Positions 1-64,000 of a stretch of DNA of 64,000 nucleotides are shown piece after piece (within the stretch, counting starts at the first letter, position 1; every line of letters starts with the position of its first letter). A program made the translations under genes and the position numbers. This stretch comes from an uncultured Candidatus Saccharibacteria bacterium (GTDB taxonomy: Bacteria; Patescibacteriota; WWE3; UBA101185; 2-01-FULL-41-18): the NCBI GenBank assembly GCA_964636285.1, contig CAZWQF010000001.1, positions 7,048 to 71,047 on the forward strand, given 5' to 3'. A model generated the notes under the pieces. That model worked only from the letters and a program-made list of their open reading frames with translations. It did no database searches and was not told where the DNA came from.

Positions 1-52
1 GAAAAGATTGGGAACTTATTTAACTGAGGTACAGTTGAGTATAGAACGCAAA

Positions 53-92
53 ACGGGCATCTCATCTCCTTTCGGTAAATGTGAATGCCCGT
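53..92 (-). terminator. GC-stem hairpin (acgggcat...atgcccgt) followed by T-tract on minus strand; member of 'aaaacgggc' hairpin family
   Basis: Inverted repeat 53-60/85-92 read directly; reverse complement gives stem-loop plus TTTT, downstream of minus-strand ORF 103-348. Confidence 0.6.
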
Positions 93-102
93 CACAAGAG
101 TC

Positions 103-348
103 TTAACCTTTCGGTTTTATTTTGAAACAGCCCAAAAGAAGCTTGATCACTTCAGGCTCGCGCCCTTGTGGCCACGACGCATCTTCCTTAACTGCTTGCT
201 TTGCTTGTTCTTCGAGCCAATCGAGCTCTTCGTCGGTCCAATAATCGACCACTGGTAAGAAATAGACAAAGAAAAAACCGTGCTCACATTCAATTGTTCC
301 ACTCAACATGCCGCTGCGCCCACTAGCTAGATGTTTTGAGTCTGCCAT
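103..348 (-). CDS. hypothetical protein, GC-rich compositional outlier (81 aa)
   Basis: ORF in six-frame track; local GC clearly higher than surrounding AT-rich DNA; followed by terminator hairpin. Confidence 0.4.
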   Translation of the reverse strand: MADSKHLASGRSGMLSGTIECEHGFFFVYFLPVVDYWTDEELDWLEEQAKQAVKEDASWPQGREPEVIKLLLGCFKIKPKG

Positions 349-522
349 GTTGTTCTCCTGATCAGACTTGCGATTCTAATGAATGTTCTGGGTATTGTAC
401 TTACTGTTAAAAGTATCGTCAAGTACTATGGGGTACTTACTCTAGTTGCTAGAAAACTCAATAATCCATTCGATTCCGAATTTGTCTCTAAACATCCCCG
501 CATAGGAACCCCATGGGCTGTT

Positions 523-768
523 TTAACTTTCATTTACTCGCCCCATAACTTCTGGAACATCGTTGGCAATAAGAAGTGTGGAAGCGCCTATAGGTAGGGC
601 AATATACATTATTTTATTTTCTTCTTTTTCTGAAGGTTGGAAGTCAGCGTTTGCAATATCTTTGAAACGCACTACTTTAGAAAACTCTCCGCCGAATACA
701 GATTTATAAAAAGTAAACGCCTTCTGCGCATTGCCGTTGAAATTTATCCAAGTATTTAATGTTGCCAT
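523..768 (-). CDS. VOC-superfamily PhnB-like protein, apparently truncated (81 aa)
   Basis: N-terminus 'NFNGNAQKAFTFYKSVFGGEF' matches PhnB/3-demethylubiquinone methyltransferase-like VOC domain; length about half of typical. Confidence 0.45.
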   Translation of the reverse strand: MATLNTWINFNGNAQKAFTFYKSVFGGEFSKVVRFKDIANADFQPSEKEENKIMYIALPIGASTLLIANDVPEVMGRVNES

Positions 769-877
769 TTGCTAATGATATCAAATGAAGGGAGTAACAA
801 TAAACTGATTTTTGGCTTCCTCCACTTTGGTGGAAGTAGGAACTTTTGTTTTTAGTATTTGGAAATTAGATAACAAA

Positions 878-926
878 ACGGGCACCAGTCAGAAGTTGGG
901 GATACTGTACTTCTGAAGGTGCCCGT
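878..926 (-). terminator. GC-stem hairpin of the 'aaaacgggc' family (acgggcacc-agt-cagaag...cttctg-aa-ggtgcccgt)
   Basis: Nested inverted repeats read directly; downstream of minus-strand ORF 965-1513; preceded by AAAA on plus strand = T-tract on minus. Confidence 0.6.
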
Positions 927-964
927 TGAATCTTAAGCAGATTCACGCTAAGGGTAGTGCGTGA

Positions 965-1513
965 TCAGCGCATTGCGAAGATGGTCGCTCCCAAGCTGAC
1001 CGTGATGAGAGGGTCTTCGTCTTGCGGGATGGGGATACCCAGCTCCACGAACCGAGTGTGCACCGCTTTGCAGACCGGGCATTTCTCGGTGTGACGGAGC
1101 CAGTCTCCCCAGGAGACAACGCTCGGGTCCGGCCCAAACGCTTCCGCGAGGAGGTGGTTGGAGACCTGCGTCACATCCATGTGGGCGATCAGTTCATAGA
1201 CCCCTGTGGGGATGGGAAAACGCGTCTCGTCCACGTGGATCCAGATCCCGCCCGCCAGCGTGTAGATGTCCACGTGCTCGAGGGCCGTCTCCTTCCCGAT
1301 GTACGCCTTCGGCGCTTCGGAGCTGGAGAGGACCGGGATGTCGATCGAGGACTTGGAGACGTATGCCTTGACCCAGTCGATGACGGCCTTCACATACTCG
1401 TCCCCCTTCTGCTCGTCACCGGCCCAGATGTCCAGTTGGAGCAGGTCGTGGCCGAGGTCGCGCAAATTCTGCTCATTGTCCATACCCGCGTGGAAATAAA
1501 CTGCGTATGACAT
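965..1513 (-). CDS. hypothetical protein, GC-rich (~60% GC) compositional outlier (183 aa)
   Basis: ORF; Shine-Dalgarno AAGGAG 7 nt upstream of ATG (MSYAVYF...); composition foreign to the AT-rich background. Confidence 0.5.
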   Translation of the reverse strand: MSYAVYFHAGMDNEQNLRDLGHDLLQLDIWAGDEQKGDEYVKAVIDWVKAYVSKSSIDIPVLSSSEAPKAYIGKETALEHVDIYTLAGGIWIHVDETRFPIPTGVYELIAHMDVTQVSNHLLAEAFGPDPSVVSWGDWLRHTEKCPVCKAVHTRFVELGIPIPQDEDPLITVSLGATIFAMR

Positions 1514-1654
1514 GTCAATGCTCCTTGGCAAAAGCCACTAATTTGGATGCGCGTATTATAGGTTATTTAATAAATAAAGTCAAACTATAGGTCTTATAGC
1601 TCCCATAGTGGATGAGGTTAAAATTTTTATAGCTCAGCATTGATATTAATTGAA

Positions 1655-1702
1655 CAAAACGGGCACCCTCATATCCTTTCGGAAAATGTGAATGCCCGTT
1701 GT
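1655..1702 (-). terminator. GC-stem hairpin nearly identical to copy at 53-92 (aaaacgggcaccctcatatcctttcggaaaatgtgaatgcccgt)
   Basis: Direct sequence comparison with 51-92; loop 'ctcatatcctttcgg(a/t)aaatgtga' conserved. Confidence 0.6.
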
Positions 1703-1757
1703 AGCTTTTTTATCCCCAAAGGGAAAGGTATAACTACCTACCTTGTGCAGAGTGCTC

Positions 1758-2048
1758 TCAGCCGCGGTTTATCCTCACGGAATTCCCGCTTCCTTGCACC
1801 ACGATGTTGCCATGTCCCCTTACCTGCAAAGGGCCGGACAAGGCTCCCATCTGCAACGTGGCTCCCGGTACAAACGAAGTGCTGCAGTGCTTGCAGCGGA
1901 GAACTTCGCTTGTCCAAGACTGGAGGATGACGATGGTGTCACCCGAGACTAAGAAGTGTGAGCCTTTTTTCTCATTTGGTAACTCAACTTCCCCTCCGCA
2001 CTGCGAACACTTAGCAGGCACAAAGCCTGCATCCGTAATGTCTGGCAT
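1758..2048 (-). CDS. hypothetical zinc-ribbon protein (CxxC...CxxC), GC-rich outlier (~96 aa)
   Basis: ORF with SD AGGAG 7 nt upstream of ATG (MPDITDAG...); CSQCGG and CKHC motifs. Confidence 0.45.
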   Translation of the reverse strand: MPDITDAGFVPAKCSQCGGEVELPNEKKGSHFLVSGDTIVILQSWTSEVLRCKHCSTSFVPGATLQMGALSGPLQVRGHGNIVVQGSGNSVRINRG

Positions 2049-2170
2049 GTAATATCTCCTGAGTCCTGAATAGTGAATTTGCAAAATTATAATATATTTA
2101 AGAGTAGTTGTAAAACTATAGGCCTCCTATTTTCAATGGAAACCTACAGAGCTTTGTTTGTTTGGTCACC

Positions 2171-2644
2171 TTAACTGATTTCCTCAGGTGATAATATTCG
2201 TAGCGTTTTCTGTATAGCAGGTAAATGCTCTGTTTCCCAATGCCAAATGTCATCTTCCAAAAATCTATAAGCTGTCTGATCTTTTCTGGTTTTCCATACA
2301 GGAACTTCCCAAAGATTTTCAGGCAAAGTTTCATACATACTTAGAAGAGTATTTCCTAAAGTAATGAATTCTTTGTACACTTCTTCCCAGCTTCTATTCT
2401 TTCTCATCTCAATCCCTTTAGAATTAAATGCATCAACATCCGGTTCCCAATAGGGCTCTTTGCCTTCTTTTAAAGCTGATAAGCAATCAATATCGTGTAC
2501 CATCCAGTTGCTTAAATGAGCAACTATATCTTTTAAATTCCAAGTATCAAATAAAGTAGTTAATCTTTGGTTTTCAGGAAATTTATCGATTGTGGATATA
2601 AGGTTTTGTTTAACTTGCTTTAATTCAGCGATTTTTTCTTGCAT
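2171..2644 (-). CDS. ClbS/DfsB-family (DUF1706-like) four-helix-bundle protein
   Basis: 157-aa ORF; overall similarity pattern to ClbS/DfsB family recalled from memory, not verified. Confidence 0.4.
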   Translation of the reverse strand: MQEKIAELKQVKQNLISTIDKFPENQRLTTLFDTWNLKDIVAHLSNWMVHDIDCLSALKEGKEPYWEPDVDAFNSKGIEMRKNRSWEEVYKEFITLGNTLLSMYETLPENLWEVPVWKTRKDQTAYRFLEDDIWHWETEHLPAIQKTLRILSPEEIS

Positions 2645-2684
2645 CTACCGAATTATACTTCACATGAAGCGTGGTTAGAACTTT

Positions 2685-3068
2685 TGGCTCCGACGGTAGG
2701 ATTCGAACCTACAACCATCTCCTTACACCTTACCCCATTGTTTCCATTGGGAGTGGACTATATCATCACCTTATTCGTTTTAAGAATTTAGGTGTCGGGC
2801 GCTTAGTCTCTGAACCTTCCACAAAGAAAGTCTTCACCTTCTAGGGGCTTGGCTGCGAATTACCATACTAGATTGTGCTTACTAGCGTAGGCTTTTCGAC
2901 AATTCACCCGATTTTCACTTGTGGATTTCTCCACAAGGCTGCAGTAAACCTCCATGAATTTCTCTATGACAATTTGCACAAACAAGAATTTATAAGTTCT
3001 TGGACATAAAGATTCATGAGGTTGTCAATGTGCCACAGGGAGCCGCGCTACCGTTGCGCTACGTCGGA
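2685..3068 (-). tRNA. tRNA gene interrupted by ~309-nt group I intron in the anticodon loop; anticodon tentatively UGU (Thr). Exon 1 is 3037-3068, exon 2 is 2685-2727
   Basis: Minus-strand read: 5' exon tccgacg-ta-GCGCaacggtaGCGC-g-gctcc-ct; 3' exon tgtaa-ggaga-tggtt-gtaggTTCGAATcctac-cgtcgga-g-CCA; intron contains group I R element GGTTCAGAGACTAAG, S element GATATAGTCC, AGCCAAGCC motif and terminal G. Confidence 0.6.
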
Positions 3069-3217
3069 ATATGCCAGCTTTTTTCAAAGCAAGGGAATTT
3101 TAGCTTATTAGGACGGTGTTTTCAACAGAGATTTAATAAGAGTAGATCAAAGAATTTTAAATATGTTTAATGAAGCGAAAGGCGACGGGCTTAGGCAAAA
3201 AGCCCGTCGCTTTGAAG

Positions 3218-3445
3218 TCACGAGTGTGCCAGCGAAAAATAGTACTCTGGAAAGAGCGCTCTTGCCGTATCTTTTGCGCGCTTGATTCTTACTCCTTCCA
3301 TTACTTGAACAATCGTTTCAGGAGTTACCTTGTCGCGCGCGTTTGGGTCTATCGTTACCTTTATTAGCTTTTTTGAGGTTGGATCCCAAACTCCGTACCC
3401 AAGTCGGACTCGCTGGCCTGTCCAAAGGTTTACTGCAACTTTCAT
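3218..3445 (-). CDS. hypothetical small protein (75 aa)
   Basis: ORF only. Confidence 0.3.
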   Translation of the reverse strand: MKVAVNLWTGQRVRLGYGVWDPTSKKLIKVTIDPNARDKVTPETIVQVMEGVRIKRAKDTARALFPEYYFSLAHS

Positions 3446-3463
3446 ATCACACCCACCTCTGAG

Positions 3464-3769
3464 TCAGCTTTTGGTGCAATTGATTCTGACCTCTTTGCTT
3501 CTGGCTTTTGGCTCAGCGTGTTCTAGCACGGTGAACTGCTGCCGAGGAGAGGGGGAGCCAATAGGGGCCAAGCCGATTTTTTGGCCTTTCTCAAAAGTCC
3601 TGGGTTCGTCCAGCTTGGCGACGATCGCGTAGAATGACCCCAGGTTTGGTGAGTTTCTGTCTGTGGCCCGTCCCGTTCCAATTCGTTTCCATTCCCCTTC
3701 GATAAGGATAAGTAGGTCCATGTGCCGTTCCTTTCTCCTGTCTGATTTTGTCTCAGAATTATTACTCAC
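3464..3769 (-). CDS. hypothetical protein (101 aa)
   Basis: ORF only; moderately GC-enriched. Confidence 0.3.
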   Translation of the reverse strand: MSNNSETKSDRRKERHMDLLILIEGEWKRIGTGRATDRNSPNLGSFYAIVAKLDEPRTFEKGQKIGLAPIGSPSPRQQFTVLEHAEPKARSKEVRINCTKS

Positions 3770-3927
3770 AATCGTCTTTATTGCAAACTTAATTATTCCT
3801 TTTACCTACAAATAAAAAGCCTCTTACATTTTCTTAAAAATTATTCAAAAAACCATTGCAATCCGTTCCCCAATAATTTATATTTTGGGAGTTAGAAGTT
3901 CTAACAATCCCTGCCCCTCCCAGAATT

Positions 3928-4506
3928 ATGATTCTATCTGATAGAGATTTACTCACAGAGATTAAGTCGGGGAGGCTATCTCTTACACCCTTTAATAAAA
4001 GCCATGTTCAACCGGCTAGCATCGACCTCCTTTTGGATTACGAATTTAAAGTCTTTAAAAACTTCATTAAGCCTTATCTTGATCTAAAAGAGCCCGTTTC
4101 TGACTATATGCAAACTGTAAAAATTAAAAAAGATGAGCCATTAATTGTTCATCCAAGAGAATTTGTTTTAGGTACTAGTATTGAATATGTAAAAATACCA
4201 AATAATCTGCTAGCTAGGCTTGAAGGAAAAAGCAGTCTTGGAAGACTTGGACTTATTGTTCATGCCACTGCAGGTTTTATTGATCCAGGTTTTGAAGGTC
4301 AGATTACATATGAGATCACAAATCTTTCAAATATTCCTCTCGCAATCTACGGAGGCATAAAAGTAGCTCAGATGTCGGTTCACACTTTATCAAGCTCTGT
4401 ATTAACCCCTTATGGAGCAAAATCCCTTAACAGTAAATATTTAAAGCAAAAAGGACCAACACCAAGCAAAATGCATTTGAACTTTAAAAAGAATAAGGAT
4501 GTGTAA
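3928..4506 (+). CDS. dcd: dCTP deaminase
   Basis: MILSDRDL... N-terminus and GKSSLGRLGLIVHATAGFIDPGFEG motif typical of Dcd/dUTPase-fold deaminases. Confidence 0.85.
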   Translation: MILSDRDLLTEIKSGRLSLTPFNKSHVQPASIDLLLDYEFKVFKNFIKPYLDLKEPVSDYMQTVKIKKDEPLIVHPREFVLGTSIEYVKIPNNLLARLEGKSSLGRLGLIVHATAGFIDPGFEGQITYEITNLSNIPLAIYGGIKVAQMSVHTLSSSVLTPYGAKSLNSKYLKQKGPTPSKMHLNFKKNKDV

Positions 4507-6124
4507 GATGTTTACAAAAGATGAGAGGCAAAAGTTATCATATTTTTTTACTTCCCTTGATAAAGATGTTTTTGTATTAACCAACCTTCCTGAAATTTTA
4601 AAAGGAGCTTTGTTTTCGCGTTACAGTAGGTCCACAAAACCTCTAAGACAATTATTTCTAGATGAATATTTAAAAAATGAAGAGCTGGGGATTGATAATA
4701 CTGCCCTTTCCCAGACCTCTTTTGACTCGTCAAAAATATTAGCAACTGAAAAAGCGGAAAAGTTTTTCTCAAAGTGGCTTGCAGAATATGGGGATGACTC
4801 TATAGCAGAGCTTGGTGGGGTTCATGTTGGGGTAGAAAATGTAAGTGTCCTTGCAACAAAATCAATGGAAGACAGACGCGTTGGTGTTTCTCCGCTTGAA
4901 AAATCCACTAGATATGTTCGTTTTGATGACAAGGTTAATGGAAAATACAGATTTTATTTTGACAAAAAGATAGAAGCCTCAAAATTTAATTCTCTTTACG
5001 AGAAAACAATGAACGTACTTTTTGACACATACTCTGAGCTTTTAGATCCTATGATGGAGTATTTTAGAACAAAGTTTAAAAAGCCAGAAGATGCTTCAGA
5101 AAAAGCTTATGAGGCCTCAATCAGAGCAAAGGCTTGCGACACTTTAAGAGGATTATTACCTTTATCTACACTTACAAACATGGGGCTTTTTGCAAACGGG
5201 CGTGCATATGAATATATGCTCACAAAGATGTTTGCAGGCACTCTTACAGAAACAAATAGTCTCGCACAGAATATTTATACAGAGCTTGATAAAGTTATCC
5301 ATAATTTTATAGAAAGAATAAAAACTGAAAAAGGAGAGAACTATGTCAAGTATTTAATTGAAACACATAACTTGATAGAAAGCCTTTCTAAAAAGGTGGA
5401 TAAGAAAACTATTTCCAAAGTTGATTCTAATCCAAAACCTCAAGTAGTTTTAGTTGATTTTGATAAAAATGCTGAAGAAAAACTTTGTGCCTCTATTTTA
5501 TTTTCGGTTTCAAATAAACCTCTTAAAAGTTTACTTAGTCTTTCAAAAAAACTTGGCAAAAAGAAAAGAACAGAACTTATAAAAGCTTATGTAGAAAAGA
5601 GGGTAGGCAGATGGAATAAAGTTGGAAGATCCTTTGAAGAGCCCTACTTTCATTTTGAGATAGTCTCAGACTTTGGGGCATATAAAGATCTTGAGAGGCA
5701 TAGAGTACTAACCCAGGATAAGCAGCTCTTTAGTTGTGATCTTGGATATGATATGCCACAAGAAATCAAAGATGCAGGGTTTGAACATAAATACAAAAAG
5801 GCAATGGATTTTGCAAAAAGCACTTTTGTAAAAATATCTGCAAAGTTTCCTCTTGAAGCCCAGTATATTGTAACTCATGGTTATAAGGTTAGATACAGAA
5901 TGAAGATGAACCTTAGAGAAGCATTTCACTTATGCGAATTAAGAAGCTCTCCACAGGGACACCCTGGTTACAGGTTTATTGCGCAAGAAATGTATAAAAG
6001 AATAAAAGAAGCATACCCACTTTTTGGAGAGGTTATGAAGTATGTAAACATGGAAAGCCCAGGTCTTGAAAGACTTTCTTCAGAAGTAAGAAAGGAGGAA
6101 AAGCTGAAAAAGCTTCATAGTTAA
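4499..6124 (+). CDS. thyX: FAD-dependent thymidylate synthase ThyX-like, unusually long (541 aa; apparent internal duplication or large insertion)
   Basis: N-half has ThyX-like ARVS-type start (ALFSRYSRS) and DRRVGVSPLEKSTRY (RHR-x7-S-like motif); C-half has ERHRVLTQ and NLREAFHLCELRSSPQ matching the ThyX C-terminal block. Confidence 0.55.
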   Translation: MCKMFTKDERQKLSYFFTSLDKDVFVLTNLPEILKGALFSRYSRSTKPLRQLFLDEYLKNEELGIDNTALSQTSFDSSKILATEKAEKFFSKWLAEYGDDSIAELGGVHVGVENVSVLATKSMEDRRVGVSPLEKSTRYVRFDDKVNGKYRFYFDKKIEASKFNSLYEKTMNVLFDTYSELLDPMMEYFRTKFKKPEDASEKAYEASIRAKACDTLRGLLPLSTLTNMGLFANGRAYEYMLTKMFAGTLTETNSLAQNIYTELDKVIHNFIERIKTEKGENYVKYLIETHNLIESLSKKVDKKTISKVDSNPKPQVVLVDFDKNAEEKLCASILFSVSNKPLKSLLSLSKKLGKKKRTELIKAYVEKRVGRWNKVGRSFEEPYFHFEIVSDFGAYKDLERHRVLTQDKQLFSCDLGYDMPQEIKDAGFEHKYKKAMDFAKSTFVKISAKFPLEAQYIVTHGYKVRYRMKMNLREAFHLCELRSSPQGHPGYRFIAQEMYKRIKEAYPLFGEVMKYVNMESPGLERLSSEVRKEEKLKKLHS

Positions 6125-6125
6125 T

Positions 6126-7466
6126 ATGCCAGTTAATAATAAATATTTAAAAAAAATGGATTCCCAAATACATAAATTGATTGAGCAAGAAACAAAAAGA
6201 CAGGTAGAAGGCCTTGAGATGATTCCATCGGAAAACTATGTAAGCAGGGCTGTTCTTGATGCTATGGGGTCAGTTCTAACAAATAAATACTCGGAAGGGT
6301 ACCCTGGAAAAAGATACTATGGTGGAAATGAATACATTGACCAAATTGAAAACCTTGCGATTGAGAGAGCAAAAGAATTATTTAAAGTTCCATATGCAAA
6401 TGTGCAACCGTATTCAGGAAGTCCAGCAAACCAGGCAGTTTGTCTTGCACTAATAAATCCAGGAGATTTGATAATGGGAATGAGTCTTTATGATGGCGGC
6501 CACTTAACACATGGGTGGAAGGTTAGTTTTAGTGGAATATATTATAAAAGTATCTCTTATCATGTTACAACTCAAGGCGCAGTAGACTTTGCTGAAGTAA
6601 TAAAACTTGCCAAAGAGTTTAAGCCAAAACTTATTTGGGTTGGAGGCTCCGCCTATACAAAGGAGTATGAATTTGAGTTATTTTCAAAAATTGCAGATGA
6701 GATTGGAGCTTATCTTGTTGCTGATATAGCGCATGTAGCAGGTTTAGTTGTAGCAGGGGTTCACAAAAGCCCCGCTCCGTTTGCGCATGTAATCACTACC
6801 ACAACTCATAAAACGTTAAGAGGTCCAAGAGGTGCAATAATAATGGTTACCAAAAAAGGAATTAAAAAGGATTTACAAATTTGCCAAAAAATAGATAAAG
6901 CAGTTTTCCCAGGTCTCCAAGGAGGTCCTCACAACCATACAACAGCAGGAGTTGCTGTTGCTTTAAAGGAGGCGTCAACAGACAAGTTTAAAAAATACGG
7001 TAAGCAAATTGTTAAGAATGCAAAAGTGTTATCTAAGGCTTTAAAAAGACACGGTTTTAATCTTGTTGGAGGCATTACAGAAAATCACTTAATCCTCATC
7101 AATTTATCCTCAACAAATGGGGTAGGGAGTGGGTACTTTGCGCAGGAGGTTTTATCCGTTGCAGGTATTACTGTTAATAAAAACACAGTTCCTTCGGAGC
7201 CTTCATCCTCCTATTATCCTTCTGGGATCAGGCTTGGAACACCAGCACTGACCTCAAGAGGAATGGCAGCAGACGAGATGGAAAAAATTGCAGATTTTAT
7301 TTATCAAGCTTTAAGTACAGTTCAGATAAAAAGTCTCCCACAAGATAAAGATGAAAGAGCACTTTTTGTCAAAGAATTTAAAAGTAAAATATCAAGAAAC
7401 AAGGAGCTCCATAAGATTAGAACTGAAGTTAAAAAACTGTGCAAAAAGTTTCCTATTCGTATCTAA
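6126..7466 (+). CDS. glyA: serine hydroxymethyltransferase
   Basis: MIPSENYVSRAVLDAMGSVLTNKYSEGYPGKRYYGG; PLP-lysine region TTTHKTLRGPRG. Confidence 0.9.
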   Translation: MPVNNKYLKKMDSQIHKLIEQETKRQVEGLEMIPSENYVSRAVLDAMGSVLTNKYSEGYPGKRYYGGNEYIDQIENLAIERAKELFKVPYANVQPYSGSPANQAVCLALINPGDLIMGMSLYDGGHLTHGWKVSFSGIYYKSISYHVTTQGAVDFAEVIKLAKEFKPKLIWVGGSAYTKEYEFELFSKIADEIGAYLVADIAHVAGLVVAGVHKSPAPFAHVITTTTHKTLRGPRGAIIMVTKKGIKKDLQICQKIDKAVFPGLQGGPHNHTTAGVAVALKEASTDKFKKYGKQIVKNAKVLSKALKRHGFNLVGGITENHLILINLSSTNGVGSGYFAQEVLSVAGITVNKNTVPSEPSSSYYPSGIRLGTPALTSRGMAADEMEKIADFIYQALSTVQIKSLPQDKDERALFVKEFKSKISRNKELHKIRTEVKKLCKKFPIRI

Positions 7467-8634
7467 GAGCTTCTATTGGCGAAAGCTTTGACGCCCTGAT
7501 TGCCGGAGTAATTCCAAAAACAATTCCAATCAATGCAGAAACTCCAAAAGATAAAAATACAAAGAAGTAATTAATTTCTGTTGCTAAGAAGTTATTAATA
7601 ATTAACGAAGCCCCCATTCCAACAAGAACTCCAATTAAACCTCCTATCAAACTTAGCACAACAGCCTCAATCAAAAATTGAATAAGAATATCAGATCTTC
7701 TTGCCCCTAAGGCTTTCCTAAGGCCTATTTCCCGTGTCCTTTCCGTTACGGAAACAAGCATAATATTCATAATCCCTACACCTCCAACTAAGAGCGAAAT
7801 AGCTGCAATGCCGCCTAGCCCTGTTGATAAAACTCCAAGGATTCTGTTTACAAGATTCATTGTTTCTTCCTGTGTGTAAATTTTAAAGCTATCTTTTACA
7901 TCAATTTGTCTATCAAGTACTTTTTGAACTTTATCTTTAACATCGTTAATATCTTTACCTTCTTGAGTTTTTATATAGAAAAAAGATGGCTTGTCCACTC
8001 CCAAAAGTTTTTTTGCAGACACCGAAGGCATAATTACTATATTGTCTTGGTCCTGCCCAAAAATACTTCCTCTTTTTGCTTGGACTCCTATAACCTTGTA
8101 TTTTTTGTCTTTAATTATTACTTCCTTTCCAAGCGGATTTACATTTGGGAAAAGTTTATCTTTTAAAGTAATTCCTATGACGGCAACATCTCCTCCTTCG
8201 TCTTTTGAAAATGGTCTACCTTGTGCAACAGAAATATTTAATGCCCTAAAATAATTTCCCGTTACGGCCATGATTATTGTTCCGGTTACTTCCTTATTTT
8301 TATATTCCGTAGTGCTTCTTGCTTGAATTCCGGGAATTACTTCTGTGACTTCAGGAACTCTTTGCTCTATTAAATCAGCGTACTCAAATCTAAATCTATT
8401 TACCGCAACCTCATCGGGACCTCCGCCTTCGCCGTTACCTGGAAACACAGAAAGAAGATTTGCCCCAAAGCTATTGAGCTCGTTTCTAATTGTTTTTCCA
8501 AGGCCAGAAACAATTGAAACAAGAATAATAACCGCCGCAACTCCAATGATCATTCCTATCATAGTTAAAATCGATCTAGCTTTATTTAATTTGATAGCCC
8601 TTAATGCAAGCCTTAAAATCTGAAAAACATCCAT
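7453..8634 (-). CDS. ABC transporter permease, MacB/FtsX family
   Basis: N-terminal TM, large periplasmic MacB-like domain, C-terminal FtsX-like 3-TM bundle. Confidence 0.75.
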   Translation of the reverse strand: MDVFQILRLALRAIKLNKARSILTMIGMIIGVAAVIILVSIVSGLGKTIRNELNSFGANLLSVFPGNGEGGGPDEVAVNRFRFEYADLIEQRVPEVTEVIPGIQARSTTEYKNKEVTGTIIMAVTGNYFRALNISVAQGRPFSKDEGGDVAVIGITLKDKLFPNVNPLGKEVIIKDKKYKVIGVQAKRGSIFGQDQDNIVIMPSVSAKKLLGVDKPSFFYIKTQEGKDINDVKDKVQKVLDRQIDVKDSFKIYTQEETMNLVNRILGVLSTGLGGIAAISLLVGGVGIMNIMLVSVTERTREIGLRKALGARRSDILIQFLIEAVVLSLIGGLIGVLVGMGASLIINNFLATEINYFFVFLSFGVSALIGIVFGITPAIRASKLSPIEALRYE

Positions 8635-8635
8635 T

Positions 8636-9316
8636 TTATTTGCCTTTCCTTACGTCCTCAGTTATTTTTCCGTCGCTAACTCTAATTTTTCTGTCGGTAA
8701 CTTCCGCAACATCTGAATCATGTGTAACTATTACAACTGTTTTTCCTTCTCTACTTAAGTTAGTGAGCATTTCCAAAATTTCTTTTCCCGATTTGCTGTC
8801 TAAATTTCCGGTAGGCTCGTCAGCCAAAATAATTTCAGGATTGTTTATAAGCGCTCTAGCTATTGCTACTCTTTGCTGCTGCCCTCCTGATAATTGCGAA
8901 GGTTTATTTGTGAGCCTGTCACCAAGGCCTACTTTAACCAAAAGCTCTTTAGCTCTCTTATCTAGATCTTTTTTGTTTTTACTGTACATTGCAGGAAGTT
9001 TTACATTTTCTATTGCCGGGGTCTTTGCAAGAAGATTAAATGACTGAAAAATAAAACCAATTTTTTGGTTTCTAATTCTTGCAAAGTCGTTGTCTTTAAA
9101 TTTTGTAACATCTGTGCCTTCAAAAAGATAAGCACCTCCTGAAGGGGCATCAAGCATACCTATTACGTGCATAAGAGTTGATTTGCCTGATCCAGAAGGC
9201 CCAATAATAGAAATGAATTCACCTTTATTTATCTCTAGATTTACGCCATCTAAAGCTCTCACTTCTACACCTTCTAGTTTGTAAACTTTGGAAACATTCT
9301 CCATTTTAACCAGCAT
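8636..9316 (-). CDS. ABC transporter ATP-binding protein (MacB/LolD-like)
   Basis: Walker A GPSGSGKST, signature LSGGQQQRVAIARAL, Walker B ILADEPTGNLD. Confidence 0.9.
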   Translation of the reverse strand: MLVKMENVSKVYKLEGVEVRALDGVNLEINKGEFISIIGPSGSGKSTLMHVIGMLDAPSGGAYLFEGTDVTKFKDNDFARIRNQKIGFIFQSFNLLAKTPAIENVKLPAMYSKNKKDLDKRAKELLVKVGLGDRLTNKPSQLSGGQQQRVAIARALINNPEIILADEPTGNLDSKSGKEILEMLTNLSREGKTVVIVTHDSDVAEVTDRKIRVSDGKITEDVRKGK

Positions 9317-9318
9317 AA

Positions 9319-10506
9319 TTATTTGGAAGTGCTATCAGTTGAGACAGTAACCTTTGCGCCTTCCGTAAGTTTGTCACCTCTGACAAATTGTGCGTTCTCA
9401 AAAATGTCCGTGGTTTCTTTTACCTCAGCAAAATCATCGGTTACAAGACCTTCCTCAATCCTGACTTTGTTTGCTTTTCCGTCTTTGATTTTCCATCCGT
9501 ATGGGCCTTTTTCGTCTTCATCAATGTATTCAACAGGGAGGGTTAAAACATTCTCTCTTGTTTGGGTCATGATTTTTATGTCTCCTGAAAGCCCTATTAT
9601 TTTAAGAACATCCTCTTTTTCTATTGCTACTTTTACTTTTACAGCAGTTGCTCCGCTATCAGTAATAACTGTTTTTGCTCCAACCTCGGCTAGCGTTCCA
9701 GATATCTTTTCGTCACCATAGCTGTCTAGGGAGATCTCCACTTTTTGACCTTTTGATACTAACCTTACGTCTGTCTCATCAACCTCTGCCTCAAAAACTA
9801 TATTTTTTGGATTTACTACGGAAAAAAGCTTTGTTCCCGCCATAACCTGCTGCCCTTCGTTTATACCTTCTAGTGCCAAAATTCCATCTACCGGCGATAC
9901 TACGCTTGAACTCTTAAAATCTGTCCAAGCAGATATGTAGGTTGCATAAGTTGCGGAAACATTTTGATTTGTGTAGGTCTCTTTGCTTTGAAGCATTGCA
10001 AGTTCGGCTTCTGCGCCTTTTAGTGATGCCTCCGCGGACTTCCAAACATTTTTGTCTTCCGTGTCCCTATCGCTGTCATATTTTTCTTTGGCAACTATAT
10101 TTAGCCTCTTCTTTGCGTCTACATTAGCTCTTGCAGCTGACAGCTCCTTTTGGTAGGTGTCCTGCCCACTTTTTGCAAGAAGGTATGAAGAGTAAGCAGA
10201 ATCTGCTGCAGCCTTCAAAGAGACCGGATCCAAATCTACTATGGCTTGACCCTTTTTAACTTCAGTGCCGTTCGCAAGATTAACTTTTTTGACGGTTGCT
10301 GAAACAATAGAGTACTTTGTGCTTCCGTCGGTCACCTTTGTTTCACCAGAAGCGGAAACCATTTTGGTAATGGTTCTTTTTTCTACCTTTGATTCAGTCA
10401 CTTTTGTTGCCGCCGTTTTTGTTCTAAAAATAAAGAATGCTCCTATTGCAACAACAATAAGAATTACGGCCACAAGTTTTTTATGAGTTTTAATATACCC
10501 AATCAC
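9319..10506 (-). CDS. periplasmic adaptor/membrane fusion protein (HlyD/MacA-like)
   Basis: N-terminal TM, coiled-coil region, beta-barrel-like C-terminus; operon with MacB-like genes. Confidence 0.7.
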   Translation of the reverse strand: MIGYIKTHKKLVAVILIVVAIGAFFIFRTKTAATKVTESKVEKRTITKMVSASGETKVTDGSTKYSIVSATVKKVNLANGTEVKKGQAIVDLDPVSLKAAADSAYSSYLLAKSGQDTYQKELSAARANVDAKKRLNIVAKEKYDSDRDTEDKNVWKSAEASLKGAEAELAMLQSKETYTNQNVSATYATYISAWTDFKSSSVVSPVDGILALEGINEGQQVMAGTKLFSVVNPKNIVFEAEVDETDVRLVSKGQKVEISLDSYGDEKISGTLAEVGAKTVITDSGATAVKVKVAIEKEDVLKIIGLSGDIKIMTQTRENVLTLPVEYIDEDEKGPYGWKIKDGKANKVRIEEGLVTDDFAEVKETTDIFENAQFVRGDKLTEGAKVTVSTDSTSK

Positions 10507-10568
10507 AGGCTTATTCTACCTTATTATAAGTATTTGACCAATGAGAACATATCGAATATCATCAATAC

Positions 10569-10853
10569 ATGTCATTAAAATTACAATGCTCAAATTGCTT
10601 TAAGGCATTAAGTGTGCCTTCAAGAATGAAATTATATTTACACTTGGAAAAAGTTGGGGAAGCAACGGTAACCCAGCTTGTTAACGGTTCTGGCTTAAAA
10701 CAGCCTACAGTTTCTTATCATCTAAAAGAGATGGAGCACGGGGGTGTTTTGTCCTCAAGAAAAGAAGGAAAAGAAGTTTATTACAAAATTGCGAATGCCT
10801 GTCCCCATGACAGCAAGCAGTGCGTTATCACAGGAATTTATGCTAACAATTAA
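10569..10853 (+). CDS. ArsR/SmtB-family HTH transcriptional regulator (likely start at MKLYLHL, ~10626)
   Basis: wHTH pattern ...ATVTQLVNGSGLKQPTVSYHLKEMEHGGVL...; immediately upstream of suf operon. Confidence 0.65.
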   Translation: MSLKLQCSNCFKALSVPSRMKLYLHLEKVGEATVTQLVNGSGLKQPTVSYHLKEMEHGGVLSSRKEGKEVYYKIANACPHDSKQCVITGIYANN

Positions 10854-11586
10854 AGACCTTAAGGTTTCAGTAGAAGACAAAAGTATTCTAAAAGGCGTTT
10901 CATTGCATGTTAAGCATGGAGAAGCCCACGCAATAATGGGCCCTAACGGTTCTGGAAAAAGCACTCTAGCCCAAACTTTGATGGGCCATCCAAAATATAC
11001 CGTTGAGTCTGGAAGCGTTTCCCTTAACGGGAAAGACCTATTGGAGCTTGATACAACAACAAGAGCTTCTGAAGGTTTGTTTTTGGCTTTTCAGTATCCA
11101 AGTGAAATTCCGGGAGTTACAATCGCCAATTTTTTAAGACTTGTTTACAACAATAAAATGAAACGAACAGGTGGTAGGGAGCTGTCACCAGCTCTTTTTA
11201 GAAAAGTGCTTGAAGAAAAAATGGAAGAGCTTCATATGAATAAAGCTTTTGCTCAAAGATATCTAAACGAAGGGTTCTCAGGTGGAGAAAAAAAGAGAAT
11301 GGAAGTTTTGCAAATGGCTATTTTGGAGCCAAAGATTGCAATTCTTGACGAAACTGACTCGGGGCTTGATATCGACGCTCTTCAGATTGTTTCGCACGGA
11401 GTAAATCTTTTAAGAGAAAAGCTTGGAATGTCTGTGTTGATCATTACTCACTATGCAAGGATTTTAAATTACATAAAACCAGACCATGTCCATGTTTTCA
11501 AAGATGGAAAAGTTATCAGAGAGGGCGGGGCTGAGCTTGCTATTGAGCTTGAAAAAACTGGATATAAAAACTATGACTCAAACTAA
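10840..11586 (+). CDS. sufC: Fe-S cluster assembly ATPase SufC
   Basis: [42 protein letters not shown]; LSGGEKKR. Confidence 0.9.
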
Positions 11587-12979
11587 TCCAATTGATGACT
11601 CCTATAAACTTGGCTTTCACGACGATATTAAATACTCTTTTAAATCACAAAAAGGGCTTAATGAGAATATTGTGAGACAAATTTCTCAGATGAAAGGGGA
11701 GCCCGAATGGATGCTTGAGTATAGGCTTTCCGCATACAAAACTTTCTTGGAAAAGCCTATGCCCATGTGGATGGCGGACGAAAAGGATATAAATGACATT
11801 AAATTTGATGAAATTTATTACTACCTAAAACCCACTGATAAACAGGAGAAAAATTGGGATGATGTTCCAGACGATATTAAAAGAACTTTTGACAAAATTG
11901 GTGTTCCTCAAGCCGAGAGAGAGTTTTTGGGAGGAGTTAAATCCCAATACGACTCAGAAGTAGTTTATGGTTCTGTGTTAAAGGAGCTTGAAGACCAAGG
12001 TGTCATATTTTTAGGAACAGATGAGGCCCTTAAAAAATACCCAGAGATTTTTAAACAGTATTTTGGAACTGTAGTTCCATCTAGAGACAACAAGTTTTCT
12101 GCGTTAAACAGTGCAGTTTGGAGTGGGGGCTCCTTTGTATACATTCCAAAAGGTGTAAAAGTAGAAAGGCCTTTGCAGGCTTACTTTAGAATTAATTCTC
12201 AAAACGCAGGTCAGTTTGAAAGAACTTTAATAATTGCGGAAGAGGGGAGTTTTGTACATTATGTAGAAGGCTGCTCTGCTCCTTCGTTTAGTAGTGGCTC
12301 TTTGCACTCGGCGGTTGTAGAAATAATTGTAAAAGAAGGTGCTAGGGTTAGGTACACAACAATTCAAAACTGGTATAAAAATGTTTTCAACCTTGTTACA
12401 AAAAGAGCTATAGCCCATAAGAATGCAACTATGGAATGGGTGGACGGAAATCTTGGTTCAAGGCTTACGGTAAAGTTTCCTTCGGTATATTTGGTTGGCG
12501 AAGGGGCAAAAGGTGAAATCCTTTCAATAGCGTATGCCGGAGAAGGTCAACATCAACACGCAGGCGGAAAAATAGTTCATGGAGCTCCAAATACTTCGTC
12601 AAGAATTACATCCAAATCTATAAGCGCAAAAGGAGGTAGGGCTTCTTACAGGGGTTTAATTTCTGTAGTTCCGGGAGCCACAAATTCCAAATCAAGAGTT
12701 GAGTGCGACGCTTTAATTCTGGATTCCGATTCAAGAACAGACACATACCCAGTTATGAAAATTAAAGAGCCCGAAGTGAGTATTGAGCATGAAGCCTCCG
12801 TAAGCAAGGTTGGAGAAGATCAGCTTTTTTATTTAATGAGCAGGGGATTATCAGAAGAAGAGGCTATGAATCTTGTTGTCTCTGGATTTATTGAGCCAAT
12901 TGTAAAAGAGCTCCCGCTAGAATATGCAATTGAACTAAACAAGCTCATCGAGCTTGAAATGGAAGGGAGCGTTGGCTAA
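11573..12979 (+). CDS. sufB: Fe-S cluster assembly protein SufB
   Basis: Length and conserved SufB blocks (HYVEGCSAP...; C-terminal [13 protein letters not shown]). Confidence 0.9.
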
Positions 12980-12981
12980 AT

Positions 12982-13632
12982 ATGGCGCACAAAGAATTAA
13001 GATTTGAAGAAATTAAGCCAAACAAAGTTGCGGTATTAAAATATGATTTGCCTTACGAAAGGCTGGAAGTTACTGAGCCTGGACTTACCCAGTTTATTTT
13101 TGATGTGCCAGATTCAAATGTCTCAAAAAAAGTGGATGTTGTCTTAAAAGTTGAAGGTGCTGAGGCAGAAGTTTTGGGTTCTTATGTTGGAAACGGAAAC
13201 CAAGAAATTGATCTGGAGGTTAACAGTATTCATGAGGTTCCAAACACTAGATGCTTAACACAAATTAGGGGCGTAATGACTGATCATTCTGATTCCAAAT
13301 TCAAAGGAATGATTGTGATCAGAGAAGGGGCTCAAAAAACCGCTTCCTACCTTGATCATGACGTCCTGATTTTGGGAAAAAATGCTAAAAATCAGTCAGA
13401 GCCAGGACTAGAAATTGAAGCTGACGACGTTAAAGCTACACATGGAGCTACAACAGGGAGAATTCTTGATGAGCATTTATTCTATTTAATGAGTAGGGGG
13501 ATATCAAAAAAAGAATCAGAAAAACTTGTTATTGAGGGGTTTCTATCGCCCGCGGTTGAAAAAGTACAAGATGAGGAAGTTAAAAATTATTTATCCATAA
13601 GACTTCAGAAGGCTATTGAACAGGCCTGTTAG
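12982..13632 (+). CDS. sufD: SufD-like protein, short form (216 aa)
   Basis: C-terminal [22 protein letters not shown] shared with SufB/SufD family; truncated relative to canonical SufD. Confidence 0.7.
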   Translation: MAHKELRFEEIKPNKVAVLKYDLPYERLEVTEPGLTQFIFDVPDSNVSKKVDVVLKVEGAEAEVLGSYVGNGNQEIDLEVNSIHEVPNTRCLTQIRGVMTDHSDSKFKGMIVIREGAQKTASYLDHDVLILGKNAKNQSEPGLEIEADDVKATHGATTGRILDEHLFYLMSRGISKKESEKLVIEGFLSPAVEKVQDEEVKNYLSIRLQKAIEQAC

Positions 13633-13641
13633 AATTAACAT

Positions 13642-14886
13642 ATGTTTGATGTAAATAAGGTAAGAGAGGATTTCCCAATTTTAAAAAGAAAAATAAATGG
13701 AAAAGATTTGCACTATCTTGATAACGCAGCAACTTCCCAAAAGCCCCAAGTTGTTATTGATTCAATCTCTGATTATTACTCAAATCATAATGCAAATGTC
13801 CACAGAGGTATTCACACTCTTTCAGAAGAAGCCACCGATTTATATGAAAACGCTAGAAAAGAAGTTCAAAAATTTATCAACGCCAGGTATCCGGAAGAGA
13901 TAGTTTTCACAAAAGGGACTACAGACAGTATTAATCTGGTTTCCTCAGCTGTCATGCCTCTTTTATGGGATTCCGGGAAAGAAAACGCAGGGGACGAAAT
14001 GCCTGTTATCAGCTTCACTGAAGTTGAGCATCATAGCAATCTTGTACCATGGCAAGAGCTTGCAAAGAGGGCCTCTATCAAACTTGAGCCAATTCCCGTA
14101 ACGGGAAAAGGATTTTTAGATGGTAATCCAAAAGATTTATTTTCTAAAAATATGAAAATCCTAGCTATCACACACGCATCAAATTTCTTAGGTTCCGTGT
14201 TGCCCCTTAAAGATATAATAAAAACTGCACACTCTGTGGGGTCTTTGGTTGTTGTTGATGGGGCTCAAGCAATTCCTCACATGAAGGTAGATGTCCAGAG
14301 TTTGAATTGTGACTTCTATGCTTTTTCGGGACATAAAATGCTGGGTCCTACAGGAATTGGAGTTCTTTACATTAAAAAGGAAATTCAAGAAAAACTAGGT
14401 GTCTACCAGACAGGAGGGGGAATGATAAGAGAGGTGTATTCTGATAGAGCGGTTTGGGACCAAGCTCCATATAAATTTGAAGCTGGAACACCAAATGTTG
14501 AGGGTGCTGTTGGGCTTATGGCTGCTATCACTTACTTAAAAGGTTTAGGCATGGATTCCGTGAGAGATCACGAACTTTCCCTGATTAAATATTCACTTGA
14601 AAAGCTTACTGATCTTGGTGATATTGATATTTATGGTCCAGAAAATGCAGAGGACAGGACAGGAGTCATTTCATTTAATGTAAAAGGAATTCATTCGCAT
14701 GATCTGGCATCAGTTTTAGACTCTGAGGGCGTTGCAATTAGGAGCGGGCACCACTGCACAATGCCAATGCACCTAAAGCTTGCCATACCTGCTTCGGCAA
14801 GAATGAGTTTTAATGTGTACAGCACAAAAGACGATGTAGATGCACTTATTTCAGGAATTGAAAAAGCAAGAAAGATTTTACTTTGA
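13642..14886 (+). CDS. sufS: cysteine desulfurase SufS (class V aminotransferase)
   Basis: SGHKMLGPTGIGVLY PLP-lysine motif; catalytic RSGHHC. Confidence 0.9.
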   Translation: MFDVNKVREDFPILKRKINGKDLHYLDNAATSQKPQVVIDSISDYYSNHNANVHRGIHTLSEEATDLYENARKEVQKFINARYPEEIVFTKGTTDSINLVSSAVMPLLWDSGKENAGDEMPVISFTEVEHHSNLVPWQELAKRASIKLEPIPVTGKGFLDGNPKDLFSKNMKILAITHASNFLGSVLPLKDIIKTAHSVGSLVVVDGAQAIPHMKVDVQSLNCDFYAFSGHKMLGPTGIGVLYIKKEIQEKLGVYQTGGGMIREVYSDRAVWDQAPYKFEAGTPNVEGAVGLMAAITYLKGLGMDSVRDHELSLIKYSLEKLTDLGDIDIYGPENAEDRTGVISFNVKGIHSHDLASVLDSEGVAIRSGHHCTMPMHLKLAIPASARMSFNVYSTKDDVDALISGIEKARKILL

Positions 14887-14887
14887 T

Positions 14888-15253
14888 ATGGATTTATATA
14901 GAGAAACGCTCTTAGAAAATTTTAAAAATAAAGCTAATAGGGGAAGGATTGAGAACCCTTCGGTTAGTAAAAAAGGTGCCAATCCCTTATGTGGGGATTC
15001 AATTGAGCTTGACCTTGTTGTAACAGATAGCGTAATAACAGATGTAAAATTTGAGGGTTCCGGGTGTGCAGTTAGCATGGCAGCAACATCCATGCTTATA
15101 GATAAGGTAATTGGAATGAAAGTTGAGGAAGCAAAGAAAATTACAAAAGAAGATTTAATTAACAATATTAATCCCAATTTAACTTTAAGCAGAATTAAAT
15201 GCGCATCTTTAGGGTATAGTGCGCTTATGGAAGCGTTAGCTGAAATTAAGTAA
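14888..15253 (+). CDS. sufU: SufU/IscU-like Fe-S scaffold (NifU N-terminal domain)
   Basis: GANPLCGDSIELDLV ... GSGCAVSMAATS conserved Cys pattern. Confidence 0.8.
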   Translation: MDLYRETLLENFKNKANRGRIENPSVSKKGANPLCGDSIELDLVVTDSVITDVKFEGSGCAVSMAATSMLIDKVIGMKVEEAKKITKEDLINNINPNLTLSRIKCASLGYSALMEALAEIK

Positions 15254-15275
15254 TTGAAAGTAGAATAAAAAACTT

Positions 15276-15512
15276 ATGGAAGATAAAGCAAAAACAGAGC
15301 AAAAAATAACAAAGGATTCTAACCTTGGAGAGATTGTTCAAAAATATCCAGACCTTGCGGAGGTTTTACTGGATTATGGACTCCATTGCGTGGGCTGTTT
15401 TGCCAGCGCCTACGATTCCATTGAAATGGGGGCAAAGGTTCACGGTATGACGGATGCTGAGATTTCAGAAATGGTGGGGCGTTTGAATGAAGTTATTGAG
15501 ACGGGTGAATAA
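15276..15512 (+). CDS. DUF1858-like small redox protein (CxxC)
   Basis: 78 aa, LLDYGLHCVGCFAS motif typical of DUF1858/hybrid-cluster-associated domain. Confidence 0.45.
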   Translation: MEDKAKTEQKITKDSNLGEIVQKYPDLAEVLLDYGLHCVGCFASAYDSIEMGAKVHGMTDAEISEMVGRLNEVIETGE

Positions 15513-15530
15513 CCAAGCTACACTTATCAC

Positions 15531-15812
15531 ATGCTAAAGCCTTTGATTCTTGGATTTTTTCTAAGTTTAGCCCTCAGCGGACTATCCCTATTTAATCAAA
15601 TAAACGTACTATGCGATGCCGGAAGTTTTGAAGTGCATGAAAATACATGTAAAAATGGTGAGGTTTTATACATTACAAGGGGCTTTCCACTTGCCTTTGA
15701 AATGAAGCTTACCCTTATGAATGTTTTAGTTTTTATGAGCAACGCTTTTGTATTTTTTGCAATTATTCTGATTGTTCTTATACTTACAAAACGAATTCGT
15801 TTGCTAAAATAA
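15531..15812 (+). CDS. hypothetical small membrane protein
   Basis: ORF with N- and C-terminal hydrophobic helices. Confidence 0.35.
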   Translation: MLKPLILGFFLSLALSGLSLFNQINVLCDAGSFEVHENTCKNGEVLYITRGFPLAFEMKLTLMNVLVFMSNAFVFFAIILIVLILTKRIRLLK

Positions 15813-15829
15813 ACAAACCTAATTTTATT

Positions 15830-16078
15830 ATGGAAAATTCACAAGCCAAAAATTCACGAAAAGTTGCAAAGGTAGTTGTTCAAAGGGACCTCTGTATTGG
15901 TGCAGGTCCTTGCGTTGTAGTAGCGCCAAAGTCTTTTGAGCTGGATGCAGAAAACAAGGCGATAGTTCTTGAAAATCCCGACGCTACTGACAATGAGCTC
16001 CTTTTGGCAGCTCAGTCTTGCCCCACTCAAGCAATATTTCTTTATGATAAAGACGGAAACCTGTTATCAAGGGCGTAG
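15830..16078 (+). CDS. ferredoxin (single [4Fe-4S]/[3Fe-4S]-type small ferredoxin)
   Basis: CIGAGPCVVVAP ... AQSCPTQAI Cys pattern of Pyrococcus-type ferredoxins. Confidence 0.75.
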   Translation: MENSQAKNSRKVAKVVVQRDLCIGAGPCVVVAPKSFELDAENKAIVLENPDATDNELLLAAQSCPTQAIFLYDKDGNLLSRA

Positions 16079-16148
16079 CCGTTGTAAATAAGGCGCTATT
16101 GTTGTAAATTTATAGTGTCCGGAAGGGCAAGATTAGGATCCTGTCTTT

Positions 16149-16236
16149 GGAGGGTTGGCAGAGCGGTAATGCAGCGGCTTGCTAAGCCGTGACGGTTTAT
16201 AGCCGTCCACAGGTTCAAATCCTGTACCCTCCGCCA
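16149..16236 (+). tRNA. tRNA-Ser (anticodon GCU), long variable arm
   Basis: Manual fold: acceptor ggagggt/accctcc, anticodon loop ttGCTaa, long variable arm, T-loop ttcaaat, CCA encoded. Confidence 0.8.
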
Positions 16237-16249
16237 TAAGAAGCCTAAT

Positions 16250-16843
16250 ATGGATTATCTTAAGACTGTTATAGGTGTTTTATCCCCAAAACCTCAAGAA
16301 AAAGACTCACCAAAAAATGAGTTTGTACCTCCGGTAGCGGATAGAGAAAAAGATGTCCCGCCAAATAGAGAGGTTTTATTTTCTTGGGAGTCCCCTGAGA
16401 GAACATTTGTTCCAAGGTCTAGAGAATACTTTAGAAGAATCATTTCCCTTCTTTTCATTGTTAGTGCTGTGCTTATACTTGCAGGGCAGTTTTTGCTTGT
16501 AGCACTTCTTGTTGCACTTGCCGTTCTTTATTACGTTTTAAGTTCGGTTCCGCCTTCTAATGTAAAACATGAGCTTGATAACTACGGAATATTTTATTTG
16601 GGCAGGCAGTATTATTGGCCTGAGCTAAAATTCTATTTTTTCACGAATGAAGCCGGCGAAAATATCCTAAATGTTGATACAAGGGATCCCTATCCAGGAA
16701 GGCTCATTTTGCTTCTTGGAAAAATTAAACCTGAAGAGGTCAAAGAAGTGATGAATAAGTATCTCCCGTTACGAGAAGTTCCCCCAGAGACCATGTTTGA
16801 TAAGGCTTTCAAGTCTGTTTCCAGCAAATTAAACCTTGATTAA
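16250..16843 (+). CDS. hypothetical membrane protein
   Basis: ORF with central double TM segment. Confidence 0.4.
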   Translation: MDYLKTVIGVLSPKPQEKDSPKNEFVPPVADREKDVPPNREVLFSWESPERTFVPRSREYFRRIISLLFIVSAVLILAGQFLLVALLVALAVLYYVLSSVPPSNVKHELDNYGIFYLGRQYYWPELKFYFFTNEAGENILNVDTRDPYPGRLILLLGKIKPEEVKEVMNKYLPLREVPPETMFDKAFKSVSSKLNLD

Positions 16844-16886
16844 CTTCTGTGCTACACTCAAATAGTTTTACTCTTAAGGGTTCTTT

Positions 16887-16963
16887 GCGCCTGTAGCTCA
16901 GGGGATTAGAGCGCAACTTTGCGGAAGTTGAAGTCGGAGGTTCGAATCCTCTCAGGCGCACCA
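16887..16963 (+). tRNA. tRNA-Arg (anticodon GCG by manual fold; anticodon assignment tentative)
   Basis: Cloverleaf: acceptor gcgcctg/caggcgc, D-arm gctcaggggattagagc, anticodon stem caact/agttg loop ttGCGga, T-arm ggaggttcgaatcctct, CCA. Confidence 0.7.
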
Positions 16964-17079
16964 ATCATTTAAATATTTGAAAACTAAAACTTAATGGTCT
17001 TGCATGAGATATATTTGTGAGGCCCTTTTGGTTACCCTCTAGGGCCTCACAAAACAGTGTTGCTGATGACACAGAAAGG

Positions 17080-17577
17080 TCACGAATTCTTCAGAAGTCT
17101 ACCGAGCCCGCCGACGGAGTCCTTACCCCTGAAAAACATGAAAAATACATCGGCCCCTCTCACAAGAGCTGACCCAACTGGGACCTCGCTTGCCCGAATT
17201 GGAGTTTGATAGTCATCCTCCTGCTTCAAGGCAACAACGGGAAAGCCGTCTCTTCCCATGCGTTTGTACAGAGTCCATTCTCCAAGGTTGTAGACTTTGG
17301 AAATTTCTGGATCCCACTGGCGGACTTTCCTCATCGTTCCTTCAAACGTGTCGCTTTGAGCCGCTCCTGACAGAAGGTGCATCCTGATCTCAAAATCAGG
17401 TGCCCAAAAAGCATCGAAAATCTCCCTATCCCCGAATGGCTCCTTTGTAATCTGCACAACACCCCCCAAATGAGGTCTTATAGTAGCAGACAACTGTGAT
17501 GCCCATCTTGACAACTCCTTATTAAGAAAGATTGGTCTGTAGTTAAAGACTATACCTGATTCATCCAAACAATTCAA
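17080..17577 (-). CDS. hypothetical protein, GC-enriched outlier (165 aa)
   Basis: ORF; composition differs from background. Confidence 0.4.
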   Translation of the reverse strand: MNCLDESGIVFNYRPIFLNKELSRWASQLSATIRPHLGGVVQITKEPFGDREIFDAFWAPDFEIRMHLLSGAAQSDTFEGTMRKVRQWDPEISKVYNLGEWTLYKRMGRDGFPVVALKQEDDYQTPIRASEVPVGSALVRGADVFFMFFRGKDSVGGLGRLLKNS

Positions 17578-17628
17578 ATACTATAAGTTATATGAAAAAA
17601 AGTGTTGCGTGATTCTATAAAAAAAGAA

Positions 17629-17687
17629 ACGGGCCCTCTTTGATCCAAACATGTGAGCTGAGACAGACATGATCAAAGGGGGCCCGT
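17629..17687 (-). terminator. large GC-stem hairpin (acgggccctctttgatc...gatcaaagggggcccgt) of the 'aaacgggc' family followed by T-tract on minus strand
   Basis: Inverted repeat read directly; RC ends ...gggcccgtttcttttttt. Confidence 0.6.
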
Positions 17688-17689
17688 AG

Positions 17690-18340
17690 ACAAGAGCAAG
17701 CAGCTTCTTATGGCGCTGGGATTCGCTGGGGAACTTGGGCTTGGCGGGATCTACTTGGGGGCCTCGGGTCTTCTAGCAACCTCAAACGCCGCCTAACCAA
17801 TGGGGCACTGAGTCCCTACTAGCTCCCCGCGTGGCTCCTGACCGGAACAGGTCAGTTCGCGCTTAGCCTTTACCATTCTCTCTCAATCCGATTTAGCTGC
17901 TTCTCTATATCCCAGATTAGGGTAAGTTCACTGAATTTCAGCAAACTTTTTTAGTACTGTGACTTTACAAAACTACCGAGTTCTTGTCAACTTTGTGGCT
18001 ACGTAGCCACAGGTAGTTTGCGCTTTGAAATGGGCCACCCACAAGCAAGTCTGCTTTGCTGGACTGAAGCGACTTTGCCTCTCTGTCCCAGACCTGCAGG
18101 TGGGTGGCCGGGCATCCGCGTGTACTGTTTGGAGTAGAGCCGAGCACTAAAGAAAAGTTTAAACCTACCACAGTGCCCCGTGAGTTTCTGGGGAGTAACT
18201 TAGGGGCTAGGAGTAATGTGGTCAAGTAAGAAACTTCTGGGATCTTTTTCTGTGCTCAGGTTGTACACGCAGTTTGCTTCGAGTGTTGTGCCAGAAAGTT
18301 TACCAAACCCTCAATACCTGTCAACATAACCTTGTAATAG
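17690..18340 (-). ncRNA. candidate structured GC-rich non-coding transcript (identity unknown)
   Basis: ~650 bp GC-rich stretch without convincing ORF; nested helices (aaactacc...gtggctacgtagccac...ggtagttt); plausible minus-strand promoter TTGACA-16/17-TAAACT near 18290-18324; intrinsic terminator at 17629-17687. Confidence 0.25.
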
Positions 18341-18370
18341 TACAATCCATGTTGCTATAATATACTTGCT

Positions 18371-18862
18371 ATGAAGAAGTTTCTAAAAACCGAATATCTA
18401 GCTTTCATGACTCCTATTATTGCCGCACTTATTTTTGGCTACTTTTTTGGGCATCCTCCCGTTAAGGGAAACTTATATTATGTAAAAAGAGTTGTTGACG
18501 GCGACACTATAGAACTCGCAACAGGCGCTACAGTAAGACTTATTGGTATTAACACTCCAGAGACTGTAAAACCCAATTCACCTGTAGAGTGTTTTGGCCC
18601 AGAGTCTTCAGAATTTAGTAAAAAACTAATGCAGAGAAAATACGTCAGGCTTGAATCTGATAAGGACAACATGGATCAGTATGGAAGAATTCTCAGGTAT
18701 GTTTATTTGGATGATCAAATGGTGAATATGGAACTTGTTCGTGAAGGGTTCGCAAAAGCTTACTACTTTTCACCAAATAATAAATACAAAACAGAGTTTG
18801 ACCTTGCACAGACAGAAGCACAGTCAACAGACAAAGGTCTTTGGGGAAAGTGTACTAAATAG
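18371..18862 (+). CDS. thermonuclease (staphylococcal nuclease/SNase family), membrane-anchored/secreted
   Basis: RLIGINTPE...ECFGPE...YGRILRYVY...ELVREGFA typical SNase residues; N-terminal TM. Confidence 0.85.
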   Translation: MKKFLKTEYLAFMTPIIAALIFGYFFGHPPVKGNLYYVKRVVDGDTIELATGATVRLIGINTPETVKPNSPVECFGPESSEFSKKLMQRKYVRLESDKDNMDQYGRILRYVYLDDQMVNMELVREGFAKAYYFSPNNKYKTEFDLAQTEAQSTDKGLWGKCTK

Positions 18863-18871
18863 TTATTAGGG

Positions 18872-18945
18872 CCGGGGAGGGCGCCCGAACGACCGCCCGC
18901 AGACCCGTAAGGGTCGAGGACAGGGAGGAAGGGTGCCCTCCCTGT
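18872..18945. repeat. GC-rich structured intergenic repeat, copy A (inverted partner at 34437-34503)
   Basis: Core 'cgaacgaccgcccgcagacccgtaagggtcgaggacagggagg' matches reverse complement of 34437-34503 with about 3 mismatches; lies at a convergent gene junction. Confidence 0.7.
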
Positions 18946-18950
18946 GCTAG

Positions 18951-19340
18951 TTACATGTTGTACTTTTCCATCAAGGCGTAAGCTTCTTCGTCTGAAAGGC
19001 CAAGCTTCTTTGTGTCAGCGCTTGAGGGCAAGTACCTGTACTTTTTCATATCAACATGAAAAGTATTTGTGTCCTTACTAGTTGAGACGAATACTCCTTC
19101 GGATTCTAAAAGCTTTTTTTGAAGTTCTTGAGGACATTCTGGATTTTTAATGCTGATCATTCCGGCGTTGTTCAAAACTCTCCACCAAGGAATCTCCTCA
19201 CCAGAAGAAAATAAAAACCAGCCTACTTGCCTTGCAGCTCTTGGCACACCTGCCATAAATGCAACTTGGCTGTAGCTAACAACTCTTCCTTTTGGAACGC
19301 TTTTTATAATTCTAAAAATACTATTTTTAAATTCTGACAC
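18951..19340 (-). CDS. alkyltransferase-like (ATL) protein of the MGMT/Ogt DNA-binding family lacking the catalytic Cys
   Basis: VPKGRVVSYSQVAFMAGVPRAARQVG helix-turn-helix block of MGMT family; active-site PCHRV replaced by PWWRV as in Atl proteins. Confidence 0.65.
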   Translation of the reverse strand: MSEFKNSIFRIIKSVPKGRVVSYSQVAFMAGVPRAARQVGWFLFSSGEEIPWWRVLNNAGMISIKNPECPQELQKKLLESEGVFVSTSKDTNTFHVDMKKYRYLPSSADTKKLGLSDEEAYALMEKYNM

Positions 19341-19352
19341 AGGGGGATTTTA

Positions 19353-20336
19353 TCAAAGATCCAGAATAAAATATGCAATCGCAAAATATACACCAAGGCT
19401 TGTTAGATCCTGAATAATTGTTGCTAATGGCCCTGTTCCAAGAGCCGGATCTTTTCCAAATTTTTTAAAGAGGGTTGGGATTATAATTGCAACGGGCGAA
19501 GCTACTGCAAAGTTAATTACCATTGTTAAAGCAAGTATAGTAGCAACTTCTGTACTTCCCTTCCAAAAATATACTATGGTTCCAAGAGAGAGTCCTACGA
19601 TAGTTCCAAGAATAGTGGTTGAGCTAAGGTCTTTAAATATATATTCCAAAAAGTTGAACCTGTCTTTGATTGCCATTGTCCTGATAAATAAAGTTTCGCT
19701 TTGAACATTAACAGCCCCTCCAAGATACACAACCGAAGGGATAAACAGTGCAAGAATAATGTTTTTTTGGAGGTCTCCCTCAAACATATGCAGGAAAGTA
19801 GCTGATAGCATTCCTCCAAGAAGGCCCACAATTAACCATGGAATCCTTGCTTTTACGGCATTAAATACGGATCCAGAAAGAACAAGGTCATATATTTTTT
19901 CATGAGAAAGTCCTGCATGCCTTACTGTTTTTGCAGAGTAAAGTTGGCCTACCAGCTTTAGAAGAGATTCGGCGCTAATTATTCCAACAAGCCTTTTTTG
20001 CTCGTCTACAACTGGAATATCGGTAATATCGTGGTGGATTGCCAGCGCAACAGCCCTGTCTACCGGTGAGTTTTCAAACACATACTTAATATCTATTTCC
20101 ATTTTGTCAGTTACCTTTTGACTGTAATCAAGTTCAAGAAGCTCTTGAAGTGACATCACTCCAACCAGTTTTTTGTCCGAATCAGTAAAGTAAATATGGT
20201 TTAGTTTTCTATAGTTTTCTGGGTGTTTAACAAGGTGCTCTTCAATGTTTTGAACAGGTTCATTAATCAAAAAAGTTGGAATTCCCGCAGTGATAAAATT
20301 TTTGCTAGGAGTAACATTTAGGCCGACAGTACCCAT
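19353..20336 (-). CDS. mgtE: magnesium transporter MgtE-like (CBS pair + MgtE TM domain)
   Basis: Tandem CBS motifs followed by 5-TM MgtE-type domain. Confidence 0.7.
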   Translation of the reverse strand: MGTVGLNVTPSKNFITAGIPTFLINEPVQNIEEHLVKHPENYRKLNHIYFTDSDKKLVGVMSLQELLELDYSQKVTDKMEIDIKYVFENSPVDRAVALAIHHDITDIPVVDEQKRLVGIISAESLLKLVGQLYSAKTVRHAGLSHEKIYDLVLSGSVFNAVKARIPWLIVGLLGGMLSATFLHMFEGDLQKNIILALFIPSVVYLGGAVNVQSETLFIRTMAIKDRFNFLEYIFKDLSSTTILGTIVGLSLGTIVYFWKGSTEVATILALTMVINFAVASPVAIIIPTLFKKFGKDPALGTGPLATIIQDLTSLGVYFAIAYFILDL

Positions 20337-20445
20337 TCACTTATTATAGGCGAAAAGGCGCATATGTCCTAGCCTTCCTGAGGCCTGCTAATTTGAGAGT
20401 GCCTGTGGTAGGTGATAAACTACGGATTACGAGAGTAAAAAATGT

Positions 20446-20535
20446 GGAGGGGTAGCCAAGCGGTCATACGGCGGCGCTCTCGAAAAGCGTTTGGGGGCAA
20501 CTCCAACGCGGGTTCGAATCCCGCCCCCTCCGCCA
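20446..20535 (+). tRNA. tRNA-Ser (anticodon CGA), long variable arm
   Basis: Acceptor ggagggg/cccctcc, anticodon stem gcgct/agcgt loop ctCGAaa, long variable arm, T-loop ttcgaat, CCA. Confidence 0.8.
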
Positions 20536-20541
20536 AAAAAT

Positions 20542-21150
20542 ATGAATTTAGAAAAAGAAGTTATAGGCGAAATAAATAAAGACATTTTTACTTCAAAGAA
20601 ATCAGAATTTATAAACAAATTTGGTAACCCTGTGATAAAAAGGAGGTTGGGCATGATGGTTTTTGATAGAAATAATCCCCAAGTGGATACAAGAGTAAGA
20701 GTTACGAACGGCAAAGCTGAGATCATGCAAAAAGTTATCCAGTCTGACGACGGTCATGGGCACTCCGAAAAATTAGAAATTTCAATAAAAATACCAGATA
20801 ACGTAGAAGCGGCTTTTGATGCATTCAAAACATACAGAAATTTACTGGCTAAAAATTACAGTGAAAAACTAATTCTTCTTTTAGTTCAGACAGAAAACTT
20901 TATTTGGTCAACAAAAGATTTTGAATTAAAACTGAGTTATCAATTTGGGAAAAATGATTATTTCACTTTTGAAATAGAAGCATTGTCTGAAGGTTGTGAT
21001 GTAAGGGAGACTCAGAAAAGTCTAGGCTTAGCCCCAATTGAAAACCACGCTAGCCCTGAGAGAAAAATCTTTAGAGCAACCCAGGTTGATCTAGATGCAA
21101 GTAAAATGTCTGACCAAGAAGTTAAAGCAGTGATCGGACACTATTTTTAA
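20542..21150 (+). CDS. hypothetical protein (start moved to MNLEKEV downstream of tRNA)
   Basis: ORF; track start at 20491 overlaps tRNA-Ser and is unlikely. Confidence 0.4.
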   Translation: MNLEKEVIGEINKDIFTSKKSEFINKFGNPVIKRRLGMMVFDRNNPQVDTRVRVTNGKAEIMQKVIQSDDGHGHSEKLEISIKIPDNVEAAFDAFKTYRNLLAKNYSEKLILLLVQTENFIWSTKDFELKLSYQFGKNDYFTFEIEALSEGCDVRETQKSLGLAPIENHASPERKIFRATQVDLDASKMSDQEVKAVIGHYF

Positions 21151-21917
21151 TGACAGCCTTAATCACAGGGTCCTCATCAGGAATAGGATTAGAACTTGCC
21201 AAAATCCACGCATCAAAAGGCGGGGATCTTGTTCTTGTTTCGCGGGATATTAACTCCTTAAACTTACTCAAAGCTCAGCTAGAATCAGACTTCAAAGTCA
21301 AAGTTTATGTTTTGGAGAAAGATCTTTGTGTCCCCAATTCGGCTTTGGATGTTTTTAATTTCACACAGCAAAACAATCTGCAAATTGACTACCTGATCAA
21401 CAACGCTGGGTTTGGCCTCTACGGACTTTTCAAAGACACCGAATGGGAAAAGGAATCTCAAATGATAAACCTAAACATGCTTACCTTAACTCACCTCACA
21501 AAGCTATACCTTCCTCAAATGATAAACAGAAAATCAGGAAAAATAATGAACGTTGCATCAACTGCGGCTTTTCAGCCCGGGCCTCTTATGTCAGTTTATT
21601 ATGCTACAAAAGCTTATGTTCTAAGTTTCTCTCAGGCTCTTGCAAACGAAGTTAAAGAATACGGAATTACCGTTACGGCACTTTGTCCTGGTGCAACACA
21701 AAGCAATTTTCAAAAAGTTTCAGGGATGGATAAAAGCGGACTTGTGAGAGGCAAAAAACTTCCAACCTCAAAAGAAGTTGCTGAGTTTGGATATAGCGCA
21801 ATGCTAAGAGGAGATCTGATTGCTACACATGGGTTAAAAAATAAAATAATGACAGTCTTGGTTAGGTTTGTCCCTAATAGCATTTTACTATCAGTCACAA
21901 GAAAAATTCAGTCCTGA
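21150..21917 (+). CDS. SDR-family short-chain dehydrogenase/reductase
   Basis: TGSSSGIG Rossmann motif, NNAG, YxxxK (YYATKAY). Confidence 0.85.
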   Translation: MTALITGSSSGIGLELAKIHASKGGDLVLVSRDINSLNLLKAQLESDFKVKVYVLEKDLCVPNSALDVFNFTQQNNLQIDYLINNAGFGLYGLFKDTEWEKESQMINLNMLTLTHLTKLYLPQMINRKSGKIMNVASTAAFQPGPLMSVYYATKAYVLSFSQALANEVKEYGITVTALCPGATQSNFQKVSGMDKSGLVRGKKLPTSKEVAEFGYSAMLRGDLIATHGLKNKIMTVLVRFVPNSILLSVTRKIQS

Positions 21918-21948
21918 TTTGTCACACGTTATGTGAAATAATGCATGT

Positions 21949-22341
21949 ATGTTCTTTAAGCTTTATTTTATTGCCCTTCCTGTCTTCTTTGCGATCGATC
22001 TTGTTTGGCTTGGGCTTGTTGCAAGTAAGTTTTACAAATCTCAAATAGGATTTTTAATGTCAGAAAATGTGAATTGGCCAGCAGCAATAATTTTTTATCT
22101 ACTGTTTTTGGTTGGACTTGTTGTTTTTGTAATAGCGCCTTCAGTTGAGAAAAATTCTCTGAGCCACGCCCTCATATACGGTGCTTTCTTTGGTCTTGTA
22201 ACTTACGCTACTTATGATCTTACTAACTTAGCTACCATCAAGAACTGGCCAGTTCTAGTGACTATAATTGATTTAATTTGGGGCGCAACGCTTTCTGCTT
22301 TAGTTTCCGTAGCAACATTTTTTATAGCCTCTAAACTTTGA
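21949..22341 (+). CDS. small polytopic membrane protein (DUF2177-like)
   Basis: 130 aa, 4 predicted TM helices. Confidence 0.4.
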   Translation: MFFKLYFIALPVFFAIDLVWLGLVASKFYKSQIGFLMSENVNWPAAIIFYLLFLVGLVVFVIAPSVEKNSLSHALIYGAFFGLVTYATYDLTNLATIKNWPVLVTIIDLIWGATLSALVSVATFFIASKL

Positions 22342-23123
22342 TGCACTACTTATATTTGGCCTTAATTCTTTTTATTTACATGAATCTTTGGTTTGTGTTC
22401 TCAGTTGTTAAACGCAGAAATGACTACGCAGACGTAGCCTGGGGTCTTGGGTTTGTTTTGATGGTTTGGTCCTCATATTTGTTCGGTTTAAAAGGTGCTG
22501 AAGATTTTTACATTCAAGGGCTTATAGCCTGCCTTTTGGTTACTTTATGGGGATTGAGGCTCTCATTACACATCTTCAAAAGAAACAAAAATAAGCAGGA
22601 GGATTACAGGTATAAAGCGTGGAGAGATTCGTGGGGGAGTCTGTTTTATCCAAGATCCTATCTTCAAATTTATATGCTTCAAGGCGCGTTTTTGTACTTA
22701 ATAAGTTTGTCCTTTATTTATATAAACTTAAACCCACTTAATAACGGGTTGTTAATCACCGATTTTTTGGGGCTGGCAATCTGGATTATAGGTTTTTACT
22801 TTGAAAGTACTTCAGATGCTCAGTTATCAAAATTTATAGCTAATCCAGAAAATAAAGGACGGGTAATGAAAAGTGGCTTGTGGCGGTATTCCAGGCATCC
22901 AAATTATTTTGGAGAGGTGACAATGTGGTGGGGACTATACGCGCTCAGTCTGTCTACAGGGTTTTGGCCTATTATTTTGGTTAGCCCGTTAACAATATCA
23001 TTCCTGATACTGTTTGTTTCGGGTGTTCCGCTTTTAGAAAAGAAGTACCAAGGCAATCCTGAGTTTGAGGAGTATAAAAGAGTCACTAGTGTATTTTTTC
23101 CTCGTCCACCAAAGAAAATGTAA
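22338..23123 (+). CDS. DUF1295 membrane protein (steroid 5-alpha-reductase/ICMT-like fold)
   Basis: GLWRYSRHPNYFGEVTMWWG C-terminal signature. Confidence 0.65.
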   Translation: MMHYLYLALILFIYMNLWFVFSVVKRRNDYADVAWGLGFVLMVWSSYLFGLKGAEDFYIQGLIACLLVTLWGLRLSLHIFKRNKNKQEDYRYKAWRDSWGSLFYPRSYLQIYMLQGAFLYLISLSFIYINLNPLNNGLLITDFLGLAIWIIGFYFESTSDAQLSKFIANPENKGRVMKSGLWRYSRHPNYFGEVTMWWGLYALSLSTGFWPIILVSPLTISFLILFVSGVPLLEKKYQGNPEFEEYKRVTSVFFPRPPKKM

Positions 23124-23269
23124 TTTCTCTATAAATAAATTTTAGAGTATCATAGCAATATGAAGTTCTTGAGAGACATGGATTCAACAACACTGATTCT
23201 TATTCTACTTGGCGTAATTACCGTACTTGGTTTAACCGTCTTTTACTTTAACGGAATTCCAAAATAATA

Positions 23270-23944
23270 GTGGGAATATTAGATAGTCTAAATAATTCGT
23301 ACATTCAAGCAAAGAAAAATGCATCAGAGATTCTTAAAAAAAGAATGGCTAAAGTTCCTTTTGTTGAAGAGGTGCTTAAATTGCCTTCCAGAGTTCCTCC
23401 ACATCAGAGAGCTGTAAATGCAATGGTTGCAATGCCTCCTGTTGTAAATTCGTATCCTCACATAGAAAAAAACGAATGGGCTTTAAAGCTCTACGGAGAG
23501 GTAGCGCATGAGAAGCAAATTAACTGGGAAGAATTCACAAAGCTACCAATAAAAGACTACACAGTGGATTTTCACTGTGTCACTTCTTGGTCAAAGCTTG
23601 ATCAGAAATTTTCAGGGGTGGATCTCAAAAGTTTATTTGACCTTTGCTCACCTACTGAAAAAGCTAAATATGTAATTTTTGAGTGTATAGAAGGCTACAC
23701 AACCAACATTCCTTACCAAGAACTCAAAAATAATGTGGGGTTTGTTGCAATAAAAATGGACGGCGCAGATATACCTGACAATTTTGGAGGTCCAGCAAGA
23801 GCCGTAGTTCCTCATTTATATGGATGGAAAAGTGCAAAGCATCTTAAGGCAATTAGATTTTCTGAAAAAGATGAACCTGGCTTTTGGGAAATAAGAGGGT
23901 ACAACAATCACGGAGACCCATGGAAAGAAGAGCGTTACAACTAA
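23270..23944 (+). CDS. molybdopterin-binding oxidoreductase-like protein (sulfite oxidase/MsrP family domain)
   Basis: DFHCVTSWSK motif and overall sulfite-oxidase-family Moco domain pattern. Confidence 0.55.
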   Translation: MGILDSLNNSYIQAKKNASEILKKRMAKVPFVEEVLKLPSRVPPHQRAVNAMVAMPPVVNSYPHIEKNEWALKLYGEVAHEKQINWEEFTKLPIKDYTVDFHCVTSWSKLDQKFSGVDLKSLFDLCSPTEKAKYVIFECIEGYTTNIPYQELKNNVGFVAIKMDGADIPDNFGGPARAVVPHLYGWKSAKHLKAIRFSEKDEPGFWEIRGYNNHGDPWKEERYN

Positions 23945-23947
23945 TTT

Positions 23948-24466
23948 TTATCTTCCAAGCAATGCTTCAAACGCTACTATAGCGGCACTCACATGCACAT
24001 TTAGCGAATAATTTTTTCCAAACATTGGAATATAAACCGCCCCGTCACATTTTGAAAGAACTTGAGGAAAAATACCCTTAAATTCGTTGCCAAGAACAAA
24101 GCATGTTTTTTCTGGATATTTAAATTGATTAAATGGAACTGCCCCTTGGCAAATCTCAAGAGCTATTAGGCTGTAACCTTCTGATTTTATGTATTCAAGA
24201 GCATCTTCTATTCGAATAAATTTTCTGAATTTAACTCTGTTTTCTTGCCCTGCCGCAGTTTGTAAAACATCCGGGTCAGGAGGAGTTGGCGTATTTCCTG
24301 TCAAAACAAGATCCGCTTGGCAAGCTTCTGCAAGCCTGATCATGGATCCAACGTTTGAAGCGTTCTGAAAATTTTGAAGCAAAAACATAACCTTCACTTT
24401 TGGTGGGTTCTTTTCTACAAAATTCTCATAAAGCCTTTTTATTGGGACATGCTTCATTGGTCTCAT
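23948..24466 (-). CDS. SpoU/TrmH-family RNA 2'-O-methyltransferase
   Basis: SPOUT motifs: LVLGNEFKGI and SLNVHVSAAIV. Confidence 0.75.
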   Translation of the reverse strand: MRPMKHVPIKRLYENFVEKNPPKVKVMFLLQNFQNASNVGSMIRLAEACQADLVLTGNTPTPPDPDVLQTAAGQENRVKFRKFIRIEDALEYIKSEGYSLIALEICQGAVPFNQFKYPEKTCFVLGNEFKGIFPQVLSKCDGAVYIPMFGKNYSLNVHVSAAIVAFEALLGR

Positions 24467-24503
24467 TGATGGTTATTTTAACTTAAATTTGTATAATTAG
24501 CCC

Positions 24504-25070
24504 ATGAAGAGAATTTACCTATTTAGACATGGTAGCGCATACAACAATAACGAATGTCAGGAGGCAAGTTATTCATTAAATAAAAGTGGGGTAACTCATG
24601 CGGAGGCTCTAGCTGAAAGGTTTAAGCATAACAAAGTTGGCCAAGTTTTTTGTTCTTCACTTGAGAGGGCAAAGGACACTTGCGAAGTGTTTTTAAAGCA
24701 TCACCATGGGAAAAAGCCGGTCATGGATTATAGGCTTAGGGAAGTTCTGGATGAAAAATGTTTTTATAGACACGAAGGGCTTGTTACAAGAATCCACGAA
24801 TTTGATTCAATTAGAAGTGCAGTTTATAAGACTCTTTTATCAATAATTCATGATTCAGACGAAGGGGATGTATACATTTTTACTCATGGGCACTGGATCA
24901 TGTTTGCTGTAATGGCAGTTTTGAAGTCCGATCCTAGGGCATTTTTTAACATGAAGGTGGATTTTGCTTCGGTGACGGTTCTTGAAGCAAATGATGAGGG
25001 AAATATTGACCTTGTGCTCTTTAACGATTGCAGTCATACAAAAGGTTTAGAACATGGGTGCAGCCTTTAG
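24504..25070 (+). CDS. histidine phosphatase family protein (phosphoglycerate mutase-like)
   Basis: RHG catalytic motif at N-terminus (YLFRHGSA). Confidence 0.7.
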   Translation: MKRIYLFRHGSAYNNNECQEASYSLNKSGVTHAEALAERFKHNKVGQVFCSSLERAKDTCEVFLKHHHGKKPVMDYRLREVLDEKCFYRHEGLVTRIHEFDSIRSAVYKTLLSIIHDSDEGDVYIFTHGHWIMFAVMAVLKSDPRAFFNMKVDFASVTVLEANDEGNIDLVLFNDCSHTKGLEHGCSL

Positions 25071-25126
25071 TAAGTCTGCTATAATCGAGCAGTTAAGTGC
25101 CTTGCTGAAACAGTAAGGAAAAATAT

Positions 25127-25216
25127 GGAGGGGTCGCATAGTGGCCTAGTGCGCAAACCTGGAAAGTTTGTTGGGGTGTAAGCTCCTCGCGGGTTCAAAT
25201 CCCGCCCCCTCCGCCA
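25127..25216 (+). tRNA. tRNA-Ser (anticodon GGA), long variable arm
   Basis: Acceptor ggagggg/cccctcc, anticodon stem caaac/gtttg loop ctGGAaa, long variable arm, T-loop ttcaaat, CCA. Confidence 0.8.
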
Positions 25217-25241
25217 AAAATTGGATTAATATTTTGATCTA

Positions 25242-25583
25242 CTAAATCTTTAAACCTTCAGATACTAGATTATCAAAATAAAATTTTGCTTTTGAACTAT
25301 TTTCTGGAACTTTACTTTTCACTTCTTTGAGCTTTGAAAATATTGATTCCTCCATTTGATAGAGTTCTTTTTGGAATTCAGAAGCAGGTTCTCTTAATTC
25401 TGTAAAAGCCTCACCTCTAATAAGCCTGAAAAATTCGTACATTATTACAAGTTTTGGGTATAAAATTTCAATATCTTTATCTGTTGCGGTATCTAGTTCT
25501 GCATTTATCAAACTGTAAATATCCTTGCTTAACTCCTGGTATTTTTTGGCGTCAATAATATAGTTCATTGAATAATTATACAT
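25242..25583 (-). CDS. hypothetical protein (113 aa)
   Basis: ORF only. Confidence 0.35.
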   Translation of the reverse strand: MYNYSMNYIIDAKKYQELSKDIYSLINAELDTATDKDIEILYPKLVIMYEFFRLIRGEAFTELREPASEFQKELYQMEESIFSKLKEVKSKVPENSSKAKFYFDNLVSEGLKI

Positions 25584-25644
25584 CAGGGGATTACCACCTC
25601 ATTTTTGGGTTAGATGCTTGAGCAGGACTCAAAATTTATAAGAA

Positions 25645-26815
25645 TTGTTGTTGACTATTATATTAGCATTTGCTAATTTATTATCTATTATGAAAAACAA
25701 AAATAATTTTAATCCATTAGTTTTCTTATCCTCCTTAGGTGCTGGAGGCATTGCAGTGATGCCGTTTGTATTATTTCAATACACGGTAAGACATGGAGAG
25801 GGTTTAATAACTCGCTCACAGTTATGGTCAGGGGGGTTCAAGTAGTGTCTTTGGCATTTACTATCTGGTTATGGAGGGTATCATGGTGGTGTTTTCGCTT
25901 TTACATGTTGTTATAACCCTTATTTATTCTGGTGGCTTGTTGAAATGGGTGGGTACCCCTGACTTTAAAGATTTTATTAGAAACCCACTTAAGAACTCTG
26001 CAATTCTAGCTCCGTTAGTATCTCTATTAATGACAATGAACTTATTCATAGGGCCTATTAGATATTTTGTTTCAGCCTTATCAGCTAACTTTCAAAGTTT
26101 GTTTTTGCCTGCCTTTAGCATTTGGTTTGTTCTATTTATGACAGCACTTCTATTAGAAGTGAAGCTTCTGAAAACATCTTTTGAAGAAGGTTTTAATATT
26201 TCAGAAATGCATTTTGGATGGTTACTTCGCCCATTTTTATTGAGTATGTTATCAACAGTTGGTACGGGCATTGCAGCTATGAGTAAAGACTCAAGTATAG
26301 CTAATGCAGCTGCGTTTCTGTCCATGGTTTCCTTCACAGCGGGAATCTTTCTTTTTATCGTTCAGCTGGTCATATTATTTAAAAATTATCTTACCGCTCA
26401 TGGTCTTCCTGAGAGTAGCTCGCAGCCCAGTTTCCTTATAGTTATACCAAATATCACGCTCTTTGCTATTAGTGCTTTTAGATTTGGACACTTCTTGGAA
26501 AGGCATCACAGCTTTCATGTGGGTGCGTATTTTTACATAGTCTTAGGTCTAGCTTTTGCCTTTGAGATTTGGTACTTAGTTTTTGGGCTTTCTGTACTGA
26601 GGGGGTATTTTAAAAAATCTCATTTTAAGGAGTTCTATGTTACTCAATGGGGACTAATCTGCCCTTTAGTTGCCTTTGCCGTGCTTGGGTCCTTTGTTTA
26701 CAACGTTGTTCTTCAGTCCCCGATAATTTATGGGGGGATCTTAATTGCTGCGGGTTCAGCTATAGCTTTTTATTTTGAACTTATGTATAAGCAGTTTAGG
26801 TACTATAGGAAGTAG
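25645..26815 (+). CDS. polytopic membrane protein, possibly one gene split by a frameshift (25645-25845 + 25871-26815)
   Basis: Two adjacent same-strand hydrophobic ORFs separated by 25 bp. Confidence 0.35.
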
Positions 26816-26837
26816 CGTTTATATTGTAAGCTAGGTT

Positions 26838-27776
26838 TTACAAAAGAAATCTCTCAAACATAACAAAGGCAATATATGTCATTATGAGAATGGCCGCCTC
26901 AACTTTTCCAAGGCCCCTTCCTTTATAAGAAAAAAACGAAAACAAAGCCAGTGTTCCTATCAAAAAGCCTAGGGAAGAGGTTCCAGCCAAAGTACTAGAA
27001 GAAATTGGGCTTATTATGGAAGTGACTCCAAGCACAAGGGTGGAGTTGGCTATTACGCTCCCTACAATGTTTCCAAGCACCTCATTTTTATGGTGTGTTT
27101 TAATTGCTTTGAGGCCAAAAGCAAGCTCTGGAAGAGACGTACCTATAGCAGTGAGGGTGAGCCCTATTAATATTAGGGGTACATTCGCTAGGATACCTAT
27201 CTGCTCTGCTACTTTTACAATTAAATCCGCAGATGTAAGAAGTAGCACAACTGAAAAAATGAAAATTCCCGTCTCTTTGAGTACATTAGTTCCTCTTATC
27301 TTCTCAATTAACCCTTCTACTGGTGTGCTTCTCCTCAGTACAAGCACCAGGTAAAAAAAGTAACCTAGAATAAGTATTGTGCCATCTAGTCTAGATAGAG
27401 TCCCATCAAGCATAAGAACTAATGGGAGGGTTCCAAAAAACATTGTAAATATTACATCTTTATTCTTAATAATTTCTTTAGTACTTATTGCCCCTCCTAT
27501 TAGAATTGGAATTGAAATTATGATTGTTAAATCTGCAATATTGGATCCCAGAACATTTCCGTACGATAGGGATGGGTTGTTATCCAATGCGGACACTATC
27601 CCTACCATTAGTTCTGGTAGTGACGTTGCAAAGGCAATAACAAGAAAGCTAATAGTGTATTCGGAGATACTAAAATGCCTGGCTAATTTTGAGGATGCCG
27701 CAATCATGAGCTCTGCCGACTTCACAAGAAGTAATGAAAGTACTAATCCAGCTAGTATGTAAGTGAGTATTGTCAT
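26838..27776 (-). CDS. Na+/Ca2+ exchanger (CaCA/YrbG-like) family membrane protein
   Basis: Two alpha-repeat motifs GNVLGSNIADLTIII / G(N)IVGSVIANSTLVLG. Confidence 0.75.
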   Translation of the reverse strand: MTILTYILAGLVLSLLLVKSAELMIAASSKLARHFSISEYTISFLVIAFATSLPELMVGIVSALDNNPSLSYGNVLGSNIADLTIIISIPILIGGAISTKEIIKNKDVIFTMFFGTLPLVLMLDGTLSRLDGTILILGYFFYLVLVLRRSTPVEGLIEKIRGTNVLKETGIFIFSVVLLLTSADLIVKVAEQIGILANVPLILIGLTLTAIGTSLPELAFGLKAIKTHHKNEVLGNIVGSVIANSTLVLGVTSIISPISSSTLAGTSSLGFLIGTLALFSFFSYKGRGLGKVEAAILIMTYIAFVMFERFLL

Positions 27777-28327
27777 CCGGTCCTAAGCCCTACCTTCACA
27801 AGCTCCTCTTCACTTGGTATATCATTAACTCCGTGCCATTCCTTGGTGAACTTTAGGTACCAATTTGGATTTAGTTTTCCAAAAAACAGCAAGTCTTCCA
27901 TGATATCGAATATAAAGTGGCTCGCTACCCCAAATAGAAAAGCTGAGGTTATGTAATGACCTTGATCTAGGTATTTTGCGCCAAACAAAACTGCTAGTAT
28001 TGGAGTGAAAACATTGTGGAGATAGAGTCCTGACAACCCTTTATGGTATTTAGTCATAAAAGAGTATAGATTCTTAACCTTTCTTTTTTTAATGTAGCTT
28101 CTGACTATAGATGAATACGGGCATTTAGCTCCTGTTTTATAATAAAACAAAAAATGCTCTAGGTCAGGAAGTATGGCCCCTAACACACCTGCATATAAAA
28201 GATGCGAATACACGTATAAGTCGGTTTTGAATATTACAATTCCCGCAGCTAACCCTCCAAAAAGTATGTGTAGTGGGATATGAAAGTACTCGCTGAATTT
28301 CCTTGCATATACCAATATCTTTCTCAT
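27773..28327 (-). CDS. hypothetical membrane protein (possibly YdjM-like membrane-bound metal-dependent hydrolase)
   Basis: Hydrophobic, His-containing motifs; weak. Confidence 0.3.
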   Translation of the reverse strand: MRKILVYARKFSEYFHIPLHILFGGLAAGIVIFKTDLYVYSHLLYAGVLGAILPDLEHFLFYYKTGAKCPYSSIVRSYIKKRKVKNLYSFMTKYHKGLSGLYLHNVFTPILAVLFGAKYLDQGHYITSAFLFGVASHFIFDIMEDLLFFGKLNPNWYLKFTKEWHGVNDIPSEEELVKVGLRTG

Positions 28328-28328
28328 A

Positions 28329-28946
28329 ATGATATTCTACCACTTGATGCACAAGCTCAAAAACTATAGTACCAAGATAATCGTGCCTCATCCTCTCCTT
28401 ATCAGATTTCAACGAGCTAAATGTATAAGCGTAGATTTTGATGGGGTTTTAATTAGCCCCTACTCCTGGTCGTACTGGTTCTTTTCAGGGCCCAACATAC
28501 TTCTACCAGAAAGCAAATTTTTTAAACACGTAGAGAGGGCGTTTACCTCTATAACAAGTGGGTTTGGCAGACCTCCTATGGAAGGCTGTTTTCAAAAATT
28601 AACAGAGTTGAAAGACAAAGGGGCCTTTTTATATCTGCTAACCTCAAGAAGGCGTTACATAGAAAAAATGACTTTAAGTTGGTTGGATAGGCATGGCATG
28701 GGCAATTATTTTGACAAATCAATTTTTAACTATAATTCCTTGACTCCTATTGATCATAAGGTATTGTCCCTTAGAAGTAATTCTCAGATTCAAGTTCATG
28801 TTGATGACAGCCTTAAAACTATCCTGGTTTTATCAAAAGAATTTCCGGATAGGTTATTTGTTTGGATTACTGCTGGCTACTCCAATAAAAAGAAAAACCT
28901 GGGAATTAGAAACGTCCTTGAAGTGAACTCTTGGCTTGAGCTTTAA
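28329..28946 (+). CDS. HAD-superfamily hydrolase-like protein
   Basis: ISVDFDGVL (DxDGV-like motif I), ...VHVDDS motif IV-like. Confidence 0.5.
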   Translation: MIFYHLMHKLKNYSTKIIVPHPLLIRFQRAKCISVDFDGVLISPYSWSYWFFSGPNILLPESKFFKHVERAFTSITSGFGRPPMEGCFQKLTELKDKGAFLYLLTSRRRYIEKMTLSWLDRHGMGNYFDKSIFNYNSLTPIDHKVLSLRSNSQIQVHVDDSLKTILVLSKEFPDRLFVWITAGYSNKKKNLGIRNVLEVNSWLEL

Positions 28947-28988
28947 CCTTAGCTTGTTTGTATTTTATATGGGTGGTATATAGATGAT

Positions 28989-30776
28989 ATGGAAAAACAG
29001 GATCTTGAAGAGATAAAATCAAGAACCGACATTGTAACTTTAATCTCTGCATACACTCCGCTTACAAAATCGGGAAGAAATTATAAGGGATTGTGCCCTT
29101 TCCATAACGAGAAAACACCTTCTTTTATGGTTTCACCAGATCTTCAAATTTTTAAGTGTTTTGGGTGTCAAAAGGGTGGGGATGTTTTTAACTTTATTCA
29201 GGAAGCTGAGGGTATAGAATTTGTTGATGCGGCGGTATATTTGGCCGAAAAAGCTGGTGTTAAAATTGAGCTAAAAAAAGGCTCCCCTCAAAATAAAGAT
29301 AGAAAAGATTTAATTAAAGAAATAAATCACAGAGCTTCAGAATTTTATCACTTCATCCTTACAAAGCATCCACTTGGAAAAGATGCACTCGAATATATAA
29401 AAGTGAAAAGAGGTTTATCTGACGAAATGCTCAAAGCATTTAATATTGGTTATGCACCAAATTCTTGGAGAAGCTTAAGTGATTATTTACAGAAGAAAAA
29501 CTATCGAATAGATGACGTTGTGGCATCAGGACTTTCGATTACAAAAGATGGGGGAGGGGTTTATGATAGGTTCAGAGGACGAATTACTTTTCCTATTAAT
29601 GACGTAACTGGAAGCACAATTGGGTTTTCTGCAAGAGCTCTTGGGGACGAGTCACCAAAGTATTTAAATACGCCAGAAACCGAGGTTTTCCATAAAGGGA
29701 AAGTGCTTTATGGAATAGAAAAAGCAAAAGTATTTATTAAAAGAATGGGATTGGCAGTTTTGGTTGAGGGACAGATGGACGTTGTTTCTGCACATATGGC
29801 GGGATTTGGTAATGTTGTTGCATCTGGGGGGACTGCGCTAACTCTTGATCATCTGGAAATTTTAAAAAAACTCACAAAAGACATAGCGTTTTGCTTTGAC
29901 ACTGATTTTGCAGGATTTGAGGCTACTTCAAGAGCCATTGAACTAGCAGAGAGCGTAGGCCTAAATGTGAAAGTCGTGGTAATTCCAAAGCCATTTAAAG
30001 ACCTAGATGAGTGCGTACGAGCGGATAAGGAGGTTTTTGCACAGGCTCTTGAGCAGGCAGGGTCTATATATGACTTTTATTTACTATCTGCCTTTACCAG
30101 AAACAACGTCTTTGACCCCCTTGGCAAAAAGAAGATTGTAGACTTTTTGGCTCCGCTACTTGCAAAAATCAAGAATCCAGTGCTTAAGGAGCACTACATT
30201 AAGAAGGTCGCAGTGGAACTCAATACATCGGAAAGCTCTATTTATGGCCTGGTTGAGGCTTTTTCGGCCAAAAACCAAAATTCTACATCCTATAGAAACG
30301 ATGCTGTGAATGCTTTTGTTGGTTCAAGTTTGCAGGGTACAGCCTTGCAGGAACACATTCTTTCGCTTATACTCAAGACCCCACTTGACTTAGCACAGAC
30401 TAGCCTATATAAATTAGGCCAGCGGGATTTCACGGACAGATCCCTAGAAGGTATTTTTATTGAGTTAAAAGAGCACTTGTTGGGCAGAAAAAGAAAGTTT
30501 GATGTTAAAACTTTCTGCGCTAAACTAGATACAGCTCTTTCTCAAAGAGTAGAAAGCCTTTACCTAAGGGACACTCCGTTCTCTGATGACGAATCGGAAA
30601 CCCAAAAACTAAGGCAAGAAATCTTGGTATCATTAAAAAGGCTTAAAGCCGAAACCGTAAAGCGGGAATTAAAATTAATATCAAACAAAATAAAGGAAGC
30701 CGAATCCTCGTCTAATTTTGAGGAGGTGGAAAGGCTGACAGAAGAGTTTAAAAATGTTTCTGAAAGGCTGATCTAA
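28989..30776 (+). CDS. dnaG: DNA primase
   Basis: Zn-finger CPFHNEKTPSF..C..C, TOPRIM EGQMD, DnaG architecture. Confidence 0.9.
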   Translation: MEKQDLEEIKSRTDIVTLISAYTPLTKSGRNYKGLCPFHNEKTPSFMVSPDLQIFKCFGCQKGGDVFNFIQEAEGIEFVDAAVYLAEKAGVKIELKKGSPQNKDRKDLIKEINHRASEFYHFILTKHPLGKDALEYIKVKRGLSDEMLKAFNIGYAPNSWRSLSDYLQKKNYRIDDVVASGLSITKDGGGVYDRFRGRITFPINDVTGSTIGFSARALGDESPKYLNTPETEVFHKGKVLYGIEKAKVFIKRMGLAVLVEGQMDVVSAHMAGFGNVVASGGTALTLDHLEILKKLTKDIAFCFDTDFAGFEATSRAIELAESVGLNVKVVVIPKPFKDLDECVRADKEVFAQALEQAGSIYDFYLLSAFTRNNVFDPLGKKKIVDFLAPLLAKIKNPVLKEHYIKKVAVELNTSESSIYGLVEAFSAKNQNSTSYRNDAVNAFVGSSLQGTALQEHILSLILKTPLDLAQTSLYKLGQRDFTDRSLEGIFIELKEHLLGRKRKFDVKTFCAKLDTALSQRVESLYLRDTPFSDDESETQKLRQEILVSLKRLKAETVKRELKLISNKIKEAESSSNFEEVERLTEEFKNVSERLI

Positions 30777-30779
30777 ATT

Positions 30780-32033
30780 ATGAAAAACACAAAGGCTAAG
30801 TTTAAAAAAATAAAAGATACAAAACCAGAAAAAGTAGAAAAAAAATTAGCCACAAAAACAAAAGCACCTGTTCCAGCCAAAGTGGATGTAAAGAAAGGAT
30901 CAAAGGAGCAGGTAGCTGAAGTTGTAGCATCTGTAAAAGAGCTATCTCCCAAAGATAAAGCAAAAAGAGAGCTTAATTTAAAAAAGCTAATTGTTAAAGG
31001 TAAGAAGCAAGGGTTTTTGACTCAAGAGGACGTGCTTGCACTATTTCCTGAGGCAGAAGAAAACATTACTGAGCTTGATGATCTCTATGGAAAACTTCTT
31101 GAAGCTGGAGTTGACGTTTTTGATAACACCGCGATTGAGGAAACCGAAAAAGAAGAAGAAGCTCCAGTAGAAATTGACCTTACGGAATTCACTGTAGATA
31201 AAGCAGTTTCCACAGATCCAGTCAGAATGTATCTAAGGGAAATTGGAAAAGTAGCGCTTTTAAAGGCTCCAGATGAAGTGGCTTTGGCAAAAGCTGCAGA
31301 AAAAGGAGATAAAGTTGCAACTGATAAGCTTATTGGAGCAAACCTTAGACTTGTAGTCTCTATCGCAAAAAAATATATGGGTAGAGGACTTCCTTTCCTT
31401 GATTTAATTCAGGAAGGGAACATTGGGCTCATGAGAGCGGTTGAAAAATTTGACTGGCGAAGAGGATTCAAGTTTTCTACATACGCAACATGGTGGATCA
31501 GACAGGCTATTACAAGAGCAATTGCTGACCACGCAAGAACAATAAGAATTCCTGTTCACATGATTGAAACAATAAACAAATTCAAGAGAATTCAGAGAAA
31601 GCTTGAGCAGGAGCTTGAAAGACCTCCAAAGCCAGAAGAAGTAGCAAAAGAAATGGGAATTGATGTGGAGAAGGCAAATGAAATCATTAAAATTTCTCAA
31701 GAACCTACATCAATTGAAACTCCAGTAGGAAAAGAGGAGGATTCAAAGCTTAAGGAGTTTATCCCAGATCTTGATATTGAGTCTCCTTTTGAAGCTGCAA
31801 GTTATGAGCTTTTAAAAGGTCACTTGGATGAAGTGTTGCAGACACTAAATCCAAGAGAGCAAAAAGTTCTTGAATTAAGATTTGGACTTAAAGATGGAAG
31901 GCCAAGAACTCTTGAGGAAGTAGGAAAAGAATTTGGTGTCACAAGAGAAAGAATCAGGCAGATTGAAGCCAAAGCTCTGAGAAAACTCAGACACCCCTCA
32001 AGAAGTAAAAAACTTAGAGATTACCTTGGATAG
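30780..32033 (+). CDS. rpoD: RNA polymerase sigma-70 factor RpoD
   Basis: Regions 1.2-4 conserved ([46 protein letters not shown], region 4 HTH). Confidence 0.9.
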
Positions 32034-32058
32034 TAAGTAATTTAATCTTGGGGCGGTT

Positions 32059-33255
32059 ATGAAAATAGCCTTAGTAACAGACACTTTCTTACCTCAGATA
32101 AATGGCATTGCAACCTATGTTGCAAACATTGCTGAGGAGCTTGGAAGAAGAGGTCATGAGGTACTCATAATCGCTCCTAAGATTAAAAATCCCCACAGAA
32201 AAAAGTTTTCAGCAAAAAATGTAAAGGTAGTAGAGGTGGTATCAGTACCAGTGGACTTTTTATACACTGAATTTAAAGTTCCCGTTATGGGATTTCCTAA
32301 AGTTCTATCTGCGCTTAATGATTTTAAACCTGACTTAATTCATTTTCAGATGCCCCTACCTCTTGGTGTTGATTCAATTCTTTGTTCAAAGATTTTAAAC
32401 ATTCCGTTGGTTTCTACCTTGCATACATTTATGACGGCGTCTGAGTACTTACTCGTTTTAATGCCCGAAAAATTTGCCAACAAGCCTGTTACGGACTTTA
32501 TTATGAATCTTAGTAATTTTATGTACAGCGCTGCGGATTTAAGAATAAGCGTTTCAAAAGAGTTAATCACCGAACTCAAAAAATCAGGTTATAGAAAAGA
32601 AGTGAAATATATCCCAAGCTGCGTTTTGCTACCTGATCCAGAAAACAAGAAGCATGTTGACGTAAAAGCATTGAAAAAGAAGCTTGGGCTTAGGACAGAT
32701 CTTAAAACGGTACTACATTTTGGAAGGATTTCCGGAGAAAAAATGGTAGGGGAGGTAATTGAAGCATTTTCAAAGATGAAAACAAAGGATTCCCAGCTTC
32801 TTATAATTGGAGACGGTCCTGTAAAAAAAGACCTAGAAGGCTTAGTCAAAGAATTAGATCTTGAGAAAAGGGTAGTTTTCACTGGCTTTATTGATCATCA
32901 GGAGCTTGTTTCATCAGGCATTTTATACGTTGGAGATGTATTTATTACGGCCAGTACTACTGAAAATAACCCAATGGTAGCTCTTGAATCCATGGCTCAC
33001 GGACTTCCTCTTATTGCTCCTGCTGCAGGTGGGCTAAAAAGTCTGGTAGATGGAAACGGGTTTTTAGTTGATCCCCATGATGTGGAAGGTTTTTCAAAAT
33101 CGTTAGACCTAGTTTTGTCAGATCCAAAACTCCACTTAAAGTTCTCAAAAAAGTCTTTACTTCTTGCTGAAGAAAGATCCGTAGAAAATGTTGTTACAAA
33201 GCTTCTTGTAGAGTACAAAAAAGCAATTCAAAAAAAGCAAGCCTTGAGATTGTAG
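32059..33255 (+). CDS. glycosyltransferase family 4 (GT-B fold)
   Basis: C-terminal EGFSKSLD... and E-x7-E-like GT4 motif region; overall GT4 architecture. Confidence 0.7.
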   Translation: MKIALVTDTFLPQINGIATYVANIAEELGRRGHEVLIIAPKIKNPHRKKFSAKNVKVVEVVSVPVDFLYTEFKVPVMGFPKVLSALNDFKPDLIHFQMPLPLGVDSILCSKILNIPLVSTLHTFMTASEYLLVLMPEKFANKPVTDFIMNLSNFMYSAADLRISVSKELITELKKSGYRKEVKYIPSCVLLPDPENKKHVDVKALKKKLGLRTDLKTVLHFGRISGEKMVGEVIEAFSKMKTKDSQLLIIGDGPVKKDLEGLVKELDLEKRVVFTGFIDHQELVSSGILYVGDVFITASTTENNPMVALESMAHGLPLIAPAAGGLKSLVDGNGFLVDPHDVEGFSKSLDLVLSDPKLHLKFSKKSLLLAEERSVENVVTKLLVEYKKAIQKKQALRL

Positions 33256-33278
33256 GCTGGTTTAATTTACAATATTGC

Positions 33279-34421
33279 TTGATGCCCAAAAAAACTGCCA
33301 TAAAACCCAATTCAAAGTCTTCAAAAAAGGCTCAAGACAATGCTAAAGCATCTTTTTGGCCGTCGTTCTCACTAAGCAGGCATGTGCTTAGAGACATAAA
33401 AACTATTTGGTCTTATAAAATCACAAAGCTTTTTGCAGGACTTTTAGTTCTGGTTCTTGTTTCGCCATTTATTGTTGCCTTTTCATTAAATTTGCACCCA
33501 GCAAAGAGTATAGACTACGGCGTAACTTTTAGCCCGCCCTATGCCACTTCGCTTGGATTTGATTGGCGAAAAATGTACATTGATATCCTTGATGACCTAA
33601 AAGTTAATAATTTTAGGCTGGTTGCATACTGGAATAGAGTTGAGCCAGAAGAGGGTAAATATGACTTTTCCGAACTCGATTGGCAGATTGATGAAGCAAG
33701 AAAAAGAGATGCAAAGGTAATACTTTCGATTGGAAGAAAAGTCCCAAGATGGCCTGAGTGCCATGATCCAGAGTGGCTCAAATCAAAGTCTAAAGCAGAT
33801 CAGGAAAAAGCAACCTTGAAGCTCCTAGAAGCTTTGGTGACTCATTTCAAAGGCTATGAGAACATCTCCATGTGGCAGGTTGAAAATGAGCCTTATTTTC
33901 CGTTTGGTGAGTGTACTCCTCCAAGATGGGAATTCATAAATCAGGAAATGGAGCTTGTAAAAAAGCTTGACCCGTCAAGACAAACAATCACGCAAGATAG
34001 TGGCGAAGGGGGATTGTGGAAGCCAACTTACCTTTTGAATGGGGAGTATCTTGGAATCTCAATGTACAGGCGAATTTGGTACGACTTCTGGGGAGTTTTT
34101 CTAGGGCACAGCATATTTTTTGAGTACCCGCTTTCTTATTGGTCTTACCCATTAAAAGCTCGAATTGCAGGAGTGCCACTTGAGAAAGTAAAAGTTCTTG
34201 AACTTCAAGCCGAGCCTTGGGGTGATGGCGCTGTTGATAATCTTTCGCAAGAGATTAAAGACAAAACTATGTCTAAGGATAAGTTTTTAGAGACAATAAG
34301 TTACGCACAAAAAACCGGAATAAACACATTGTATTTCTGGGGAGTAGAGTGGTGGTACTGGGAAAAATACTCAAACAATAATCCATTCTTCTGGGAAGCC
34401 TCCAAAGCATTCTGGAGATAG
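33279..34421 (+). CDS. membrane-anchored clan GH-A glycoside hydrolase (GH42/GH5-like TIM barrel)
   Basis: WNRVEPEEGKYDFSELD block and catalytic WQVENEP; N-terminal TM anchor. Confidence 0.5.
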   Translation: MMPKKTAIKPNSKSSKKAQDNAKASFWPSFSLSRHVLRDIKTIWSYKITKLFAGLLVLVLVSPFIVAFSLNLHPAKSIDYGVTFSPPYATSLGFDWRKMYIDILDDLKVNNFRLVAYWNRVEPEEGKYDFSELDWQIDEARKRDAKVILSIGRKVPRWPECHDPEWLKSKSKADQEKATLKLLEALVTHFKGYENISMWQVENEPYFPFGECTPPRWEFINQEMELVKKLDPSRQTITQDSGEGGLWKPTYLLNGEYLGISMYRRIWYDFWGVFLGHSIFFEYPLSYWSYPLKARIAGVPLEKVKVLELQAEPWGDGAVDNLSQEIKDKTMSKDKFLETISYAQKTGINTLYFWGVEWWYWEKYSNNNPFFWEASKAFWR

Positions 34422-34436
34422 AGTAGATAAAAAGAA

Positions 34437-34503
34437 AGGCCGGCACCCTCTCTCCCTGTCCTCGACCCTCACGGGTCTGCGGGCGGTCGTTCGGACGCCG
34501 GCC
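34437..34503. repeat. GC-rich structured intergenic repeat, copy B (inverted relative to 18872-18945)
   Basis: Reverse complement matches 18875-18940; flanked by ggccggc...gccggcc closing stem; convergent gene junction. Confidence 0.7.
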
Positions 34504-34515
34504 TTTGCTTGTTAT

Positions 34516-34830
34516 TTACTTAAGTTTTAGAGTGCCTTTTAGAGACTCCTTTATTTTCTTGGCATTTTCTTTGATTAATGGTTCGTTTTTGCCGTATTCT
34601 TCAACTACTTTATCTACAATCTTTTTGTAAGATTCTTCTGTTAACTCTTTTGTTTCAGAGAGTCTTTTTTCAAGTTCGATTTTAAGTTTATCTGTTACTT
34701 CCTTAAGTTTTTTCCTAGTTTCTTTTCCTTCTTGTGGTGCAAAAAGCACGCCCATTGCAGTACCAACTAAGGCTCCAAGAATAACTCCGGCTGGGAACAA
34801 TACATTGTTTGAATTTTTATTATTTGGCAT
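34516..34830 (-). CDS. YtxH-domain protein
   Basis: N-terminal TM + GVLFAPQEGKETRKKL YtxH signature; start placed at MPNNKN. Confidence 0.6.
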   Translation of the reverse strand: MPNNKNSNNVLFPAGVILGALVGTAMGVLFAPQEGKETRKKLKEVTDKLKIELEKRLSETKELTEESYKKIVDKVVEEYGKNEPLIKENAKKIKESLKGTLKLK

Positions 34831-34903
34831 ACGTAGATTATAGCATTCTAAGAGAATCGCTAAACATAATTCATTCAAAAGGTTATAATAAAGCTCTAAT
34901 TGT

Positions 34904-36658
34904 ATGTACAAGATAGATAAGAAAAAGATTTTAATAGCAGTTGCTTGGCCGTATGTAAATGGAGACTTGCACATTGGGCATTATGCTGGTTACTTATTGC
35001 CGGCAGACATTTCTGCAAGGTTTCACAGGCTGATGGGAAGAGATGTTCTAATGGTCTCAGGCTCAGACTGCTTTGGAACACCCATAACTGTTGAAGCAGA
35101 TAGACTTGGAAAAGCTCCAAAAGACATAGTAGAAACTTACCATCAAAGAGACGTGGACTTAATGAAAACTCTACAGATGTCTTATGACCTTTACACAAAA
35201 ACAGACACACCAAACCATAGAAGACTAACCCAGGAAATATTCATAAAAATGATGGACGAAGGGTACATATTTAAAGATAAGTCCACCCAGTACTATTCGG
35301 ATACTGAAAAAAGATTTTTACCGGATAGATACGTAGAAGGAAAATGTCCAAAATGCGGTTTTGAAGGTGCACGAAGCGATCAATGCGATAAATGTAGCGC
35401 AGTTCTTGATCAAGGTGAGCTGTTAAATCCAATGAGCAAAAATACAAAGACGCCTGTTTCGTTAAAAGAAACTGAGCATTACTTTATAGACTGGACAAAA
35501 CTCCAAACATTTCTTGAGTTTTTTGTTGGGGATCCAAAACTTCACCCTCTTGGCTGGAGAGATTGGGTGCTATCTGAAACAAGAGGCTGGCTTAGGCAGG
35601 GCCTTAAACCCAGAGCAATAACCCGTGACTTGGACTGGGGAGTTGAGCTACCGGCAGAGAGAATTCCTGGAACTTTGAAGATAGAAAACATGGAGAACAA
35701 GAGAATATATGTTTGGTTTGATGCAGTAATCGGTTATCTATCAGCAAGCATGGAGTGGGCGGAAATTCATAATGATGACTGGAGAAGATTTTGGTATGGA
35801 AAGCAGATTACTCATTACTATTTCATGGGTAAAGATAATCTTATTTTCCACGCTCTTTTCTGGCCTGGACAACTCCACGTGTACGATCCTGAGCTTCATC
35901 TTCCTGATTTTTTGGCCATTAACCAGTTTTTAAATCTTGAAGGTAAAAAGTTTTCAAAAAGCAGAGGAGTTATTGTTGACACAAAATATTTAGTTGAGAA
36001 GTATGGAAACGACATAGTTAGATTTTACCTCTGTCTCATAATGCCTGAGGAGAATGATTCCAACTTTTCATGGGATGATTTTTGTGAAAAAACTAACAAT
36101 GTTTTAATTGGAAACATAGGCAACCTTTTTAACAGGGTACTTACATTAGCTAAGGGCGTAGATTTTTCTAAATATTCTGTAGATGATATTTCCTCAAGAG
36201 ATAAGCATACTGCCTTTTCCTCTATGGAAGATGTAGAAAACTTTGTTACAGAGACTTACACTGAGTGCCTAGAAACTTTGGAGCAGTCAAAATTTAAGGC
36301 ATATTTAACAGCAATAATCTCGCTTTCAAGCTTTGCAAATTATTTTATGAGCATTAGGACTCCTTGGAAGTTTAAGGAAAATAATGTGGAGTGGTTTGAA
36401 AAATCCATGTTTAATCTTGTAGTTGTAATTGTTGAGCTTTCTTATCTTTTGATGCCTCTTCTTCCGAATGCAGCTCAGAGAATGTTTGCAGACTTAGGCT
36501 TGGAGTTTCCAGCCACATGGCCTTCAAAAGATGAAGACTTACTAGCATTCTTTATTGCCAAGGCAAAAAGCGTTCGAATAGAAAACGCCGCGCCTATTTT
36601 CTCAAAAATTGATCTTCTAGATATTGATGAAGAAAAGAAAAAGCTCCCTGAAAAATAA
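34904..36658 (+). CDS. metG: methionine--tRNA ligase
   Basis: HIGH motif (DLHIGH), Zn knuckle CPKCG...CDKC, KFSKS. Confidence 0.9.
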   Translation: MYKIDKKKILIAVAWPYVNGDLHIGHYAGYLLPADISARFHRLMGRDVLMVSGSDCFGTPITVEADRLGKAPKDIVETYHQRDVDLMKTLQMSYDLYTKTDTPNHRRLTQEIFIKMMDEGYIFKDKSTQYYSDTEKRFLPDRYVEGKCPKCGFEGARSDQCDKCSAVLDQGELLNPMSKNTKTPVSLKETEHYFIDWTKLQTFLEFFVGDPKLHPLGWRDWVLSETRGWLRQGLKPRAITRDLDWGVELPAERIPGTLKIENMENKRIYVWFDAVIGYLSASMEWAEIHNDDWRRFWYGKQITHYYFMGKDNLIFHALFWPGQLHVYDPELHLPDFLAINQFLNLEGKKFSKSRGVIVDTKYLVEKYGNDIVRFYLCLIMPEENDSNFSWDDFCEKTNNVLIGNIGNLFNRVLTLAKGVDFSKYSVDDISSRDKHTAFSSMEDVENFVTETYTECLETLEQSKFKAYLTAIISLSSFANYFMSIRTPWKFKENNVEWFEKSMFNLVVVIVELSYLLMPLLPNAAQRMFADLGLEFPATWPSKDEDLLAFFIAKAKSVRIENAAPIFSKIDLLDIDEEKKKLPEK

Positions 36659-36695
36659 CAAGGAGCTGTTTTCTTTTACTTCAATTTCTTTTTAG

Positions 36696-37358
36696 TTACT
36701 CTTTATTTTCACTAACAGTTAATGAAATTGCAGTTGTTTTTTCTGCTTTATCTTGGTACATGTAAACTGTCAAAGAGGTATTACCTTTCTTTGAAGTTAC
36801 TGTAGATCCCATACTGCTGTTGTATGTAGATTCTTCCTTCCATCCTGCATCTTCAAGTGCTGATTTGTAGTATGCGTTTACCGTATCAACATCATCGGAT
36901 GTAGAAAGTACAGCCATGTAGAATGTGTTTCCAATCTTTGTGCTGGACTTTGAGCTTGATACAACTTTTGCGCCGTCATAAAGTGGTACATCTGTTGGGA
37001 ATCCTTCAGGTAGCTTACTGTCTCCTACGGAGAATGTGGAGCCATCATCACCTTTGACCTCAAACTTGCCTTCGTCAAAGTTGGTATCAATATCTATTTT
37101 TTTGCCTGTTTCTTTTTCGATCTGATTCTCAATTACACTTTCAACTCCTTTTTCAGTAAGTTTGGAAGTAAGTGTTTTTGATGCAGTTCTAGCAAAGAGT
37201 GCTCCGGCAACACCAACTACAATGACTAATACAAGGCAACATCCTAAAATTCCTAGAACTACTTTGAGTGCTGTGTTTGATTTGTTGCCCTGCGCAGGTT
37301 GTTGAGGCTGTGTTGGTTGTGCCTGTACTGGCTGTGAATTTTGTACTTGTTCAGACAT
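36696..37358 (-). CDS. hypothetical membrane-anchored secreted protein (Q/P-rich N-terminus)
   Basis: ORF with single TM after low-complexity N-terminus. Confidence 0.4.
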   Translation of the reverse strand: MSEQVQNSQPVQAQPTQPQQPAQGNKSNTALKVVLGILGCCLVLVIVVGVAGALFARTASKTLTSKLTEKGVESVIENQIEKETGKKIDIDTNFDEGKFEVKGDDGSTFSVGDSKLPEGFPTDVPLYDGAKVVSSSKSSTKIGNTFYMAVLSTSDDVDTVNAYYKSALEDAGWKEESTYNSSMGSTVTSKKGNTSLTVYMYQDKAEKTTAISLTVSENKE

Positions 37359-37407
37359 AATAACAATTTCAAGAGGCGGAGATTTTACCCCCGCCCCACA
37401 ATATTCC

Positions 37408-37758
37408 TTACTTAATTAACTTAAACTGACCGATAAGTGGTAATGGTTTCATTGTTCCATTTACCACATTCATGATTCCAAGAACCATGTAAACAAGTCC
37501 TCCGATTGCAACAATAGGAAGGATTAAAAATCCTATGAGTACTACTGAAAGTACTGTTGCGGCAACGTTTCCAACTACCAAGAAAATTAGGAGGTTGAGG
37601 TGTTGGTTGGCATGGAATTTAGCAAACTCATTGTTCTTGAGTTCATCCATTACCATAGGTAAAAAGAATAAGAACGGTAAAACATAACCCAAAATTGCAA
37701 TTAGCTTTGCCTGGTCCATTCCTGTACCTTGTGTGCTTGGTTGTGCATTTTGATCCAT
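37408..37758 (-). CDS. DUF4870-family membrane protein
   Basis: KFHANQ motif and 2-3 TM topology typical of DUF4870. Confidence 0.5.
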   Translation of the reverse strand: MDQNAQPSTQGTGMDQAKLIAILGYVLPFLFFLPMVMDELKNNEFAKFHANQHLNLLIFLVVGNVAATVLSVVLIGFLILPIVAIGGLVYMVLGIMNVVNGTMKPLPLIGQFKLIK

Positions 37759-37825
37759 TAAATATCACCGCCTTTCTAATCTAAAAGCATCATATTACCT
37801 AAAGCATTGCAGAGCAAGCGCAGGA

Positions 37826-38143
37826 CTAAAGCTCTAGGTCTGATAGCTTATCTTCACCAAAATCATCAGGATTTGCGTCCTTAATGATAGTGTCTAGGGA
37901 GTTTAGCTCCTGATCAATGTCAGCTTTTGGATCTTCCGGAATAGCCTTTTTTGAATCATTTTCAAGCTCTGATTTTGTCTGCTCTGGCGTTTTTTCCGTA
38001 ACAGTTTGCCCTTCCTGGTTTTGAACAGCAGGTGTTTGTAAGCTAGTTGGCGCTGGTTTTGCTTTAGTGGCAACCAAATACCCCACTCCCGCTAATACTA
38101 GGATAGCCAGAAATACAAAAAGAATATTTTTTGGAGAATTCAT
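37826..38143 (-). CDS. hypothetical small secreted protein
   Basis: N-terminal TM/signal, acidic low-complexity tail. Confidence 0.35.
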   Translation of the reverse strand: MNSPKNILFVFLAILVLAGVGYLVATKAKPAPTSLQTPAVQNQEGQTVTEKTPEQTKSELENDSKKAIPEDPKADIDQELNSLDTIIKDANPDDFGEDKLSDLEL

Positions 38144-38212
38144 ATATTTATTGTAACTGTCGTAACCAGCCGGTCAAGGTTTTGACCGGCGCAGGTTACA
38201 CTATAAACGATA

Positions 38213-38845
38213 TTACTGGTTTTCAGAGGATTTACTATCCTTAATCTGCTCTCTGAGGCTCTTCATTTCTGGCCTGATTGTTTCAATGATGTATTTTCTA
38301 ATTTCTACAGCATCCTGAAACACTACAATTCTTGCTGCTTTAGCTTCATTGAGCTTTGCAACAAAGTCTCCTTGTGAGGCTCCACATGTGTAGTTCTTTG
38401 TTTCCTCAAGCTTTGATATGAAGGTCTGATAGTCAGAAGCCATGTCCTGTATTTTGCTATCAAGCTCTTTAAGGTAAGTCTCAAGATTTCCTGTGCTATA
38501 GCCTTTTTCTTTAAGTCTTGCTACAAGATTTGTGACAGCCTCCTTGATATGCTTATACCTCTCAACATGGTTTTCTTTGTTTTCCTGGAATTTAGAGAGT
38601 TTATTTTGAATTCTTCCCTCAACAACATTACATCTTTCCTCTTTTTTCTCCTCCCTCTCTTCTTTTCTTTCTTCTCTTGCGTTTTCTCTTTCCTCTTTAT
38701 TTTCTTGCATTTGAGTTCTGAACTTTTCTCCACCTTCGTTAAAATCAGGCTTTGTAGAATTCTCAGCAAATGCTACTCCTGATGAGAGCAAAATTGCCGA
38801 ACCTGCCAGACCTGCTACTATTTTGATTTTGGTTGTGTTAAACAT
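38213..38845 (-). CDS. hypothetical secreted coiled-coil protein with K/E/R-rich repeat
   Basis: Signal peptide; EERENAREERKEEREEKKEER low-complexity; coiled coil. Confidence 0.4.
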   Translation of the reverse strand: MFNTTKIKIVAGLAGSAILLSSGVAFAENSTKPDFNEGGEKFRTQMQENKEERENAREERKEEREEKKEERCNVVEGRIQNKLSKFQENKENHVERYKHIKEAVTNLVARLKEKGYSTGNLETYLKELDSKIQDMASDYQTFISKLEETKNYTCGASQGDFVAKLNEAKAARIVVFQDAVEIRKYIIETIRPEMKSLREQIKDSKSSENQ

Positions 38846-38882
38846 ACTTTCACCTCCTTAACTTGTATATTACAGGGCAAAC

Positions 38883-39851
38883 TTAAGAAAAAGATAAGAA
38901 AAATGAGGATCCCTTACCCAGCTTGCTTTCAACTCTAATCTTGCCTTTATTTTGCTCTACAAGCTTTTTTGCAATGGCAAGCCCAAGACCACTTCCAGAT
39001 CCTTTGTTTCCGGAAACTCTATAAAATCTTTCAAATACATGTGAAATCTCACTATCTGGAATTCCCACCCCCTCATCCGCAACCACAATCTCAATGAATC
39101 TTTTTGTTTGGACAGCCTTAATATGTATTTTTGTGGACTCAGAAGAATACTTGATACCGTTATCAATGAGAATTAACATAACTTGTTTTATCTGGTCTCT
39201 GTTCGCTCTTATCATAATACCTTCTGAGACTTGAGCTACAATATCAATCTTTTTTTCTTGAGCTTGTGCTTTCATTTGACTTGCCACCTCTGTTATTAAT
39301 TCCGATATTTTTATGTCAACTACTTGGCTTTGGCTACCGTTTTCTTTTCGAACAAGGAATAGCAGTCCGTCGGTAAGCTTTGACATTCTTTTTACCTCCT
39401 CCTGAATGCTTAGGAACGTCTCTTTGTTTTGTAAAAAAGATTTGTTGTCAGTTCGCTTTAATGATTCTATTTCCATGTTAATTGTAGTAAGTGGGGTTCT
39501 GAGCTCATGAGATGCATCCTGCGAAAACTCTTCCTGTCTTTGAACCATTTCTTGAATTGGTTTAAGAGTGTAACCACTTAAAAAGTAACTTGCAATTGAA
39601 GCTCCAAACAGTACTGCTACATTAAAGGTCATTAAAGTTTCAATAAAGTCAGAATCAAATGCTCTAAGCCTGTTTTCCATAAGTTTGGACAGATTAGGTC
39701 TTTGTGTTCTATCGCTTAAAATCGCATCAATTTTTTTAAAGGCTCTTCTTTCCGATTGAATTGCAGCAAAAGAAAATGCGCCAAGCATTACGGCACTTAA
39801 AATGATATATAGAAATGTCAGTTTTAACCTTGCTTTTAAAAATTCGTTCAT
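38883..39851 (-). CDS. sensor histidine kinase (HisKA + HATPase_c)
   Basis: H-box SHELRTPL, N/G boxes (DNGIGI, GSGLGL). Confidence 0.85.
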   Translation of the reverse strand: MNEFLKARLKLTFLYIILSAVMLGAFSFAAIQSERRAFKKIDAILSDRTQRPNLSKLMENRLRAFDSDFIETLMTFNVAVLFGASIASYFLSGYTLKPIQEMVQRQEEFSQDASHELRTPLTTINMEIESLKRTDNKSFLQNKETFLSIQEEVKRMSKLTDGLLFLVRKENGSQSQVVDIKISELITEVASQMKAQAQEKKIDIVAQVSEGIMIRANRDQIKQVMLILIDNGIKYSSESTKIHIKAVQTKRFIEIVVADEGVGIPDSEISHVFERFYRVSGNKGSGSGLGLAIAKKLVEQNKGKIRVESKLGKGSSFFLSFS

Positions 39852-40526
39852 TTACCCTTCAATTTTATACCCAATTCCCTTTACGGTAATTATTAGTTTA
39901 TCTGATTTTGCAAAAGGTTTTTCTAGCTTATTCCTTAAGTAACCAATGTATACATCTACAACATTTGAAAACGGATCCGCTTCTCCTCCCCAAACATGCT
40001 CAATAATCTGAGTTTTAGACACAACTTTACCTTTGTTTCTTAAAAGATACTCAAGTAGGGCCATCTCTTTTAAAGAAAGTGCAATCTCCGTTTTTCCTCT
40101 TGTTACATTTTTTGCAACAGGGTCAAATGTGATATCTCCTGCTGATAGAACTGGGGACCTATTTTCCTGTGGCCTCCTAAGCAGGGCTCTGATTCTTGCT
40201 AGAAGCTCTTCAAAATCAAATGGTTTTATTATGTAGTCGTCTGCTCCATGATCTAACCCTTCGATTTTATTTTTTACGGCATCTCTTGCAGTTAGCATTA
40301 GTATTGGGATAAGTTTTTTCTTAGACCTAAGCCTTTTACATATTTCCAGTCCGTCCATTGAAGGTAACCCAAGATCCAAAATTACAAGGTCATATTCTTC
40401 ATTCAGTGCTGCTTCCAAACCATCCGCACCGTCTTGGTATGTATCTACTGCATACCCTTCTACCTCTAGGGACTTTTTGACGGCATTTGCCAGTTTTTGT
40501 TCGTCTTCAACAACCAGTATTCTCAT
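39852..40526 (-). CDS. OmpR-family response regulator
   Basis: Receiver domain MRILVVEDE...DLGLP...ILMLTA; winged-helix C-terminus. Confidence 0.85.
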   Translation of the reverse strand: MRILVVEDEQKLANAVKKSLEVEGYAVDTYQDGADGLEAALNEEYDLVILDLGLPSMDGLEICKRLRSKKKLIPILMLTARDAVKNKIEGLDHGADDYIIKPFDFEELLARIRALLRRPQENRSPVLSAGDITFDPVAKNVTRGKTEIALSLKEMALLEYLLRNKGKVVSKTQIIEHVWGGEADPFSNVVDVYIGYLRNKLEKPFAKSDKLIITVKGIGYKIEG

Positions 40527-40607
40527 GTTGTAATTATATCTTTTTGAATAAGAAGAAGCTAAGAGCCTATCTACGGCGTTAAATTTGGGTGTTATAATTT
40601 TTAAAGT

Positions 40608-42056
40608 ATGGATAACCAAATAGTTCCTGATATTGGTTCTACAGATGAGGTAAAGCAGTTTAATCAGACCGATTTTGGAAAGATATATTTTGACCTTCCA
40701 AAAGAATCTGCAGCTCCAAAAACAATTGATGAGCTTGCGGCTACCTTAAGACTTTGCAGTCAAAAAAATCAAAAAGTTAAAATCAGAAACACAGGCCATT
40801 CCGTAAATGGGCAGACTCTCACAAGTGATTTTCAAGTGAGTCTTGTGAATTTGAGAGGAGTGCAATTTGATAGAGACAAACTTGAAGTTGTGGTTAAAGC
40901 AGGAACTCCTTGGCATGAAGTCTTAAACGGAATTGAGTTTCCAAAATTTTGCCTTCCAGTTTTTCCTAACAACCCTGGGCAGAAAATTCATATTGGTGGG
41001 ACAGCAAGTGTTGGCGGTGTAGGTCCTTATTCTTCAAAAAGTGGCGGATTTTGGAATCATATTAAATCAATAAGAATTGTCACAATGTCCGGTGAGATAA
41101 TTGAGTGTTCTAAGGAAAATAATTTTGACTTATTTAAGTACTCTTTGGGAGGGTTTGGTAGGATTGGAGTTATTGCCGAGCTTACACTTACTGTAGTCCC
41201 AAGCAGAGAAAACGTTGCAGCTTTAGCTTTTTTTGATCCTACATTGGAAGGTCATTTTAAACATCTAGAGCAGGCGTTAAAGCATAATGAGGCTGACGGA
41301 ATTTTTACTTACCTTCAGGTTTCTGATACAGAAAAACTTGAGCCTTTTAGAATTAATCCCTGTGGATCTTTTTTGGTTAAAGAGCTTGAAGATTACCATG
41401 ATGCCTCAAAGACCAAGTGGCATTTTGCAAAAGATTTTTTTGGAGAAATAGAATTTTCCGTAACTGAAAAGGTTGGGGATCCAAACAATTTTGATTTAAG
41501 TTTTGGTTCAAAATATATAAAAAAACAGCAACTGGTTTATTTCTTCCCGCAAAGTGATGAAGACGTGGAGTACACGGATCTTTGTCATCCATGGAGTGAT
41601 TACGCAGTTTCAGGCCCTGATTACATTGAGTTTTTAAAAGAAGCAAAAGTTGTAATAAGAAGATTTGGTATGGAGCAGTTTTTGATGAAACAGCACTTCT
41701 TAAATGATTCGTATACGGCTGATTTTGTTGGTTGTTATATCATCAAAAATAATAAAGAAACATTTTTCCCACTTTCGCTTGATTTAGAGGGAGAGGATTT
41801 TACATACCTGTTAAGTATCATGCCAACCGTTCCCCCTTCGTATGTAAAAGATGCCCTTGATATGGTAAGCGACCTCACGGATTTATGTTACGAACTTGGT
41901 GGCAAGAGGTATCTTTATGGTGTGCATGGATTAACACAGGTTCAGCTTGAGAAGCACTTTGGTAAAGATATTCTTCAAAAATGGGGTGAACTAAAGCAAA
42001 AGTACGATCCTAGAAAGCTTTTAAACATTGGAGTAATTGAGCATTTGGACGCTTAG
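40608..42056 (+). CDS. FAD-linked oxidase (FAD_binding_4 family; lactone oxidase/cytokinin dehydrogenase-like)
   Basis: N-terminal PCMH-type FAD-binding domain pattern (IRNTGHS). Confidence 0.55.
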   Translation: MDNQIVPDIGSTDEVKQFNQTDFGKIYFDLPKESAAPKTIDELAATLRLCSQKNQKVKIRNTGHSVNGQTLTSDFQVSLVNLRGVQFDRDKLEVVVKAGTPWHEVLNGIEFPKFCLPVFPNNPGQKIHIGGTASVGGVGPYSSKSGGFWNHIKSIRIVTMSGEIIECSKENNFDLFKYSLGGFGRIGVIAELTLTVVPSRENVAALAFFDPTLEGHFKHLEQALKHNEADGIFTYLQVSDTEKLEPFRINPCGSFLVKELEDYHDASKTKWHFAKDFFGEIEFSVTEKVGDPNNFDLSFGSKYIKKQQLVYFFPQSDEDVEYTDLCHPWSDYAVSGPDYIEFLKEAKVVIRRFGMEQFLMKQHFLNDSYTADFVGCYIIKNNKETFFPLSLDLEGEDFTYLLSIMPTVPPSYVKDALDMVSDLTDLCYELGGKRYLYGVHGLTQVQLEKHFGKDILQKWGELKQKYDPRKLLNIGVIEHLDA

Positions 42057-42058
42057 TT

Positions 42059-42940
42059 TTATTTAGTCACAAAAAGAACAGAATGATCCTCAAGATTGAT
42101 TGGAGTGCTTTGTCCCATCATTTCTATAAAAGCATTTAACGAATACAGCTCCACCTTGTAACCTTTGTCCTCAAGGATAGGCACTAATACTTTGTAGTTT
42201 TCTAGTTTAAATGCTGCCCCAGCACTAAAAAGATGGTCGTTTATAGGTTCTGTGATATCAATAGAAATAAAGAAACCGTTTGGCTCAATATAATTCTCAA
42301 AGAGCTCATTAATTCTGGCTAACATCCCTCCTGCAAAATTTATTGCTGTGTTTTCCTCTTGGTGGGTTGCATCAAGAAAAGCCTGAATATAGTCACCATA
42401 TTCCTGCTTTGAAAGATCTGTAAGCTCAAAGTTTTTAAAAACGGCTTTTCCTATTTTTTCGTACCTTGCATCTTCTTTTGCCCAAACACTATCAAATCCA
42501 TATGAGGTTAGCACTGCATTAAACTTTGATTCCGAATCAAGCCATTCGGGTTTTGGCAATTCTTTTGAAATGTCTACTGGGGTAGGGGCATTTTTGATCT
42601 TCAAAAAACTGCAGTCAAGTTTTGCCAGCAGGTTTTGAGAGGGGAGTGCAACACTAGTAAAATCCGAAAGGGTAACATCCCAAGCTTTGTGCGTTTGGGA
42701 AGCTAGTTCTTGATGAATAATTTCCCACCTGTTCAATCTTTTTCCGCTTGCAATCTCAAATAACTTTATTTTTTGAGCTTCGGTTTTTTGTTCGATAAAA
42801 CTAAGAATTGCTTTTTGAAGAGGCACGTTGGAAACAAGGATGTCTGCAACTCCGTTTTCCGTGAATGCGCCTGAGGTATTTGAACTGTAATATTTGTTAT
42901 TTTGTTTGTTAAAAACTTCCATACTTTCTTTCTCCTGCAA
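42059..42940 (-). CDS. hypothetical protein (293 aa)
   Basis: ORF only. Confidence 0.35.
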   Translation of the reverse strand: MQEKESMEVFNKQNNKYYSSNTSGAFTENGVADILVSNVPLQKAILSFIEQKTEAQKIKLFEIASGKRLNRWEIIHQELASQTHKAWDVTLSDFTSVALPSQNLLAKLDCSFLKIKNAPTPVDISKELPKPEWLDSESKFNAVLTSYGFDSVWAKEDARYEKIGKAVFKNFELTDLSKQEYGDYIQAFLDATHQEENTAINFAGGMLARINELFENYIEPNGFFISIDITEPINDHLFSAGAAFKLENYKVLVPILEDKGYKVELYSLNAFIEMMGQSTPINLEDHSVLFVTK

Positions 42941-43754
42941 TCACTACATTTTTTAACAAGTTTAAGATTGTGAGAGGACCTACTCCTCCAGGTACTGGTG
43001 TGGCATACCCTGCTCTGCTTCCAAGTAAAATTTCCTCAGATGCTTCTGGATTCGGAGCCCCGCAGTCAACAATGAACGCCCCCTCTTTTATGGATTCGTT
43101 TGAAATTACATTTTGTTTTCCGGTTGCTAATACAATAATATCTGCAGTTTTTGAAATTTCCTCTATTTTTATGGACTTGGAGTGGAGAATTGTAACAGAC
43201 GAATTTTTTGAGAGCAGAAGTGCCGCTAATGGCTCTCCAACAATTGTTGACCTTCCAAAAATTACAGCATGCTTACCTTCTAATGAAAAGTTGTCTTGAG
43301 ATGTTAAAAGATCTATCACTGCAAGAGCGGTTGCAGGGGCCAGGGCTGCTTTTGAGTTTTGAAATAAAAGACCAAGGTTTCTAGAGGAAAGTCCATCTAC
43401 ATCTTTTTCTTGTTCAATTAGATTTGATGCCTTTGTAAAATCTAGGTGTTTTGAAATTGGAGCTTGAATAAAAAACCCATCAACTTCTTTATTATTGTTT
43501 AGCTCGATAATTTTATTTTCTAGTTCTGGTTGTGTCACCTCTCTAGGAAGTTTTGTGAGAATTGCATTTATTCCCACTTCCGTTGCTTTTTTAAGTTTCA
43601 TTCGAACATAAATTGTTGAAGCCTGGCCATCACCAACTTGTAGGATGTGTAAAGTTAGCTTTCTGCCAGCTTTCTGCTCAAAGGCTAATGCTCCATTTTT
43701 TATGTCTGTAAAAATGTCTTTTGAGATTTCTTGGGAATTTACAACTTTTGTCAC
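42909..43754 (-). CDS. folD: bifunctional methylenetetrahydrofolate dehydrogenase/cyclohydrolase
   Basis: GRSTIVGEPLAALL and PVPGGVGPLT motifs. Confidence 0.9.
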   Translation of the reverse strand: MTKVVNSQEISKDIFTDIKNGALAFEQKAGRKLTLHILQVGDGQASTIYVRMKLKKATEVGINAILTKLPREVTQPELENKIIELNNNKEVDGFFIQAPISKHLDFTKASNLIEQEKDVDGLSSRNLGLLFQNSKAALAPATALAVIDLLTSQDNFSLEGKHAVIFGRSTIVGEPLAALLLSKNSSVTILHSKSIKIEEISKTADIIVLATGKQNVISNESIKEGAFIVDCGAPNPEASEEILLGSRAGYATPVPGGVGPLTILNLLKNVVIAGERKYGSF

Positions 43755-43853
43755 AATGGAATTATATCCCAGATGGGAAGAGTAAGGCAGACTGGGGTTG
43801 GTAGAGGAGACGACAAAGCGCTCGTACCAACCCCATATGAGGTTGTGTCAAAG

Positions 43854-44014
43854 TCATTCTCCTGAAATGGCGTGAGTGCAGAACAGCACAAATGCCAAAC
43901 CAAGAGCTACCACACTCTTGATGTCGCAGTTTGGAGTAGCGTGCACATAGACGCACACCCCTCCGATTGTCAGTACTGCGACAACCAGGCAACCAACCAC
44001 CTTAAGTTTACTCA
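43854..44014 (-). CDS. small GC-rich hydrophobic protein (53 aa) with strong SD
   Basis: GGCTAGGAGGCC-N5-ATG (MSKLKVVGCLVVAVL...); GC-rich island inserted between folD and rpmH; followed by ggggttggta...taccaacccc hairpin. Confidence 0.4.
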
Positions 44015-44130
44015 TTTGAGGCCTCCTAGCCCTACTAAACCTATAGTAATTGTAAAATATCTGCCAAAATAAGTCAACTACTATGGGGCTAGTTGACTGG
44101 ATACGGTTCATATAGTTTAATAGCTTCGTT

Positions 44131-44283
44131 ATGCCAAAAAGAGTGTACCAACCAAAAAAGAAGAAGAGAGTCAGAACACATGGCTTTAAGATCAGAATGT
44201 CATCACCTGGCGGAAGAAATGTTCTTAAAAGAAGAAGAGCAAAAGGTAGAGTTCGCCTAACAGTGTCAAGACATTCCAAATGA
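44131..44283 (+). CDS. rpmH: 50S ribosomal protein L34
   Basis: Translated by hand: [50 protein letters not shown]; not in ORF track because under 60 aa. Confidence 0.9.
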
Positions 44284-44633
44284 TTCTTTCTAAAGATTTA
44301 AGACTTACTCAGACTTTTCATTACAACATTGTTAAAAAGTACGGTAAGAGTTTTCATGGAGATTTTTTAATTATCTCTGTGCTGAAGGATATTAAAGAAG
44401 CTGCCCACCCTTCGATATTTGGCATCATTGTAACCAACAAAGTAGATAAAAGATCTGTTGAAAGGCACAGAATTAAAAGAATAATTTCAGCCTGCATAAG
44501 AGAAACAAAACCAAAATTTCCAGAAAATCAGTTTTTTATAGTTGTCATTGCAAAAGGTATAATTACAGGAAAGAGCCATGAAGAAATTAGTGCTGACTTT
44601 AATAAAGCTTTATCAAAAATATCTTTCGCTTGA
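44280..44633 (+). CDS. rnpA: ribonuclease P protein component
   Basis: Position directly after rpmH, basic 117-aa protein with RnpA-like RNR motif region. Confidence 0.8.
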
Positions 44634-44823
44634 TCAGGGGTATTTAAGGCATTTCTTACATATTCCGGATGATGCTAGAATATGCAGGTTCACGCCAACC
44701 TGTTCTCAGTACACTTTTGATGCGATCGATAGGTACGGCCTAATTAAAGGAGGTTTTCTTGGGACTTGGAGAATAATCAGGTGTAACCCTTTTACAAAAG
44801 GTGGTGTTGATCCTGTAAAGTAA
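44578..44823 (+). CDS. yidD: membrane protein insertion efficiency factor YidD
   Basis: [19 protein letters not shown]...[11 protein letters not shown] signature. Confidence 0.85.
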
Positions 44824-44836
44824 GTTTAGGAGATTT

Positions 44837-45640
44837 ATGAATTTTTTTAGCGAAATTTGGAACACAGTATTAATTAACCCTCTTCTGAATGCGTTGTTCA
44901 TCCTTTATAAGTATGTAGGAAATATGGGAGTTGCCATTATTCTCCTTTCGCTTGTTGTAAAACTTGTGACGCTTCCTCAGGCTTTGAGTTCAATGAAACT
45001 TATGAAGAAGCAAAGGGATTTAATGCCAGAGCTTGATAAGCTTAAGAAAAAATTTGGCCACGACAAGCAAAAACTTGCCGAGGAGCAAATGAAGCTCTAT
45101 CAGGAGGCTGGAATAAATCCTGCGGCAGGGTGCCTCACTCAAGTATTTCCAATTCTAATTTTTATTGCGTTATTTGGTGTGATTAATATGCTGTACGGAA
45201 CTCAGCATCAAAGTCTGGATGTTATCAATTCAAAACTGTATTTTGACTTTATAAGGTTAGCTAGTGGCCACGCAATTGACTCAAGCTTTTTATATCTTGA
45301 TCTTTCAAAGCCTGACAAGATTTTTATTTTGCCCGTTCTGGCTGCAATTCTTCAGTTTTTGACATCAAAAATGATGATGCCTGTAGTTGATAAGGCGGAA
45401 AAGGCCGCAAAGAAGGCGGGTGACGACCAGGCCGACCTTATGTATAATATGCAGGAGCAAACGCTCTACATGATGCCTATCGTCTTTTTGATTGTAGGTT
45501 TCTCGCTGCCTTCCGGTGTTGTGCTAAACATGTTAGTCTCAACACTTTTTTCTTTAGTTCAGCAATACTATGTGAGTGGCCTTGGAGGTCTTACTCCGTG
45601 GGCACAAAAAATCGGAATTGGCCGAGCTAAAGTTTCTTGA
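44837..45640 (+). CDS. yidC: membrane insertase YidC/Oxa1 (short form)
   Basis: Conserved 60-kDa-IMP core, length 267 aa typical of Gram-positive/CPR YidC. Confidence 0.8.
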   Translation: MNFFSEIWNTVLINPLLNALFILYKYVGNMGVAIILLSLVVKLVTLPQALSSMKLMKKQRDLMPELDKLKKKFGHDKQKLAEEQMKLYQEAGINPAAGCLTQVFPILIFIALFGVINMLYGTQHQSLDVINSKLYFDFIRLASGHAIDSSFLYLDLSKPDKIFILPVLAAILQFLTSKMMMPVVDKAEKAAKKAGDDQADLMYNMQEQTLYMMPIVFLIVGFSLPSGVVLNMLVSTLFSLVQQYYVSGLGGLTPWAQKIGIGRAKVS

Positions 45641-45667
45641 TAAGTAAGTATTTTTTAATAAGGATAT

Positions 45668-46147
45668 ATGAAAGACACACAAAATCTGGAAAATCTAATC
45701 AGGGAGACAGTAGAAAAAATCTTGTTTTTTATTGGGGTTGTAGCAAGCGTAGATGTGGTAGCTGATGTTTCAGAAGAAAACACATTTCACATAAATCTCA
45801 GTGGCGATGACCTAGGTGTTGTTATTGGATACCATGGTGAGGGTCTTGCATCGCTTCAGCACATCTTGAACTTGATAGTAGGCACTTCAAGCGAAAAGTG
45901 GCCACATCTTATTGTTGATGTGAATGGGTACAGAAGAGATAGAGAAGAGAAAGTCAAAGAGATGACAAAGGGTGCGATAGATAGAGTTAAATTTAGCATG
46001 AGGCCTGTTGAGCTTCCTCCAATGGTAGCTTTTGACAGAAGAATTGCTCACCTTGTAGTTTCTGAAACCGAAGGGGTTGCTTCAGAGAGCGTTGGCGTTG
46101 GTTACAACAGAAGAGTTGTAATTACACCAAAGCAAGACGAAGAATAA
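45668..46147 (+). CDS. jag: Jag-like RNA-binding protein (KH/R3H)
   Basis: Synteny after yidC; GYHGEGLASLQHILN KH-like motif. Confidence 0.6.
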   Translation: MKDTQNLENLIRETVEKILFFIGVVASVDVVADVSEENTFHINLSGDDLGVVIGYHGEGLASLQHILNLIVGTSSEKWPHLIVDVNGYRRDREEKVKEMTKGAIDRVKFSMRPVELPPMVAFDRRIAHLVVSETEGVASESVGVGYNRRVVITPKQDEE

Positions 46148-46164
46148 ACCTAAAGTCTTAAAAT

Positions 46165-47292
46165 ATGAAATTTACCTGTCTCCAGGAAAATCTTGTCCGT
46201 GGGCTTTCTATTGTCAGCAAAGCAGTTGCTACAAGAGGTTCGCTTCCTGTTTTGTCTAACGTCCTTATTTCCGCGGTCGACGGTAGAGTTAAGCTTTCTT
46301 CAACAAATCTAGAAACCTCAATAACAACATGGATAGGAGCCTCTGTAGAAGAGGAGGGTGAAATAACAGTCCCATCAAAAGTTTTTCACGAATACGTTTC
46401 AAACATCCCCCCTTCGACAATAACAATTGAAGGAAGCGGAACAAATTTAAAGATCTCAAGTGACAAAGTTTCTTCAAAATTTGTAGGAATTGATGCATCT
46501 GAGTTTCCAAATATTGCAGCAGATGCAGATGAGGTTCACTTAACAATTGATCCAAAAGTTTTTGGCGACGCTGTCCTTGAAACTGCATTTGCTTCGGCAG
46601 CAGATGAGACAAGGCCGGTATTAACAGGCGTATTGTTAATTGGAAACGATGAGGGGTTGTACCTAGTTGGTGTTGATGGGTTTAGGCTTGCAGAAAGATC
46701 TGTAGCTTCAGAGTCCGGAAAAATTAAAAAAGAGTTTTCCGCAATTATTCCTGCAAAGATTCTCTTGGAGGTTGCTAGGCTTACGGCTTCGTTGAAAGAA
46801 CCACTAGAGGTGTCAGTTAACAAAGACAACACTCTTGTAGTGTTTAAGTCCGGCGACGTGGTTATTTCATCAAGGGTTATTGATGGAGATTTCCCTGCAT
46901 ACAAAGGACTTATTCCACATGTTGATACAAGAAGCGTTAAAGTTAAAATGGCCTCAAAGGATTTGGCAAGCGCCCTTAAACTTGCGAATGTATTTGCAAA
47001 AGACTCCGTAACTGTTGTGAGATTTAAGATAAGTAGTGATGACTCCGCAGTTTATATCCTTTCATCAAATTCGGAAGTAGGGGAAAACAGCGCAAAAATT
47101 GATGCTGAAGTTTCAGGTGGGGATTTGGAAATTGCATTTAATTCAAAGTACATTCTTGACGTTCTAAGTAACGTAAAATCTGACGAATTTATTTTTGAGT
47201 GTTCAGATAAAATTGGTCCTGGAGTGCCAGGGGTTTTAAGACCTTCAACTAGAGATAATCACCTTTACCTTATAATGCCCATGCAGTATTAA
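46165..47292 (+). CDS. dnaN: DNA polymerase III beta sliding clamp
   Basis: 375 aa, MKF..LQENL start and three-domain clamp architecture. Confidence 0.85.
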   Translation: MKFTCLQENLVRGLSIVSKAVATRGSLPVLSNVLISAVDGRVKLSSTNLETSITTWIGASVEEEGEITVPSKVFHEYVSNIPPSTITIEGSGTNLKISSDKVSSKFVGIDASEFPNIAADADEVHLTIDPKVFGDAVLETAFASAADETRPVLTGVLLIGNDEGLYLVGVDGFRLAERSVASESGKIKKEFSAIIPAKILLEVARLTASLKEPLEVSVNKDNTLVVFKSGDVVISSRVIDGDFPAYKGLIPHVDTRSVKVKMASKDLASALKLANVFAKDSVTVVRFKISSDDSAVYILSSNSEVGENSAKIDAEVSGGDLEIAFNSKYILDVLSNVKSDEFIFECSDKIGPGVPGVLRPSTRDNHLYLIMPMQY

Positions 47293-49304
47293 AAAATTGA
47301 TGAGACCCCATCGTTTGGCGCTTTTGCAACATCAGGTGTTGCAGGAGTTTGCATTTGTGCGCTTGAGACAGGCCCTGCATTTGAAGTTTGTTCTGTTGCC
47401 ACTTGAACGGGGGCTTGTGGCGCTGGTTGAGACTTTGGAATGTTGATTATTGGTTTGTACACTGCTTTTCCTAAAGTTGGCGTTGGTTCCGCTAGCGTAC
47501 CTTTTTCTCTTAACTTCAGCACATCAGTTGGCTTTGTTGTCACCAGTTTGTATTCTTCGTCAGAGGCCTCAACTTTCATTGCAACGTGATTGCTTCCTGC
47601 AAAGAACAAGCCTTCTCCAATTCCTGCGGATAATAGAAGCCTTTTTTCTCCTTCGGAAAGATAGAATACTTCTGCAAGCTTATCTATTGCAGCAGGGTGC
47701 TGTTTAAGGAGTACTTGAATGGACGAGTTTGTAATAATTGCCGTTCCATATTCGCTTGATAAAAAGTCTCCAACGTCCTGTGTAATTGTTGTAAGGCCAA
47801 GGAAATACTTTCTACATCTTTTTGCAATTCCGTAAAGGAACGTTGCCGAGTCTTTGTTCTGCATTAAGTACCAAGCCTCATCTACAAGCAAAATTCTCTT
47901 TCTTAAATCTCTCTTAATTCTTGTCCAAACAAAGTCCAGAATAATGTAAATTGCGATTGGTCTCAAAACATCTTCAAGTGATTTTGTGGAAAATACTGTA
48001 AATCTGCTTTCAAGGTCAATGTTCGATCTCTGGTCAAAAATTCCAGCAAGTGAACCTTTAATATATCTTTCAAGTCTTGACGCTAGACCTTTTGCTTCTG
48101 GCTCTTCCATTCCCAAAAGCACTTTATAAAGGTCTTCCATAATTGGAGGTTCTTTCTCTTTTTGTGTGACAGGGTCTGTGGTAATTCCCTTGATTCTGTA
48201 CGTTTCTACTAAGGCCTTATCCAAAAGAGACTCTTCAACATTTGTCAGTGTCCCGTAAATAATTTTAAAAAGCGTGTGCAGTGAAAGTATTTTTTGCCCA
48301 AGTTCGTTTTCACCTTCTACTGCAATTCCTGAAAGATCAAACGGATTAATTCTTGATGGCGAAGAGGAAGAGAACGAAATGTAGTTTCCTCCAACAGCTT
48401 CTGAGAGCCTTCTATACTCTTCTTCTGGGTCAACCACAATTATTTGTGCTCCAAAAACAAGTGATCTTAACGCTTCAAGTTTTACAAAGAACGATTTTCC
48501 AGCTCCGGCTTTTGCAAACACCACCATATTTGCGTTTTCCATTGAGAACCTATCAAAAATAATGAGCGAGCCGTTGTGCATGTTAACCCCGTACATAATG
48601 CCTTCGTTCTGAGTTAAGTCTGACGAGGTGAAGGGGAAAGTTGTAGCAAGGCTTGTTGTATCCATGTTTCTTGTAATCAAAAGTTTGTCTAGGCACAGCG
48701 GAATTGTAGATTGAAAAGCCTGCTCCATTTGAAGCGATGCTACTTTTGAGATTAAAAGAAGTGCTCCAAGAGTGGACTCAACTTTTTTTGTAATGTTGTT
48801 AAGTTCTTCAAGGCTGTCCGCCGGAATTGTTATATAAAATGAAAACTGGAAGAACCTCTCAATTCCTTTAACAAGCTGTTCCTGAAGTGACTGAGCGTCT
48901 TCAAGGGCTGCTCTAACTGCTGGGTCTACAACTTTTCCTCTTTCGGAATCTGTTTTTACCGTTGCTTCCATTTCCGCAATTTTTCTTCTGAGATCATCGA
49001 GAATACCTTTAGATTGCACTGGGTAGCAAAACATTGAAATATCAAGCGTGTGGTCAAAGTTGATGAGGGGAGATAGCCAGTTAGCTCCTACAAATCTTGG
49101 ATACCCTGACACAAACAAAGTTCTATAATACGAGTTTCCAATCCTAATATGAGTGAAGTCCACCTCAATACCTGAGGGCGCAATAATGTCTTTAACCGAA
49201 ACCATGCCTTGCGCAATTGTCTGCGCAGCTTTTTCAGCAGACTTATTCTGTGCGCTTGTTGTTTTTGCTTTATCCGATTTATCAAAAAGTTTAAAAATAT
49301 CCAT
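47289..49304 (-). CDS. type IV secretion ATPase VirB4/TrbE/TraC family, ATPase portion (start probably MDIFKLF at 49304, not 49406)
   Basis: Walker A AKAGAGKSFF, Walker B LLVDEAW, VirB4-family blocks; P/Q-rich C-terminal tail. Confidence 0.8.
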   Translation of the reverse strand: MDIFKLFDKSDKAKTTSAQNKSAEKAAQTIAQGMVSVKDIIAPSGIEVDFTHIRIGNSYYRTLFVSGYPRFVGANWLSPLINFDHTLDISMFCYPVQSKGILDDLRRKIAEMEATVKTDSERGKVVDPAVRAALEDAQSLQEQLVKGIERFFQFSFYITIPADSLEELNNITKKVESTLGALLLISKVASLQMEQAFQSTIPLCLDKLLITRNMDTTSLATTFPFTSSDLTQNEGIMYGVNMHNGSLIIFDRFSMENANMVVFAKAGAGKSFFVKLEALRSLVFGAQIIVVDPEEEYRRLSEAVGGNYISFSSSSPSRINPFDLSGIAVEGENELGQKILSLHTLFKIIYGTLTNVEESLLDKALVETYRIKGITTDPVTQKEKEPPIMEDLYKVLLGMEEPEAKGLASRLERYIKGSLAGIFDQRSNIDLESRFTVFSTKSLEDVLRPIAIYIILDFVWTRIKRDLRKRILLVDEAWYLMQNKDSATFLYGIAKRCRKYFLGLTTITQDVGDFLSSEYGTAIITNSSIQVLLKQHPAAIDKLAEVFYLSEGEKRLLLSAGIGEGLFFAGSNHVAMKVEASDEEYKLVTTKPTDVLKLREKGTLAEPTPTLGKAVYKPIINIPKSQPAPQAPVQVATEQTSNAGPVSSAQMQTPATPDVAKAPNDGVSSIF

Positions 49305-49305
49305 A

Positions 49306-50007
49306 TTATTCCTCAATAATTGCGGGTTCCACAATTGGAACTCCATAATCTTCAATTCCTGTTCTAATTCTCTGGTCATGAAGTGAGATTGGGTTGTACA
49401 CGTCAAAGAATAGCTCTACAAGCTCCTGTGTGGTCAGCTGTTTAGCTTTTATATTTAATCTAGCAAAGTCTCTGACTATTGAATCCCTCTTTGGGTACAG
49501 CTCAGTTTCTGCTGTCTTGATCGAACTGGGTACATCCACTTTAACTCTCTTTACTTTATTTCCCGAAAGAGTTTTTAAAAAGTCCAATGGCCCTCCATTA
49601 GGTGCAGCCATGATCATACCTGTTCCTGAAGGAATTGCTACGTAAAAGCTTTTGTCTAAAACTTCGTTCTTTTTAATAAGCTCCTGAACAAATTTTCTGT
49701 AAGCCTCTGCTTGAACTCTAAGAAGGGGATCCCTGATTTTATTTTCGATTGCTTGAACTTTATCTATATAGCTTGAAATATCAAGTTTCTTGCTCCTCAC
49801 TACAATTTGGATTGGATAAGTAAGCGAATTTAGTAACGAAGAGTACGCAGCAATAATTGCATCTTGTTCTACTTCGGATAAAAGGTCAAAGTTTACAGCG
49901 TTTGTTTTAAGTACAAGAACACAAGCCCCAGTTTTAAGAACAACTAGGTCTCTTGAAACTGTCTCAATCTCTAAATGATCTTGTGTGCTTTGTATAACTG
50001 CTGACAT
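49306..50007 (-). CDS. VirB4 N-terminal-domain-like protein (probably split from the downstream ATPase)
   Basis: 233-aa soluble ORF ending 2 nt before the probable VirB4 start; resembles CagE/TrbE N-domain. Confidence 0.45.
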   Translation of the reverse strand: MSAVIQSTQDHLEIETVSRDLVVLKTGACVLVLKTNAVNFDLLSEVEQDAIIAAYSSLLNSLTYPIQIVVRSKKLDISSYIDKVQAIENKIRDPLLRVQAEAYRKFVQELIKKNEVLDKSFYVAIPSGTGMIMAAPNGGPLDFLKTLSGNKVKRVKVDVPSSIKTAETELYPKRDSIVRDFARLNIKAKQLTTQELVELFFDVYNPISLHDQRIRTGIEDYGVPIVEPAIIEE

Positions 50008-50013
50008 ATTTGA

Positions 50014-52170
50014 TTAAAGTTTACCAATAAACTCTACTGGTGGTAATACCTCTCCTTTCACTTCAACACTTGCGGGCTCAAAAGTTTGTGGTATGTCCTC
50101 ATTCGGTTTTGTAACCTCAATTTTATACCTGCCGTTAGTAACCGGCGTTGTGATGCAGAATTGCCCAAGTTTGTTTGTTTTGAGTGCTCTTACCACATCC
50201 TCTTTTGAGTCTTTAATTATAACAACTGCACCTTCAACTAGCTTACCTTCTTTATCTTTCACTATTCCGTTGATCAGATTTGGTTGATTTGCAAACGAAG
50301 GGGCTTGAGCAAAATTTGCCGGTTTAGCCTCTATTGGCGCCTCTTTTATTGGTGGCGGGACTACCGGTTTTAAAATTACGGGCTGTGGTGTTTGCTCAGG
50401 TGCCTTTACTGATGCTGGGTCTGGTGTTGTTTCTGGTAGGTTTAATGGTTCAATCACAATCCCCTGATTTTTTGGTGGTTCTGGTGCTTTTTGTATTGGC
50501 TGTGGGATATCATACGTTTGCTTTTGTGTTTGCACCGTCTGATAAAGCCTCTGTTGAAGCTCGTTTATTTTTTGTTGCAGAGCAGAGATTTGAGTGTCTG
50601 CAACTTTCTTTTCATTCTGAAGTCTTAATAGCTCCATCTCAAATTTTTGCTTGTCGGCGGCACTGGAGTCCTGCATTTTTCTTTTGAGCTCTTCGATTTC
50701 TTTTGATAAATTATCGTTTGAGCTTTTTAGCTGGTTTGCTGCAGATTGGACTTCTTTTTTTGTTGCTTCTGTTTGAGTTGGTGTTTGAGATTTTAGATCT
50801 AGTTTGGCTCCAAGCTTAGCTTGCTGTACTCCTGCCTCTTTTTTAATTCGGTCAATAAGACCCATTAAATCTTTAGTCTTTTTTTCAAGATCTGAGTCAA
50901 ACTTTTGCTCTTCATTGACAGTGTTTAGGACTCTTTCGCCTCGAATGGGGAGAACCAGTTCACCTTGCTCTGCTGTCAGGTGTGTGAACCGCCTACCCGT
51001 TAGTCTGTCCGGAGTGATTGAGTTGTATGGTGTGTAAGTAATCTTTGGTTTACGGACGTTATCATTCACTCTGAATGCATTTGAGACTGCCGTTGGGGTT
51101 AGCTGAGTTTGGGATTTGAATTCTGGTTTTGGAGATTCTTTTGGCAAAATCTGAGGTTTTAGTTCAGGCTTTGAGGTTGCGGTCTGCTGAATTTGAGCCT
51201 GCACCTGAGGCTGTGTCCTAATTGGTTGCTGAGTCTGTGCTTGGGCAGGGGTGGGTTGCGCACTTACAGGGCTTGGAGTAGGCACGCTACTTTGCGTTTG
51301 TGTTGTTGCGGTTGGCTTTGGCATTGCGGGCTCCTTGCTAGCCATAGGTGGTTGCGATTGGGTTTGCTCTGCCAACTTTGGTTTAGGCTCCTGTAATTGA
51401 GGTTTTATTTCAGGTTTAACTTGAGGCGCTGGAGTTTGTGCTGGTGTTGTCTCCATTGCGTTTTCCTCTATGCCTTGAGGCTTGTTTTCTTGAAAGTTTT
51501 TGTTTATGGAGGGCTCTGTTCGAATTGGAGGTAGGCTTGTATCTTGAGCTAATGGGGTTGATGCAACGGGGGTATCAATAACAGATGTTTGCTGAGACTG
51601 GAACGAATGGTAAGGCTTAAAAAGCGTTGCCTGTTTTGTTGAAGCTTGAGCCTGGGTTGTAGTTGTACCCTCAAACGAGTCCCTGACTTTTTGTATGTAT
51701 TCGGCTTCTCTTTGTTCCATTGGGTCAAGAATGTGGTCGGTGACTTCTCTTTCAAGGTATTGTTCCAGTTTTCTTCGGCTTGCTGTTGGGGCAACAGCAA
51801 GCATTTCGTTTTTCAATTGATTTGCATTTTGGTATAGAAAATAGCTTGGAGGCTCAACCTCTTTTTTCCAGATTCGCTGAGTGGGGGAGTAAATGGCCAA
51901 AAAAAAGTTAACTACCCAAATGTCCATGCTTCTGTCTTGAATTGGGAGAAAGGCTACGGCAAGAGCAAGGCCAGCTACGCAGAGGGCTAGAGGGATGGCG
52001 ATGAACTTTGGAAGGCCTGAGGCAAAGGTTCCAAAAGCAAAAACAGCGCCTAGGACAAGATAGGCAAACTGTCTCATGGTCAGCTCTCCAATGACTTTAA
52101 ATTCCACCTGCATTATATTCTGTGGAACTGCATGTTGTTTCACACCTAGTGATACTTCAGAAATGGGCAT
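50014..52170 (-). CDS. T4SS-associated membrane protein: VirB3-like 2-TM N-terminus + P/Q/T-rich linker + coiled coil + C-terminal carboxypeptidase-regulatory-like beta-sandwich
   Basis: N-terminal pair of TM helices immediately upstream of VirB4 (VirB3 position); long low-complexity; C-terminal GIVKDKEGKLVEGAVVIIKD...GRYKIEVTKP CarbopepD_reg-like motif. Confidence 0.5.
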   Translation of the reverse strand: MPISEVSLGVKQHAVPQNIMQVEFKVIGELTMRQFAYLVLGAVFAFGTFASGLPKFIAIPLALCVAGLALAVAFLPIQDRSMDIWVVNFFLAIYSPTQRIWKKEVEPPSYFLYQNANQLKNEMLAVAPTASRRKLEQYLEREVTDHILDPMEQREAEYIQKVRDSFEGTTTTQAQASTKQATLFKPYHSFQSQQTSVIDTPVASTPLAQDTSLPPIRTEPSINKNFQENKPQGIEENAMETTPAQTPAPQVKPEIKPQLQEPKPKLAEQTQSQPPMASKEPAMPKPTATTQTQSSVPTPSPVSAQPTPAQAQTQQPIRTQPQVQAQIQQTATSKPELKPQILPKESPKPEFKSQTQLTPTAVSNAFRVNDNVRKPKITYTPYNSITPDRLTGRRFTHLTAEQGELVLPIRGERVLNTVNEEQKFDSDLEKKTKDLMGLIDRIKKEAGVQQAKLGAKLDLKSQTPTQTEATKKEVQSAANQLKSSNDNLSKEIEELKRKMQDSSAADKQKFEMELLRLQNEKKVADTQISALQQKINELQQRLYQTVQTQKQTYDIPQPIQKAPEPPKNQGIVIEPLNLPETTPDPASVKAPEQTPQPVILKPVVPPPIKEAPIEAKPANFAQAPSFANQPNLINGIVKDKEGKLVEGAVVIIKDSKEDVVRALKTNKLGQFCITTPVTNGRYKIEVTKPNEDIPQTFEPASVEVKGEVLPPVEFIGKL

Positions 52171-52343
52171 GGTATACCTCCCATTATAACTTGGTCAGGG
52201 TGGTTTTAGGAACTAACAAATGTTTTTAGGCTTGAGATGCAAAAATTGCTGTTTAGCCAAAAAAATTTATAGCCATGCCAAAACCTGTAATTATCAATAC
52301 GGCACTAATTTACAGCGAAACAGAGGATTCTACAGCTTTACGC

Positions 52344-52372
52344 TTGAGAAATCAAGCAACCTATAGTATAAT
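52344..52372 (+). promoter_or_regulatory. sigma-70-like promoter TTGAGA-17 nt-TATAAT for the GC-rich ORF at 52429
   Basis: Hexamers and spacing read directly; SD AAGGAGGGG 7 nt before ATG. Confidence 0.45.
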
Positions 52373-52428
52373 ATGCGTAACAAAAAACATTTATCTATTC
52401 ATGATACCTACAAAAGGAGGGGTACATC

Positions 52429-52917
52429 ATGAAAAGTATTTGGAACTTCATCAAGGCCATTCCCGGGAGGATCGTGCACCTAAGCGCAATTGCGGTCATC
52501 GCGATCTCGCTGAACGCAGCACGTCCACTGGTCCCATTTTTCATGAGCCAGCCCCACTGGGCTATCATGATCGGTGGGGCGCTTGCGTTCTTCGCGGGAT
52601 GGACGTTACGTTCCGCATCTATGGGTAACCTCTCCGGCAGGACGCTTGGAGTGGTTTCGGGAGTTTTGATCACGGGGTTCGCCCTTGGTTACAATTTCCC
52701 AAACATCCCTAAAGTACAAGGTGTTGGTGATTTGATCATCGCTACCGGGAGGTTTTTCCAAGCAATTCCGATGGCTGCTTGGAACTCCCTGGGTCTGATG
52801 CACCTAGACCCAATCTCCCTGCCGATCGACCCCGATTACCCCTTGAGGGACGCTATGACGGCGTTTCTATTCATTGCGTCAGGGGTGTTTGGGTCGTACG
52901 GGAGGAAAGGGGCCTAG
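52429..52917 (+). CDS. GC-rich (~55-58% GC) hypothetical polytopic membrane protein inside the T4SS-like locus
   Basis: ORF with strong SD; compositional outlier; followed by hairpin 52927-52985. Confidence 0.5.
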   Translation: MKSIWNFIKAIPGRIVHLSAIAVIAISLNAARPLVPFFMSQPHWAIMIGGALAFFAGWTLRSASMGNLSGRTLGVVSGVLITGFALGYNFPNIPKVQGVGDLIIATGRFFQAIPMAAWNSLGLMHLDPISLPIDPDYPLRDAMTAFLFIASGVFGSYGRKGA

Positions 52918-52926
52918 GCAAAATAA

Positions 52927-52985
52927 GGCGGGTTGGACGAAGATACTAGTTGTGTTTACACAGCCAAGTCTTTGTCCAGCCCGCC
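52927..52985 (+). terminator. GC-stem hairpin (ggcgggttggac...gtccagcccgcc) after GC-rich ORF
   Basis: 12-bp inverted repeat read directly, partial T-tract downstream. Confidence 0.45.
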
Positions 52986-53006
52986 TATTCGTTTCTAAGG
53001 TTTAAT

Positions 53007-54329
53007 TTATTTTTTCTTTGGCCCTTTTAATGCCTGATCAATCATTCCAGGTGCTTTTATTGCAAGACCGCCCATAATTAAAGTTATTGAAGGGCCTACA
53101 AAAGCTCTCATAGGTACGCTAACTAAGAGATTTGCTCCAGGGACCGTTGTACTTCCTGACCAGTCTGTACCTAAAGTTATTGCAGCTCCAAGCATTAAGC
53201 AGAAGAAAATTGACGCAAGGGCTAGTGATGATGAAAGTTGAGTAATAAACCAATCCTTTATTCTGCTTTCTTGGCCTGGTAGGGCTCCAATAGCAAAAAT
53301 GAGTGGTGCAAAAATGGTATACAGAACTATCTTGCACCAGTTAAATATAAAAACAAATAAAGAGATAATCAAAACTGCTAGGTAGACTATAACTGCAATA
53401 AGTAGAATAACTAGCCCCCCTAAGTCCGCCCAGATGCTGTTGTTTTCGCCAGCTTCCATTAAAGATCTAGTAAGAAATTCTGCATAACAGGTTGCATAGC
53501 TAGTGATATTTTGAATTGTGCTGGCACCAATCAAAGTTGGACATTGGGTTGATATGAACCCACCGCCACTAGTGAATGTATCCGGATTGATAGCATAAAG
53601 ACCTGCTTTTGTAGCAGGAATAATAAGCTGGGCAAACATGCTTCCTAATGGATATGAGAATGCAATTAGTACAGCACTAATTGCAATTCTTGGAACAGCC
53701 ATTTGTGCTGTCACTACAGTTTGAGCATCTATTTTTTGTCTTAAAACTATCATGATAGCTATGGCCATTACAAAAACCGCTAACATTCCATATGCAATGT
53801 TTCTAATCCCTCTCCATGCCCCCAGCACTGCTGCATACTGATTCAATGACCCTTCCTGAGCATATGCACTTCTAAAAACAATGGATTCCTCAGACGCGTT
53901 GTTAATAAAATACGCTAGATTTATGGGAGGAGGCGCCTCTGAAAAACCGTCAAAAGCTTGAGCAGTAAAGGCCATGAGGCTTCCATTTCTTCTGAGGTTC
54001 AGATTTGCCGATTCGGATCCTAAATGGAGCATTCTCAAAGAGCAAGAATCCCTATTCAAGAAGATTACATCAATTAACGCGTCGCTAGTGCAACCTATCA
54101 GGCCATATAATGGGGCATCAATACCCATTGCTGTGATCATTGACATTGTAGTGGACCTGATTGAAGTTTCCTCCTCAAAGAATTCTGAGATTCCCCTAAA
54201 TACATTTGTTGAAATTGAAAATCCATTATCTGCATTGGCAACTCTATAAGTTCCAACTACAAAAGTTATTACCGCAAGAAAAATAATCAAATATTTAATG
54301 TTTTTAAGTGTTTTTGCTTTACCTAACAT
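53007..54329 (-). CDS. VirB6/TrbL-like polytopic membrane protein
   Basis: 440 aa, signal/TM N-terminus, >=6 TM helices, position in T4SS-like cluster. Confidence 0.5.
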   Translation of the reverse strand: MLGKAKTLKNIKYLIIFLAVITFVVGTYRVANADNGFSISTNVFRGISEFFEEETSIRSTTMSMITAMGIDAPLYGLIGCTSDALIDVIFLNRDSCSLRMLHLGSESANLNLRRNGSLMAFTAQAFDGFSEAPPPINLAYFINNASEESIVFRSAYAQEGSLNQYAAVLGAWRGIRNIAYGMLAVFVMAIAIMIVLRQKIDAQTVVTAQMAVPRIAISAVLIAFSYPLGSMFAQLIIPATKAGLYAINPDTFTSGGGFISTQCPTLIGASTIQNITSYATCYAEFLTRSLMEAGENNSIWADLGGLVILLIAVIVYLAVLIISLFVFIFNWCKIVLYTIFAPLIFAIGALPGQESRIKDWFITQLSSSLALASIFFCLMLGAAITLGTDWSGSTTVPGANLLVSVPMRAFVGPSITLIMGGLAIKAPGMIDQALKGPKKK

Positions 54330-54412
54330 ATAAAAAATATACAGCTGTGTGTAAATTATAGCAAGTATCTGTTACTATTAAGTTAATTGTAGGTCTATAA
54401 TAACATAATACT

Positions 54413-57400
54413 ATGGCACCAATATTTAAAGCGGGGTATTACCCTGGAGATAAGCCAATAAGAAAAAACCCCATCCAGCCTGTTGAAAACCTAGACCCTT
54501 TTATGGAAGCAGCTATTAATGCTATTTCATTCGATCGGGATGCATTAGGGCTTCCTAATCGAATGGCAACTCTTCTTGAAAAGGACTATAGAAATGGGTT
54601 TGCCATTAGGTATGGTATCAGGGATCAGAATTATGTAGATGACAATATTAACAGAAGCATTAACGCAGGGCTTGCTGGAAGCGACCTTTCAATTGAGGAG
54701 GAATATAATGAGCTTCCAGGCGTTAGAGGGGCAAAGATTAACTTAGATCCAGAAACTATTGCAAAAGTTGGAGCTGGCGGTGTTGTCTCAAATACATTTA
54801 AAAGCATGCTTGATGCAGGATTTGCATTCAAGGACTTTTCGCTCAAGGCAGAGCTATATGGATTATGGGATCCGCTCTTAAACCCAGGAGTCTCATCCGA
54901 TTCTGTTCGGGCTGGTATGAGCCTGTCCTCTAGTGATTACATAAAAAGGTATCAGCCTGGAGTGACAGGTAAAATTTTGACACAACGTGATTTTTCAAAT
55001 GTAGATTCCCTAAATTCATCAATACGAGCGTATGTGCTCTCAAGCGGATCGGCCGTGGAGGAGCAGGCGTCTTTTACACAGGTAAAATATTTTTATTTTC
55101 AGTCTTTTAGGCAGGCATTTGAAAATAGTCCAGAAATTGCAAATATTGATGCCGATATTTTAACTTCAGATGCAAAATCTAGGCAATACGTTACTGATAT
55201 TTCAACTCTTACATCAACACTAGCAACAACGTCCGATCCTGCTACAAGGGCTGTATTATCACAACAGCTTGTACAAGCACAGGCTAATTTGGCAGGAGAG
55301 CAGTCAAAAGCGGCTAATTTACAATCTCTGAAGGCAGAGGCTGATGATTTAAAGCAGCTCTTTAGTGGAGTTAGAACTCCTGAAGACTTAGTCAAAGACG
55401 CAAGGAAACAGAATCCAAAGGCTGGATTTAATATAAAAAAACTAAGGGCTAACGAGAGAAGGTTGATGGATAACTTTTGGAAGGCTTCGGTTCATGGAAA
55501 AAATACCTCCATTACAAGAATGGCTGGAATCATGGGAGATAGGCGGCTTATTGCATGGAGCAGACTTATAGATTATAGAGAACGCGTTTCGGAAACCAGT
55601 GAGGTTATAGATGCAATTGCAAAAGGTGAGTTTTTTCAGCAATTTATTTGGAAAAAGTATGTCCTAAAAAGATTACCTTGGATAACACCAACATACGCAT
55701 TCTCAAAATTTTTTACAAACCCGGGAGACTTCTTTTGGAGAGCCTTTGTTAATGGGAAAATACCGTTGCCATTTACTGAGGCAACACTTCCTTTTTTTAA
55801 AATTCCATTTGTAACAGGGTTGTTTAATAGGTTTGGTGCGCTCGCTGACAGGCTTGTTGGGTGGGTGTCAGATCTTATAGTTAAAAGATTTGCTAAGGTA
55901 ATCAATTTGTTTGGTGGCAATGTTATTAAATCAGCTTTTAGTAAGATAAGTGGTTGGTTATATGGTGTTGGGGCAGGTTCTGGGGTTGGTTTACCCGCGG
56001 TTGTTGTTGCGGCTATAACCCAATATTTAGGAGAAAAAATTTTTGGTTTATTTAAATCCATATTTGATGGCGACTTTTTTGAGTACTTGGAGAAGCTTCA
56101 AGCAGAGGCTGCCCGGTTGGTCAGATTTTTATTTGGAGTAGTGCTACTGCTCATCAGTTCTTGCCTAGTCTTTGTTACAATTGCTACTTCAATCCTATTC
56201 CTTCCTTTTTCAGGAATGATGGTTCAGGACTATGGGTCAGGAGGAGGGGTAGAAGAGACTGACGTTGATTGTCCATTCGTAGATGAAAGCGAGCTTCCAA
56301 GAGATGCTAATGGCGTGAGACTTGATAATGTTAAGCCTCTTGAAGATATGATAAACGCATTAACAAATACATATGCTAATCCTAAGAGATCTCCCATGGG
56401 TGTAGGTACAGCTAACGAAGACAATATAAGGAAATGCTATGGCTACATTATTGCAAGGGCACTGCAGACGGCGAATGATCCTGCTATTGCTTTGGCTATT
56501 TGGATTGAAGAGACGGGTGCAAGCAATTATGAAGTTTATAACTTCCCCATTGATGATTTTGGATGCGGTAGGCCCATAGAATCCAATAACTTTATGGATC
56601 AACTTGAATGTTTCTTAAGATTACAAACTGCATATGCTACAAAACCAAGCCATGCAGAGTGTAGAGCTACAGAACCTTCAAATACCGAGCTTATTGTGCA
56701 TGAGTGGGGGCAGATATTTGCTTGTGGTGATTTAGCGTGTAGAGAGGGTAGGGCATATGATTTTTCTTGCTTGGCTGTGTGCGGTACCAATAAGACAGCC
56801 CCAGAATGTATAGACGGCACGTTGTGGTTTGATAATGTAAACACAATTTATTCGGCTGTATCAATTGGGGACAAAACTTTGGATTTAGATTGTATTTTAA
56901 CGGGCTCTACAATAAGATGGGATGACACTTGTAAACAGGGCTCAAGAATTAATGTTGATATACGAGGGGTGACAGGATTACTTGGACAAAACCTGCCTAA
57001 CTTTTTTAGGCGAATAGGGTATAAGGAAGTAATTTCTGATTATGATGACTACATTATACAGTGCTACGAAACCAGAGTAACTTATAACACAGGTTGTCCT
57101 CTTGCCTCCGGTAATTATCTGCATTGTGGTTTGGATTTAGTTGGAGATACTGTGGATGGAATTTATTCGGTGGAGGGTAAGGATGTTCGATCTCCATATC
57201 GTGGGACTGCCGTAGTGGATACTGTAGGTTATGATGCCGCAGGGTATGGAAATTATGTTGTCCTTGAGATTTCTGGTGATGGGGGAGATGATGACTCCAA
57301 TGAGGACTTCTTATATATTTTAGTTGGGCATTTAATAGATGGTTCTATAGGGGTATCCGTTGGAGAGCAGGTGGCATATAATGATTTTATCGGTCGAGTA

Positions 57401-57565
57401 GGGTCTACAGGTCACTCTACAGGGCCTCATGTGCATTATGAGATCAGATCAGGGGGAAGGTCTGCTGCTTATCAAGTTAATCCCTGTTACGTGGTGGCCT
57501 TCAGTGGGGAGTCCTGTCCTGGGACGACATTTGGCTCAAGTTGCTCGACTGCAATGTTAGAATAA
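54413..57565 (+). CDS. 1050-aa T4SS-associated cell-wall hydrolase: central lysozyme-like region + C-terminal M23 (LytM) metallopeptidase
   Basis: C-terminal HxxxD...HSTGPHVHYEIR M23 motifs; central ...AIALAIWIEETGASNYEV... glycosidase-like block; internal TM segment. Confidence 0.65.
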   Translation: MAPIFKAGYYPGDKPIRKNPIQPVENLDPFMEAAINAISFDRDALGLPNRMATLLEKDYRNGFAIRYGIRDQNYVDDNINRSINAGLAGSDLSIEEEYNELPGVRGAKINLDPETIAKVGAGGVVSNTFKSMLDAGFAFKDFSLKAELYGLWDPLLNPGVSSDSVRAGMSLSSSDYIKRYQPGVTGKILTQRDFSNVDSLNSSIRAYVLSSGSAVEEQASFTQVKYFYFQSFRQAFENSPEIANIDADILTSDAKSRQYVTDISTLTSTLATTSDPATRAVLSQQLVQAQANLAGEQSKAANLQSLKAEADDLKQLFSGVRTPEDLVKDARKQNPKAGFNIKKLRANERRLMDNFWKASVHGKNTSITRMAGIMGDRRLIAWSRLIDYRERVSETSEVIDAIAKGEFFQQFIWKKYVLKRLPWITPTYAFSKFFTNPGDFFWRAFVNGKIPLPFTEATLPFFKIPFVTGLFNRFGALADRLVGWVSDLIVKRFAKVINLFGGNVIKSAFSKISGWLYGVGAGSGVGLPAVVVAAITQYLGEKIFGLFKSIFDGDFFEYLEKLQAEAARLVRFLFGVVLLLISSCLVFVTIATSILFLPFSGMMVQDYGSGGGVEETDVDCPFVDESELPRDANGVRLDNVKPLEDMINALTNTYANPKRSPMGVGTANEDNIRKCYGYIIARALQTANDPAIALAIWIEETGASNYEVYNFPIDDFGCGRPIESNNFMDQLECFLRLQTAYATKPSHAECRATEPSNTELIVHEWGQIFACGDLACREGRAYDFSCLAVCGTNKTAPECIDGTLWFDNVNTIYSAVSIGDKTLDLDCILTGSTIRWDDTCKQGSRINVDIRGVTGLLGQNLPNFFRRIGYKEVISDYDDYIIQCYETRVTYNTGCPLASGNYLHCGLDLVGDTVDGIYSVEGKDVRSPYRGTAVVDTVGYDAAGYGNYVVLEISGDGGDDDSNEDFLYILVGHLIDGSIGVSVGEQVAYNDFIGRVGSTGHSTGPHVHYEIRSGGRSAAYQVNPCYVVAFSGESCPGTTFGSSCSTAMLE

Positions 57566-58506
57566 TGAACTTTATGAATTTTATGGATCAAACAAGAGTA
57601 CTTTTAGGTGATCTGTTAGGTACAAAAAAAGTATTCATACTTATATTCATCTTAATCCTGTCAGTAGCTGTAATTTCTGCATTTAGGTACACATCTTATA
57701 TTGAAAGAAAAGTGGTTGAAGACAGATCTCTTGAGATAGCATCTGCCCAGTTTTCGGAAGCATTGAAAAAAAAAGCCCCTCTTGGGTTAAAGGCTAAAAA
57801 TTTAGTAATAGGAGGAAATTTCACACAAGATCATATCCAAGAAATAAATAATGGTAGTTATGTCATGAAGTACTCCTTAATGGATCCAACTAAAATGGCA
57901 GGCGTGCTTAAGTTGAGGCATGTCTCTTCAAGTAATGTTTTTTTTCTTGCAGAGGGTAGCGGGTCACTGGAGGATTTTAGGTCGGATTATGAAGCTTATC
58001 TTAATTCAGCTGTAGGATCAGATGCAAAAAATGTTAAGTTTGAAGTGAAAGATACCTCTGTTCCTGGTATTAAGATTTATGAGGAGCGGAATGTTTTTGA
58101 GCTTAAAGAGTATACCTTACATGTTAATGGGTCTCCTGTTTATCAACTAGACTATGTTAATCATATTACGGTATACAGAGAGTCAGAAGGCTCAGAAATC
58201 TTTTATGTTAAAATGCCTCCTTTCTTTCCTCAGCCTAATGTTGAGCTGATTAAAAAAGATTTTGTTTCCGGAGTATATAACATGCAGCCGTTTATTCCTT
58301 TGGACCCTTCTCTTAGTAGCTATATTTACAGGGAGCTTCCAAAATTCTCAGTTAGGGATTTTAAAATTATTGATACATCTGCAAGTAGAGCCTTCTTTTT
58401 TGATAATTCTTTAGGTTATATGCTTCCTGTTTTAACAAAAGAGGTGATTTATTTAAGATCTGAGGATGTTAAAAATCCAAACTATTTATTTGTGTACTTT
58501 GATTAA
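57541..58506 (+). CDS. hypothetical bitopic membrane protein (VirB8-like topology)
   Basis: N-terminal TM + ~270-aa extracytoplasmic domain, T4SS locus context. Confidence 0.35.
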   Translation: MLDCNVRIMNFMNFMDQTRVLLGDLLGTKKVFILIFILILSVAVISAFRYTSYIERKVVEDRSLEIASAQFSEALKKKAPLGLKAKNLVIGGNFTQDHIQEINNGSYVMKYSLMDPTKMAGVLKLRHVSSSNVFFLAEGSGSLEDFRSDYEAYLNSAVGSDAKNVKFEVKDTSVPGIKIYEERNVFELKEYTLHVNGSPVYQLDYVNHITVYRESEGSEIFYVKMPPFFPQPNVELIKKDFVSGVYNMQPFIPLDPSLSSYIYRELPKFSVRDFKIIDTSASRAFFFDNSLGYMLPVLTKEVIYLRSEDVKNPNYLFVYFD

Positions 58507-58508
58507 TA

Positions 58509-60542
58509 CTATTCTTTAGGGGTTTCAATTGGAAACGACGATAGTCTAGATATACATTCTTTAGCTGCAGTGACCGTTCCAAGACCCTCGACACCATATG
58601 GCGTCGGTACGTCTGAGTTTCGAATGTTCGCTTTTGTAGTTGTAGTACCTATACCCCCTATACTTTGTAATGGAGTTATTGGGCTGGAAAGAGAGTCGCA
58701 AAGTACTCCACTCACAGCTCCAAGCTCCTTAGCTCTTGGAAGTTTAACATTTGCCATAGAATTGAATGCTTTTTGTGTACTACATCCTGGCGCTTGCGGA
58801 TCGCTTTGGCAGTTAATAATATCAATAAATTGAGAAAATGATGCAGTAAAACCTCCTTCAAGACATCTTCCGTCTGAGTCTTTTCCTCCTGTGCACTCAC
58901 ATTCCTGTCCAAAAAGATGCACATTATAAACATTACCTTTTGGCTTTTGTTTTGTTTGTACCTCACTGTCTGGCGTAGTGACAGTTGAAGCAATTTTGGT
59001 CATATTTGTGATTGTTGATACAGGTGAAAAGGAGCCTCCTCTCAGATTAACACTAGTAATATGTCTATACTCATCAATTCCCGAACCTGGGGAGCACCCA
59101 TATCCTGAGCAGCTTCCGTTGGGATCCACACCTTCTCCTGCTATACTTGGGGTTAGTTCAGCTCTGTCGGGATCAATATCTTTAAGTCTATAGTACGGAA
59201 AAAATTCTGGTTCAAATGAGGTTTCATTAAACTCAAAGCTAAGTTCTTGTTGTGCAATATACATTGGAGGTCTAAAGTTTCTAGCAGATACTTTAGCTCC
59301 ACTATTGTCATAACAAATGTCAGGATTCTCAGAATATAGTTGTAGTACTTGCTTTTTTAGTTCTTCTGGATTTGAAGTTTTGATTAATCCTCCTCCGCAA
59401 GCTCCCTGATTCATCCCACGGAATCTAGCGTTGATGTCTCTTATATCGTCACATGAAGGAGCAAGACCATCTTTTGTGAAAGCAGATGGGTCGCATCCAA
59501 GAGCTGTGCTTGTACCTTCAACAAAAGCAGCTCTGTCGGTTGTTAAATCATCAGGGGTGACTGTGGCACCAGATACGTATGCTACAAGCGCTTGAGCGCA
59601 CATAGCTGGGTTTCTTAAACAAGAAAAGCCTGCATTAAGTATTGGGATTGCATTTCTCCAGAGGTAATCCACTGGGGTCTTATCAAGCTGGTTTATCTGA
59701 TTTTCACATGTATTTTCATAATCGGTTTTATCTACCAGTTGTCTCATACATACATCGTTTTCTTCACAGAAGCACTGTTCGTTTGTACACCTTGTAGCCC
59801 CACTTATATATATCGGAGGGATAGTGACGTCCTTTGTTATTACTCCAGTTTCATCCTGCCACACAATTCCTTTTAATACTTTAATTTCCTTACCACAAAA
59901 AACCCCTATAAACAGGGGTTCTTCAGGTAAATCTGAAATCTTGTACTCACCGCGAGGGCTTTTATTTCCCGTGGATAATGTAGAGTTGCTTTCGGTATAT
60001 GTGTATCTTCTGGTAGCCTTGTATTTCCCAGACTTATTGGCAAGATAGGGATCTTCTATCCAGGCAATCGTAGCACCTATGAGCGGTTTGATTTTTCGCT
60101 TAGCAAGAGGTATCGAGGATTCTTCCTGGGTTGCTATTTCTCCCTCATCAATTGCGTATATTTCTCCTAGTACAGAATGTTCTCCTCTTTTTGAAGGTCT
60201 CCTTTGACATGTTGATTTGTGCTTGGCCAAATCACACGGTGCCCCCTCTTCATCACAATCTGGATGGTTGTTGTCCTCATTATCACAAGTTGATGGGTCG
60301 TCTTGGATAGTCTGACATCTACCAATGTCCCCTCCATTTTCAGCTACGCATCCTCTATGACATGCACCGTTTGCTCTGTTTTCGCAAACAGGTGCGGTGC
60401 TAGAACAATTTTGAGCATACACATTATCCTGACTGTTACATGCAAAAAACAAGTTCATCAAAATAAATATTGAGAGTGTTGTTAATCTGTGCATGAATTT
60501 TTTCATACTGTGTTTAAAATTATTGAGTGAATGGGTCTCCAT
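58509..60542 (-). CDS. large secreted Cys-rich protein (677 aa), putative adhesin/ectodomain
   Basis: Signal peptide, >40 Cys in CxxC/CxC spacing, no TM elsewhere. Confidence 0.5.
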   Translation of the reverse strand: METHSLNNFKHSMKKFMHRLTTLSIFILMNLFFACNSQDNVYAQNCSSTAPVCENRANGACHRGCVAENGGDIGRCQTIQDDPSTCDNEDNNHPDCDEEGAPCDLAKHKSTCQRRPSKRGEHSVLGEIYAIDEGEIATQEESSIPLAKRKIKPLIGATIAWIEDPYLANKSGKYKATRRYTYTESNSTLSTGNKSPRGEYKISDLPEEPLFIGVFCGKEIKVLKGIVWQDETGVITKDVTIPPIYISGATRCTNEQCFCEENDVCMRQLVDKTDYENTCENQINQLDKTPVDYLWRNAIPILNAGFSCLRNPAMCAQALVAYVSGATVTPDDLTTDRAAFVEGTSTALGCDPSAFTKDGLAPSCDDIRDINARFRGMNQGACGGGLIKTSNPEELKKQVLQLYSENPDICYDNSGAKVSARNFRPPMYIAQQELSFEFNETSFEPEFFPYYRLKDIDPDRAELTPSIAGEGVDPNGSCSGYGCSPGSGIDEYRHITSVNLRGGSFSPVSTITNMTKIASTVTTPDSEVQTKQKPKGNVYNVHLFGQECECTGGKDSDGRCLEGGFTASFSQFIDIINCQSDPQAPGCSTQKAFNSMANVKLPRAKELGAVSGVLCDSLSSPITPLQSIGGIGTTTTKANIRNSDVPTPYGVEGLGTVTAAKECISRLSSFPIETPKE

Positions 60543-60981
60543 GCAAATCTAGAAAATCTGAAATTGATTGCAACGTTTCTTCTAATCCGGCTACGCTAGA
60601 ACCTCCAATAAAAATTCTAATAAGAATATTAATCAAACTGACTGCTCCTAAAACTGCTACAAATCCTATCAATCCCCATGTTAAGCTCTTTTTTGCCGCC
60701 TCGATTGCTTTAGAATCTCCTTCTGACAGCGAGTATTTTATGGATCCATAGAGAGTTATTATTATAAATGCAAATCCTACTGCCCCGAGGAGGTAGTTAA
60801 TGCCCGTAGTAATAGGACATGCTAGCTCACTTAAAGCTGGTGGGTCCGAAACGGTGCAATTGAATTGAGCATAAGCTTTGTCTGGAAAAAGGCAGAGAAA
60901 CCCAAATAATATTAATGTTAAGCTTAAATATTTTTGGCTAAACAAAGAAAAAAAATTTCTAATTTTAAATTGAGCTACCAT
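60520..60981 (-). CDS. VirB2/TrbC-like pilin paralog 1 (signal peptide + two hydrophobic helices)
   Basis: Conserved GSIKYSLSEGDSKAIEAAK loop between two TM helices, shared with four downstream paralogs. Confidence 0.55.
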   Translation of the reverse strand: MVAQFKIRNFFSLFSQKYLSLTLILFGFLCLFPDKAYAQFNCTVSDPPALSELACPITTGINYLLGAVGFAFIIITLYGSIKYSLSEGDSKAIEAAKKSLTWGLIGFVAVLGAVSLINILIRIFIGGSSVAGLEETLQSISDFLDLHGDPFTQ

Positions 60982-61264
60982 AATCAGTACCTCCTAACAT
61001 CCTTACTATAATCGCCCTTAATGAAACTGCAACCAAGGCTATAAATAGTGCAGTTATTGCAGCAGTAAGGTAGGACTTTGCCCCTGCGATTGCTTTAGAA
61101 TCCCCCTCTGACATTACATACTTGATACCAGAAATTATAGATGCAATTAAGGCTGCTGCTAAAGCTATTCCAATTAGCACATTCGTCACGATACCCAGTA
61201 CTCTTGAAACAGAAAAATTATATTCCCCAAAAGGACCCTCGACCTGGTTTAAAATCTCGCTCAC
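60965..61264 (-). CDS. VirB2/TrbC-like pilin paralog 2
   Basis: SGIKYVMSEGDSKAIAGAK motif between two TM helices. Confidence 0.55.
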   Translation of the reverse strand: MSEILNQVEGPFGEYNFSVSRVLGIVTNVLIGIALAAALIASIISGIKYVMSEGDSKAIAGAKSYLTAAITALFIALVAVSLRAIIVRMLGGTDYGSSI

Positions 61265-61292
61265 GTGAAGATTCTACTACAACTATTATTTT

Positions 61293-62588
61293 CTAGCTAC
61301 CTAAGAAAGTTGTAACTACCCACTTAAGGAAGCTAATACCTAAAATTGCCATTACAACGCCTGCAGCTGCTGCAGTAAGCTCCTCATGCCCTAATTGTAT
61401 TTTTTGTGGGTCTCCTTCACTCATTAACATGTGATATCCGCCCATTATTGCTTGGTATGCCGCTATTATGACGACTAATGCCCCTACCGCCGTTGCAACG
61501 TAGTTAATTAAACCCGCTGGGTCCATTGCTACCGGAAAGTTGGGAGATGGCGGTGGGTTCTTAATAAGCTCAATTTCCTCCTGCATCCCTTGGCATATTG
61601 CACTGCATGATCCCAGGTTATTGTGAATACAGGCTGTATCAGTGCTTCCTGGAGCACATTCAGAGCAACCACTACCTAGAACGCACTTATATAGTTTAGT
61701 CTCACTAGCTGTAGAAACACATAGCCCATCATCTCCACTCGCATTGATTTGATCGCAATCGCCTCTATTTCCTGCTCCGCTGTCGCATGTTTCATTAGGT
61801 CCGCAATCTACGGGGCTTGAGCAGTTACAGGAGGTTGAAGCTCCAGAAGGGTTTTGACATGTATAGTTACTAGTATTGTTATTTGTAGGCCTGCACAAAA
61901 AGTTTGCACTTGCAGACTGGCAACAGCCTAAATTTCTTAAAGCCCCTGGAGCACTTCTACCGCAAACTTGTCCTGGTGCAATACAGGTTACCTCTGCAAC
62001 GCACCTATTTTGTGTTACATCACATGTGAAGCCGGAGGCACATTGGCTTGATCCAGGGCTGTTACATTCCACACAAGTGCTTATTGTTTCGCCTGGATTT
62101 TTACAGTGTCTGCCTGAGGGATTACTTTGACAATCCTGATCTCCTCTACAGATAACACATTCTGCGGTGTCCACATTACAGATATTTCTAGTTTGATTTT
62201 GACATTGGGAATCATTAGAGCATCCTATAGCCTCACAATTACTGCTACTGGTCCCTTTTTGCTTACAATAGGGGGTACTCCCTGGACAATCATTATTATC
62301 TCTGCAAGCTACACAAATACCGCCTTGACCATTACAAACTGGAAAGCCTTGATTTCCCATACTTGCGCTTGTATCTGCAACATAGCAAATTTTATTTTTT
62401 ACATTACTGTTACAAGAGGAAGGTTGAGCGACACACGTATAAGATCCGCTTGCGGTTACTAATCCCATTCCACACTCACCGTTCACAGCATAAGCTGGTT
62501 TTTGAAGAGTGCTAATAATCCCAATAACTATCAATAAGACTAAAGTAACATTGTTTAGTTTTGAGATTACACTAAGTACCTTCTGCAT
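61293..62588 (-). CDS. Cys-rich ectodomain fused to C-terminal VirB2/TrbC-like pilin module (431 aa)
   Basis: Signal peptide, ~330 aa with ~50 Cys, then ...AYQAIMGGYHMLMSEGDPQKIQLGHEELTAAAAGVVMAILGISF pilin-like hairpin. Confidence 0.55.
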   Translation of the reverse strand: MQKVLSVISKLNNVTLVLLIVIGIISTLQKPAYAVNGECGMGLVTASGSYTCVAQPSSCNSNVKNKICYVADTSASMGNQGFPVCNGQGGICVACRDNNDCPGSTPYCKQKGTSSSNCEAIGCSNDSQCQNQTRNICNVDTAECVICRGDQDCQSNPSGRHCKNPGETISTCVECNSPGSSQCASGFTCDVTQNRCVAEVTCIAPGQVCGRSAPGALRNLGCCQSASANFLCRPTNNNTSNYTCQNPSGASTSCNCSSPVDCGPNETCDSGAGNRGDCDQINASGDDGLCVSTASETKLYKCVLGSGCSECAPGSTDTACIHNNLGSCSAICQGMQEEIELIKNPPPSPNFPVAMDPAGLINYVATAVGALVVIIAAYQAIMGGYHMLMSEGDPQKIQLGHEELTAAAAGVVMAILGISFLKWVVTTFLGS

Positions 62589-62590
62589 AG

Positions 62591-62908
62591 TTATATACCC
62601 ACGGTTGTCCTTGCACTATCAATGTTTCCTCCTAAGGCACTAACAATTATAGATCGGATTGACATTGCAGCTATGACTATGACAAAACCTATAATCGCAT
62701 TGGTGAGCCACTCTCTTGCAACCATCGTGTTTGCTTTATCCCCTTGGCTCATGATGTATTTAATACCACCAAGAATTAAATAAATAATTGTAAGTGCAAT
62801 TCCTGAGCCGAGTGCAATATTGTACACTACTCCAAAAATTGAACTTAAACTTGTAAATCTATTGTTGAGAGGGTCAACAATATTTGAATCTACTTGTGCA
62901 TATACCAT
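62591..62908 (-). CDS. VirB2/TrbC-like pilin paralog 4
   Basis: LGGIKYIMSQGDKANTMVAREWLTNAIIGF; no in-frame upstream start (in-frame TAA 8 codons upstream). Confidence 0.55.
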   Translation of the reverse strand: MVYAQVDSNIVDPLNNRFTSLSSIFGVVYNIALGSGIALTIIYLILGGIKYIMSQGDKANTMVAREWLTNAIIGFVIVIAAMSIRSIIVSALGGNIDSARTTVGI

Positions 62909-63020
62909 ACTTTTATTATAACCACCTTTTTATTTCTGTAAACTCGAATTACACTCGTATCTATTAAAACCAAAACAGGGCGGTTGTCCGCCCTGTACAT
63001 TGGAAAGAAATCAGTTTTTA

Positions 63021-63344
63021 TTAAGCGGGTGTTACTCCACTCACTGCAGTGTTGGATGCGCCTAGAAGATTTCCTACGATTGATCTAATCACGAATGCTC
63101 CAAGGACTACAATAAAACCAATGATTGCGTTTGTGAGCCATTCTCTTGCTACTTGAGTATTAGCTTTATCCCCTTGGCTCATGATGTATTTAATACCACC
63201 AAGAATTAAATAAATAATTGTAAGTGCAATACCAACACCCAGCACTACATTCATTATCATACCAAATAGATTTGGTAGGTTGGTTAATGTTGAACCTTCT
63301 AATGGATTTGTTGGGGTTACATCTACATTTTGTGCGAATACCAT
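63021..63344 (-). CDS. VirB2/TrbC-like pilin paralog 5 (recent tandem duplicate of 62591-62908)
   Basis: 64-bp identical DNA block (62737-62800 = 63167-63230) and near-identical protein core. Confidence 0.55.
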   Translation of the reverse strand: MVFAQNVDVTPTNPLEGSTLTNLPNLFGMIMNVVLGVGIALTIIYLILGGIKYIMSQGDKANTQVAREWLTNAIIGFIVVLGAFVIRSIVGNLLGASNTAVSGVTPA

Positions 63345-63444
63345 GTTACACCTCCTTCAATAGTTTCAATAACTATAAATAAGTTTATACTATTGTTCTT
63401 GAGTGTCAAGAACAGCAGAGTATAGCACATTGTACATTGCATTG

Positions 63445-63951
63445 CTAATGGGTTTGCTGAGGGCCGCTATTTTGAAATCCACAGTCTTTGTAGACAATCA
63501 GGAAGCGATTCTTAACAGTTATCAGCTCCTTCTGGCTACACCTATTCAAGATACTCAGGGCTACCTGGTCTTGGTCGTAATAATATTCAAAATTTCCCCA
63601 AGTGTCCGTGTCTGTTACAGTATAAACGAACCTATCAGAATTTGATTCCTTAAGTTTTTCAATTACACTTTCATTATTCTTGTATATGAAGTTGCCGTCA
63701 TATAGTAATGTACTCTTGCTTATTTTAGCGTTTGCTTTAACTGGAGTAAAAAGGCTTAGAGGTATAGCTTTCTCAGATTGGGAGAAGTAGCCCTGTTTTC
63801 TTACAAAAGCTTCAATAGGATGTCTATCTATTACGCCAGTTAACTCAGTGGATGCTAATTCTCCAATTTTTTTACTAACAAGTTCATAGTTCAGGTAACC
63901 TTGGTTTATCGCTACAAAGTTTAAAATGCTGTTGATCTGAAATAGGGTCAC
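63445..63951 (-). CDS. hypothetical protein (168 aa)
   Basis: ORF only. Confidence 0.3.
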   Translation of the reverse strand: MTLFQINSILNFVAINQGYLNYELVSKKIGELASTELTGVIDRHPIEAFVRKQGYFSQSEKAIPLSLFTPVKANAKISKSTLLYDGNFIYKNNESVIEKLKESNSDRFVYTVTDTDTWGNFEYYYDQDQVALSILNRCSQKELITVKNRFLIVYKDCGFQNSGPQQTH

Positions 63952-64000
63952 AAATCCTACTGCTAGATGCCTGTGCTCACCTGACTTTGAATATAAATCT

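Follow-up and report, generated by a model that had tools for sequence, protein, structure and literature searches.

Lambdoid prophages reportedly carry morons, extra genes that are autonomous. Morons are inserted between unrelated genes, and their cargo frequently has no assigned role. Bacteria of the candidate phyla radiation (CPR) have tiny genomes, and a good part of their accessory content is "dark matter." Here, we describe a locus from a Microgenomates-type (CPR) bacterium. Our best explanation, to which we assign a probability of roughly 60%, is that three ORFan expression units, which are insulated and resemble morons, were acquired laterally and form a short run at this locus, and that their design recurs in the genome. 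We inspected 72 kb: the window (the whole 64-kb stretch of DNA that was analysed, to which all positions refer) and an 8.3-kb extension to its left (contig L002).

Three units with related control sequences

The original prediction was an array of small GC-rich genes, and the three minus-strand ORFs are present at or near the places where they had been put. ORF A (103-348) encodes an acidic protein of 81 amino acids with no transmembrane segment. ORF B (965-1513) and ORF C (1758-2048) encode 182 and 96 amino acids, respectively, from their ATG codons. A GC content of 55-60% had been given for all three ORFs, which is right for B (60%) but not for A (46%) or C (54%). The strong Shine-Dalgarno (SD) sites are there: a core of AGGAG or AAGGAG lies 6-8 nt upstream of each ATG. 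The expected zinc-ribbon product with two CxxC pairs is ORF C, with the pairs at residues 14-17 and 53-56. (The N-terminal part of this protein is zinc-ribbon-like and the tail is Gly-rich beta.)

Each ORF is preceded by a predicted sigma70-type promoter that matches 10-11 of the 12 consensus positions. In unit A (promoter and 5'UTR at 349-431, minus strand), CCATAGT at 431-425 is followed by TTGACG-17-TACAAT at 422-394 and a UTR of ~40 nt with AGGAG. Unit B (1514-1591, minus strand) has CCTATAGTTTGACT-N17-TATAAT at 1591-1555 and a UTR with AAGGAG, and unit C (2049-2122, minus strand) has CCTATAGTTTTACA-N17-TATAAT at 2122-2086 and a UTR with AGGAG. The element CCTATAGT/CCATAGT is common to the three promoters. 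The promoters, leaderless starts, and terminators discussed here are predictions from sequence.

The array had been called cassette-like, and its layout agrees with this. The promoters of the units are related (70% identity over 40 nt) and so are the terminators (91-94%), but ORFs A, B, and C are not related to each other. Since the units have paralogous promoters and terminators, we infer that the scaffold is native or derived from the clade and that the cargo is foreign.

The surrounding genes are organized differently. An SD core was found in only 7 of 51 larger ORFs, and in 15 of the 51 a TATAAT-like box precedes the start by 4-11 nt, so these ORFs look leaderless. As had been noticed, AT-rich genes are interleaved with the units. 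The first is a PhnB/glyoxalase-like pseudogene (443-768, minus strand) with an in-frame TAA at 523-525, an internal deletion, and a leaderless layout. (The glyoxalase/PhnB-like fragment at 523-768 has Pfam matches below the threshold.) The second is a native DUF1706/ClbS-like gene (2171-2644, minus strand), also with a leaderless layout (TATAAT is 7 nt before the ATG). It is below the Pfam cut-off but is homologous to a DUF1706 gene of a related contig.

These features suggest how a unit would be expressed. The housekeeping RNA polymerase would start at a strong clade-type promoter, R-N-CCTATAGT-TTGAC-N17/18-TATAAT. The resulting mRNA would have a 5'UTR of 35-45 nt with an AGGAG site, so initiation in the units would be SD-dependent, whereas most native neighbours lack an SD site and many look leaderless. 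Transcription would end 10-60 nt past the stop codon, at a GC-rich hairpin of 10-19 bp followed by UUUUG, and this stop would insulate each unit from its neighbours.

Terminal hairpins

A hairpin had been reported after each of the three ORFs, and all three fold stably on the minus strand. The hairpin of unit A is at 53-92, with UUUUG at 52-48 (-21.3 kcal/mol, z -3.9). That of unit B (878-926) has a stem of ~18 bp, then UUUUG (-30.3 kcal/mol, z -7.0), and that of unit C (1659-1699) is also followed by UUUUG (-23.0 kcal/mol, z -5.0). A fourth hairpin with an ACGGGC stem is at 3182-3210 on the minus strand (pattern match 3185-3207), 3' of a pair of ORFs described below. Overall, the stems are 10-19 bp long, lie 10-60 nt 3' of stop codons, and have folding energies of -21 to -30 kcal/mol. 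The U-tract is short, with four U and a G before the sequence becomes U-rich. With a stable GC-rich stem-loop after the stop codon and a short U-tract, the hairpins are probably Rho-independent terminators. (A simple terminator scanner, with loops limited to 3-8 nt, overlooked these long-stem hairpins.)

The hairpins are also similar to each other. The pattern ACGGGC-N10-40-GCCCGT has 4 matches where 0.01 are expected, and none of 100 shuffled sequences reached this number. Near-identity of two copies over ~45 bp had been noted. Between the hairpins of A and C (51-92 and 1655-1702), we found 94% identity over 32 nt, with the matching part of the C hairpin at 1668-1699, and 91% over 45 nt with one indel. 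The B hairpin has only the stem base in common with them: positions 872-886 and 1653-1667 are the same (15/15 nt), and the stem base ACGGGCACC / GGUGCCCGU is the same in B and C.

In the 72 kb inspected and in related genomes, the ACGGGC-stem hairpin is no ubiquitous terminator. It occurs 5 times in the 64-kb window, each time 3' of a GC-rich minus-strand unit, and is absent from the 8.3-kb extension. Across these 72 kb, two copies are nearly identical and three have the common stem core. There was just one exact match to the stem core in 921 kb of related genomes, and the A/C-type sequence was not found in JGI metagenome contigs.

Could the hairpins be sites of recombination or transposition (integron attC sites, or sites of the REP/IS200 type), so that the units were captured or moved via them? 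This would explain why the stem base is conserved while the interior varies: the outer stem ACGGGCA/TGCCCGT is kept in A, B, and C, and the interior differs in B. In addition, the units are co-oriented, an imperfect palindrome of 40-50 nt stands at the end of each ORF, the stem core is concentrated in the window as compared to related genomes, and it is at or near the repeated hairpin that short-read assemblies stop. Nevertheless, we saw no integron integrase, attI, RAYT, or IS200-type gene. By inspection, the ends of the hairpins do not fit RYYYAAC...GTTRRRY. Every unit has its own predicted promoter, which integron cassettes do not, and outside of the promoter and terminator, we saw no conserved junction or target-site duplication. 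The absence of the A/C-type hairpin from JGI metagenome contigs also argues against this idea, and the position and U-tract of the hairpins suit a plain intrinsic terminator. We consider recombination sites to be very unlikely.

Another concern is that the GC-rich pieces might be an assembly chimera or contamination. The source is a metagenome-assembled genome (MAG), GC jumps sharply from 0.35 to 0.63, and Logan contigs are interrupted between 619 and 693 as well as close to the hairpin. One of these contigs (L129) ends at position 1638, which is 21 nt past the hairpin of unit C, and a break there is expected of a repeat. Furthermore, the junctions between AT-rich and GC-rich sequence are reproduced at 100% identity in independent Logan assemblies from two sequencing runs, and the GC-rich stretches are ORFs that are correctly placed between promoter, SD site, and terminator. 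An artefact of this kind is extremely improbable.

The interrupted tRNA gene and the surrounding region

Upstream of the array is a tRNA gene, which had been described as containing an intron. This is indeed the case. An interrupted tRNA-Asn(GUU) lies at 2685-3068 on the minus strand (5' exon at 3068-3035, intron at 3034-2726, and 3' exon at 2725-2685). The intron is a group I intron of 309 nt between U35 and U36; Rfam model RF00028 matches 2734-2957 on the minus strand with 103.6 bits, as compared to a gathering score of 50. With the exons joined at the predicted splice sites, ARAGORN calls the resulting 75-nt tRNA as tRNA-Asn(gtt). (ARAGORN finds the interrupted tRNA only once it is spliced by hand.) A related contig, L005, has an intronless tRNA-Asn homologue with an identical anticodon arm. 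An alternative splice that would give a Thr(UGU) tRNA is disfavoured by G73 and by a possible P1 of 6 bp (CUGUGG, with the splice site after CUGU, pairing with CUGCAG and with U.G at the splice site). We know of no described group I intron in tRNA-Asn(GUU) between positions 35 and 36. Among the literature matches listed for group I introns and tRNA-Asn, we found organelle genomes or unrelated topics only.

The 3' end of this tRNA had been proposed as the integration site of an island. In favour of a classical genomic island that a site-specific recombinase put there, the array begins ~40 nt from the 3' end, past one native-looking gene. Accessory genes are found to the left, in the 8.3-kb extension (a copper ATPase, CsoR, TetR, NUDIX, and MazG), and in contig L005 the surroundings of tRNA-Asn and thyX are also rich in small variable genes. 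But several findings speak against an island. First, there was no recombinase or integrase among the ORFs scanned in 103-3769 or the called genes of the extension. Second, a search to the left for a repeated tRNA 3' end had been proposed as a check, and no such repeat was found in the window and the 8.3-kb extension: with 20-mers of the 3' exon and up to 4 mismatches, the only similarity was that of the T-arm to tRNA-Arg. None of the loci has an exact copy, either. Third, GC-rich units also occur across the tRNA and 15-50 kb away. Fourth, only the ORFs carry the GC excess, native AT-rich genes lie between them, and one contiguous block of atypical composition bounded by the tRNA is not seen. 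We consider a tRNA-linked island to be very unlikely. The tRNA-Asn is a neighbour within a variable stretch that is rich in accessory genes, and not a demonstrated integration site.

The units beyond A, B, and C illustrate how the design recurs. On the far side of the tRNA is a GC-elevated pair of minus-strand ORFs (3182-3769, with E at 3464-3769 and D at 3218-3445). D has a GAGG core upstream of its ATG. The start of E is uncertain: there is no SD site before the listed GTG, and there is an AAGGAA-like site upstream of an internal ATG. Further GC-elevated units are H (43854-44086) and G (52361-52985). Another unit, at 17629-18325, looks non-coding (there are GC-rich segments around 17.0-18.3 kb). 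The genes flanking the units are cellular.

Foreign composition and a clade-wide promoter

The composition of the units is unlike that of the flanking genes. The GC content of the window is 0.39 and the GC3 of native genes is 0.27-0.35, while the GC3 of A, B, and C is 0.45, 0.82, and 0.62. In ORF B, the GC content at the three codon positions (0.61/0.38/0.82) gives a clear coding signature, and the codons used are ATC for 14 of 14 Ile, GAC for 14 of 15 Asp, and CGN for 5 of 5 Arg. (In native genes, just 14 of 167 Arg codons are CGN.) Judging from these codons, ORF B looks unmistakably foreign. Either its acquisition was probably very recent or its donor had ~60% GC; the marks of transfer are weaker in C and A, and A (GC3 0.45) and D (GC3 0.43) are just mildly atypical.

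Two of the three products had been described as having no recognisable family, and we could not place any of the proteins in one. There were no matches for A, B, C, D, E, F, or G in PADLOC, Pfam, NCBIfam, or PDB, and no PHROG match for the units or their neighbours. The units had no tblastn match among 50,697 phage records and no plasmid match. A word-indexed search of 5.8e9 clusters returned only self-matches for B and C, and A has no close relative in JGI metagenomes or IMG/VR. With a full HMMER search of 1.8e9 representatives, we did find one weak partial relative of B: the C-terminal ~70 amino acids are weakly related to P0010, a protein of 103 amino acids. P0010 is encoded on contig L003, from an AT-rich genome, with a GC3 of 0.31 and the same promoter type. 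The two nearest relatives compared lack orthologues of the units, all of which are singletons. Homologues that would identify a donor did not turn up in these searches, and it is composition that points to lateral transfer.

These searches also bear on the suggestion that the cargo could be immunity or defence cassettes. By analogy, small, variable, lineage-restricted genes with independent expression in an accessory region recall the typical context of orphan immunity genes. But no match to toxin-immunity or anti-phage defence modules was found in PADLOC, Pfam (including the Imm families), NCBIfam, PHROG, or PDB. Nor does a toxin, nuclease, ATPase, or polymorphic-toxin gene lie next to the units. 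The structure predictions are too poor for fold tests (pLDDT of 40 for B and 52 for C). We regard a defence role as quite unlikely.

The promoter links the units to other genomes. An extended form of it, RNCCTATAGTTTGAC-N18-TATAAT, has at least 120 matches where ~8 are expected, and almost all of the matches listed are in Microgenomates, WWE3, or WS6 MAGs. A flanking position that was not part of the selection is a purine in 95% of the 124 promoter sites listed. Viral contigs of IMG/VR have almost none of these promoters (3 matches), so a phage source is without support.

Among the matches listed, the genes behind this promoter are of two kinds. Leaderless genes (n=52) have a median length of 233 amino acids, a GC3 of 0.29, and an ORF-locus GC difference of +0.005. 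SD-led genes (n=33) are shorter (median of 129 amino acids) and GC-enriched (GC3 of 0.47, difference of +0.050; Mann-Whitney p=2e-7). A Pfam family was assigned to 0 of 10 sampled SD-led genes and to 3 of 10 leaderless ones, which is a weak contrast. Contig L003 has a 13-kb run of SD-led single-gene units, and seven of these have this promoter type.

This raises the issue of whether the units are foreign at all. They might instead belong to a native, vertically inherited class that is specific to the clade: short, SD-led, and strongly expressed, with GC-rich codons that result from selection or local mutation. In favour of this, the units use the clade's own extended promoter. The combination of an SD-led layout, shortness, and higher GC recurs, in the matches listed, across Microgenomates, WWE3, and WS6 MAGs, and the sole relative of B, with the same promoter type, is in an AT-rich genome and has an ordinary GC3. 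However, the GC3 of B and its near-complete codon switch far exceed known expression-linked codon bias. The range of GC3 between units, from 0.43 to 0.82, is as expected for different donors or ages, and a vertically inherited class is hard to square with singletons that lack orthologues in the two nearest relatives. We think that a native class is unlikely.

A more speculative idea, which we think is unlikely, is that Microgenomates, WWE3, and WS6 bacteria draw on a shared pool of portable, insulated promoter-SD-ORF-terminator modules. Cargo would be swapped or captured via the clade-conserved promoter and the paralogous terminators, which would serve as homology arms or as recognition sites. 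If so, then the modules of the pool could be distinguished from the core genome by their mode of translation initiation and their elevated GC, and exchange of modules, for example after natural transformation, would amount to a cassette system with neither integrase nor attC.

Returning to the acquisition of stand-alone units, we note that their own promoters, SD sites, and terminators, together with GC-rich codon usage that is clearly foreign in two of the three, make them look like laterally acquired accessory genes. A caveat is that a clade-type promoter before a foreign ORF is awkward for a simple transfer from a distant donor. It would imply that the donor was within the clade's gene pool or its mobile elements, or that a promoter was captured. 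On present evidence, the array is not a new class of mobile element.

What the locus provides is a simple signature that sets probable recent acquisitions apart from native genes in one CPR clade. It combines a 5'UTR with an SD site, a GC3 above the native level, a dedicated terminator, and a strong promoter of the clade type, where the surrounding genes rarely have SD sites and often look leaderless. Should this signature prove valid across the genome, then gene flow in uncultured Microgenomates-type bacteria could be charted cheaply. It would also supply the emerging genetics of CPR bacteria with ready-made native promoters and terminators, and a defined set of strongly expressed ORFans that are candidates for roles in the symbiotic lifestyle.

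How does the locus compare to known systems? Group I introns in bacterial tRNAs are known from tRNA-Leu(UAA), tRNA-fMet, tRNA-Arg(CCU), and tRNA-Ile(CAU). Like those, the intron in this locus is an ORF-less intron of the self-splicing type in the anticodon loop, with the 5' splice site after U and a G at the end of the intron. The host differs, however, as it is tRNA-Asn(GUU), and so does the insertion site, between positions 35 and 36.

As in tRNA-linked islands, accessory genes of atypical composition lie next to a tRNA gene. Unlike in those islands, no integrase was found (among the ORFs scanned in 103-3769 and the called genes of the extension) and no direct repeat flanks the block (in the window and the 8.3-kb extension). 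Native AT-rich genes form a mosaic with foreign GC-rich ones, and equivalent units are found to either side of the tRNA and further away. The array resembles integron cassettes with attC in that small co-oriented ORFs end in imperfect palindromes whose outer arms are kept and whose centre varies. But no attI is seen, none of the ORFs scanned within ~12 kb is an IntI, and a DUF1706 gene and a tRNA precede the array. The ends of the palindromes do not match R''/R' core sites: by inspection, none of the five hairpins has GTTRRRY at its 3' end, and the B hairpin alone has a chance fit to RYYYAAC, at its 5' end. Also, each unit has its own promoter, and the palindromes, with their U-tracts, have the look of terminators.

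The comparison with morons has two sides. The units lie in the chromosome of a CPR bacterium, outside of any prophage (with no PHROG match), and they are SD-led while most of their neighbours lack an SD site. Also, the promoter is of the host clade's extended type, and the control sequences are paralogous between units. As in morons, a single ORF that is inserted between unrelated genes has what appear to be its own promoter and factor-independent terminator, and its nucleotide composition is unlike that of its neighbours.

Probably foreign genes in single-gene units

We think it fairly likely (a probability of roughly 0.6) that the GC-rich genes at the left end of the window are insulated single-gene expression units, with cargo that was laterally acquired and control elements that are native or derived from the clade. 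The window, part of a cellular genome of ~39% GC, encodes SHMT, SufBD, DnaG, MetRS, and a T4SS-like cluster. The ORFs of units A, B, and C (103-348, 965-1513, and 1758-2048, all on the minus strand) had been described as GC-rich cassettes, and their GC3 and codon usage do differ from native values, most strongly in B. In B, the GC content at the three codon positions is 0.61, 0.38, and 0.82, versus a GC3 of 0.27-0.35 for native genes; this looks like the textbook coding signature of a genome with ~60% GC. B uses ATC for 14/14 isoleucines, GAC for 14/15 aspartates, CTC or CTG for 13/15 leucines, and CGN for 5/5 arginines (versus 14/167 arginines in native genes). Its codon choice is almost the inverse of the host's. 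The deviation is weaker in C (GC3 0.62) and A (0.45). A GC content of 55-60% had been claimed for all three ORFs, which holds for B (0.60) but not for C (0.54) or A (0.46). (Elsewhere in the window, a tRNA-Arg gene with anticodon GCG, at 16887-16963, would decode CGC and CGU, which are almost absent from native genes. Also, three tRNA-Ser genes, with anticodons GCU, CGA, and GGA, lie inside 9 kb, within 16149-25216.)

Along the minus strand, the first 2.65 kb read, from 5' to 3': an interrupted tRNA gene (2685-3068), an AT-rich DUF1706/ClbS-like gene (2171-2644), C, B, an AT-rich remnant of a PhnB/glyoxalase-like gene (443-768), and A. AT-rich genes are indeed interleaved with the units. Each unit has a predicted promoter near the sigma70 consensus: TTGACG-17-TACAAT for A (422-394), TTGACT-17-TATAAT for B (1583-1555), and TTTACA-17-TATAAT for C (2114-2086), all on the minus strand. 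Immediately 5' of the -35 box is either CCTATAGT or a CCATAGT element. The leaders would be 35-45 nt long, and an AGGAG or AAGGAG core lies in them, 6-8 nt 5' of the ATG; these are the strong Shine-Dalgarno (SD) sites that the original prediction described. A GC-stem hairpin with a UUUUG end lies 10-60 nt past each stop codon, as had also been described. We infer promoter and terminator activity from these sequence signals. The promoters of B and C are 70% identical over 40 nt, and the hairpins of A and C are related as well, yet the three ORFs have no kinship among themselves or with the rest of the window. The impression of a conserved scaffold with variable cargo is therefore real, and the array can rightly be called cassette-like.

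(The PhnB/glyoxalase-like gene, on the minus strand, is a pseudogene, with an in-frame TAA at 523-525 and a loss of ~30-40 residues; the conserved C-terminal piece, WGSYAGMFRDKFGIEWIIEF, carries on in the same frame past the TAA. The promoter of unit A begins directly after the pseudogene's stop codon, and both Logan contigs end inside the pseudogene, between 619 and 693.)

We then considered the hairpins. The window has 4 matches to the pattern ACGGGC-N10-40-GCCCGT, versus 0.01 expected, and none of 100 shuffles reached this count. (A fifth hairpin with an ACGGGC stem, at 17629-17687, has a longer interior.) The folding energies range from -21 to -30 kcal/mol (z = -3.9 to -7.0). Two of the hairpins had been reported as nearly identical, and those of A and C share 94% identity over 32 nt, including the loop, and 91% identity over 45 nt, with one indel. 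They are true paralogs. The hairpin of B has only a 15-nt stem base in common with that of C. Hairpin-dependent capture of the units is very unlikely. (We dropped the idea that the hairpins are attC sites of an integron after inspecting their ends.) A search for the element found 5 copies of the ACGGGC stem in the 64 kb of the window versus 1 exact copy in 921 kb from relatives, and the A/C-specific pattern was not found in JGI metagenome contigs. So, unlike the promoter, the stem seems to be specific to this genome.

The tRNA-Asn gene and units elsewhere in the window

The tRNA gene beside the array had been described as containing an intron, and Rfam identifies a group I intron within it (2734-2957, minus strand; 103.6 bits versus a gathering score of 50). 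The intron would extend from 3034 to 2726 on the minus strand (309 nt, with no ORF), between U35 and U36 of the tRNA. Splicing the exons (...GGCTCCCTGT and TAAGGAGA...) in silico gives a 75-nt tRNA-Asn(GUU). (ARAGORN finds the gene only after splicing by hand.) An alternative splice two nucleotides earlier would give a tRNA-Thr(UGU). We favor tRNA-Asn because an intronless homolog on a related contig (L005, at ~5020-5095) has the identical anticodon arm CTGTTAA, because the discriminator base is G73, and because inspection of the sequence suggests a 6-bp P1 helix with a U.G pair at U35. We know of no described group I intron in a bacterial tRNA-Asn, and the papers listed by a literature search on tRNA-Asn group I introns concerned organelles or unrelated topics.

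Could the array be an island that an integrase inserted at this tRNA gene? The original prediction favored this reading, and the array does adjoin the gene. But there is no repeat of the tRNA's 3' exon in the window or in the 8.3-kb Logan contig that extends it to the left, where a direct repeat had been expected. Nor did we find an integrase, a GC island, or a further hairpin in that extension, which contains AT-rich accessory genes (a copper ATPase, CsoR, TetR, and NUDIX). Furthermore, units of the same design sit on both sides of the tRNA gene and far from it. We consider such an island to be highly improbable.

Across the tRNA gene are two more GC-elevated ORFs with the same unit design, E (3464-3769) and D (3218-3445), both on the minus strand; the pair is followed by an ACGGGC hairpin at 3182-3210. 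H (ORF at 43854-44015 on the minus strand; unit at 43854-44086) is a GC-rich, SD-led gene between folD and rpmH and encodes a 53-amino-acid membrane protein. Its promoter is CCATAGTAGTTGACT-17-TACAAT, with the start at 44086. G (ORF at 52429-52917 on the plus strand; unit at 52361-52985) is inside the T4SS-like cluster; this GC-rich gene encodes a small membrane protein of 162 amino acids, is preceded by a CCTATAGTATAAT promoter and an AAGGAGG site, and is followed by a 19-bp terminator hairpin (-42.9 kcal/mol). (The cluster, at 44-61 kb, also encodes a TraG/VirB4 P-loop ATPase at 47289-49406, a PrgI-like protein at 50014-52170, and a 1050-amino-acid M23 peptidase protein at 54413-57565. Several of its genes have SD sites, contrary to most of the window.)

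More GC-rich segments lie around 17.0-18.3 kb. One of them (17629-18325, minus strand, ~600 nt) has a predicted sigma70-like promoter (TTGACA..TAAACT, near 18325-18298) and a terminator with a ACGGGCCC stem (17629-17687), and its longest ORF is at most 86 amino acids. Its folding energy is -214 kcal/mol, versus -182 ± 6.8 kcal/mol in shuffles (z = -4.7). It has no match in Rfam at E ≤ 1 and no homolog in 921 kb of related loci. The segment at 17.7-18.3 kb is a candidate for an unclassified structured RNA, or for a decayed unit. (The neighboring ORF F, at 17080-17577 on the minus strand, has a GC content of 0.47 and 165 amino acids counted from a TTG, without a convincing start signal. A nearby AAGGAG-ATG pair is out of frame with it, and the downstream hairpin, at ~17013-17051, has a different stem sequence. 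F may be a decayed unit.)

A clade-wide promoter with two classes of genes

Of the 51 larger ORFs in the window, 7 have an SD core and 15 have a TATAAT-like box 4-11 nt 5' of the start codon, which suggests leaderless translation. An SD-type core and a predicted leader are found in each of units A, B, C, D, G, and H. Thus, the units are set apart from their mostly SD-less neighbors by GC3, mode of initiation, promoter strength, and a dedicated terminator.

The upstream promoter element is not peculiar to the units. Among the matches listed for GTDB species representatives, CCTATAGTTTKAC-N18-TATAAT occurs at over 120 loci, versus an estimated ~8 by chance. Almost all are from the Microgenomates group (Levy-, Davies-, Curtiss-, Gottesman-, Woese-, Shapiro-, and Roizmanbacteria), WWE3, WS6, or MAGs with generic labels. 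Of 124 sites, 95% have a purine two positions upstream of the pattern, at a base that was not selected for, so this is a genuine clade-wide extended promoter. We therefore rejected the idea that the CCTATAGT element is cassette-specific; it also precedes leaderless genes. (Many genes downstream of the extended promoter, R-N-CCTATAGTTTGAC-N18-TATAAT, begin 6-12 nt past the -10 box.) We found nothing in the literature on leaderless genes or promoters in the CPR.

Across the clade, this promoter precedes two classes of genes: native genes, few of which have SD sites, and SD-led, GC-rich ORFans. The 52 leaderless genes have nearly the GC content of their loci (a difference of +0.005), a GC3 of 0.29, and a median length of 233 amino acids. 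For the 33 SD-led genes, the corresponding values are +0.050, 0.47, and 129 (Mann-Whitney p = 2e-7 for the GC difference), and a hairpin and T-run of their own usually follow. Pfam families were found in 0/10 sampled SD-led proteins and 3/10 leaderless controls, a contrast that is not significant. The window's units are extreme examples of this widespread SD-led class. Besides the tRNA-Asn intron and the structured-RNA candidate, we think that this split deserves attention.

Cargo and origin of the units

The proteins were said to have no recognizable family, and this holds: A through G have no match in Pfam, PHROGs, NCBIfam, PADLOC, or PDB sequences. Every tested unit is a singleton at 90% identity. 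In a word-indexed search of 5.8e9 clusters, B and C matched only themselves. Comparing B to 1.8e9 representatives with full HMMER gave one weak, partial relative (P0010, 103 amino acids, 37% identical to residues 101-172 of B); a second match, P0009, was discarded as a repeat-protein artifact. P0010 is encoded in a 13-kb stretch of consecutive SD-led single-gene units; seven of these have a CTAYAGGTTGAC-N17-TATAAT promoter, and most have individual terminators. No relatives turned up in phage and plasmid collections (tblastn and blastn), or in IMG/VR and JGI, which we scanned for A, B, C, and G. Single-sequence AlphaFold2 models of B and C were unusable, with pLDDT values of 40 and 52, respectively. 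It had been suggested that the units are immunity or defense cassettes, but PADLOC, Pfam, and NCBIfam give this no support, and we consider a defense role quite unlikely.

Scanning GTDB genomes with a single protein query, with ThyX as the anchor, found no relative. The contigs with the nearest ThyX relatives (65-66% identity) are L004, which begins inside dcd and hence lacks the variable side, and L005. L005 (65%) has an intronless tRNA-Asn adjoining thyX and a different set of small genes than the window. It also has a GC-rich zinc-ribbon ORF, with a GC3 of 0.60 and a promoter that is nearly identical to that of unit B. (On comparison, this ORF is not homologous to unit C.) (The window's ThyX, at 4499-6124 on the plus strand, is of the long form, with 541 amino acids. 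Beyond the immediate lineage, its best-scoring relatives include many from DPANN archaeal MAGs, namely Aenigmarchaeota and Micrarchaeota, at 45-50% identity, as well as CPR. In L004, with 66% ThyX identity, the SufB homolog at 10074-11915 has matches to Hint/intein domains, which the window's SufB, at 11486-12979, does not.)

Where might the cargo have come from? It is awkward that foreign ORFs follow a clade-specific promoter. This suggests either promoter capture or exchange within the gene pool of the clade, of which some members have 48-55% GC. The ORFs might instead be a native class of genes with odd composition, which the clade's own promoter would fit, but we consider this rather unlikely given the codon usage of B. 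An assembly chimera is scarcely credible, as two independent assemblies are 100% identical across the junctions. The promoter pattern has only 3 matches in IMG/VR viral contigs, so we dropped a phage origin for it, and a phage source is without support. Overall, the original observation is confirmed. Its interpretation is partly right, in that these genes are cassette-like, accessory, and, by composition, foreign, and partly wrong, as we found no signature of tRNA integration and no support for a role in defense. The laterally acquired, insulated units that we propose are similar in design to phage morons (autonomous extra genes of phages), though their setting is the chromosome and not a prophage.

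What the first reader, a model, noticed from the sequence alone, without database searches (positions are those of the whole stretch)
2685..3068. tRNA gene interrupted by a ~309-nt group I intron
On the minus strand, a 32-nt 5' tRNA half (acceptor, D-arm, anticodon stem 5' strand) and a 43-nt 3' half (anticodon 3' strand, variable loop, T-arm GTAGGTTCGAATCCTAC, acceptor, CCA) are separated by 309 nt. The intervening sequence carries the group I catalytic-core signatures GGTTCAGAGACTAAG (R) and GATATAGTCC (S), an AGCCAAGCC motif as in cyanobacterial tRNA-Leu introns, and a terminal G. The reconstructed anticodon loop CU|UGUAA suggests tRNA-Thr(UGU). That is not the usual tRNA-Leu(UAA), tRNA-fMet, tRNA-Ile or tRNA-Arg host of bacterial tRNA group I introns.
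Basis: partly seen in the sequence, partly recalled or inferred. Interest (0 to 1): 0.7.

Follow-up and report, generated by a model that had tools for sequence, protein, structure and literature searches.

The report
Self-splicing intron in a tRNA-Asn gene
The tRNA gene really is split by a self-splicing group I intron, but it is tRNA-Asn(GUU) cut between anticodon positions 35 and 36, a class already described and tested in Patescibacteria, not a new tRNA-Thr case.

Summary
A split tRNA gene lies on the minus strand at 3068..2685, interrupted by 309 nt that match Rfam Intron_gpI (103.6 bits, E 9e-26).

The 5' exon ends ...CUCCCUGU (3035), the intron is 3034..2726, and the 3' exon starts UAAGGAG (2725). 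The anticodon loop is therefore CUGUUAA, which makes this tRNA-Asn(GUU) with the intron at 35/36. Five lines of evidence support this:
- A conserved P1 pairs exon CUGU with the guide sequence GCAG, with the U·G wobble at U35.
- The ωG directly before UAAGGAG is invariant in 14 of 14 complete homologous introns.
- The tRNA body is 88-94% identical to intronless tRNA-Asn and at most 72% to tRNA-Thr.
- Nine metagenomic intronless genes carry the predicted junction.
- An independent assembly breaks exactly at 3035 and 2725.

ARAGORN makes the same Thr(UGU) miscall. That error is documented by Nakagawa et al. 2026, who also showed in-vitro splicing at 35/36; Williams 2020 listed the type as Asn.4Ug.

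Two features are specific to this copy. Its P1 loop holds a decayed remnant of the HNH homing-endonuclease gene that relatives still carry. It also lacks the P7.1/P7.2 helices that 10 of the 13 relatives have.

Verdict: a further member of a known class, of low interest.

The parts
3035..3068 (-). tRNA-Asn(GUU) 5' exon, 34 nt: acceptor UCCGACG, D arm, anticodon stem GCUCC, loop C32 U33 G34 U35
   Evidence: Sequence. All 14 complete intron-bearing homologues read CTCCCTGT and then diverge. An independent Logan contig ends exactly at 3035.
2726..3034 (-). Group I intron, 309 nt, from G3034 to ωG2726
   Evidence: RF00028 at 103.6 bits. Boundaries come from P1 and ωG conservation and from the assembly break points.
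2685..2725 (-). tRNA-Asn 3' exon, 41 nt: U36 A37 A38, anticodon stem GGAGA, variable loop, T arm, acceptor, G73, encoded CCA (2687..2685)
   Evidence: A Logan contig starts exactly at 2725. The junction is found in intronless genes.
3033..3038 (-). P1 5' strand: exon C32-U35 (CUGU) plus intron G1 G2. The splice site lies after U3035.
   Evidence: It pairs with CUGCAG in the MFE fold. CUGU/GCAG with a U·G wobble is invariant in 14 of 14.
2939..2944 (-). P1 3' strand, CUGCAG. The internal guide sequence GCAG is 2942..2939, and G2942 pairs with U35.
2945..3032 (-). L1 (P1 loop) insertion of 88 nt. It folds into a long hairpin whose stem pairs AACCUCAUGAAU (3023..3012) with AUUCAUGGAGGUU (2959..2947).
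   Evidence: MFE fold. In homologues L1 is 5-10 nt, 52 nt, or about 325 nt with an ORF.
2937..2993 (-). Remnant of the 3' end of an HNH homing-endonuclease gene. Frame 0 reads ILVCANCHREIHGGLLQP and has no start codon. The core is 2989..2960.
   Evidence: It aligns to the end of the ORFs in L007, L040, L052 and L095 (...KCILVCANCHRELEAGITQLP). 28 of 30 nt are identical to L095, with a local score of 26 against 9.1±1.5 for shuffles. The ORFs score PF01844 HNH at 20-21.2 bits, against a cut-off of 21.4.
2918..2937 (-). P2 hairpin CUUGUGGA-GAAA-UCCACAAG
   Evidence: 7 of 8 pairs show changes on both sides across homologues.
2905..2911 (-). P3 5' strand UCGGGUG
   Evidence: It pairs with 2801..2795. 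Covariation is seen here.
2795..2801 (-). P3 3' strand CGCCCGA
2854..2901 (-). P4 (UGuCGAA 2901..2895 with UUCGCA 2859..2854) enclosing P5/P5a (2892..2862)
   Evidence: Rfam alignment. P4 covariation.
2814..2853 (-). P6/P6a region, starting GCCAAGCCCC
   Evidence: Rfam alignment. MAFFT misaligned this segment for the window, so it was not counted.
2804..2808 (-). P7 5' strand GACUA, inside J6/7-P7 UCAGAGACUA (2813..2804). P3' follows directly, with no P7.1/P7.2.
   Evidence: 10 of 13 homologues carry P7.1 and P7.2 here.
2756..2760 (-). P7 3' strand UAGUC, inside J8/7-P7 AUGAUAUAGUCC (2766..2755)
   Evidence: The sequence is invariant in the alignment.
2767..2794 (-). P8 hairpin CACCU...AGGUG
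   Evidence: 4 of 5 pairs show changes on both sides.
2733..2753 (-). P9 hairpin with a GAAA loop, followed by the tail UAAGGUG that ends in ωG2726
3097..3125 (-). Sigma-70-like promoter match (TTGAAA-17-TAAAAT) 29 nt upstream of the tRNA. It is preceded by the terminator hairpin of the upstream gene at 3210..3182.
   Evidence: Consensus scan only. The number of promoter-like sites equals the shuffle expectation.

Best explanation
This is a tRNA-Asn(GUU) gene, probably from a Patescibacteria genome, interrupted between anticodon nucleotides U35 and U36 by a 309-nt self-splicing group I intron.

Mechanism, following standard group I chemistry:
- The last four exon bases, C32-U35 (CUGU), pair with the intron's guide sequence GCAG (2942..2939) to form P1. 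U35·G2942 is the wobble pair that marks the 5' splice site.
- P1 stacks on the tRNA anticodon stem (CUCC/GGAG).
- An external guanosine bound in P7 attacks after U35.
- The terminal G2726 (ωG) then takes its place in the G-binding site, and the exons are joined to give the loop CUGUUAA.

The intron belongs to the lineage that occupies this site in many Patescibacteria. It most resembles a copy in a Colwellbacteria MAG that carries an HNH homing-endonuclease gene and the helices P7.1/P7.2. From such an ancestor it appears to have lost most of the endonuclease gene, leaving about 57 nt of its 3' end inside an 88-nt hairpin in the P1 loop. It also appears to have lost P7.1/P7.2.

Shown here: the ribozyme fold and its covariation, the boundaries, the tRNA identity, and the homology of the remnant. 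Inferred: actual splicing of this copy, the direction of the two losses, and the taxon.
For: 1. The intron is real. RF00028 scores 103.6 bits, E 9e-26. 11 of 13 homologues at the same site score 57-90 bits.

2. The fold is supported by comparison.
- RNAalifold on 10 homologues gives the anticodon stem, P1-P9 and P7.1/P7.2, with 33 of 60 pairs compensatory.
- With the window included, 89.8% of cells pair, against 38-44% when partners are slid. 23 pairs change on both sides, and 0 of 500 shuffles reach the observed values.
- The MFE fold of the window pre-tRNA independently gives P1 (CUGUGG/CUGCAG), the L1 hairpin, P2, P3 and P8, with z = -3.7.

3. The boundaries are at 35/36.
- In 14 of 14 complete copies the exon reads CTCCCTGT and the next bases then diverge.
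- GCAG(C) sits just 5' of P2 in every copy.
- A G directly precedes TAAGGAG in every copy.

4. The tRNA is Asn.
- With the loop masked, the body is 94% identical to the best intronless tRNA-Asn(GUU). The top 12 hits, all Asn, score 88-94%. The best tRNA-Thr(UGU) scores 72%.
- Nine metagenomic intronless genes carry the predicted spliced junction. L126 and L127 differ from the spliced window tRNA within positions 1-73 only by one compensatory acceptor pair.
- U1-A72 with discriminator G73 matches E. coli tRNA-Asn (my own knowledge).

5. An independent assembly marks the same two positions. In Logan SRR12762304 one contig ends exactly at 3035 and another starts exactly at 2725. A de Bruijn graph does this when an intronless junction CTGT|TAAGG is also present in the reads.

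6. The class is published. The same class, the same 2-nt ARAGORN/tFind miscall as Thr(UGU) 33/34, and in-vitro self-splicing at 35/36 of a representative are all reported in PMC13011429. The type Asn.4Ug is listed in 10.1101/2020.01.27.920355.

7. The endonuclease-gene remnant is homologous to intact copies.

8. The nearest core is L040, at 79% identity. L040 has both the endonuclease gene and P7.1/P7.2.
Against: - Splicing of this particular copy has not been tested.
- It carries an 88-nt insertion between the 5' splice site and the guide sequence.
- It lacks P7.1/P7.2, which most relatives have. Either feature could impair activity.
- P1 and the anticodon stem are invariant in the sample, so they carry no covariation signal. 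The anticodon stem's 3' strand was also part of the search pattern.
- No convincing P10 pairing was seen.
- The Logan assembly also breaks inside tRNA-Ser at 16167. Breaks within tRNA genes are therefore not unique to this site, and the intronless allele itself was not recovered.
- The taxon is inferred only from the relatives' labels. The window's own record was not identified.
Confidence: 0.93

Rival explanations
1. One reading: a tRNA-Thr(UGU) gene with the intron between positions 33 and 34 (intron 3036..2728).
For: - ARAGORN in intron mode calls exactly this.
- The spliced Thr version still folds as a cloverleaf.
- U3037 precedes this site and G2728 ends this version of the intron, so the simple U(-1)/ωG rule is satisfied in this one sequence.
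Against: - In the conserved P1, U33 pairs with an A in a Watson-Crick pair. The G·U wobble is at U35.
- No guide sequence complementary to CUCCCU exists in the intron.
- Homologues L067, L077, L090 and L121 have A or C where this reading needs ωG.
- The 'GU' this reading assigns to the intron start is invariant in 14 of 14 copies, while the following bases vary, as expected for anticodon bases G34 and U35.
- The tRNA body is at most 72% identical to tRNA-Thr(UGU) and 88-94% to tRNA-Asn.
- No intronless CCCTTGTAAGGAG gene was found among the 120 loci.
- The assembly breaks at 3035 and 2725, not at 3037 and 2727.
- PMC13011429 documents this exact miscall and sequenced spliced products at 35/36.
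Confidence: 0.02
2. The gene is a decaying, non-splicing copy. The large L1 insertion and the loss of P7.1/P7.2 have inactivated the ribozyme, and tRNA-Asn is supplied by another gene or by an intronless allele in the population.
For: - P7.1/P7.2 are absent although 10 of 13 relatives have them.
- 88 nt separate the splice site from the guide sequence.
- The assembly break points suggest that an intronless version exists in the same sample.
Against: - Every core helix (P1-P9) is intact in this copy, with compensatory differences from relatives.
- It has the highest RF00028 score of the family, 103.6 bits.
- The L1 insertion folds into a closed hairpin that brings the two P1 strands together.
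- Relatives carry about 325 nt in the same loop.
- Many active group I introns, such as the Azoarcus tRNA-Ile intron, lack P7.1/P7.2 (established knowledge).
- No other tRNA-Asn gene lies in the 64-kb window.
Confidence: 0.05

Closest known systems
Patescibacteria tRNA-Asn(GUU) group I introns at position 35/36 (Nakagawa et al., mSystems 2026, PMC13011429; type 'Asn.4Ug' of Williams, bioRxiv 2020, 10.1101/2020.01.27.920355)
   Same: - The host tRNA and the insertion site between U35 and U36 are the same.
- U(-1) and ωG are present.
- ARAGORN and tFind miscall these genes as Thr(UGU) 33/34 in the same way.
- Some members carry HNH endonuclease genes.
- The intron is homologous to 13 complete and 2 truncated copies found here in Patescibacteria MAGs.
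   Different: - This copy keeps only a frameshifted, start-less 3' remnant of the HNH gene in L1.
- It lacks P7.1/P7.2, the helices typical of subgroup IA, to which the paper assigns these introns.
- Its own splicing is untested.
Classical bacterial tRNA group I introns of subgroup IC3: cyanobacterial/plastid tRNA-Leu(UAA) at 34/35, tRNA-fMet at 33/34, Azoarcus tRNA-Ile and Agrobacterium tRNA-Arg at 36/37
   Same: - A compact self-splicing ribozyme in the anticodon loop.
- P1 is built from anticodon-loop bases and stacks on the anticodon stem.
- There is no P5abc extension.
- This copy, like the IC3 introns, has no P7.1/P7.2.
   Different: - The host tRNA and the insertion position differ.
- Its nearest relatives have P7.1/P7.2, so the lineage is IA-like rather than IC3.
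- The core motifs UUCAGAGACUAAG and GAUAUAGUCC differ from the cyanobacterial GCAGAGACUCG and AGAGAGUCC, which I quote from memory.
Group I introns carrying HNH homing endonucleases, and the homing cycle of gain, fixation, endonuclease decay and loss (Goddard and Burt model)
   Same: - Relatives hold a roughly 104-codon HNH-like ORF in L1 that runs across the guide sequence into P2.
- L007's ORF has an in-frame stop.
- This copy keeps only the last ~19 codons.
- An intronless form appears to coexist in the sample.
   Different: Endonuclease activity, homing and the order of events are not shown here. The Pfam HNH match is just below the cut-off.

Membership tests
Group I intron (Rfam RF00028) | Covariance-model match at or above the gathering score | tested here: met
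   103.6 bits against a gathering score of 50, E 8.9e-26, covering model positions 1-253 in full.
Group I intron (Rfam RF00028) | P1 helix in which the last exon base, a U, forms a wobble pair with a G of the internal guide sequence | tested here: met
   Exon CUGU pairs with GCAG, with U3035·G2942. This appears in the MFE fold and in the RNAalifold consensus. It is invariant in 14 of 14 copies, so it is conserved but carries no covariation.
Group I intron (Rfam RF00028) | Terminal guanosine (ωG) directly before the 3' exon | tested here: met
   G2726. A G directly precedes TAAGGAG in all 15 intron-bearing loci and in the window.
Group I intron (Rfam RF00028) | Conserved core helices P3, P4, P6, P7, P8 and P9 supported by compensatory changes | tested here: met
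   P2, P3, P4, P8 and P9 give 23 pairs with changes on both sides and 89.8% paired cells, against about 40% when partners are slid. P5, P6 and P7.1/7.2 covary in A2. P7 is invariant.
Group I intron (Rfam RF00028) | Guanosine-dependent self-splicing | not testable with these tools
   Shown in vitro for a relative from GCA_016700035.1 in PMC13011429. Not shown for this copy.
Patescibacteria tRNA-Asn(GUU) 35/36 intron class | The host is tRNA-Asn(GUU) | tested here: met
   88-94% body identity to intronless tRNA-Asn and at most 72% to Thr(UGU). The spliced junction is present in 35 genomic and 9 metagenomic intronless Asn genes.
Patescibacteria tRNA-Asn(GUU) 35/36 intron class | Insertion between nucleotides 35 and 36 | tested here: met
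   P1 and ωG conservation, and assembly breaks at 3035 and 2725.
Patescibacteria tRNA-Asn(GUU) 35/36 intron class | Sequence homology to other introns at the same site | tested here: met
   It aligns over the whole core with 13 copies. The best is L040, with 150 of 190 aligned bases identical.
Patescibacteria tRNA-Asn(GUU) 35/36 intron class | Subgroup IA architecture (P7.1/P7.2 between P7 and P3') | tested here: not met
   The window reads AGAGACUA then directly AGCGCCCGA (P3'). 10 of 13 relatives have two hairpins there. Classification with subgroup covariance models, as used in the paper, was not available. L052, L077 and L102 also lack these helices.
Patescibacteria tRNA-Asn(GUU) 35/36 intron class | The host organism belongs to Patescibacteria | tested here: inconclusive
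   14 of the 15 intron-bearing loci and nearly all matching tRNA-Asn genes come from MAGs labelled as Patescibacteria lineages. The window's own record was not identified. Its GC of about 38% and its gene content are compatible.
   U33 pairs with A. The required G is absent in 4 of 13 homologues. Body identity to Thr(UGU) is at most 72%.

The most novel reading that the evidence does not exclude
This locus may be a snapshot of the homing cycle in a natural Patescibacteria population. Intron-bearing and intronless tRNA-Asn alleles would coexist in one sample, as the assembly graph branching exactly at both splice junctions suggests. The intron has already lost its HNH endonuclease gene and P7.1/P7.2. 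The leftover gene fragment would be kept because it folds into a hairpin that closes the P1 loop. If the sequencing run were RNA rather than DNA, the same break points would instead be direct in-vivo evidence of splicing at 35/36.
Probability: 0.35. Interest if true: 0.35.

Novelty: new member of a known kind. Interest (0 to 1): 0.2.

Why it matters
- **Annotation.** Intron-aware tRNA finders, and a careful human reader, call this gene tRNA-Thr(UGU). The genome then seems to lack tRNA-Asn and to have an extra Thr gene. That distorts completeness estimates and codon-usage inferences for reduced genomes.
- **Biology.** This is one more example of the abundant self-splicing tRNA introns of Patescibacteria. 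It is a compact derivative: the endonuclease gene is reduced to a stub and P7.1/P7.2 are gone. It could serve as a minimal ribozyme of this lineage if shown to be active.
- **Limits.** It does not open a new question. The class, its site and its activity are already published.

Tried and rejected
- **ARAGORN -i.** It gives Thr(UGU). I rejected this as the known 2-nt miscall.
- **MAFFT alignment A1.** It misaligned the window's P6-P7 segment, because the window lacks P7.1/P7.2. Those helices were therefore left out of the pair counts.
- **Intron unitig in the Logan assembly.** I looked for it through two small ORFs inside the intron. Neither is on record.
- **Intronless allele with the window's own flanks.** Nine intronless tRNA-Asn genes were found in JGI metagenomes, and none shares the flanks.
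- **Papers mentioning SRR12762304 or SRR12762303.** None found, so whether the run is DNA or RNA is unknown.
- **Identifying the source genome.** Exact-protein look-up shows an unnamed NCBI contig of 147,989 nt. tblastn of neighbouring proteins against all fetched loci found no synteny.
- **Repeat of the tRNA 3' end, as for an island integrated at the tRNA.** None in the window.
- **P10 pairing.** I looked by eye for pairing between the 3' exon and the bases 5' of the guide sequence. Nothing is conserved across homologues.
- **Pfam on the four small ORFs next to the tRNA.** Only sub-threshold matches, to DUF1706 and Glyoxalase.

Full report
**1. The observation**

On the minus strand, window 3068..2685 holds the two halves of a tRNA gene separated by 309 nt.
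- Rfam's Intron_gpI model matches 2957..2734 at 103.6 bits (gathering score 50, E 8.9e-26) over the full model.
- The standard ARAGORN run finds no tRNA there.
- ARAGORN in intron mode finds a 75-nt tRNA with a 309-nt intron and calls it tRNA-Thr(tgt), intron 3036..2728.

So the object is real. What remained open was where the boundaries lie and which tRNA this is.

**2. The boundaries**

A group I 5' splice site is defined by a U·G wobble in P1.
- The only guide sequence in the right place, just 5' of the P2 hairpin, is GCAG (2942..2939). It pairs with exon CUGU (3038..3035) so that U3035 faces G2942.
- The minimum-free-energy fold of the 384-nt precursor finds this P1 on its own, as CUGUGG/CUGCAG. 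It also finds P2, P3 and P8 (z = -3.7).
- Splicing after U3035 and after G2726 gives the anticodon loop CUGUUAA, which is GUU, Asn.

**3. Comparative test**

I scanned one genome per species for the 3'-exon pattern TAAGGAG-N6-GTAGGTTCGAATCCTAC.
- Every intronless gene with the UCC.../...GGAG acceptor reads CTCCCTGT|TAAGGAG (Asn). The remaining hits are tRNA-Lys and a few others. None reads CCCTTGTAAGGAG. ARAGORN of them tRNA-Asn(gtt).
- Fifteen loci carry an intron at the same place, and 13 of these are complete.
- In all 13 and in the window, the exon reads CTCCCTGT and the following bases then differ. GCAG(C) lies just 5' of P2, and a G directly precedes TAAGGAG.
- The G that the Thr reading needs two bases upstream is replaced by A or C in L067, L077, L090 and L121.

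With the anticodon loop masked, the window tRNA is 94% identical to the best intronless tRNA-Asn. The top twelve hits, all Asn, range from 88 to 94%. The best tRNA-Thr(UGU) from the same loci reaches 72%. There is a caveat: the Asn and Lys genes were selected by the search pattern, whereas the Thr genes were bystanders.

A metagenome scan for the predicted spliced junction found nine intronless tRNA-Asn genes. Two of them differ from the spliced window tRNA within positions 1-73 only by one compensatory acceptor-stem pair.

**4. An independent assembly**

Two neighbouring genes are also on record in a Logan assembly of run SRR12762304.
- The contig carrying dcd-thyX-glyA begins exactly at window 3035.
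- The contig carrying the downstream 157-aa gene begins exactly at window 2725.
- In a k-mer graph, a contig stops at the last base shared by two paths. These stops are what an intronless junction CTGT|TAAGG in the same reads would produce. The Thr reading predicts 3037 and 2727 instead.

This is an inference with limits. The intronless path itself was not retrieved. The first contig's other end falls inside tRNA-Ser at 16167, so breaks inside tRNA genes are not rare in that assembly. I also could not learn whether the run is DNA or RNA.

**5. The ribozyme**

RNAalifold on ten homologues gives the following elements, with 33 of 60 pairs showing compensatory changes:
- the anticodon stem and P1, with U·G at the splice site;
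- P2, P3, P4, P5 and P6;
- two extra hairpins between P7 and P3', namely P7.1 and P7.2;
- P8 and P9.

I then counted the helices as they occur in the window on the 14-sequence alignment.
- 89.8% of cells pair, against 38-44% with slid partners.
- 23 pairs change on both sides.
- No shuffle out of 500 reaches the observed values.
- P1, P7 and the anticodon stem are invariant, so they are uninformative for covariation.

Coordinates of all elements are given in the parts list. Eleven of the 13 homologues pass the RF00028 gathering score, at 57-90 bits.

**6. What is particular to this copy**

The P1 loop varies widely across the family:
- 5-10 nt in the short relatives;
- 52 nt in L008;
- about 325 nt in L007, L040, L052 and L095.

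In those four long copies the loop holds a roughly 104-codon ORF ending ...KCILVCANCHRELEAGITQLP, which runs across the guide sequence. The L052 and L095 ORFs match Pfam HNH at 20 and 21.2 bits, just under the 21.4 cut-off. L040's ORF gave no HNH match at E ≤ 0.01. The published survey also reports HNH genes in four such introns.

The window's 88-nt loop translates in one frame as ILVCANCHREIHGGLLQP and has no start codon. Thirty nucleotides (2989..2960) are 28/30 identical to L095, with a local score of 26 against 9.1±1.5 for shuffles. It is therefore the stub of a deleted endonuclease gene. The stub is enclosed by a 12-bp stem that brings the two P1 strands together.

The window also goes directly from P7 to P3'. 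Its closest relative, L040 (79% identity over the core), has both P7.1/P7.2 and an intact ORF. I read both absences as secondary losses, which is an inference. L007's ORF has an in-frame stop, which looks like another stage of decay.

**7. Comparison with the literature**

- Williams (bioRxiv 2020, 10.1101/2020.01.27.920355) extended the known bacterial tRNA hosts of group I introns from 4 to 21. According to Nakagawa et al., that work includes Asn.4Ug and notes that it is sometimes miscalled Thr.2Ug.
- Nakagawa et al. (mSystems 2026, PMC13011429) found 15 tRNA-Asn(GUU) genes with introns at 35/36 in 95 complete Patescibacteria genomes.
- They showed that ARAGORN and tFind often report these genes as Thr(UGU) 33/34 through a two-base shift.
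- They demonstrated precise in-vitro self-splicing at 35/36, with a ωG-to-C control.
- They classed the introns as subgroup IA.
- The paper does not discuss endonuclease remnants or presence/absence polymorphism.

**8. Verdict**

The finding is a genuine group I intron in a tRNA gene. The host is tRNA-Asn(GUU) and the site is 35/36. The class is already described and experimentally validated.

This copy is a further member with minor peculiarities: the endonuclease-gene stub in L1, no P7.1/P7.2, and a probable intronless allele in the same sample. Its own activity and the source taxon are inferred, not shown.

Scores: interest 0.2; confidence in the explanation 0.93.

Noticed in passing
window 16149-16236 (tRNA-Ser GCT); Logan contig SRR12762304_74582 spans window 3035-16167: The same independent contig that starts at the intron boundary ends 19 nt into tRNA-Ser(GCT). 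This suggests strain-level or shared-sequence heterogeneity at that tRNA gene in the sample as well.
   Followed up: no
window 1-2000: GC is 47.7% here against about 38% for the rest of the window. The region holds only short ORFs, including long overlapping ORFs on both strands at 965-1531, and none has a Pfam match. It lies just downstream of the tRNA-Asn 3' end, so it could be foreign DNA. No repeat of the tRNA 3' end was found in the window.
   Followed up: partly
window 4499-6124: The ThyX (Thy1, PF02511) protein is 538-541 aa, about twice the usual length. Its start overlaps the end of dcd.
   Followed up: no
L007 (CAVXIE010000002.1, Staskawiczbacteria MAG), intron upstream of locus position 4394: The HNH-like ORF in the P1 loop of this tRNA-Asn intron has an in-frame TAA (…CQICSYDKY*GGLDLHH…). 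It is probably a decaying endonuclease gene.
   Followed up: partly
L009 (QLUR01000061.1, labelled 'Bacillota bacterium HKB214'): A contig end carries the 3' end of the same intron type followed by the Patescibacteria-type tRNA-Asn 3' exon. The contig is likely mis-binned, or this is a rare non-Patescibacteria host.
   Followed up: no
L052, L077, L102: Three other tRNA-Asn 35/36 introns also lack P7.1/P7.2. L052 and L102 have divergent P3, P4 and P6 sequences (GGGAACC instead of GCCAAG). L052 and L095 fall below the RF00028 gathering score. The family is structurally heterogeneous.
   Followed up: partly
window 50001-52000: AT skew is strongly negative (-0.33) and GC is raised (0.435), over a 718-aa minus-strand ORF at 50014-52170.
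   Followed up: no
L008 (CALRHH010000013.1, Nomurabacteria MAG), P1 loop of the tRNA-Asn intron: The P1 loop holds a 52-nt insertion with no evident similarity to the HNH gene. L1 appears to be a general insertion-tolerant site in this intron family.
   Followed up: no

Follow-up and report, generated by a model that had tools for sequence, protein, structure and literature searches.

A candidate non-coding RNA gene in a GC-rich islet flanked by tRNA-Arg and nuclease genes in a WWE3-like bacterium

The islet described here occupies positions 17000-18345 of the window (the whole stretch of 64,000 nucleotides that was analysed), between a tRNA-Arg(gcg) gene (16887..16963, plus strand), which forms its left boundary, and a nuclease (SNase) gene. 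Its GC content is 0.47-0.59 against a window mean of 0.392, and the GC-rich island of 1.3 kb described in an earlier note was borne out both by 300-nt windows over 16950-18300 (0.46-0.51) and by 200-nt windows, which reached 0.59. The contents of the islet are, in order, a non-coding unit of about 675 nt and then a frameshifted gene, near the tRNA gene. The non-coding stretch has a GC content of 0.51, exceeding that of the genome by 12 points; no other ORF-free gap in the window is as long, and none of the others is GC-rich. A tRNA-Ser/Arg/Ser/Ser cluster surrounds the unit, and the distance from tRNA-Arg to tRNA-Ser(cga), only 18 nt in a WWE3 relative, is 3.5 kb in the window. A perfect hairpin of 13 bp (17014..17053) is found between the stop codon of the frameshifted gene and tRNA-Arg, with a folding z of about -6 on both strands and no clear T-run on either. 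At the islet border, no repeat of the 3' end of tRNA-Arg was found that could mark an attachment site.

The frameshifted gene lies on the minus strand (17080..17520), with the Shine-Dalgarno (SD) sequence AAGGAG at 17520-17515, an ATG at 17506 in the layout AAGGAG-N8-ATG, and a stop at 17080. A run of six G (17467-17462) contains one G too many, and removing it gives a product of 141 aa. The promoter of the gene (17549..17577, minus strand, TTGAAT-17-TATAGT, 9/12) overlaps the TTG at which the 165-aa ORF would "start", an overlap that speaks against initiation there. Homologs of the ORF (32 at E<=1e-3) are all about 140 aa long and cover its residues from about 37 to 157, while the corrected product aligns end to end with about 30 uncharacterised homologs at 26-42% identity, its N-terminus, which the ATG frame encodes, being part of the alignment. 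Invariant columns in the alignment with the family representatives P0122-P0152 are A105, P109, L114, F121, F122 and G127. With the alignment, AF2 modelled the corrected 141 aa at a pLDDT of 95.7, compared with 39.1, which is uninformative, for the uncorrected ORF alone. After the one-G correction the flanking gene is a member of this uncharacterised family of about 140 aa, which now has a confident predicted structure. Fold searches with the model gave no convincing analogue, the protein matched no PADLOC or Pfam family, and the family was not found in viral contigs, phages or plasmids. Upstream of the homologs, at the three loci examined, one contig family had an AT-rich spacer of 309 nt and two had adjacent protein genes; none carried a comparable RNA. 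The GC-rich ORF at 17080-17577 pointed out earlier is present as an open frame, but its gene model was wrong in start and in frame; the correction of the annotated 162/165-aa ORF to a frameshifted 141-aa family member is a firm result of practical use. Elsewhere in the window, the VOC-like gene at 523-768 seems disrupted as well.

The predicted non-coding transcript (17615..18290, minus strand, about 675 nt) is delimited by a promoter, P1, and an intrinsic terminator, T1. P1 (18297..18324, minus strand) consists of TTGACA (18324-18319), a 16-nt spacer with a TG extension, and TAAACT (18302-18297); the minus-strand promoter-like sequence noted earlier was confirmed as a 10/12 match with TG, with a predicted transcription start near 18290. 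Of the 31 sites scoring at least 10/12 in 128 kb of strand, three have a perfect TTGACA -35, P1 being one of them. The arrangement TTGACA-16-TAAACT recurs at 63409 ahead of an SD-led gene of 107 aa, and P1 itself stands back to back with the SNase promoter (18332-18361). An internal promoter-like site, P2 (17962..17990, minus strand, TTGACA-17-TAAAGT, 10/12), follows directly downstream of a palindrome; this putative promoter, if firing, would yield a shorter RNA of about 330 nt. T1 (17617..17687, minus strand) has its arms within 17687-17629, followed by UUCUUUUUUU at 17628-17617; each arm of the hairpin is 17 nt long, 16 of these 17 positions being paired, and there is a U7 tract. It is one of five ACGGGC...GCCCGT hairpins in the window (53-92, 878-926, 1659-1699, 3185-3207 and 17629-17687), against a chance expectation of 0-0.02, which confirms the assignment of the terminator to an "aaacgggc" family made in the earlier note. 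The other members terminate GC-rich minus-strand units, and three of them each end a unit with promoter, SD and ATG. Promoter and intrinsic terminator of the unit are thus oriented alike and belong to types that recur in this genome, as expected of an independent transcription unit. This distinctive hairpin family is a firm and practically useful marker of the GC-rich accessory cassettes of the genome. Integron attC sites have RYYYAAC and GTTRRRY cores flanking an imperfect palindrome, with IntI nearby; an attC reading of the hairpin family was rejected, as RYYYAAC fits one of four hairpins and GTTRRRY in the same orientation none of four, and all have a terminator-type T-run.

Between promoter and terminator no SD-led ORF of at least 10 aa was present on either strand. 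The only ORF of at least 60 aa within 17690-18340 is a TTG-started frame of 86 aa (17965-18225) without SD, in agreement with the earlier statement that the region has no convincing ORF. Stops per 255 codons numbered 7-16 in all six frames, equal to the random expectation, and 3-base periodicity was absent (P3 ratio 0.49 versus 0.96 for shuffles) by a test of low power here, in which the real 141-aa gene scores just 1.66 (p about 0.1). Six-frame comparisons with Pfam, PHROG, NCBIfam and PDB gave no match, nor did a six-frame word-indexed search of 5.8 billion proteins at E<=10. The latter negative is weak, since the same search, which can miss homologs at 30-45% identity, missed true homologs of the neighbouring ORF. 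The stretch 17690-18290 hence shows none of the marks of a protein-coding gene or pseudogene that were considered, i.e., SD start, open frame or fragments, periodicity and protein similarity. The label non-coding is in this way supported by SD, periodicity, stop-count and six-frame family tests, and a pseudogene running through the region finds no backing in the family searches or in periodicity.

Known RNA classes were sought with Rfam 15, where a match was counted when the covariance-model score reached at least the gathering threshold of the family. No match at this level was found in the islet, while the same scan picked up four tRNAs plus a group I intron in other parts of the window. The isolated 611 nt (17690-18300) gave zero Rfam matches at E<=10, and the scan of the islet at E<=10 gave only hairpin noise. 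The families without a match include RNase P, tmRNA, SRP, 6S, OLE, ROOL, GOLLD, HEARO and raiA, as well as group I and II introns, riboswitches and T-box. The lack of likeness to RNase P, tmRNA and SRP RNA noticed earlier by eye therefore extends to all of Rfam. Bacterial RNase P RNA is recognised by its P4 helix, conserved flanking motifs and type A or B architecture; GAGGAAAGUCCGCC at about 17330 (minus strand) was rejected as a chance match inside the protein gene with confirmed homologs, and the RNaseP_bact_a model scored 7.9 bits from a terminal hairpin alone.

Folding of the body of the unit, with the terminator left out, gave a z of -4.41 on the minus strand (reached by 0 of 60 shuffles); on the plus strand z was -2.03, and in coding sequences of high GC, used as controls, it ranged from -0.1 to -1.6. 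A z of -4.3 or lower was reached by 2 of 38 background windows, which places the body's -4.4 within a tail of about 5%. The signal is limited to the 5' half with four hairpins (18277-17924), local 150-nt windows being significant only near 17900-18150 and at terminators. These four domains, all on the minus strand, are each stabler there than on the plus strand. Domain I (18112..18277) is a rod-like imperfect hairpin of 166 nt, with about 52 bp in 9 helices, pair probabilities of 0.78-1.0, and a z of -4.2 versus -2.2 on the plus strand, for boundaries set after folding. Domain II (18033..18109), a 77-nt hairpin of 28 bp with the base GGCCACCCAC/GUGGGUGGCC, has a pair probability of about 1.0 (z -5.7 minus, -4.5 plus). 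Domain III (17967..18023; z -3.5 minus, -3.0 plus) is a Y-shaped element around the palindrome TGTGGCTACGTAGCCACA (17994-18011), which was confirmed as perfect over 18 bp and occurs once in the window, with 0.02 copies expected. The palindrome's loop, ACGT, is itself palindromic, and a binding site at the DNA level is thus equally possible. Domain IV (17924..17948) is an 11-bp hairpin (z -4.5 minus, -2.9 plus). The GC-richest part, Domain V (17693..17906, minus strand, GC up to 0.59), has a 12-bp closing helix in the minimum free energy (MFE) fold, and this 3' segment of 214 nt is no stabler than shuffles (z -0.8 minus, -1.2 plus). GNRA and UNCG loops and other hallmarks of ornate RNAs were absent from the predicted fold. 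The earlier term "structured" is hence weakly suggested by the strand-biased z, which lies within the background tail, with Domain V behaving like shuffled sequence.

Relatives of the unit were looked for by several routes. The islet gave no blastn match among phages and plasmids, and scanning viral contigs for exact copies of three seeds gave none either. The 18-nt palindrome had nine matches in metagenome contigs, all with unrelated flanks. Synteny through the neighbouring 197-aa protein led to a single WWE3 locus in which the islet is absent, and through SNase to a closest relative at 59% identity with unrelated upstream DNA. Exact-protein look-ups for strain variants returned the same sample only; the sole other copy of the unit is identical DNA from that sample, SRR12762304, which is the only one where the organism is seen. 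A structured non-coding RNA class in the Breaker/Rfam sense means multiple diverged homologs with compensatory base-pair changes; as the collections searched hold no homolog, there is neither covariation nor any sign of selection to draw on. Known from one genome and lacking homologs, the unit is not yet separable from transcribed junk, and its present value is that of a flagged candidate.

We regard 17615..18290 as plausibly a non-coding RNA gene specific to this strain, though not a proven one. Promoter and terminator signals, a lack of coding features and strand-biased folding characterise it, and we infer that it is transcribed. In the reading we tentatively prefer, with confidence somewhat short of even, the minus-strand stretch 18324-17617 is a non-coding transcription unit in its own right. 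The sigma-70-type promoter P1 would drive an RNA of about 675 nt, whose first 350 nt or so would fold into four consecutive stable hairpins (the 52-bp rod, the 28-bp hairpin, the palindrome-centred Y and the 11-bp hairpin), and which would end at a strong intrinsic terminator like those that close the other GC-rich accessory cassettes of the genome. The RNA would stay untranslated, and the unit would belong to a strain-specific islet, beside a recently frameshifted accessory gene with its own promoter. Such an RNA may act in trans via its long imperfect duplex arms, protein-binding or RNase-processed, and not as a leader. Of the new structured RNA suggested in the earlier note, the non-coding character, the bounding promoter and terminator and the absence of an Rfam match stood, whereas the structured part drew slight support. 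The stronger proposal, that the unit is a new lineage-restricted large non-coding RNA of a WWE3-like candidate-phyla-radiation bacterium, with its own promoter, functional via rod-like hairpins and one of several GC-rich accessory cassettes sharing a terminator hairpin family, we regard as quite unlikely. Should the transcript prove real and functional, the poorly studied, uncultivated bacteria of that radiation would have yielded a new large RNA.

The main rival, somewhat unlikely in our judgement, is an inert relic: decayed horizontally acquired DNA, such as a dead cassette or mobile-element fragment, with a surviving or fortuitous promoter and terminator, a functionless transcript, and hairpins that are chance or left-over DNA inverted repeats. 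The islet does occupy a variable position separating two tRNA genes that neighbour each other in the WWE3 relative, all its content is rare or orphan, the neighbouring gene is frameshifted and the VOC-like gene seemingly disrupted too; the folding z falls in the background tail and the periodicity test had little power. Yet 7-16 stops in all six frames would need long decay, and GC remains at 0.51-0.59 against 0.39; P1 and the T1 arms are intact, the adjacent gene is one base from a working copy, and family similarity appears in no frame. The retention of GC 0.51 in a genome of 0.39, together with a neighbour intact save one indel, argues against long neutral decay. The stability of domains I-IV is moreover biased to the transcribed strand, a bias that DNA inverted repeats would not yield. 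A coding interpretation could appeal to plus-strand frame 0 (17673-18327), whose four stops are all TAG, with no TAA or TGA, and remote homologs could have escaped the word-indexed search. The translation of this frame, however, abounds in Ser, Leu, Cys and Trp and has few charged residues, and TAG serves as stop in the rest of the window. With no promoter or SD on the plus strand, no periodicity and no profile match or similarity in any frame, a TAG-recoded plus-strand gene was ruled against, and unrecognised coding sequence as a whole, a very divergent pseudogene included, is scarcely probable.

A division into two smaller units with regulation at the DNA level is improbable, although P2 has a perfect TTGACA and its -35 is abutted by the palindrome, loop included, and although the structure signal is confined to 18277-17924. 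P1 would then make an RNA of about 260 nt that comprises domains I-II and stops at the GC-rich hairpin of domain II, and the palindrome would be an operator or activator site for P2, whose RNA would end at T1. Domain II is followed merely by CAUUUC, a poor T-run, the islet has no regulator gene, and P2 falls within one of the helices predicted for the long RNA; short of transcript mapping, no feature discriminates two units from one transcript. A long cis-regulatory leader, the other possibility raised earlier, would sense a signal in its 600 nt and control read-through of T1 into the 141-aa gene, and the order of promoter, long structured RNA, terminator and gene on one strand does resemble riboswitch or attenuator leaders and type III toxin-antitoxin loci. 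Leaders of this kind show an alternative antiterminator pairing, a gene that depends on read-through, and conservation of leader with gene. Here the gene is equipped with a separate promoter, SD and ATG 40-110 nt past T1, T1 is a long near-perfect stem with U7 and no competing pairing evident on inspection of the MFE fold, riboswitch and T-box families are unmatched, and tandem repeats are absent. As the homolog loci, with their AT-rich spacer or adjacent protein genes, have no comparable upstream RNA, the leader reading is unsupported and appears very improbable.

OLE, ROOL and GOLLD were found by the same GC-rich-gap logic that singles out this stretch. In AT-rich genomes, structured RNAs are over-represented in long intergenic regions of high GC (PMC6429828, PMC8723152), and like the GC-IGR/DIMPL candidates (PMC6429828, PMC8723152, PMC11109978) the unit is a long, GC-rich, ORF-free gap in an AT-rich genome, and shares with them a promoter and an intrinsic terminator; its transcribed strand also folds better than shuffles, at a z inside the background tail. 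Those candidates are, however, accepted only with covariation in multiple homologs, whereas the unit has no homolog in the collections searched. Type III toxin-antitoxin loci pair an antitoxin RNA of tandem repeats of about 34-45 nt with a ToxN/AbiE-type endoribonuclease. The locus is ToxIN-like in placing promoter, non-coding RNA, intrinsic terminator and small protein gene on one strand; it differs in that its protein gene carries a separate promoter and SD, and in that homologs of this gene elsewhere lack the RNA. This assignment was rejected, the RNA having no tandem repeats and no toxin family being matched. ROOL (RF03087) and GOLLD (RF01998) are stand-alone units of about 600-800 nt, often tRNA-adjacent, in accessory or mobile DNA. 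Neither model matched the unit even at E<=10, and it is predicted to fold as successive rod-like hairpins, where their architecture is multi-junction and pseudoknotted, but in being of the same size class, standing alone and lying inside a tRNA cluster the unit resembles them.

The GC-rich islet at 17000-18345 has a GC content of 0.46-0.51 in 300-nt windows and up to 0.59 in 200-nt windows, against a window mean of 0.392. It is bordered on one side by a tRNA-Arg(gcg) gene found by tRNA scan (16887-16963), and on the other by a gene of the staphylococcal nuclease family (18371-18862). Islet, nuclease gene, MGMT-like gene and MgtE-like gene occupy the 3.5 kb between tRNA-Arg and tRNA-Ser(cga). 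An adjacent 197-aa protein had its sole genome match in a MAG of candidate division WWE3 (36% identity), and judged by sequence the source organism is WWE3-like. The MAG has the same tRNA order as the window, i.e., Ser(gct), protein gene, Arg(gcg), Ser(cga), Ser(gga), with only 18 nt between tRNA-Arg and tRNA-Ser(cga). Since these 18 nt correspond to 3.5 kb in the window, the slot is variable. The nuclease and MGMT-like genes are convergent, and the sequence between them (18865-18950) holds a cluster of GC-rich hairpins (e.g., CAGGGAGG...CCTCCCTG and GACCC...GGGTC), probably a bidirectional terminator region. Elsewhere in the window, the 632 nt at 10854-11485 contained no ORF of at least 70 aa at a GC content of 0.39, equal to the genome average.

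The candidate RNA is a predicted minus-strand transcript of approximately 675 nt (18290-17615), and the signals that the earlier note had claimed for it were all present. The promoter P1, TTGACA-16-TAAACT at 18324..18297, was a 10/12 match with a TG extension. Among 31 promoter-like sites of at least 10/12 on both strands of the whole window, a perfect TTGACA was found in only three, at 18324, at 17990 (the internal site P2, TTGACA-17-TAAAGT, 17990-17962) and at 63409. The last was identical to P1 in hexamers and 16-nt spacer, and approximately 45 nt downstream of it lay GAAGGAGG-N6-ATG and a gene for a 107-aa membrane protein. As the same form precedes an SD-led gene there, TTGACA-16-TAAACT is plausibly a working promoter in the source genome. 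The gene driven by it (63344->63021) is one of two paralogous small membrane (pilin-like) genes on the minus strand of 62591-63409; the other is 62908->62591, and an internal stretch is identical in both.

The terminator T1 is a hairpin at 17629-17687 with 17-nt arms, paired at 16 of 17 positions and followed by UUCUUUUUUU on the minus strand. The proposed "aaacgggc" family to which it belongs is real: hairpins with an ACGGGC...GCCCGT stem base were found at 53-92, 878-926, 1659-1699, 3185-3207 and 17629-17687, where 0-0.02 were expected. Each of the five lies where a GC-rich unit on the minus strand has its 3' end, and those at 53-92 and 1659-1699 are nearly identical over their full length. 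Three of the other four end consecutive GC-rich minus-strand cassettes of up to 63% GC (348->103, 1513->965 and 2048->1758), each with a canonical sigma-70-like promoter, SD and ATG, which encode orphans of 81, 182 and 96 aa, respectively, lacking Pfam domains. The unit under study has the layout of these cassettes, promoter, GC-rich body and family terminator, minus the coding part.

The palindrome TGTGGCTACGTAGCCACA (17994-18011) was perfect and occurred as a single copy in the window (0.02 expected). A single scan of metagenome contigs gave nine matches to it, all with flanks unrelated to the window, and in other organisms the sequence may serve as a binding site or form a repeat. In four such contigs (L009, L011, L014 and L015) it sits inside a longer palindrome, tgtacacatTGTGGCTACGTAGCCACAatgtgtaca, and in two others (L010 and L013) it is present twice.

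The claim that 17690-18340 has no convincing ORF held, the only sizeable frame being one of 86 aa with a TTG start and no SD. No SD-preceded ORF of at least 10 aa was found on either strand of 17560-18345. The six frames had 7-16 stops per approximately 255 codons, by our estimate about what random sequence of the same composition would give, and the longest open run was 97 codons. Three-base periodicity was absent (P3 ratio 0.49, against 0.96 in shuffles, and at most 1.3 in every 180-nt sub-window); the test has little power for the small GC-rich genes of this sequence, and for the real gene of 141 aa next to the unit it gave only 1.66. Six-frame translations searched against Pfam, PHROGs, NCBIfam and PDB sequences at E<=1 gave only two sub-threshold noise matches. 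Among 5.8 billion proteins, a word-indexed search gave no match at E<=10, which is a weak negative because the same tool missed the true homologs of the flanking gene. In frame 0 of the plus strand, all four stops within approximately 218 codons (17673-18327) are TAG, which we judged to be chance, since promoter, SD, protein-like composition and similarity were all lacking. We give hidden coding in this stretch hardly any chance.

The check by cmscan that the earlier note had proposed covered all 4227 Rfam families and gave no gathering-level match in the islet. At E<=10 only hairpin noise appeared on 1.5 kb, with no match on the isolated 611-nt body, and ARAGORN found no tmRNA. RNase P RNA, suggested by GAGGAAAGUCCGCC near 17330, was rejected, as the protein gene in which that motif lies has confirmed homologs and the Rfam model scored only 7.9 bits, on an unrelated hairpin. 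The candidate RNA is a member of no described RNA family. Elsewhere in the window, Rfam Intron_gpI scored 103.6 bits at 2734-2957, within a minus-strand tRNA gene (2685-3068) that is interrupted in its anticodon loop by a group I intron of 309 nt. This gene escaped the default tRNA scan, and ARAGORN with introns allowed named it tRNA-Thr(tgt).

Folding of the body without terminator (17690-18290) gave -211 kcal/mol on the minus strand with z -4.41, and none of 60 dinucleotide shuffles was as stable; the plus strand gave z -2.03 and three GC-rich coding controls -0.1 to -1.6. Among 38 background windows of 601 nt from the same sequence (mean z -0.83, sd 1.5) two reached -4.3 and -5.2, so that a z of -4.4 is approximately a 5% event. 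The lowest of them (-5.15) starts at 43400 on the minus strand; a small minus-strand cassette at 43790-44077 comprises a TTGACT-17-TACAAT promoter and an SD, a hydrophobic peptide of 49 aa, and a hairpin (GGGGTTGGTA/TACCAACCCC). The MFE model comprises five domains, and their z values are given here for minus and plus strand, respectively. Domain I (18277-18112) is a 166-nt rod of approximately 52 bp (-4.2, -2.2), Domain II (18109-18033) a hairpin of 28 bp (-5.7, -4.5), Domain III (18023-17967) a Y around the palindrome (-3.5, -3.0), Domain IV (17948-17924) a hairpin of 11 bp (-4.5, -2.9), and Domain V (17906-17693) a 214-nt multibranch (-0.8, -1.2). Domains I-IV each beat shuffles in stability, more so on the minus strand, with boundaries picked after folding. 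In sliding 150-nt windows z was clearly negative only at terminators and at 17900-18150, and the loops of the predicted fold included no GNRA or UNCG tetraloops. The folding evidence for the earlier description of the transcript as structured is therefore suggestive; it agrees in strand with promoter and terminator and is limited to the 5' half, Domain V folding no better than shuffles.

The GC-rich ORF formerly drawn at 17080-17577 proved to be a wrong model of a frameshifted gene (17520-17080, minus strand). A promoter-like TTGAAT-17-TATAGT (17577-17549) overlaps the TTG start of the 165-aa ORF, and downstream of it AAGGAG-N8-ATG (ATG at 17506) opens a separate frame that stops after 26 codons. 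When the G6 run at 17467-17462 is shortened by one G, this ATG is in phase with the long frame and the product has 141 aa. In an exhaustive HMMER search, 32 homologs were retrieved, with E values as low as 2e-18 and lengths of 130-160 aa in nearly all cases; their matches cover residues ~37-157 of the 165-aa frame. An alignment of the corrected protein with these homologs runs from end to end and takes in an N-terminal V..Y.T..GG motif encoded in the ATG frame. AlphaFold2 with alignment gave the corrected protein pLDDT 95.7 and pTM 0.85, with residues 4-10 as a strand, and the uncorrected ORF alone pLDDT 39. The G6 run is also present in the Logan contig, so that the extra G is seen in more than one assembly, although the same reads underlie both. 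The ~140-aa family also matches 13 and 6 repeated stretches of two large proteins, P0139 (5558 aa) and P0140 (689 aa), respectively, and its domain may serve very large proteins as a reusable module. A VOC/glyoxalase-like gene at 440-768 (minus strand) also seems disrupted, with its N-terminal 81 aa in one frame (weak PF00903 match) and a typical C-terminal end (…FGIEWIIEF…) downstream in another.

DNA identical to the islet was found only in the Logan assembly of one run, SRR12762304. Neither blastn against phages and plasmids nor three seed scans of viral contigs gave a homolog. The contig of the nearest nuclease homolog among 15 billion proteins (59% identical) keeps the nuclease/MGMT synteny with unrelated sequence upstream, where in other relatives AT-rich spacers or different genes were found.

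The unit may be an independent non-coding transcription unit, a reading we hold tentatively and at slightly under even chance. In its favour, the expression signals are intact, point the right way and are of types that the genome itself uses; the GC-rich body, in a compact genome, has no coding features; and the stability of the hairpins is biased by strand. We propose that such an RNA would act in trans through long imperfect duplexes. Counted against function were the absence of homologs from the collections searched, a z within the background tail, the unstructured 3' half, the variable slot and at least one broken gene nearby. That the unit is instead an inert relic is rather unlikely; against a long-decayed cassette speak a GC still 12 points above the genome, undamaged expression signals and a neighbouring gene that a single base separates from an intact one. 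An arrangement of two units, or an operator, around P2 and the palindrome, which lie side by side, is improbable. The cis-regulatory leader with attenuator offered by the earlier note would place the RNA in front of the flanking gene, and is quite improbable. That gene comes with a promoter and SD of its own, T1 has a long near-perfect stem and a U7 tract, and no pairing competing with T1 is evident in the fold. Upstream of three homologs of the gene we found a 309-nt AT-rich spacer (GC 0.37) beside ruvB, or small adjoining protein genes, and no resemblance to the candidate RNA. These observations count against a leader as well as against a conserved RNA-protein module.

The correction of the gene model and the terminator family are the solid results, and the candidate RNA cannot yet be told apart from transcribed junk. 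Type III toxin-antitoxin systems are conserved RNA-protein modules, whereas the three homolog loci of the flanking gene carry no RNA like the one here, and the absence of tandem repeats in the candidate RNA also excludes this assignment. If real, the unit would be a new example, so far from a single genome, of a known kind: large, GC-rich genes for non-coding RNA in AT-rich bacteria.
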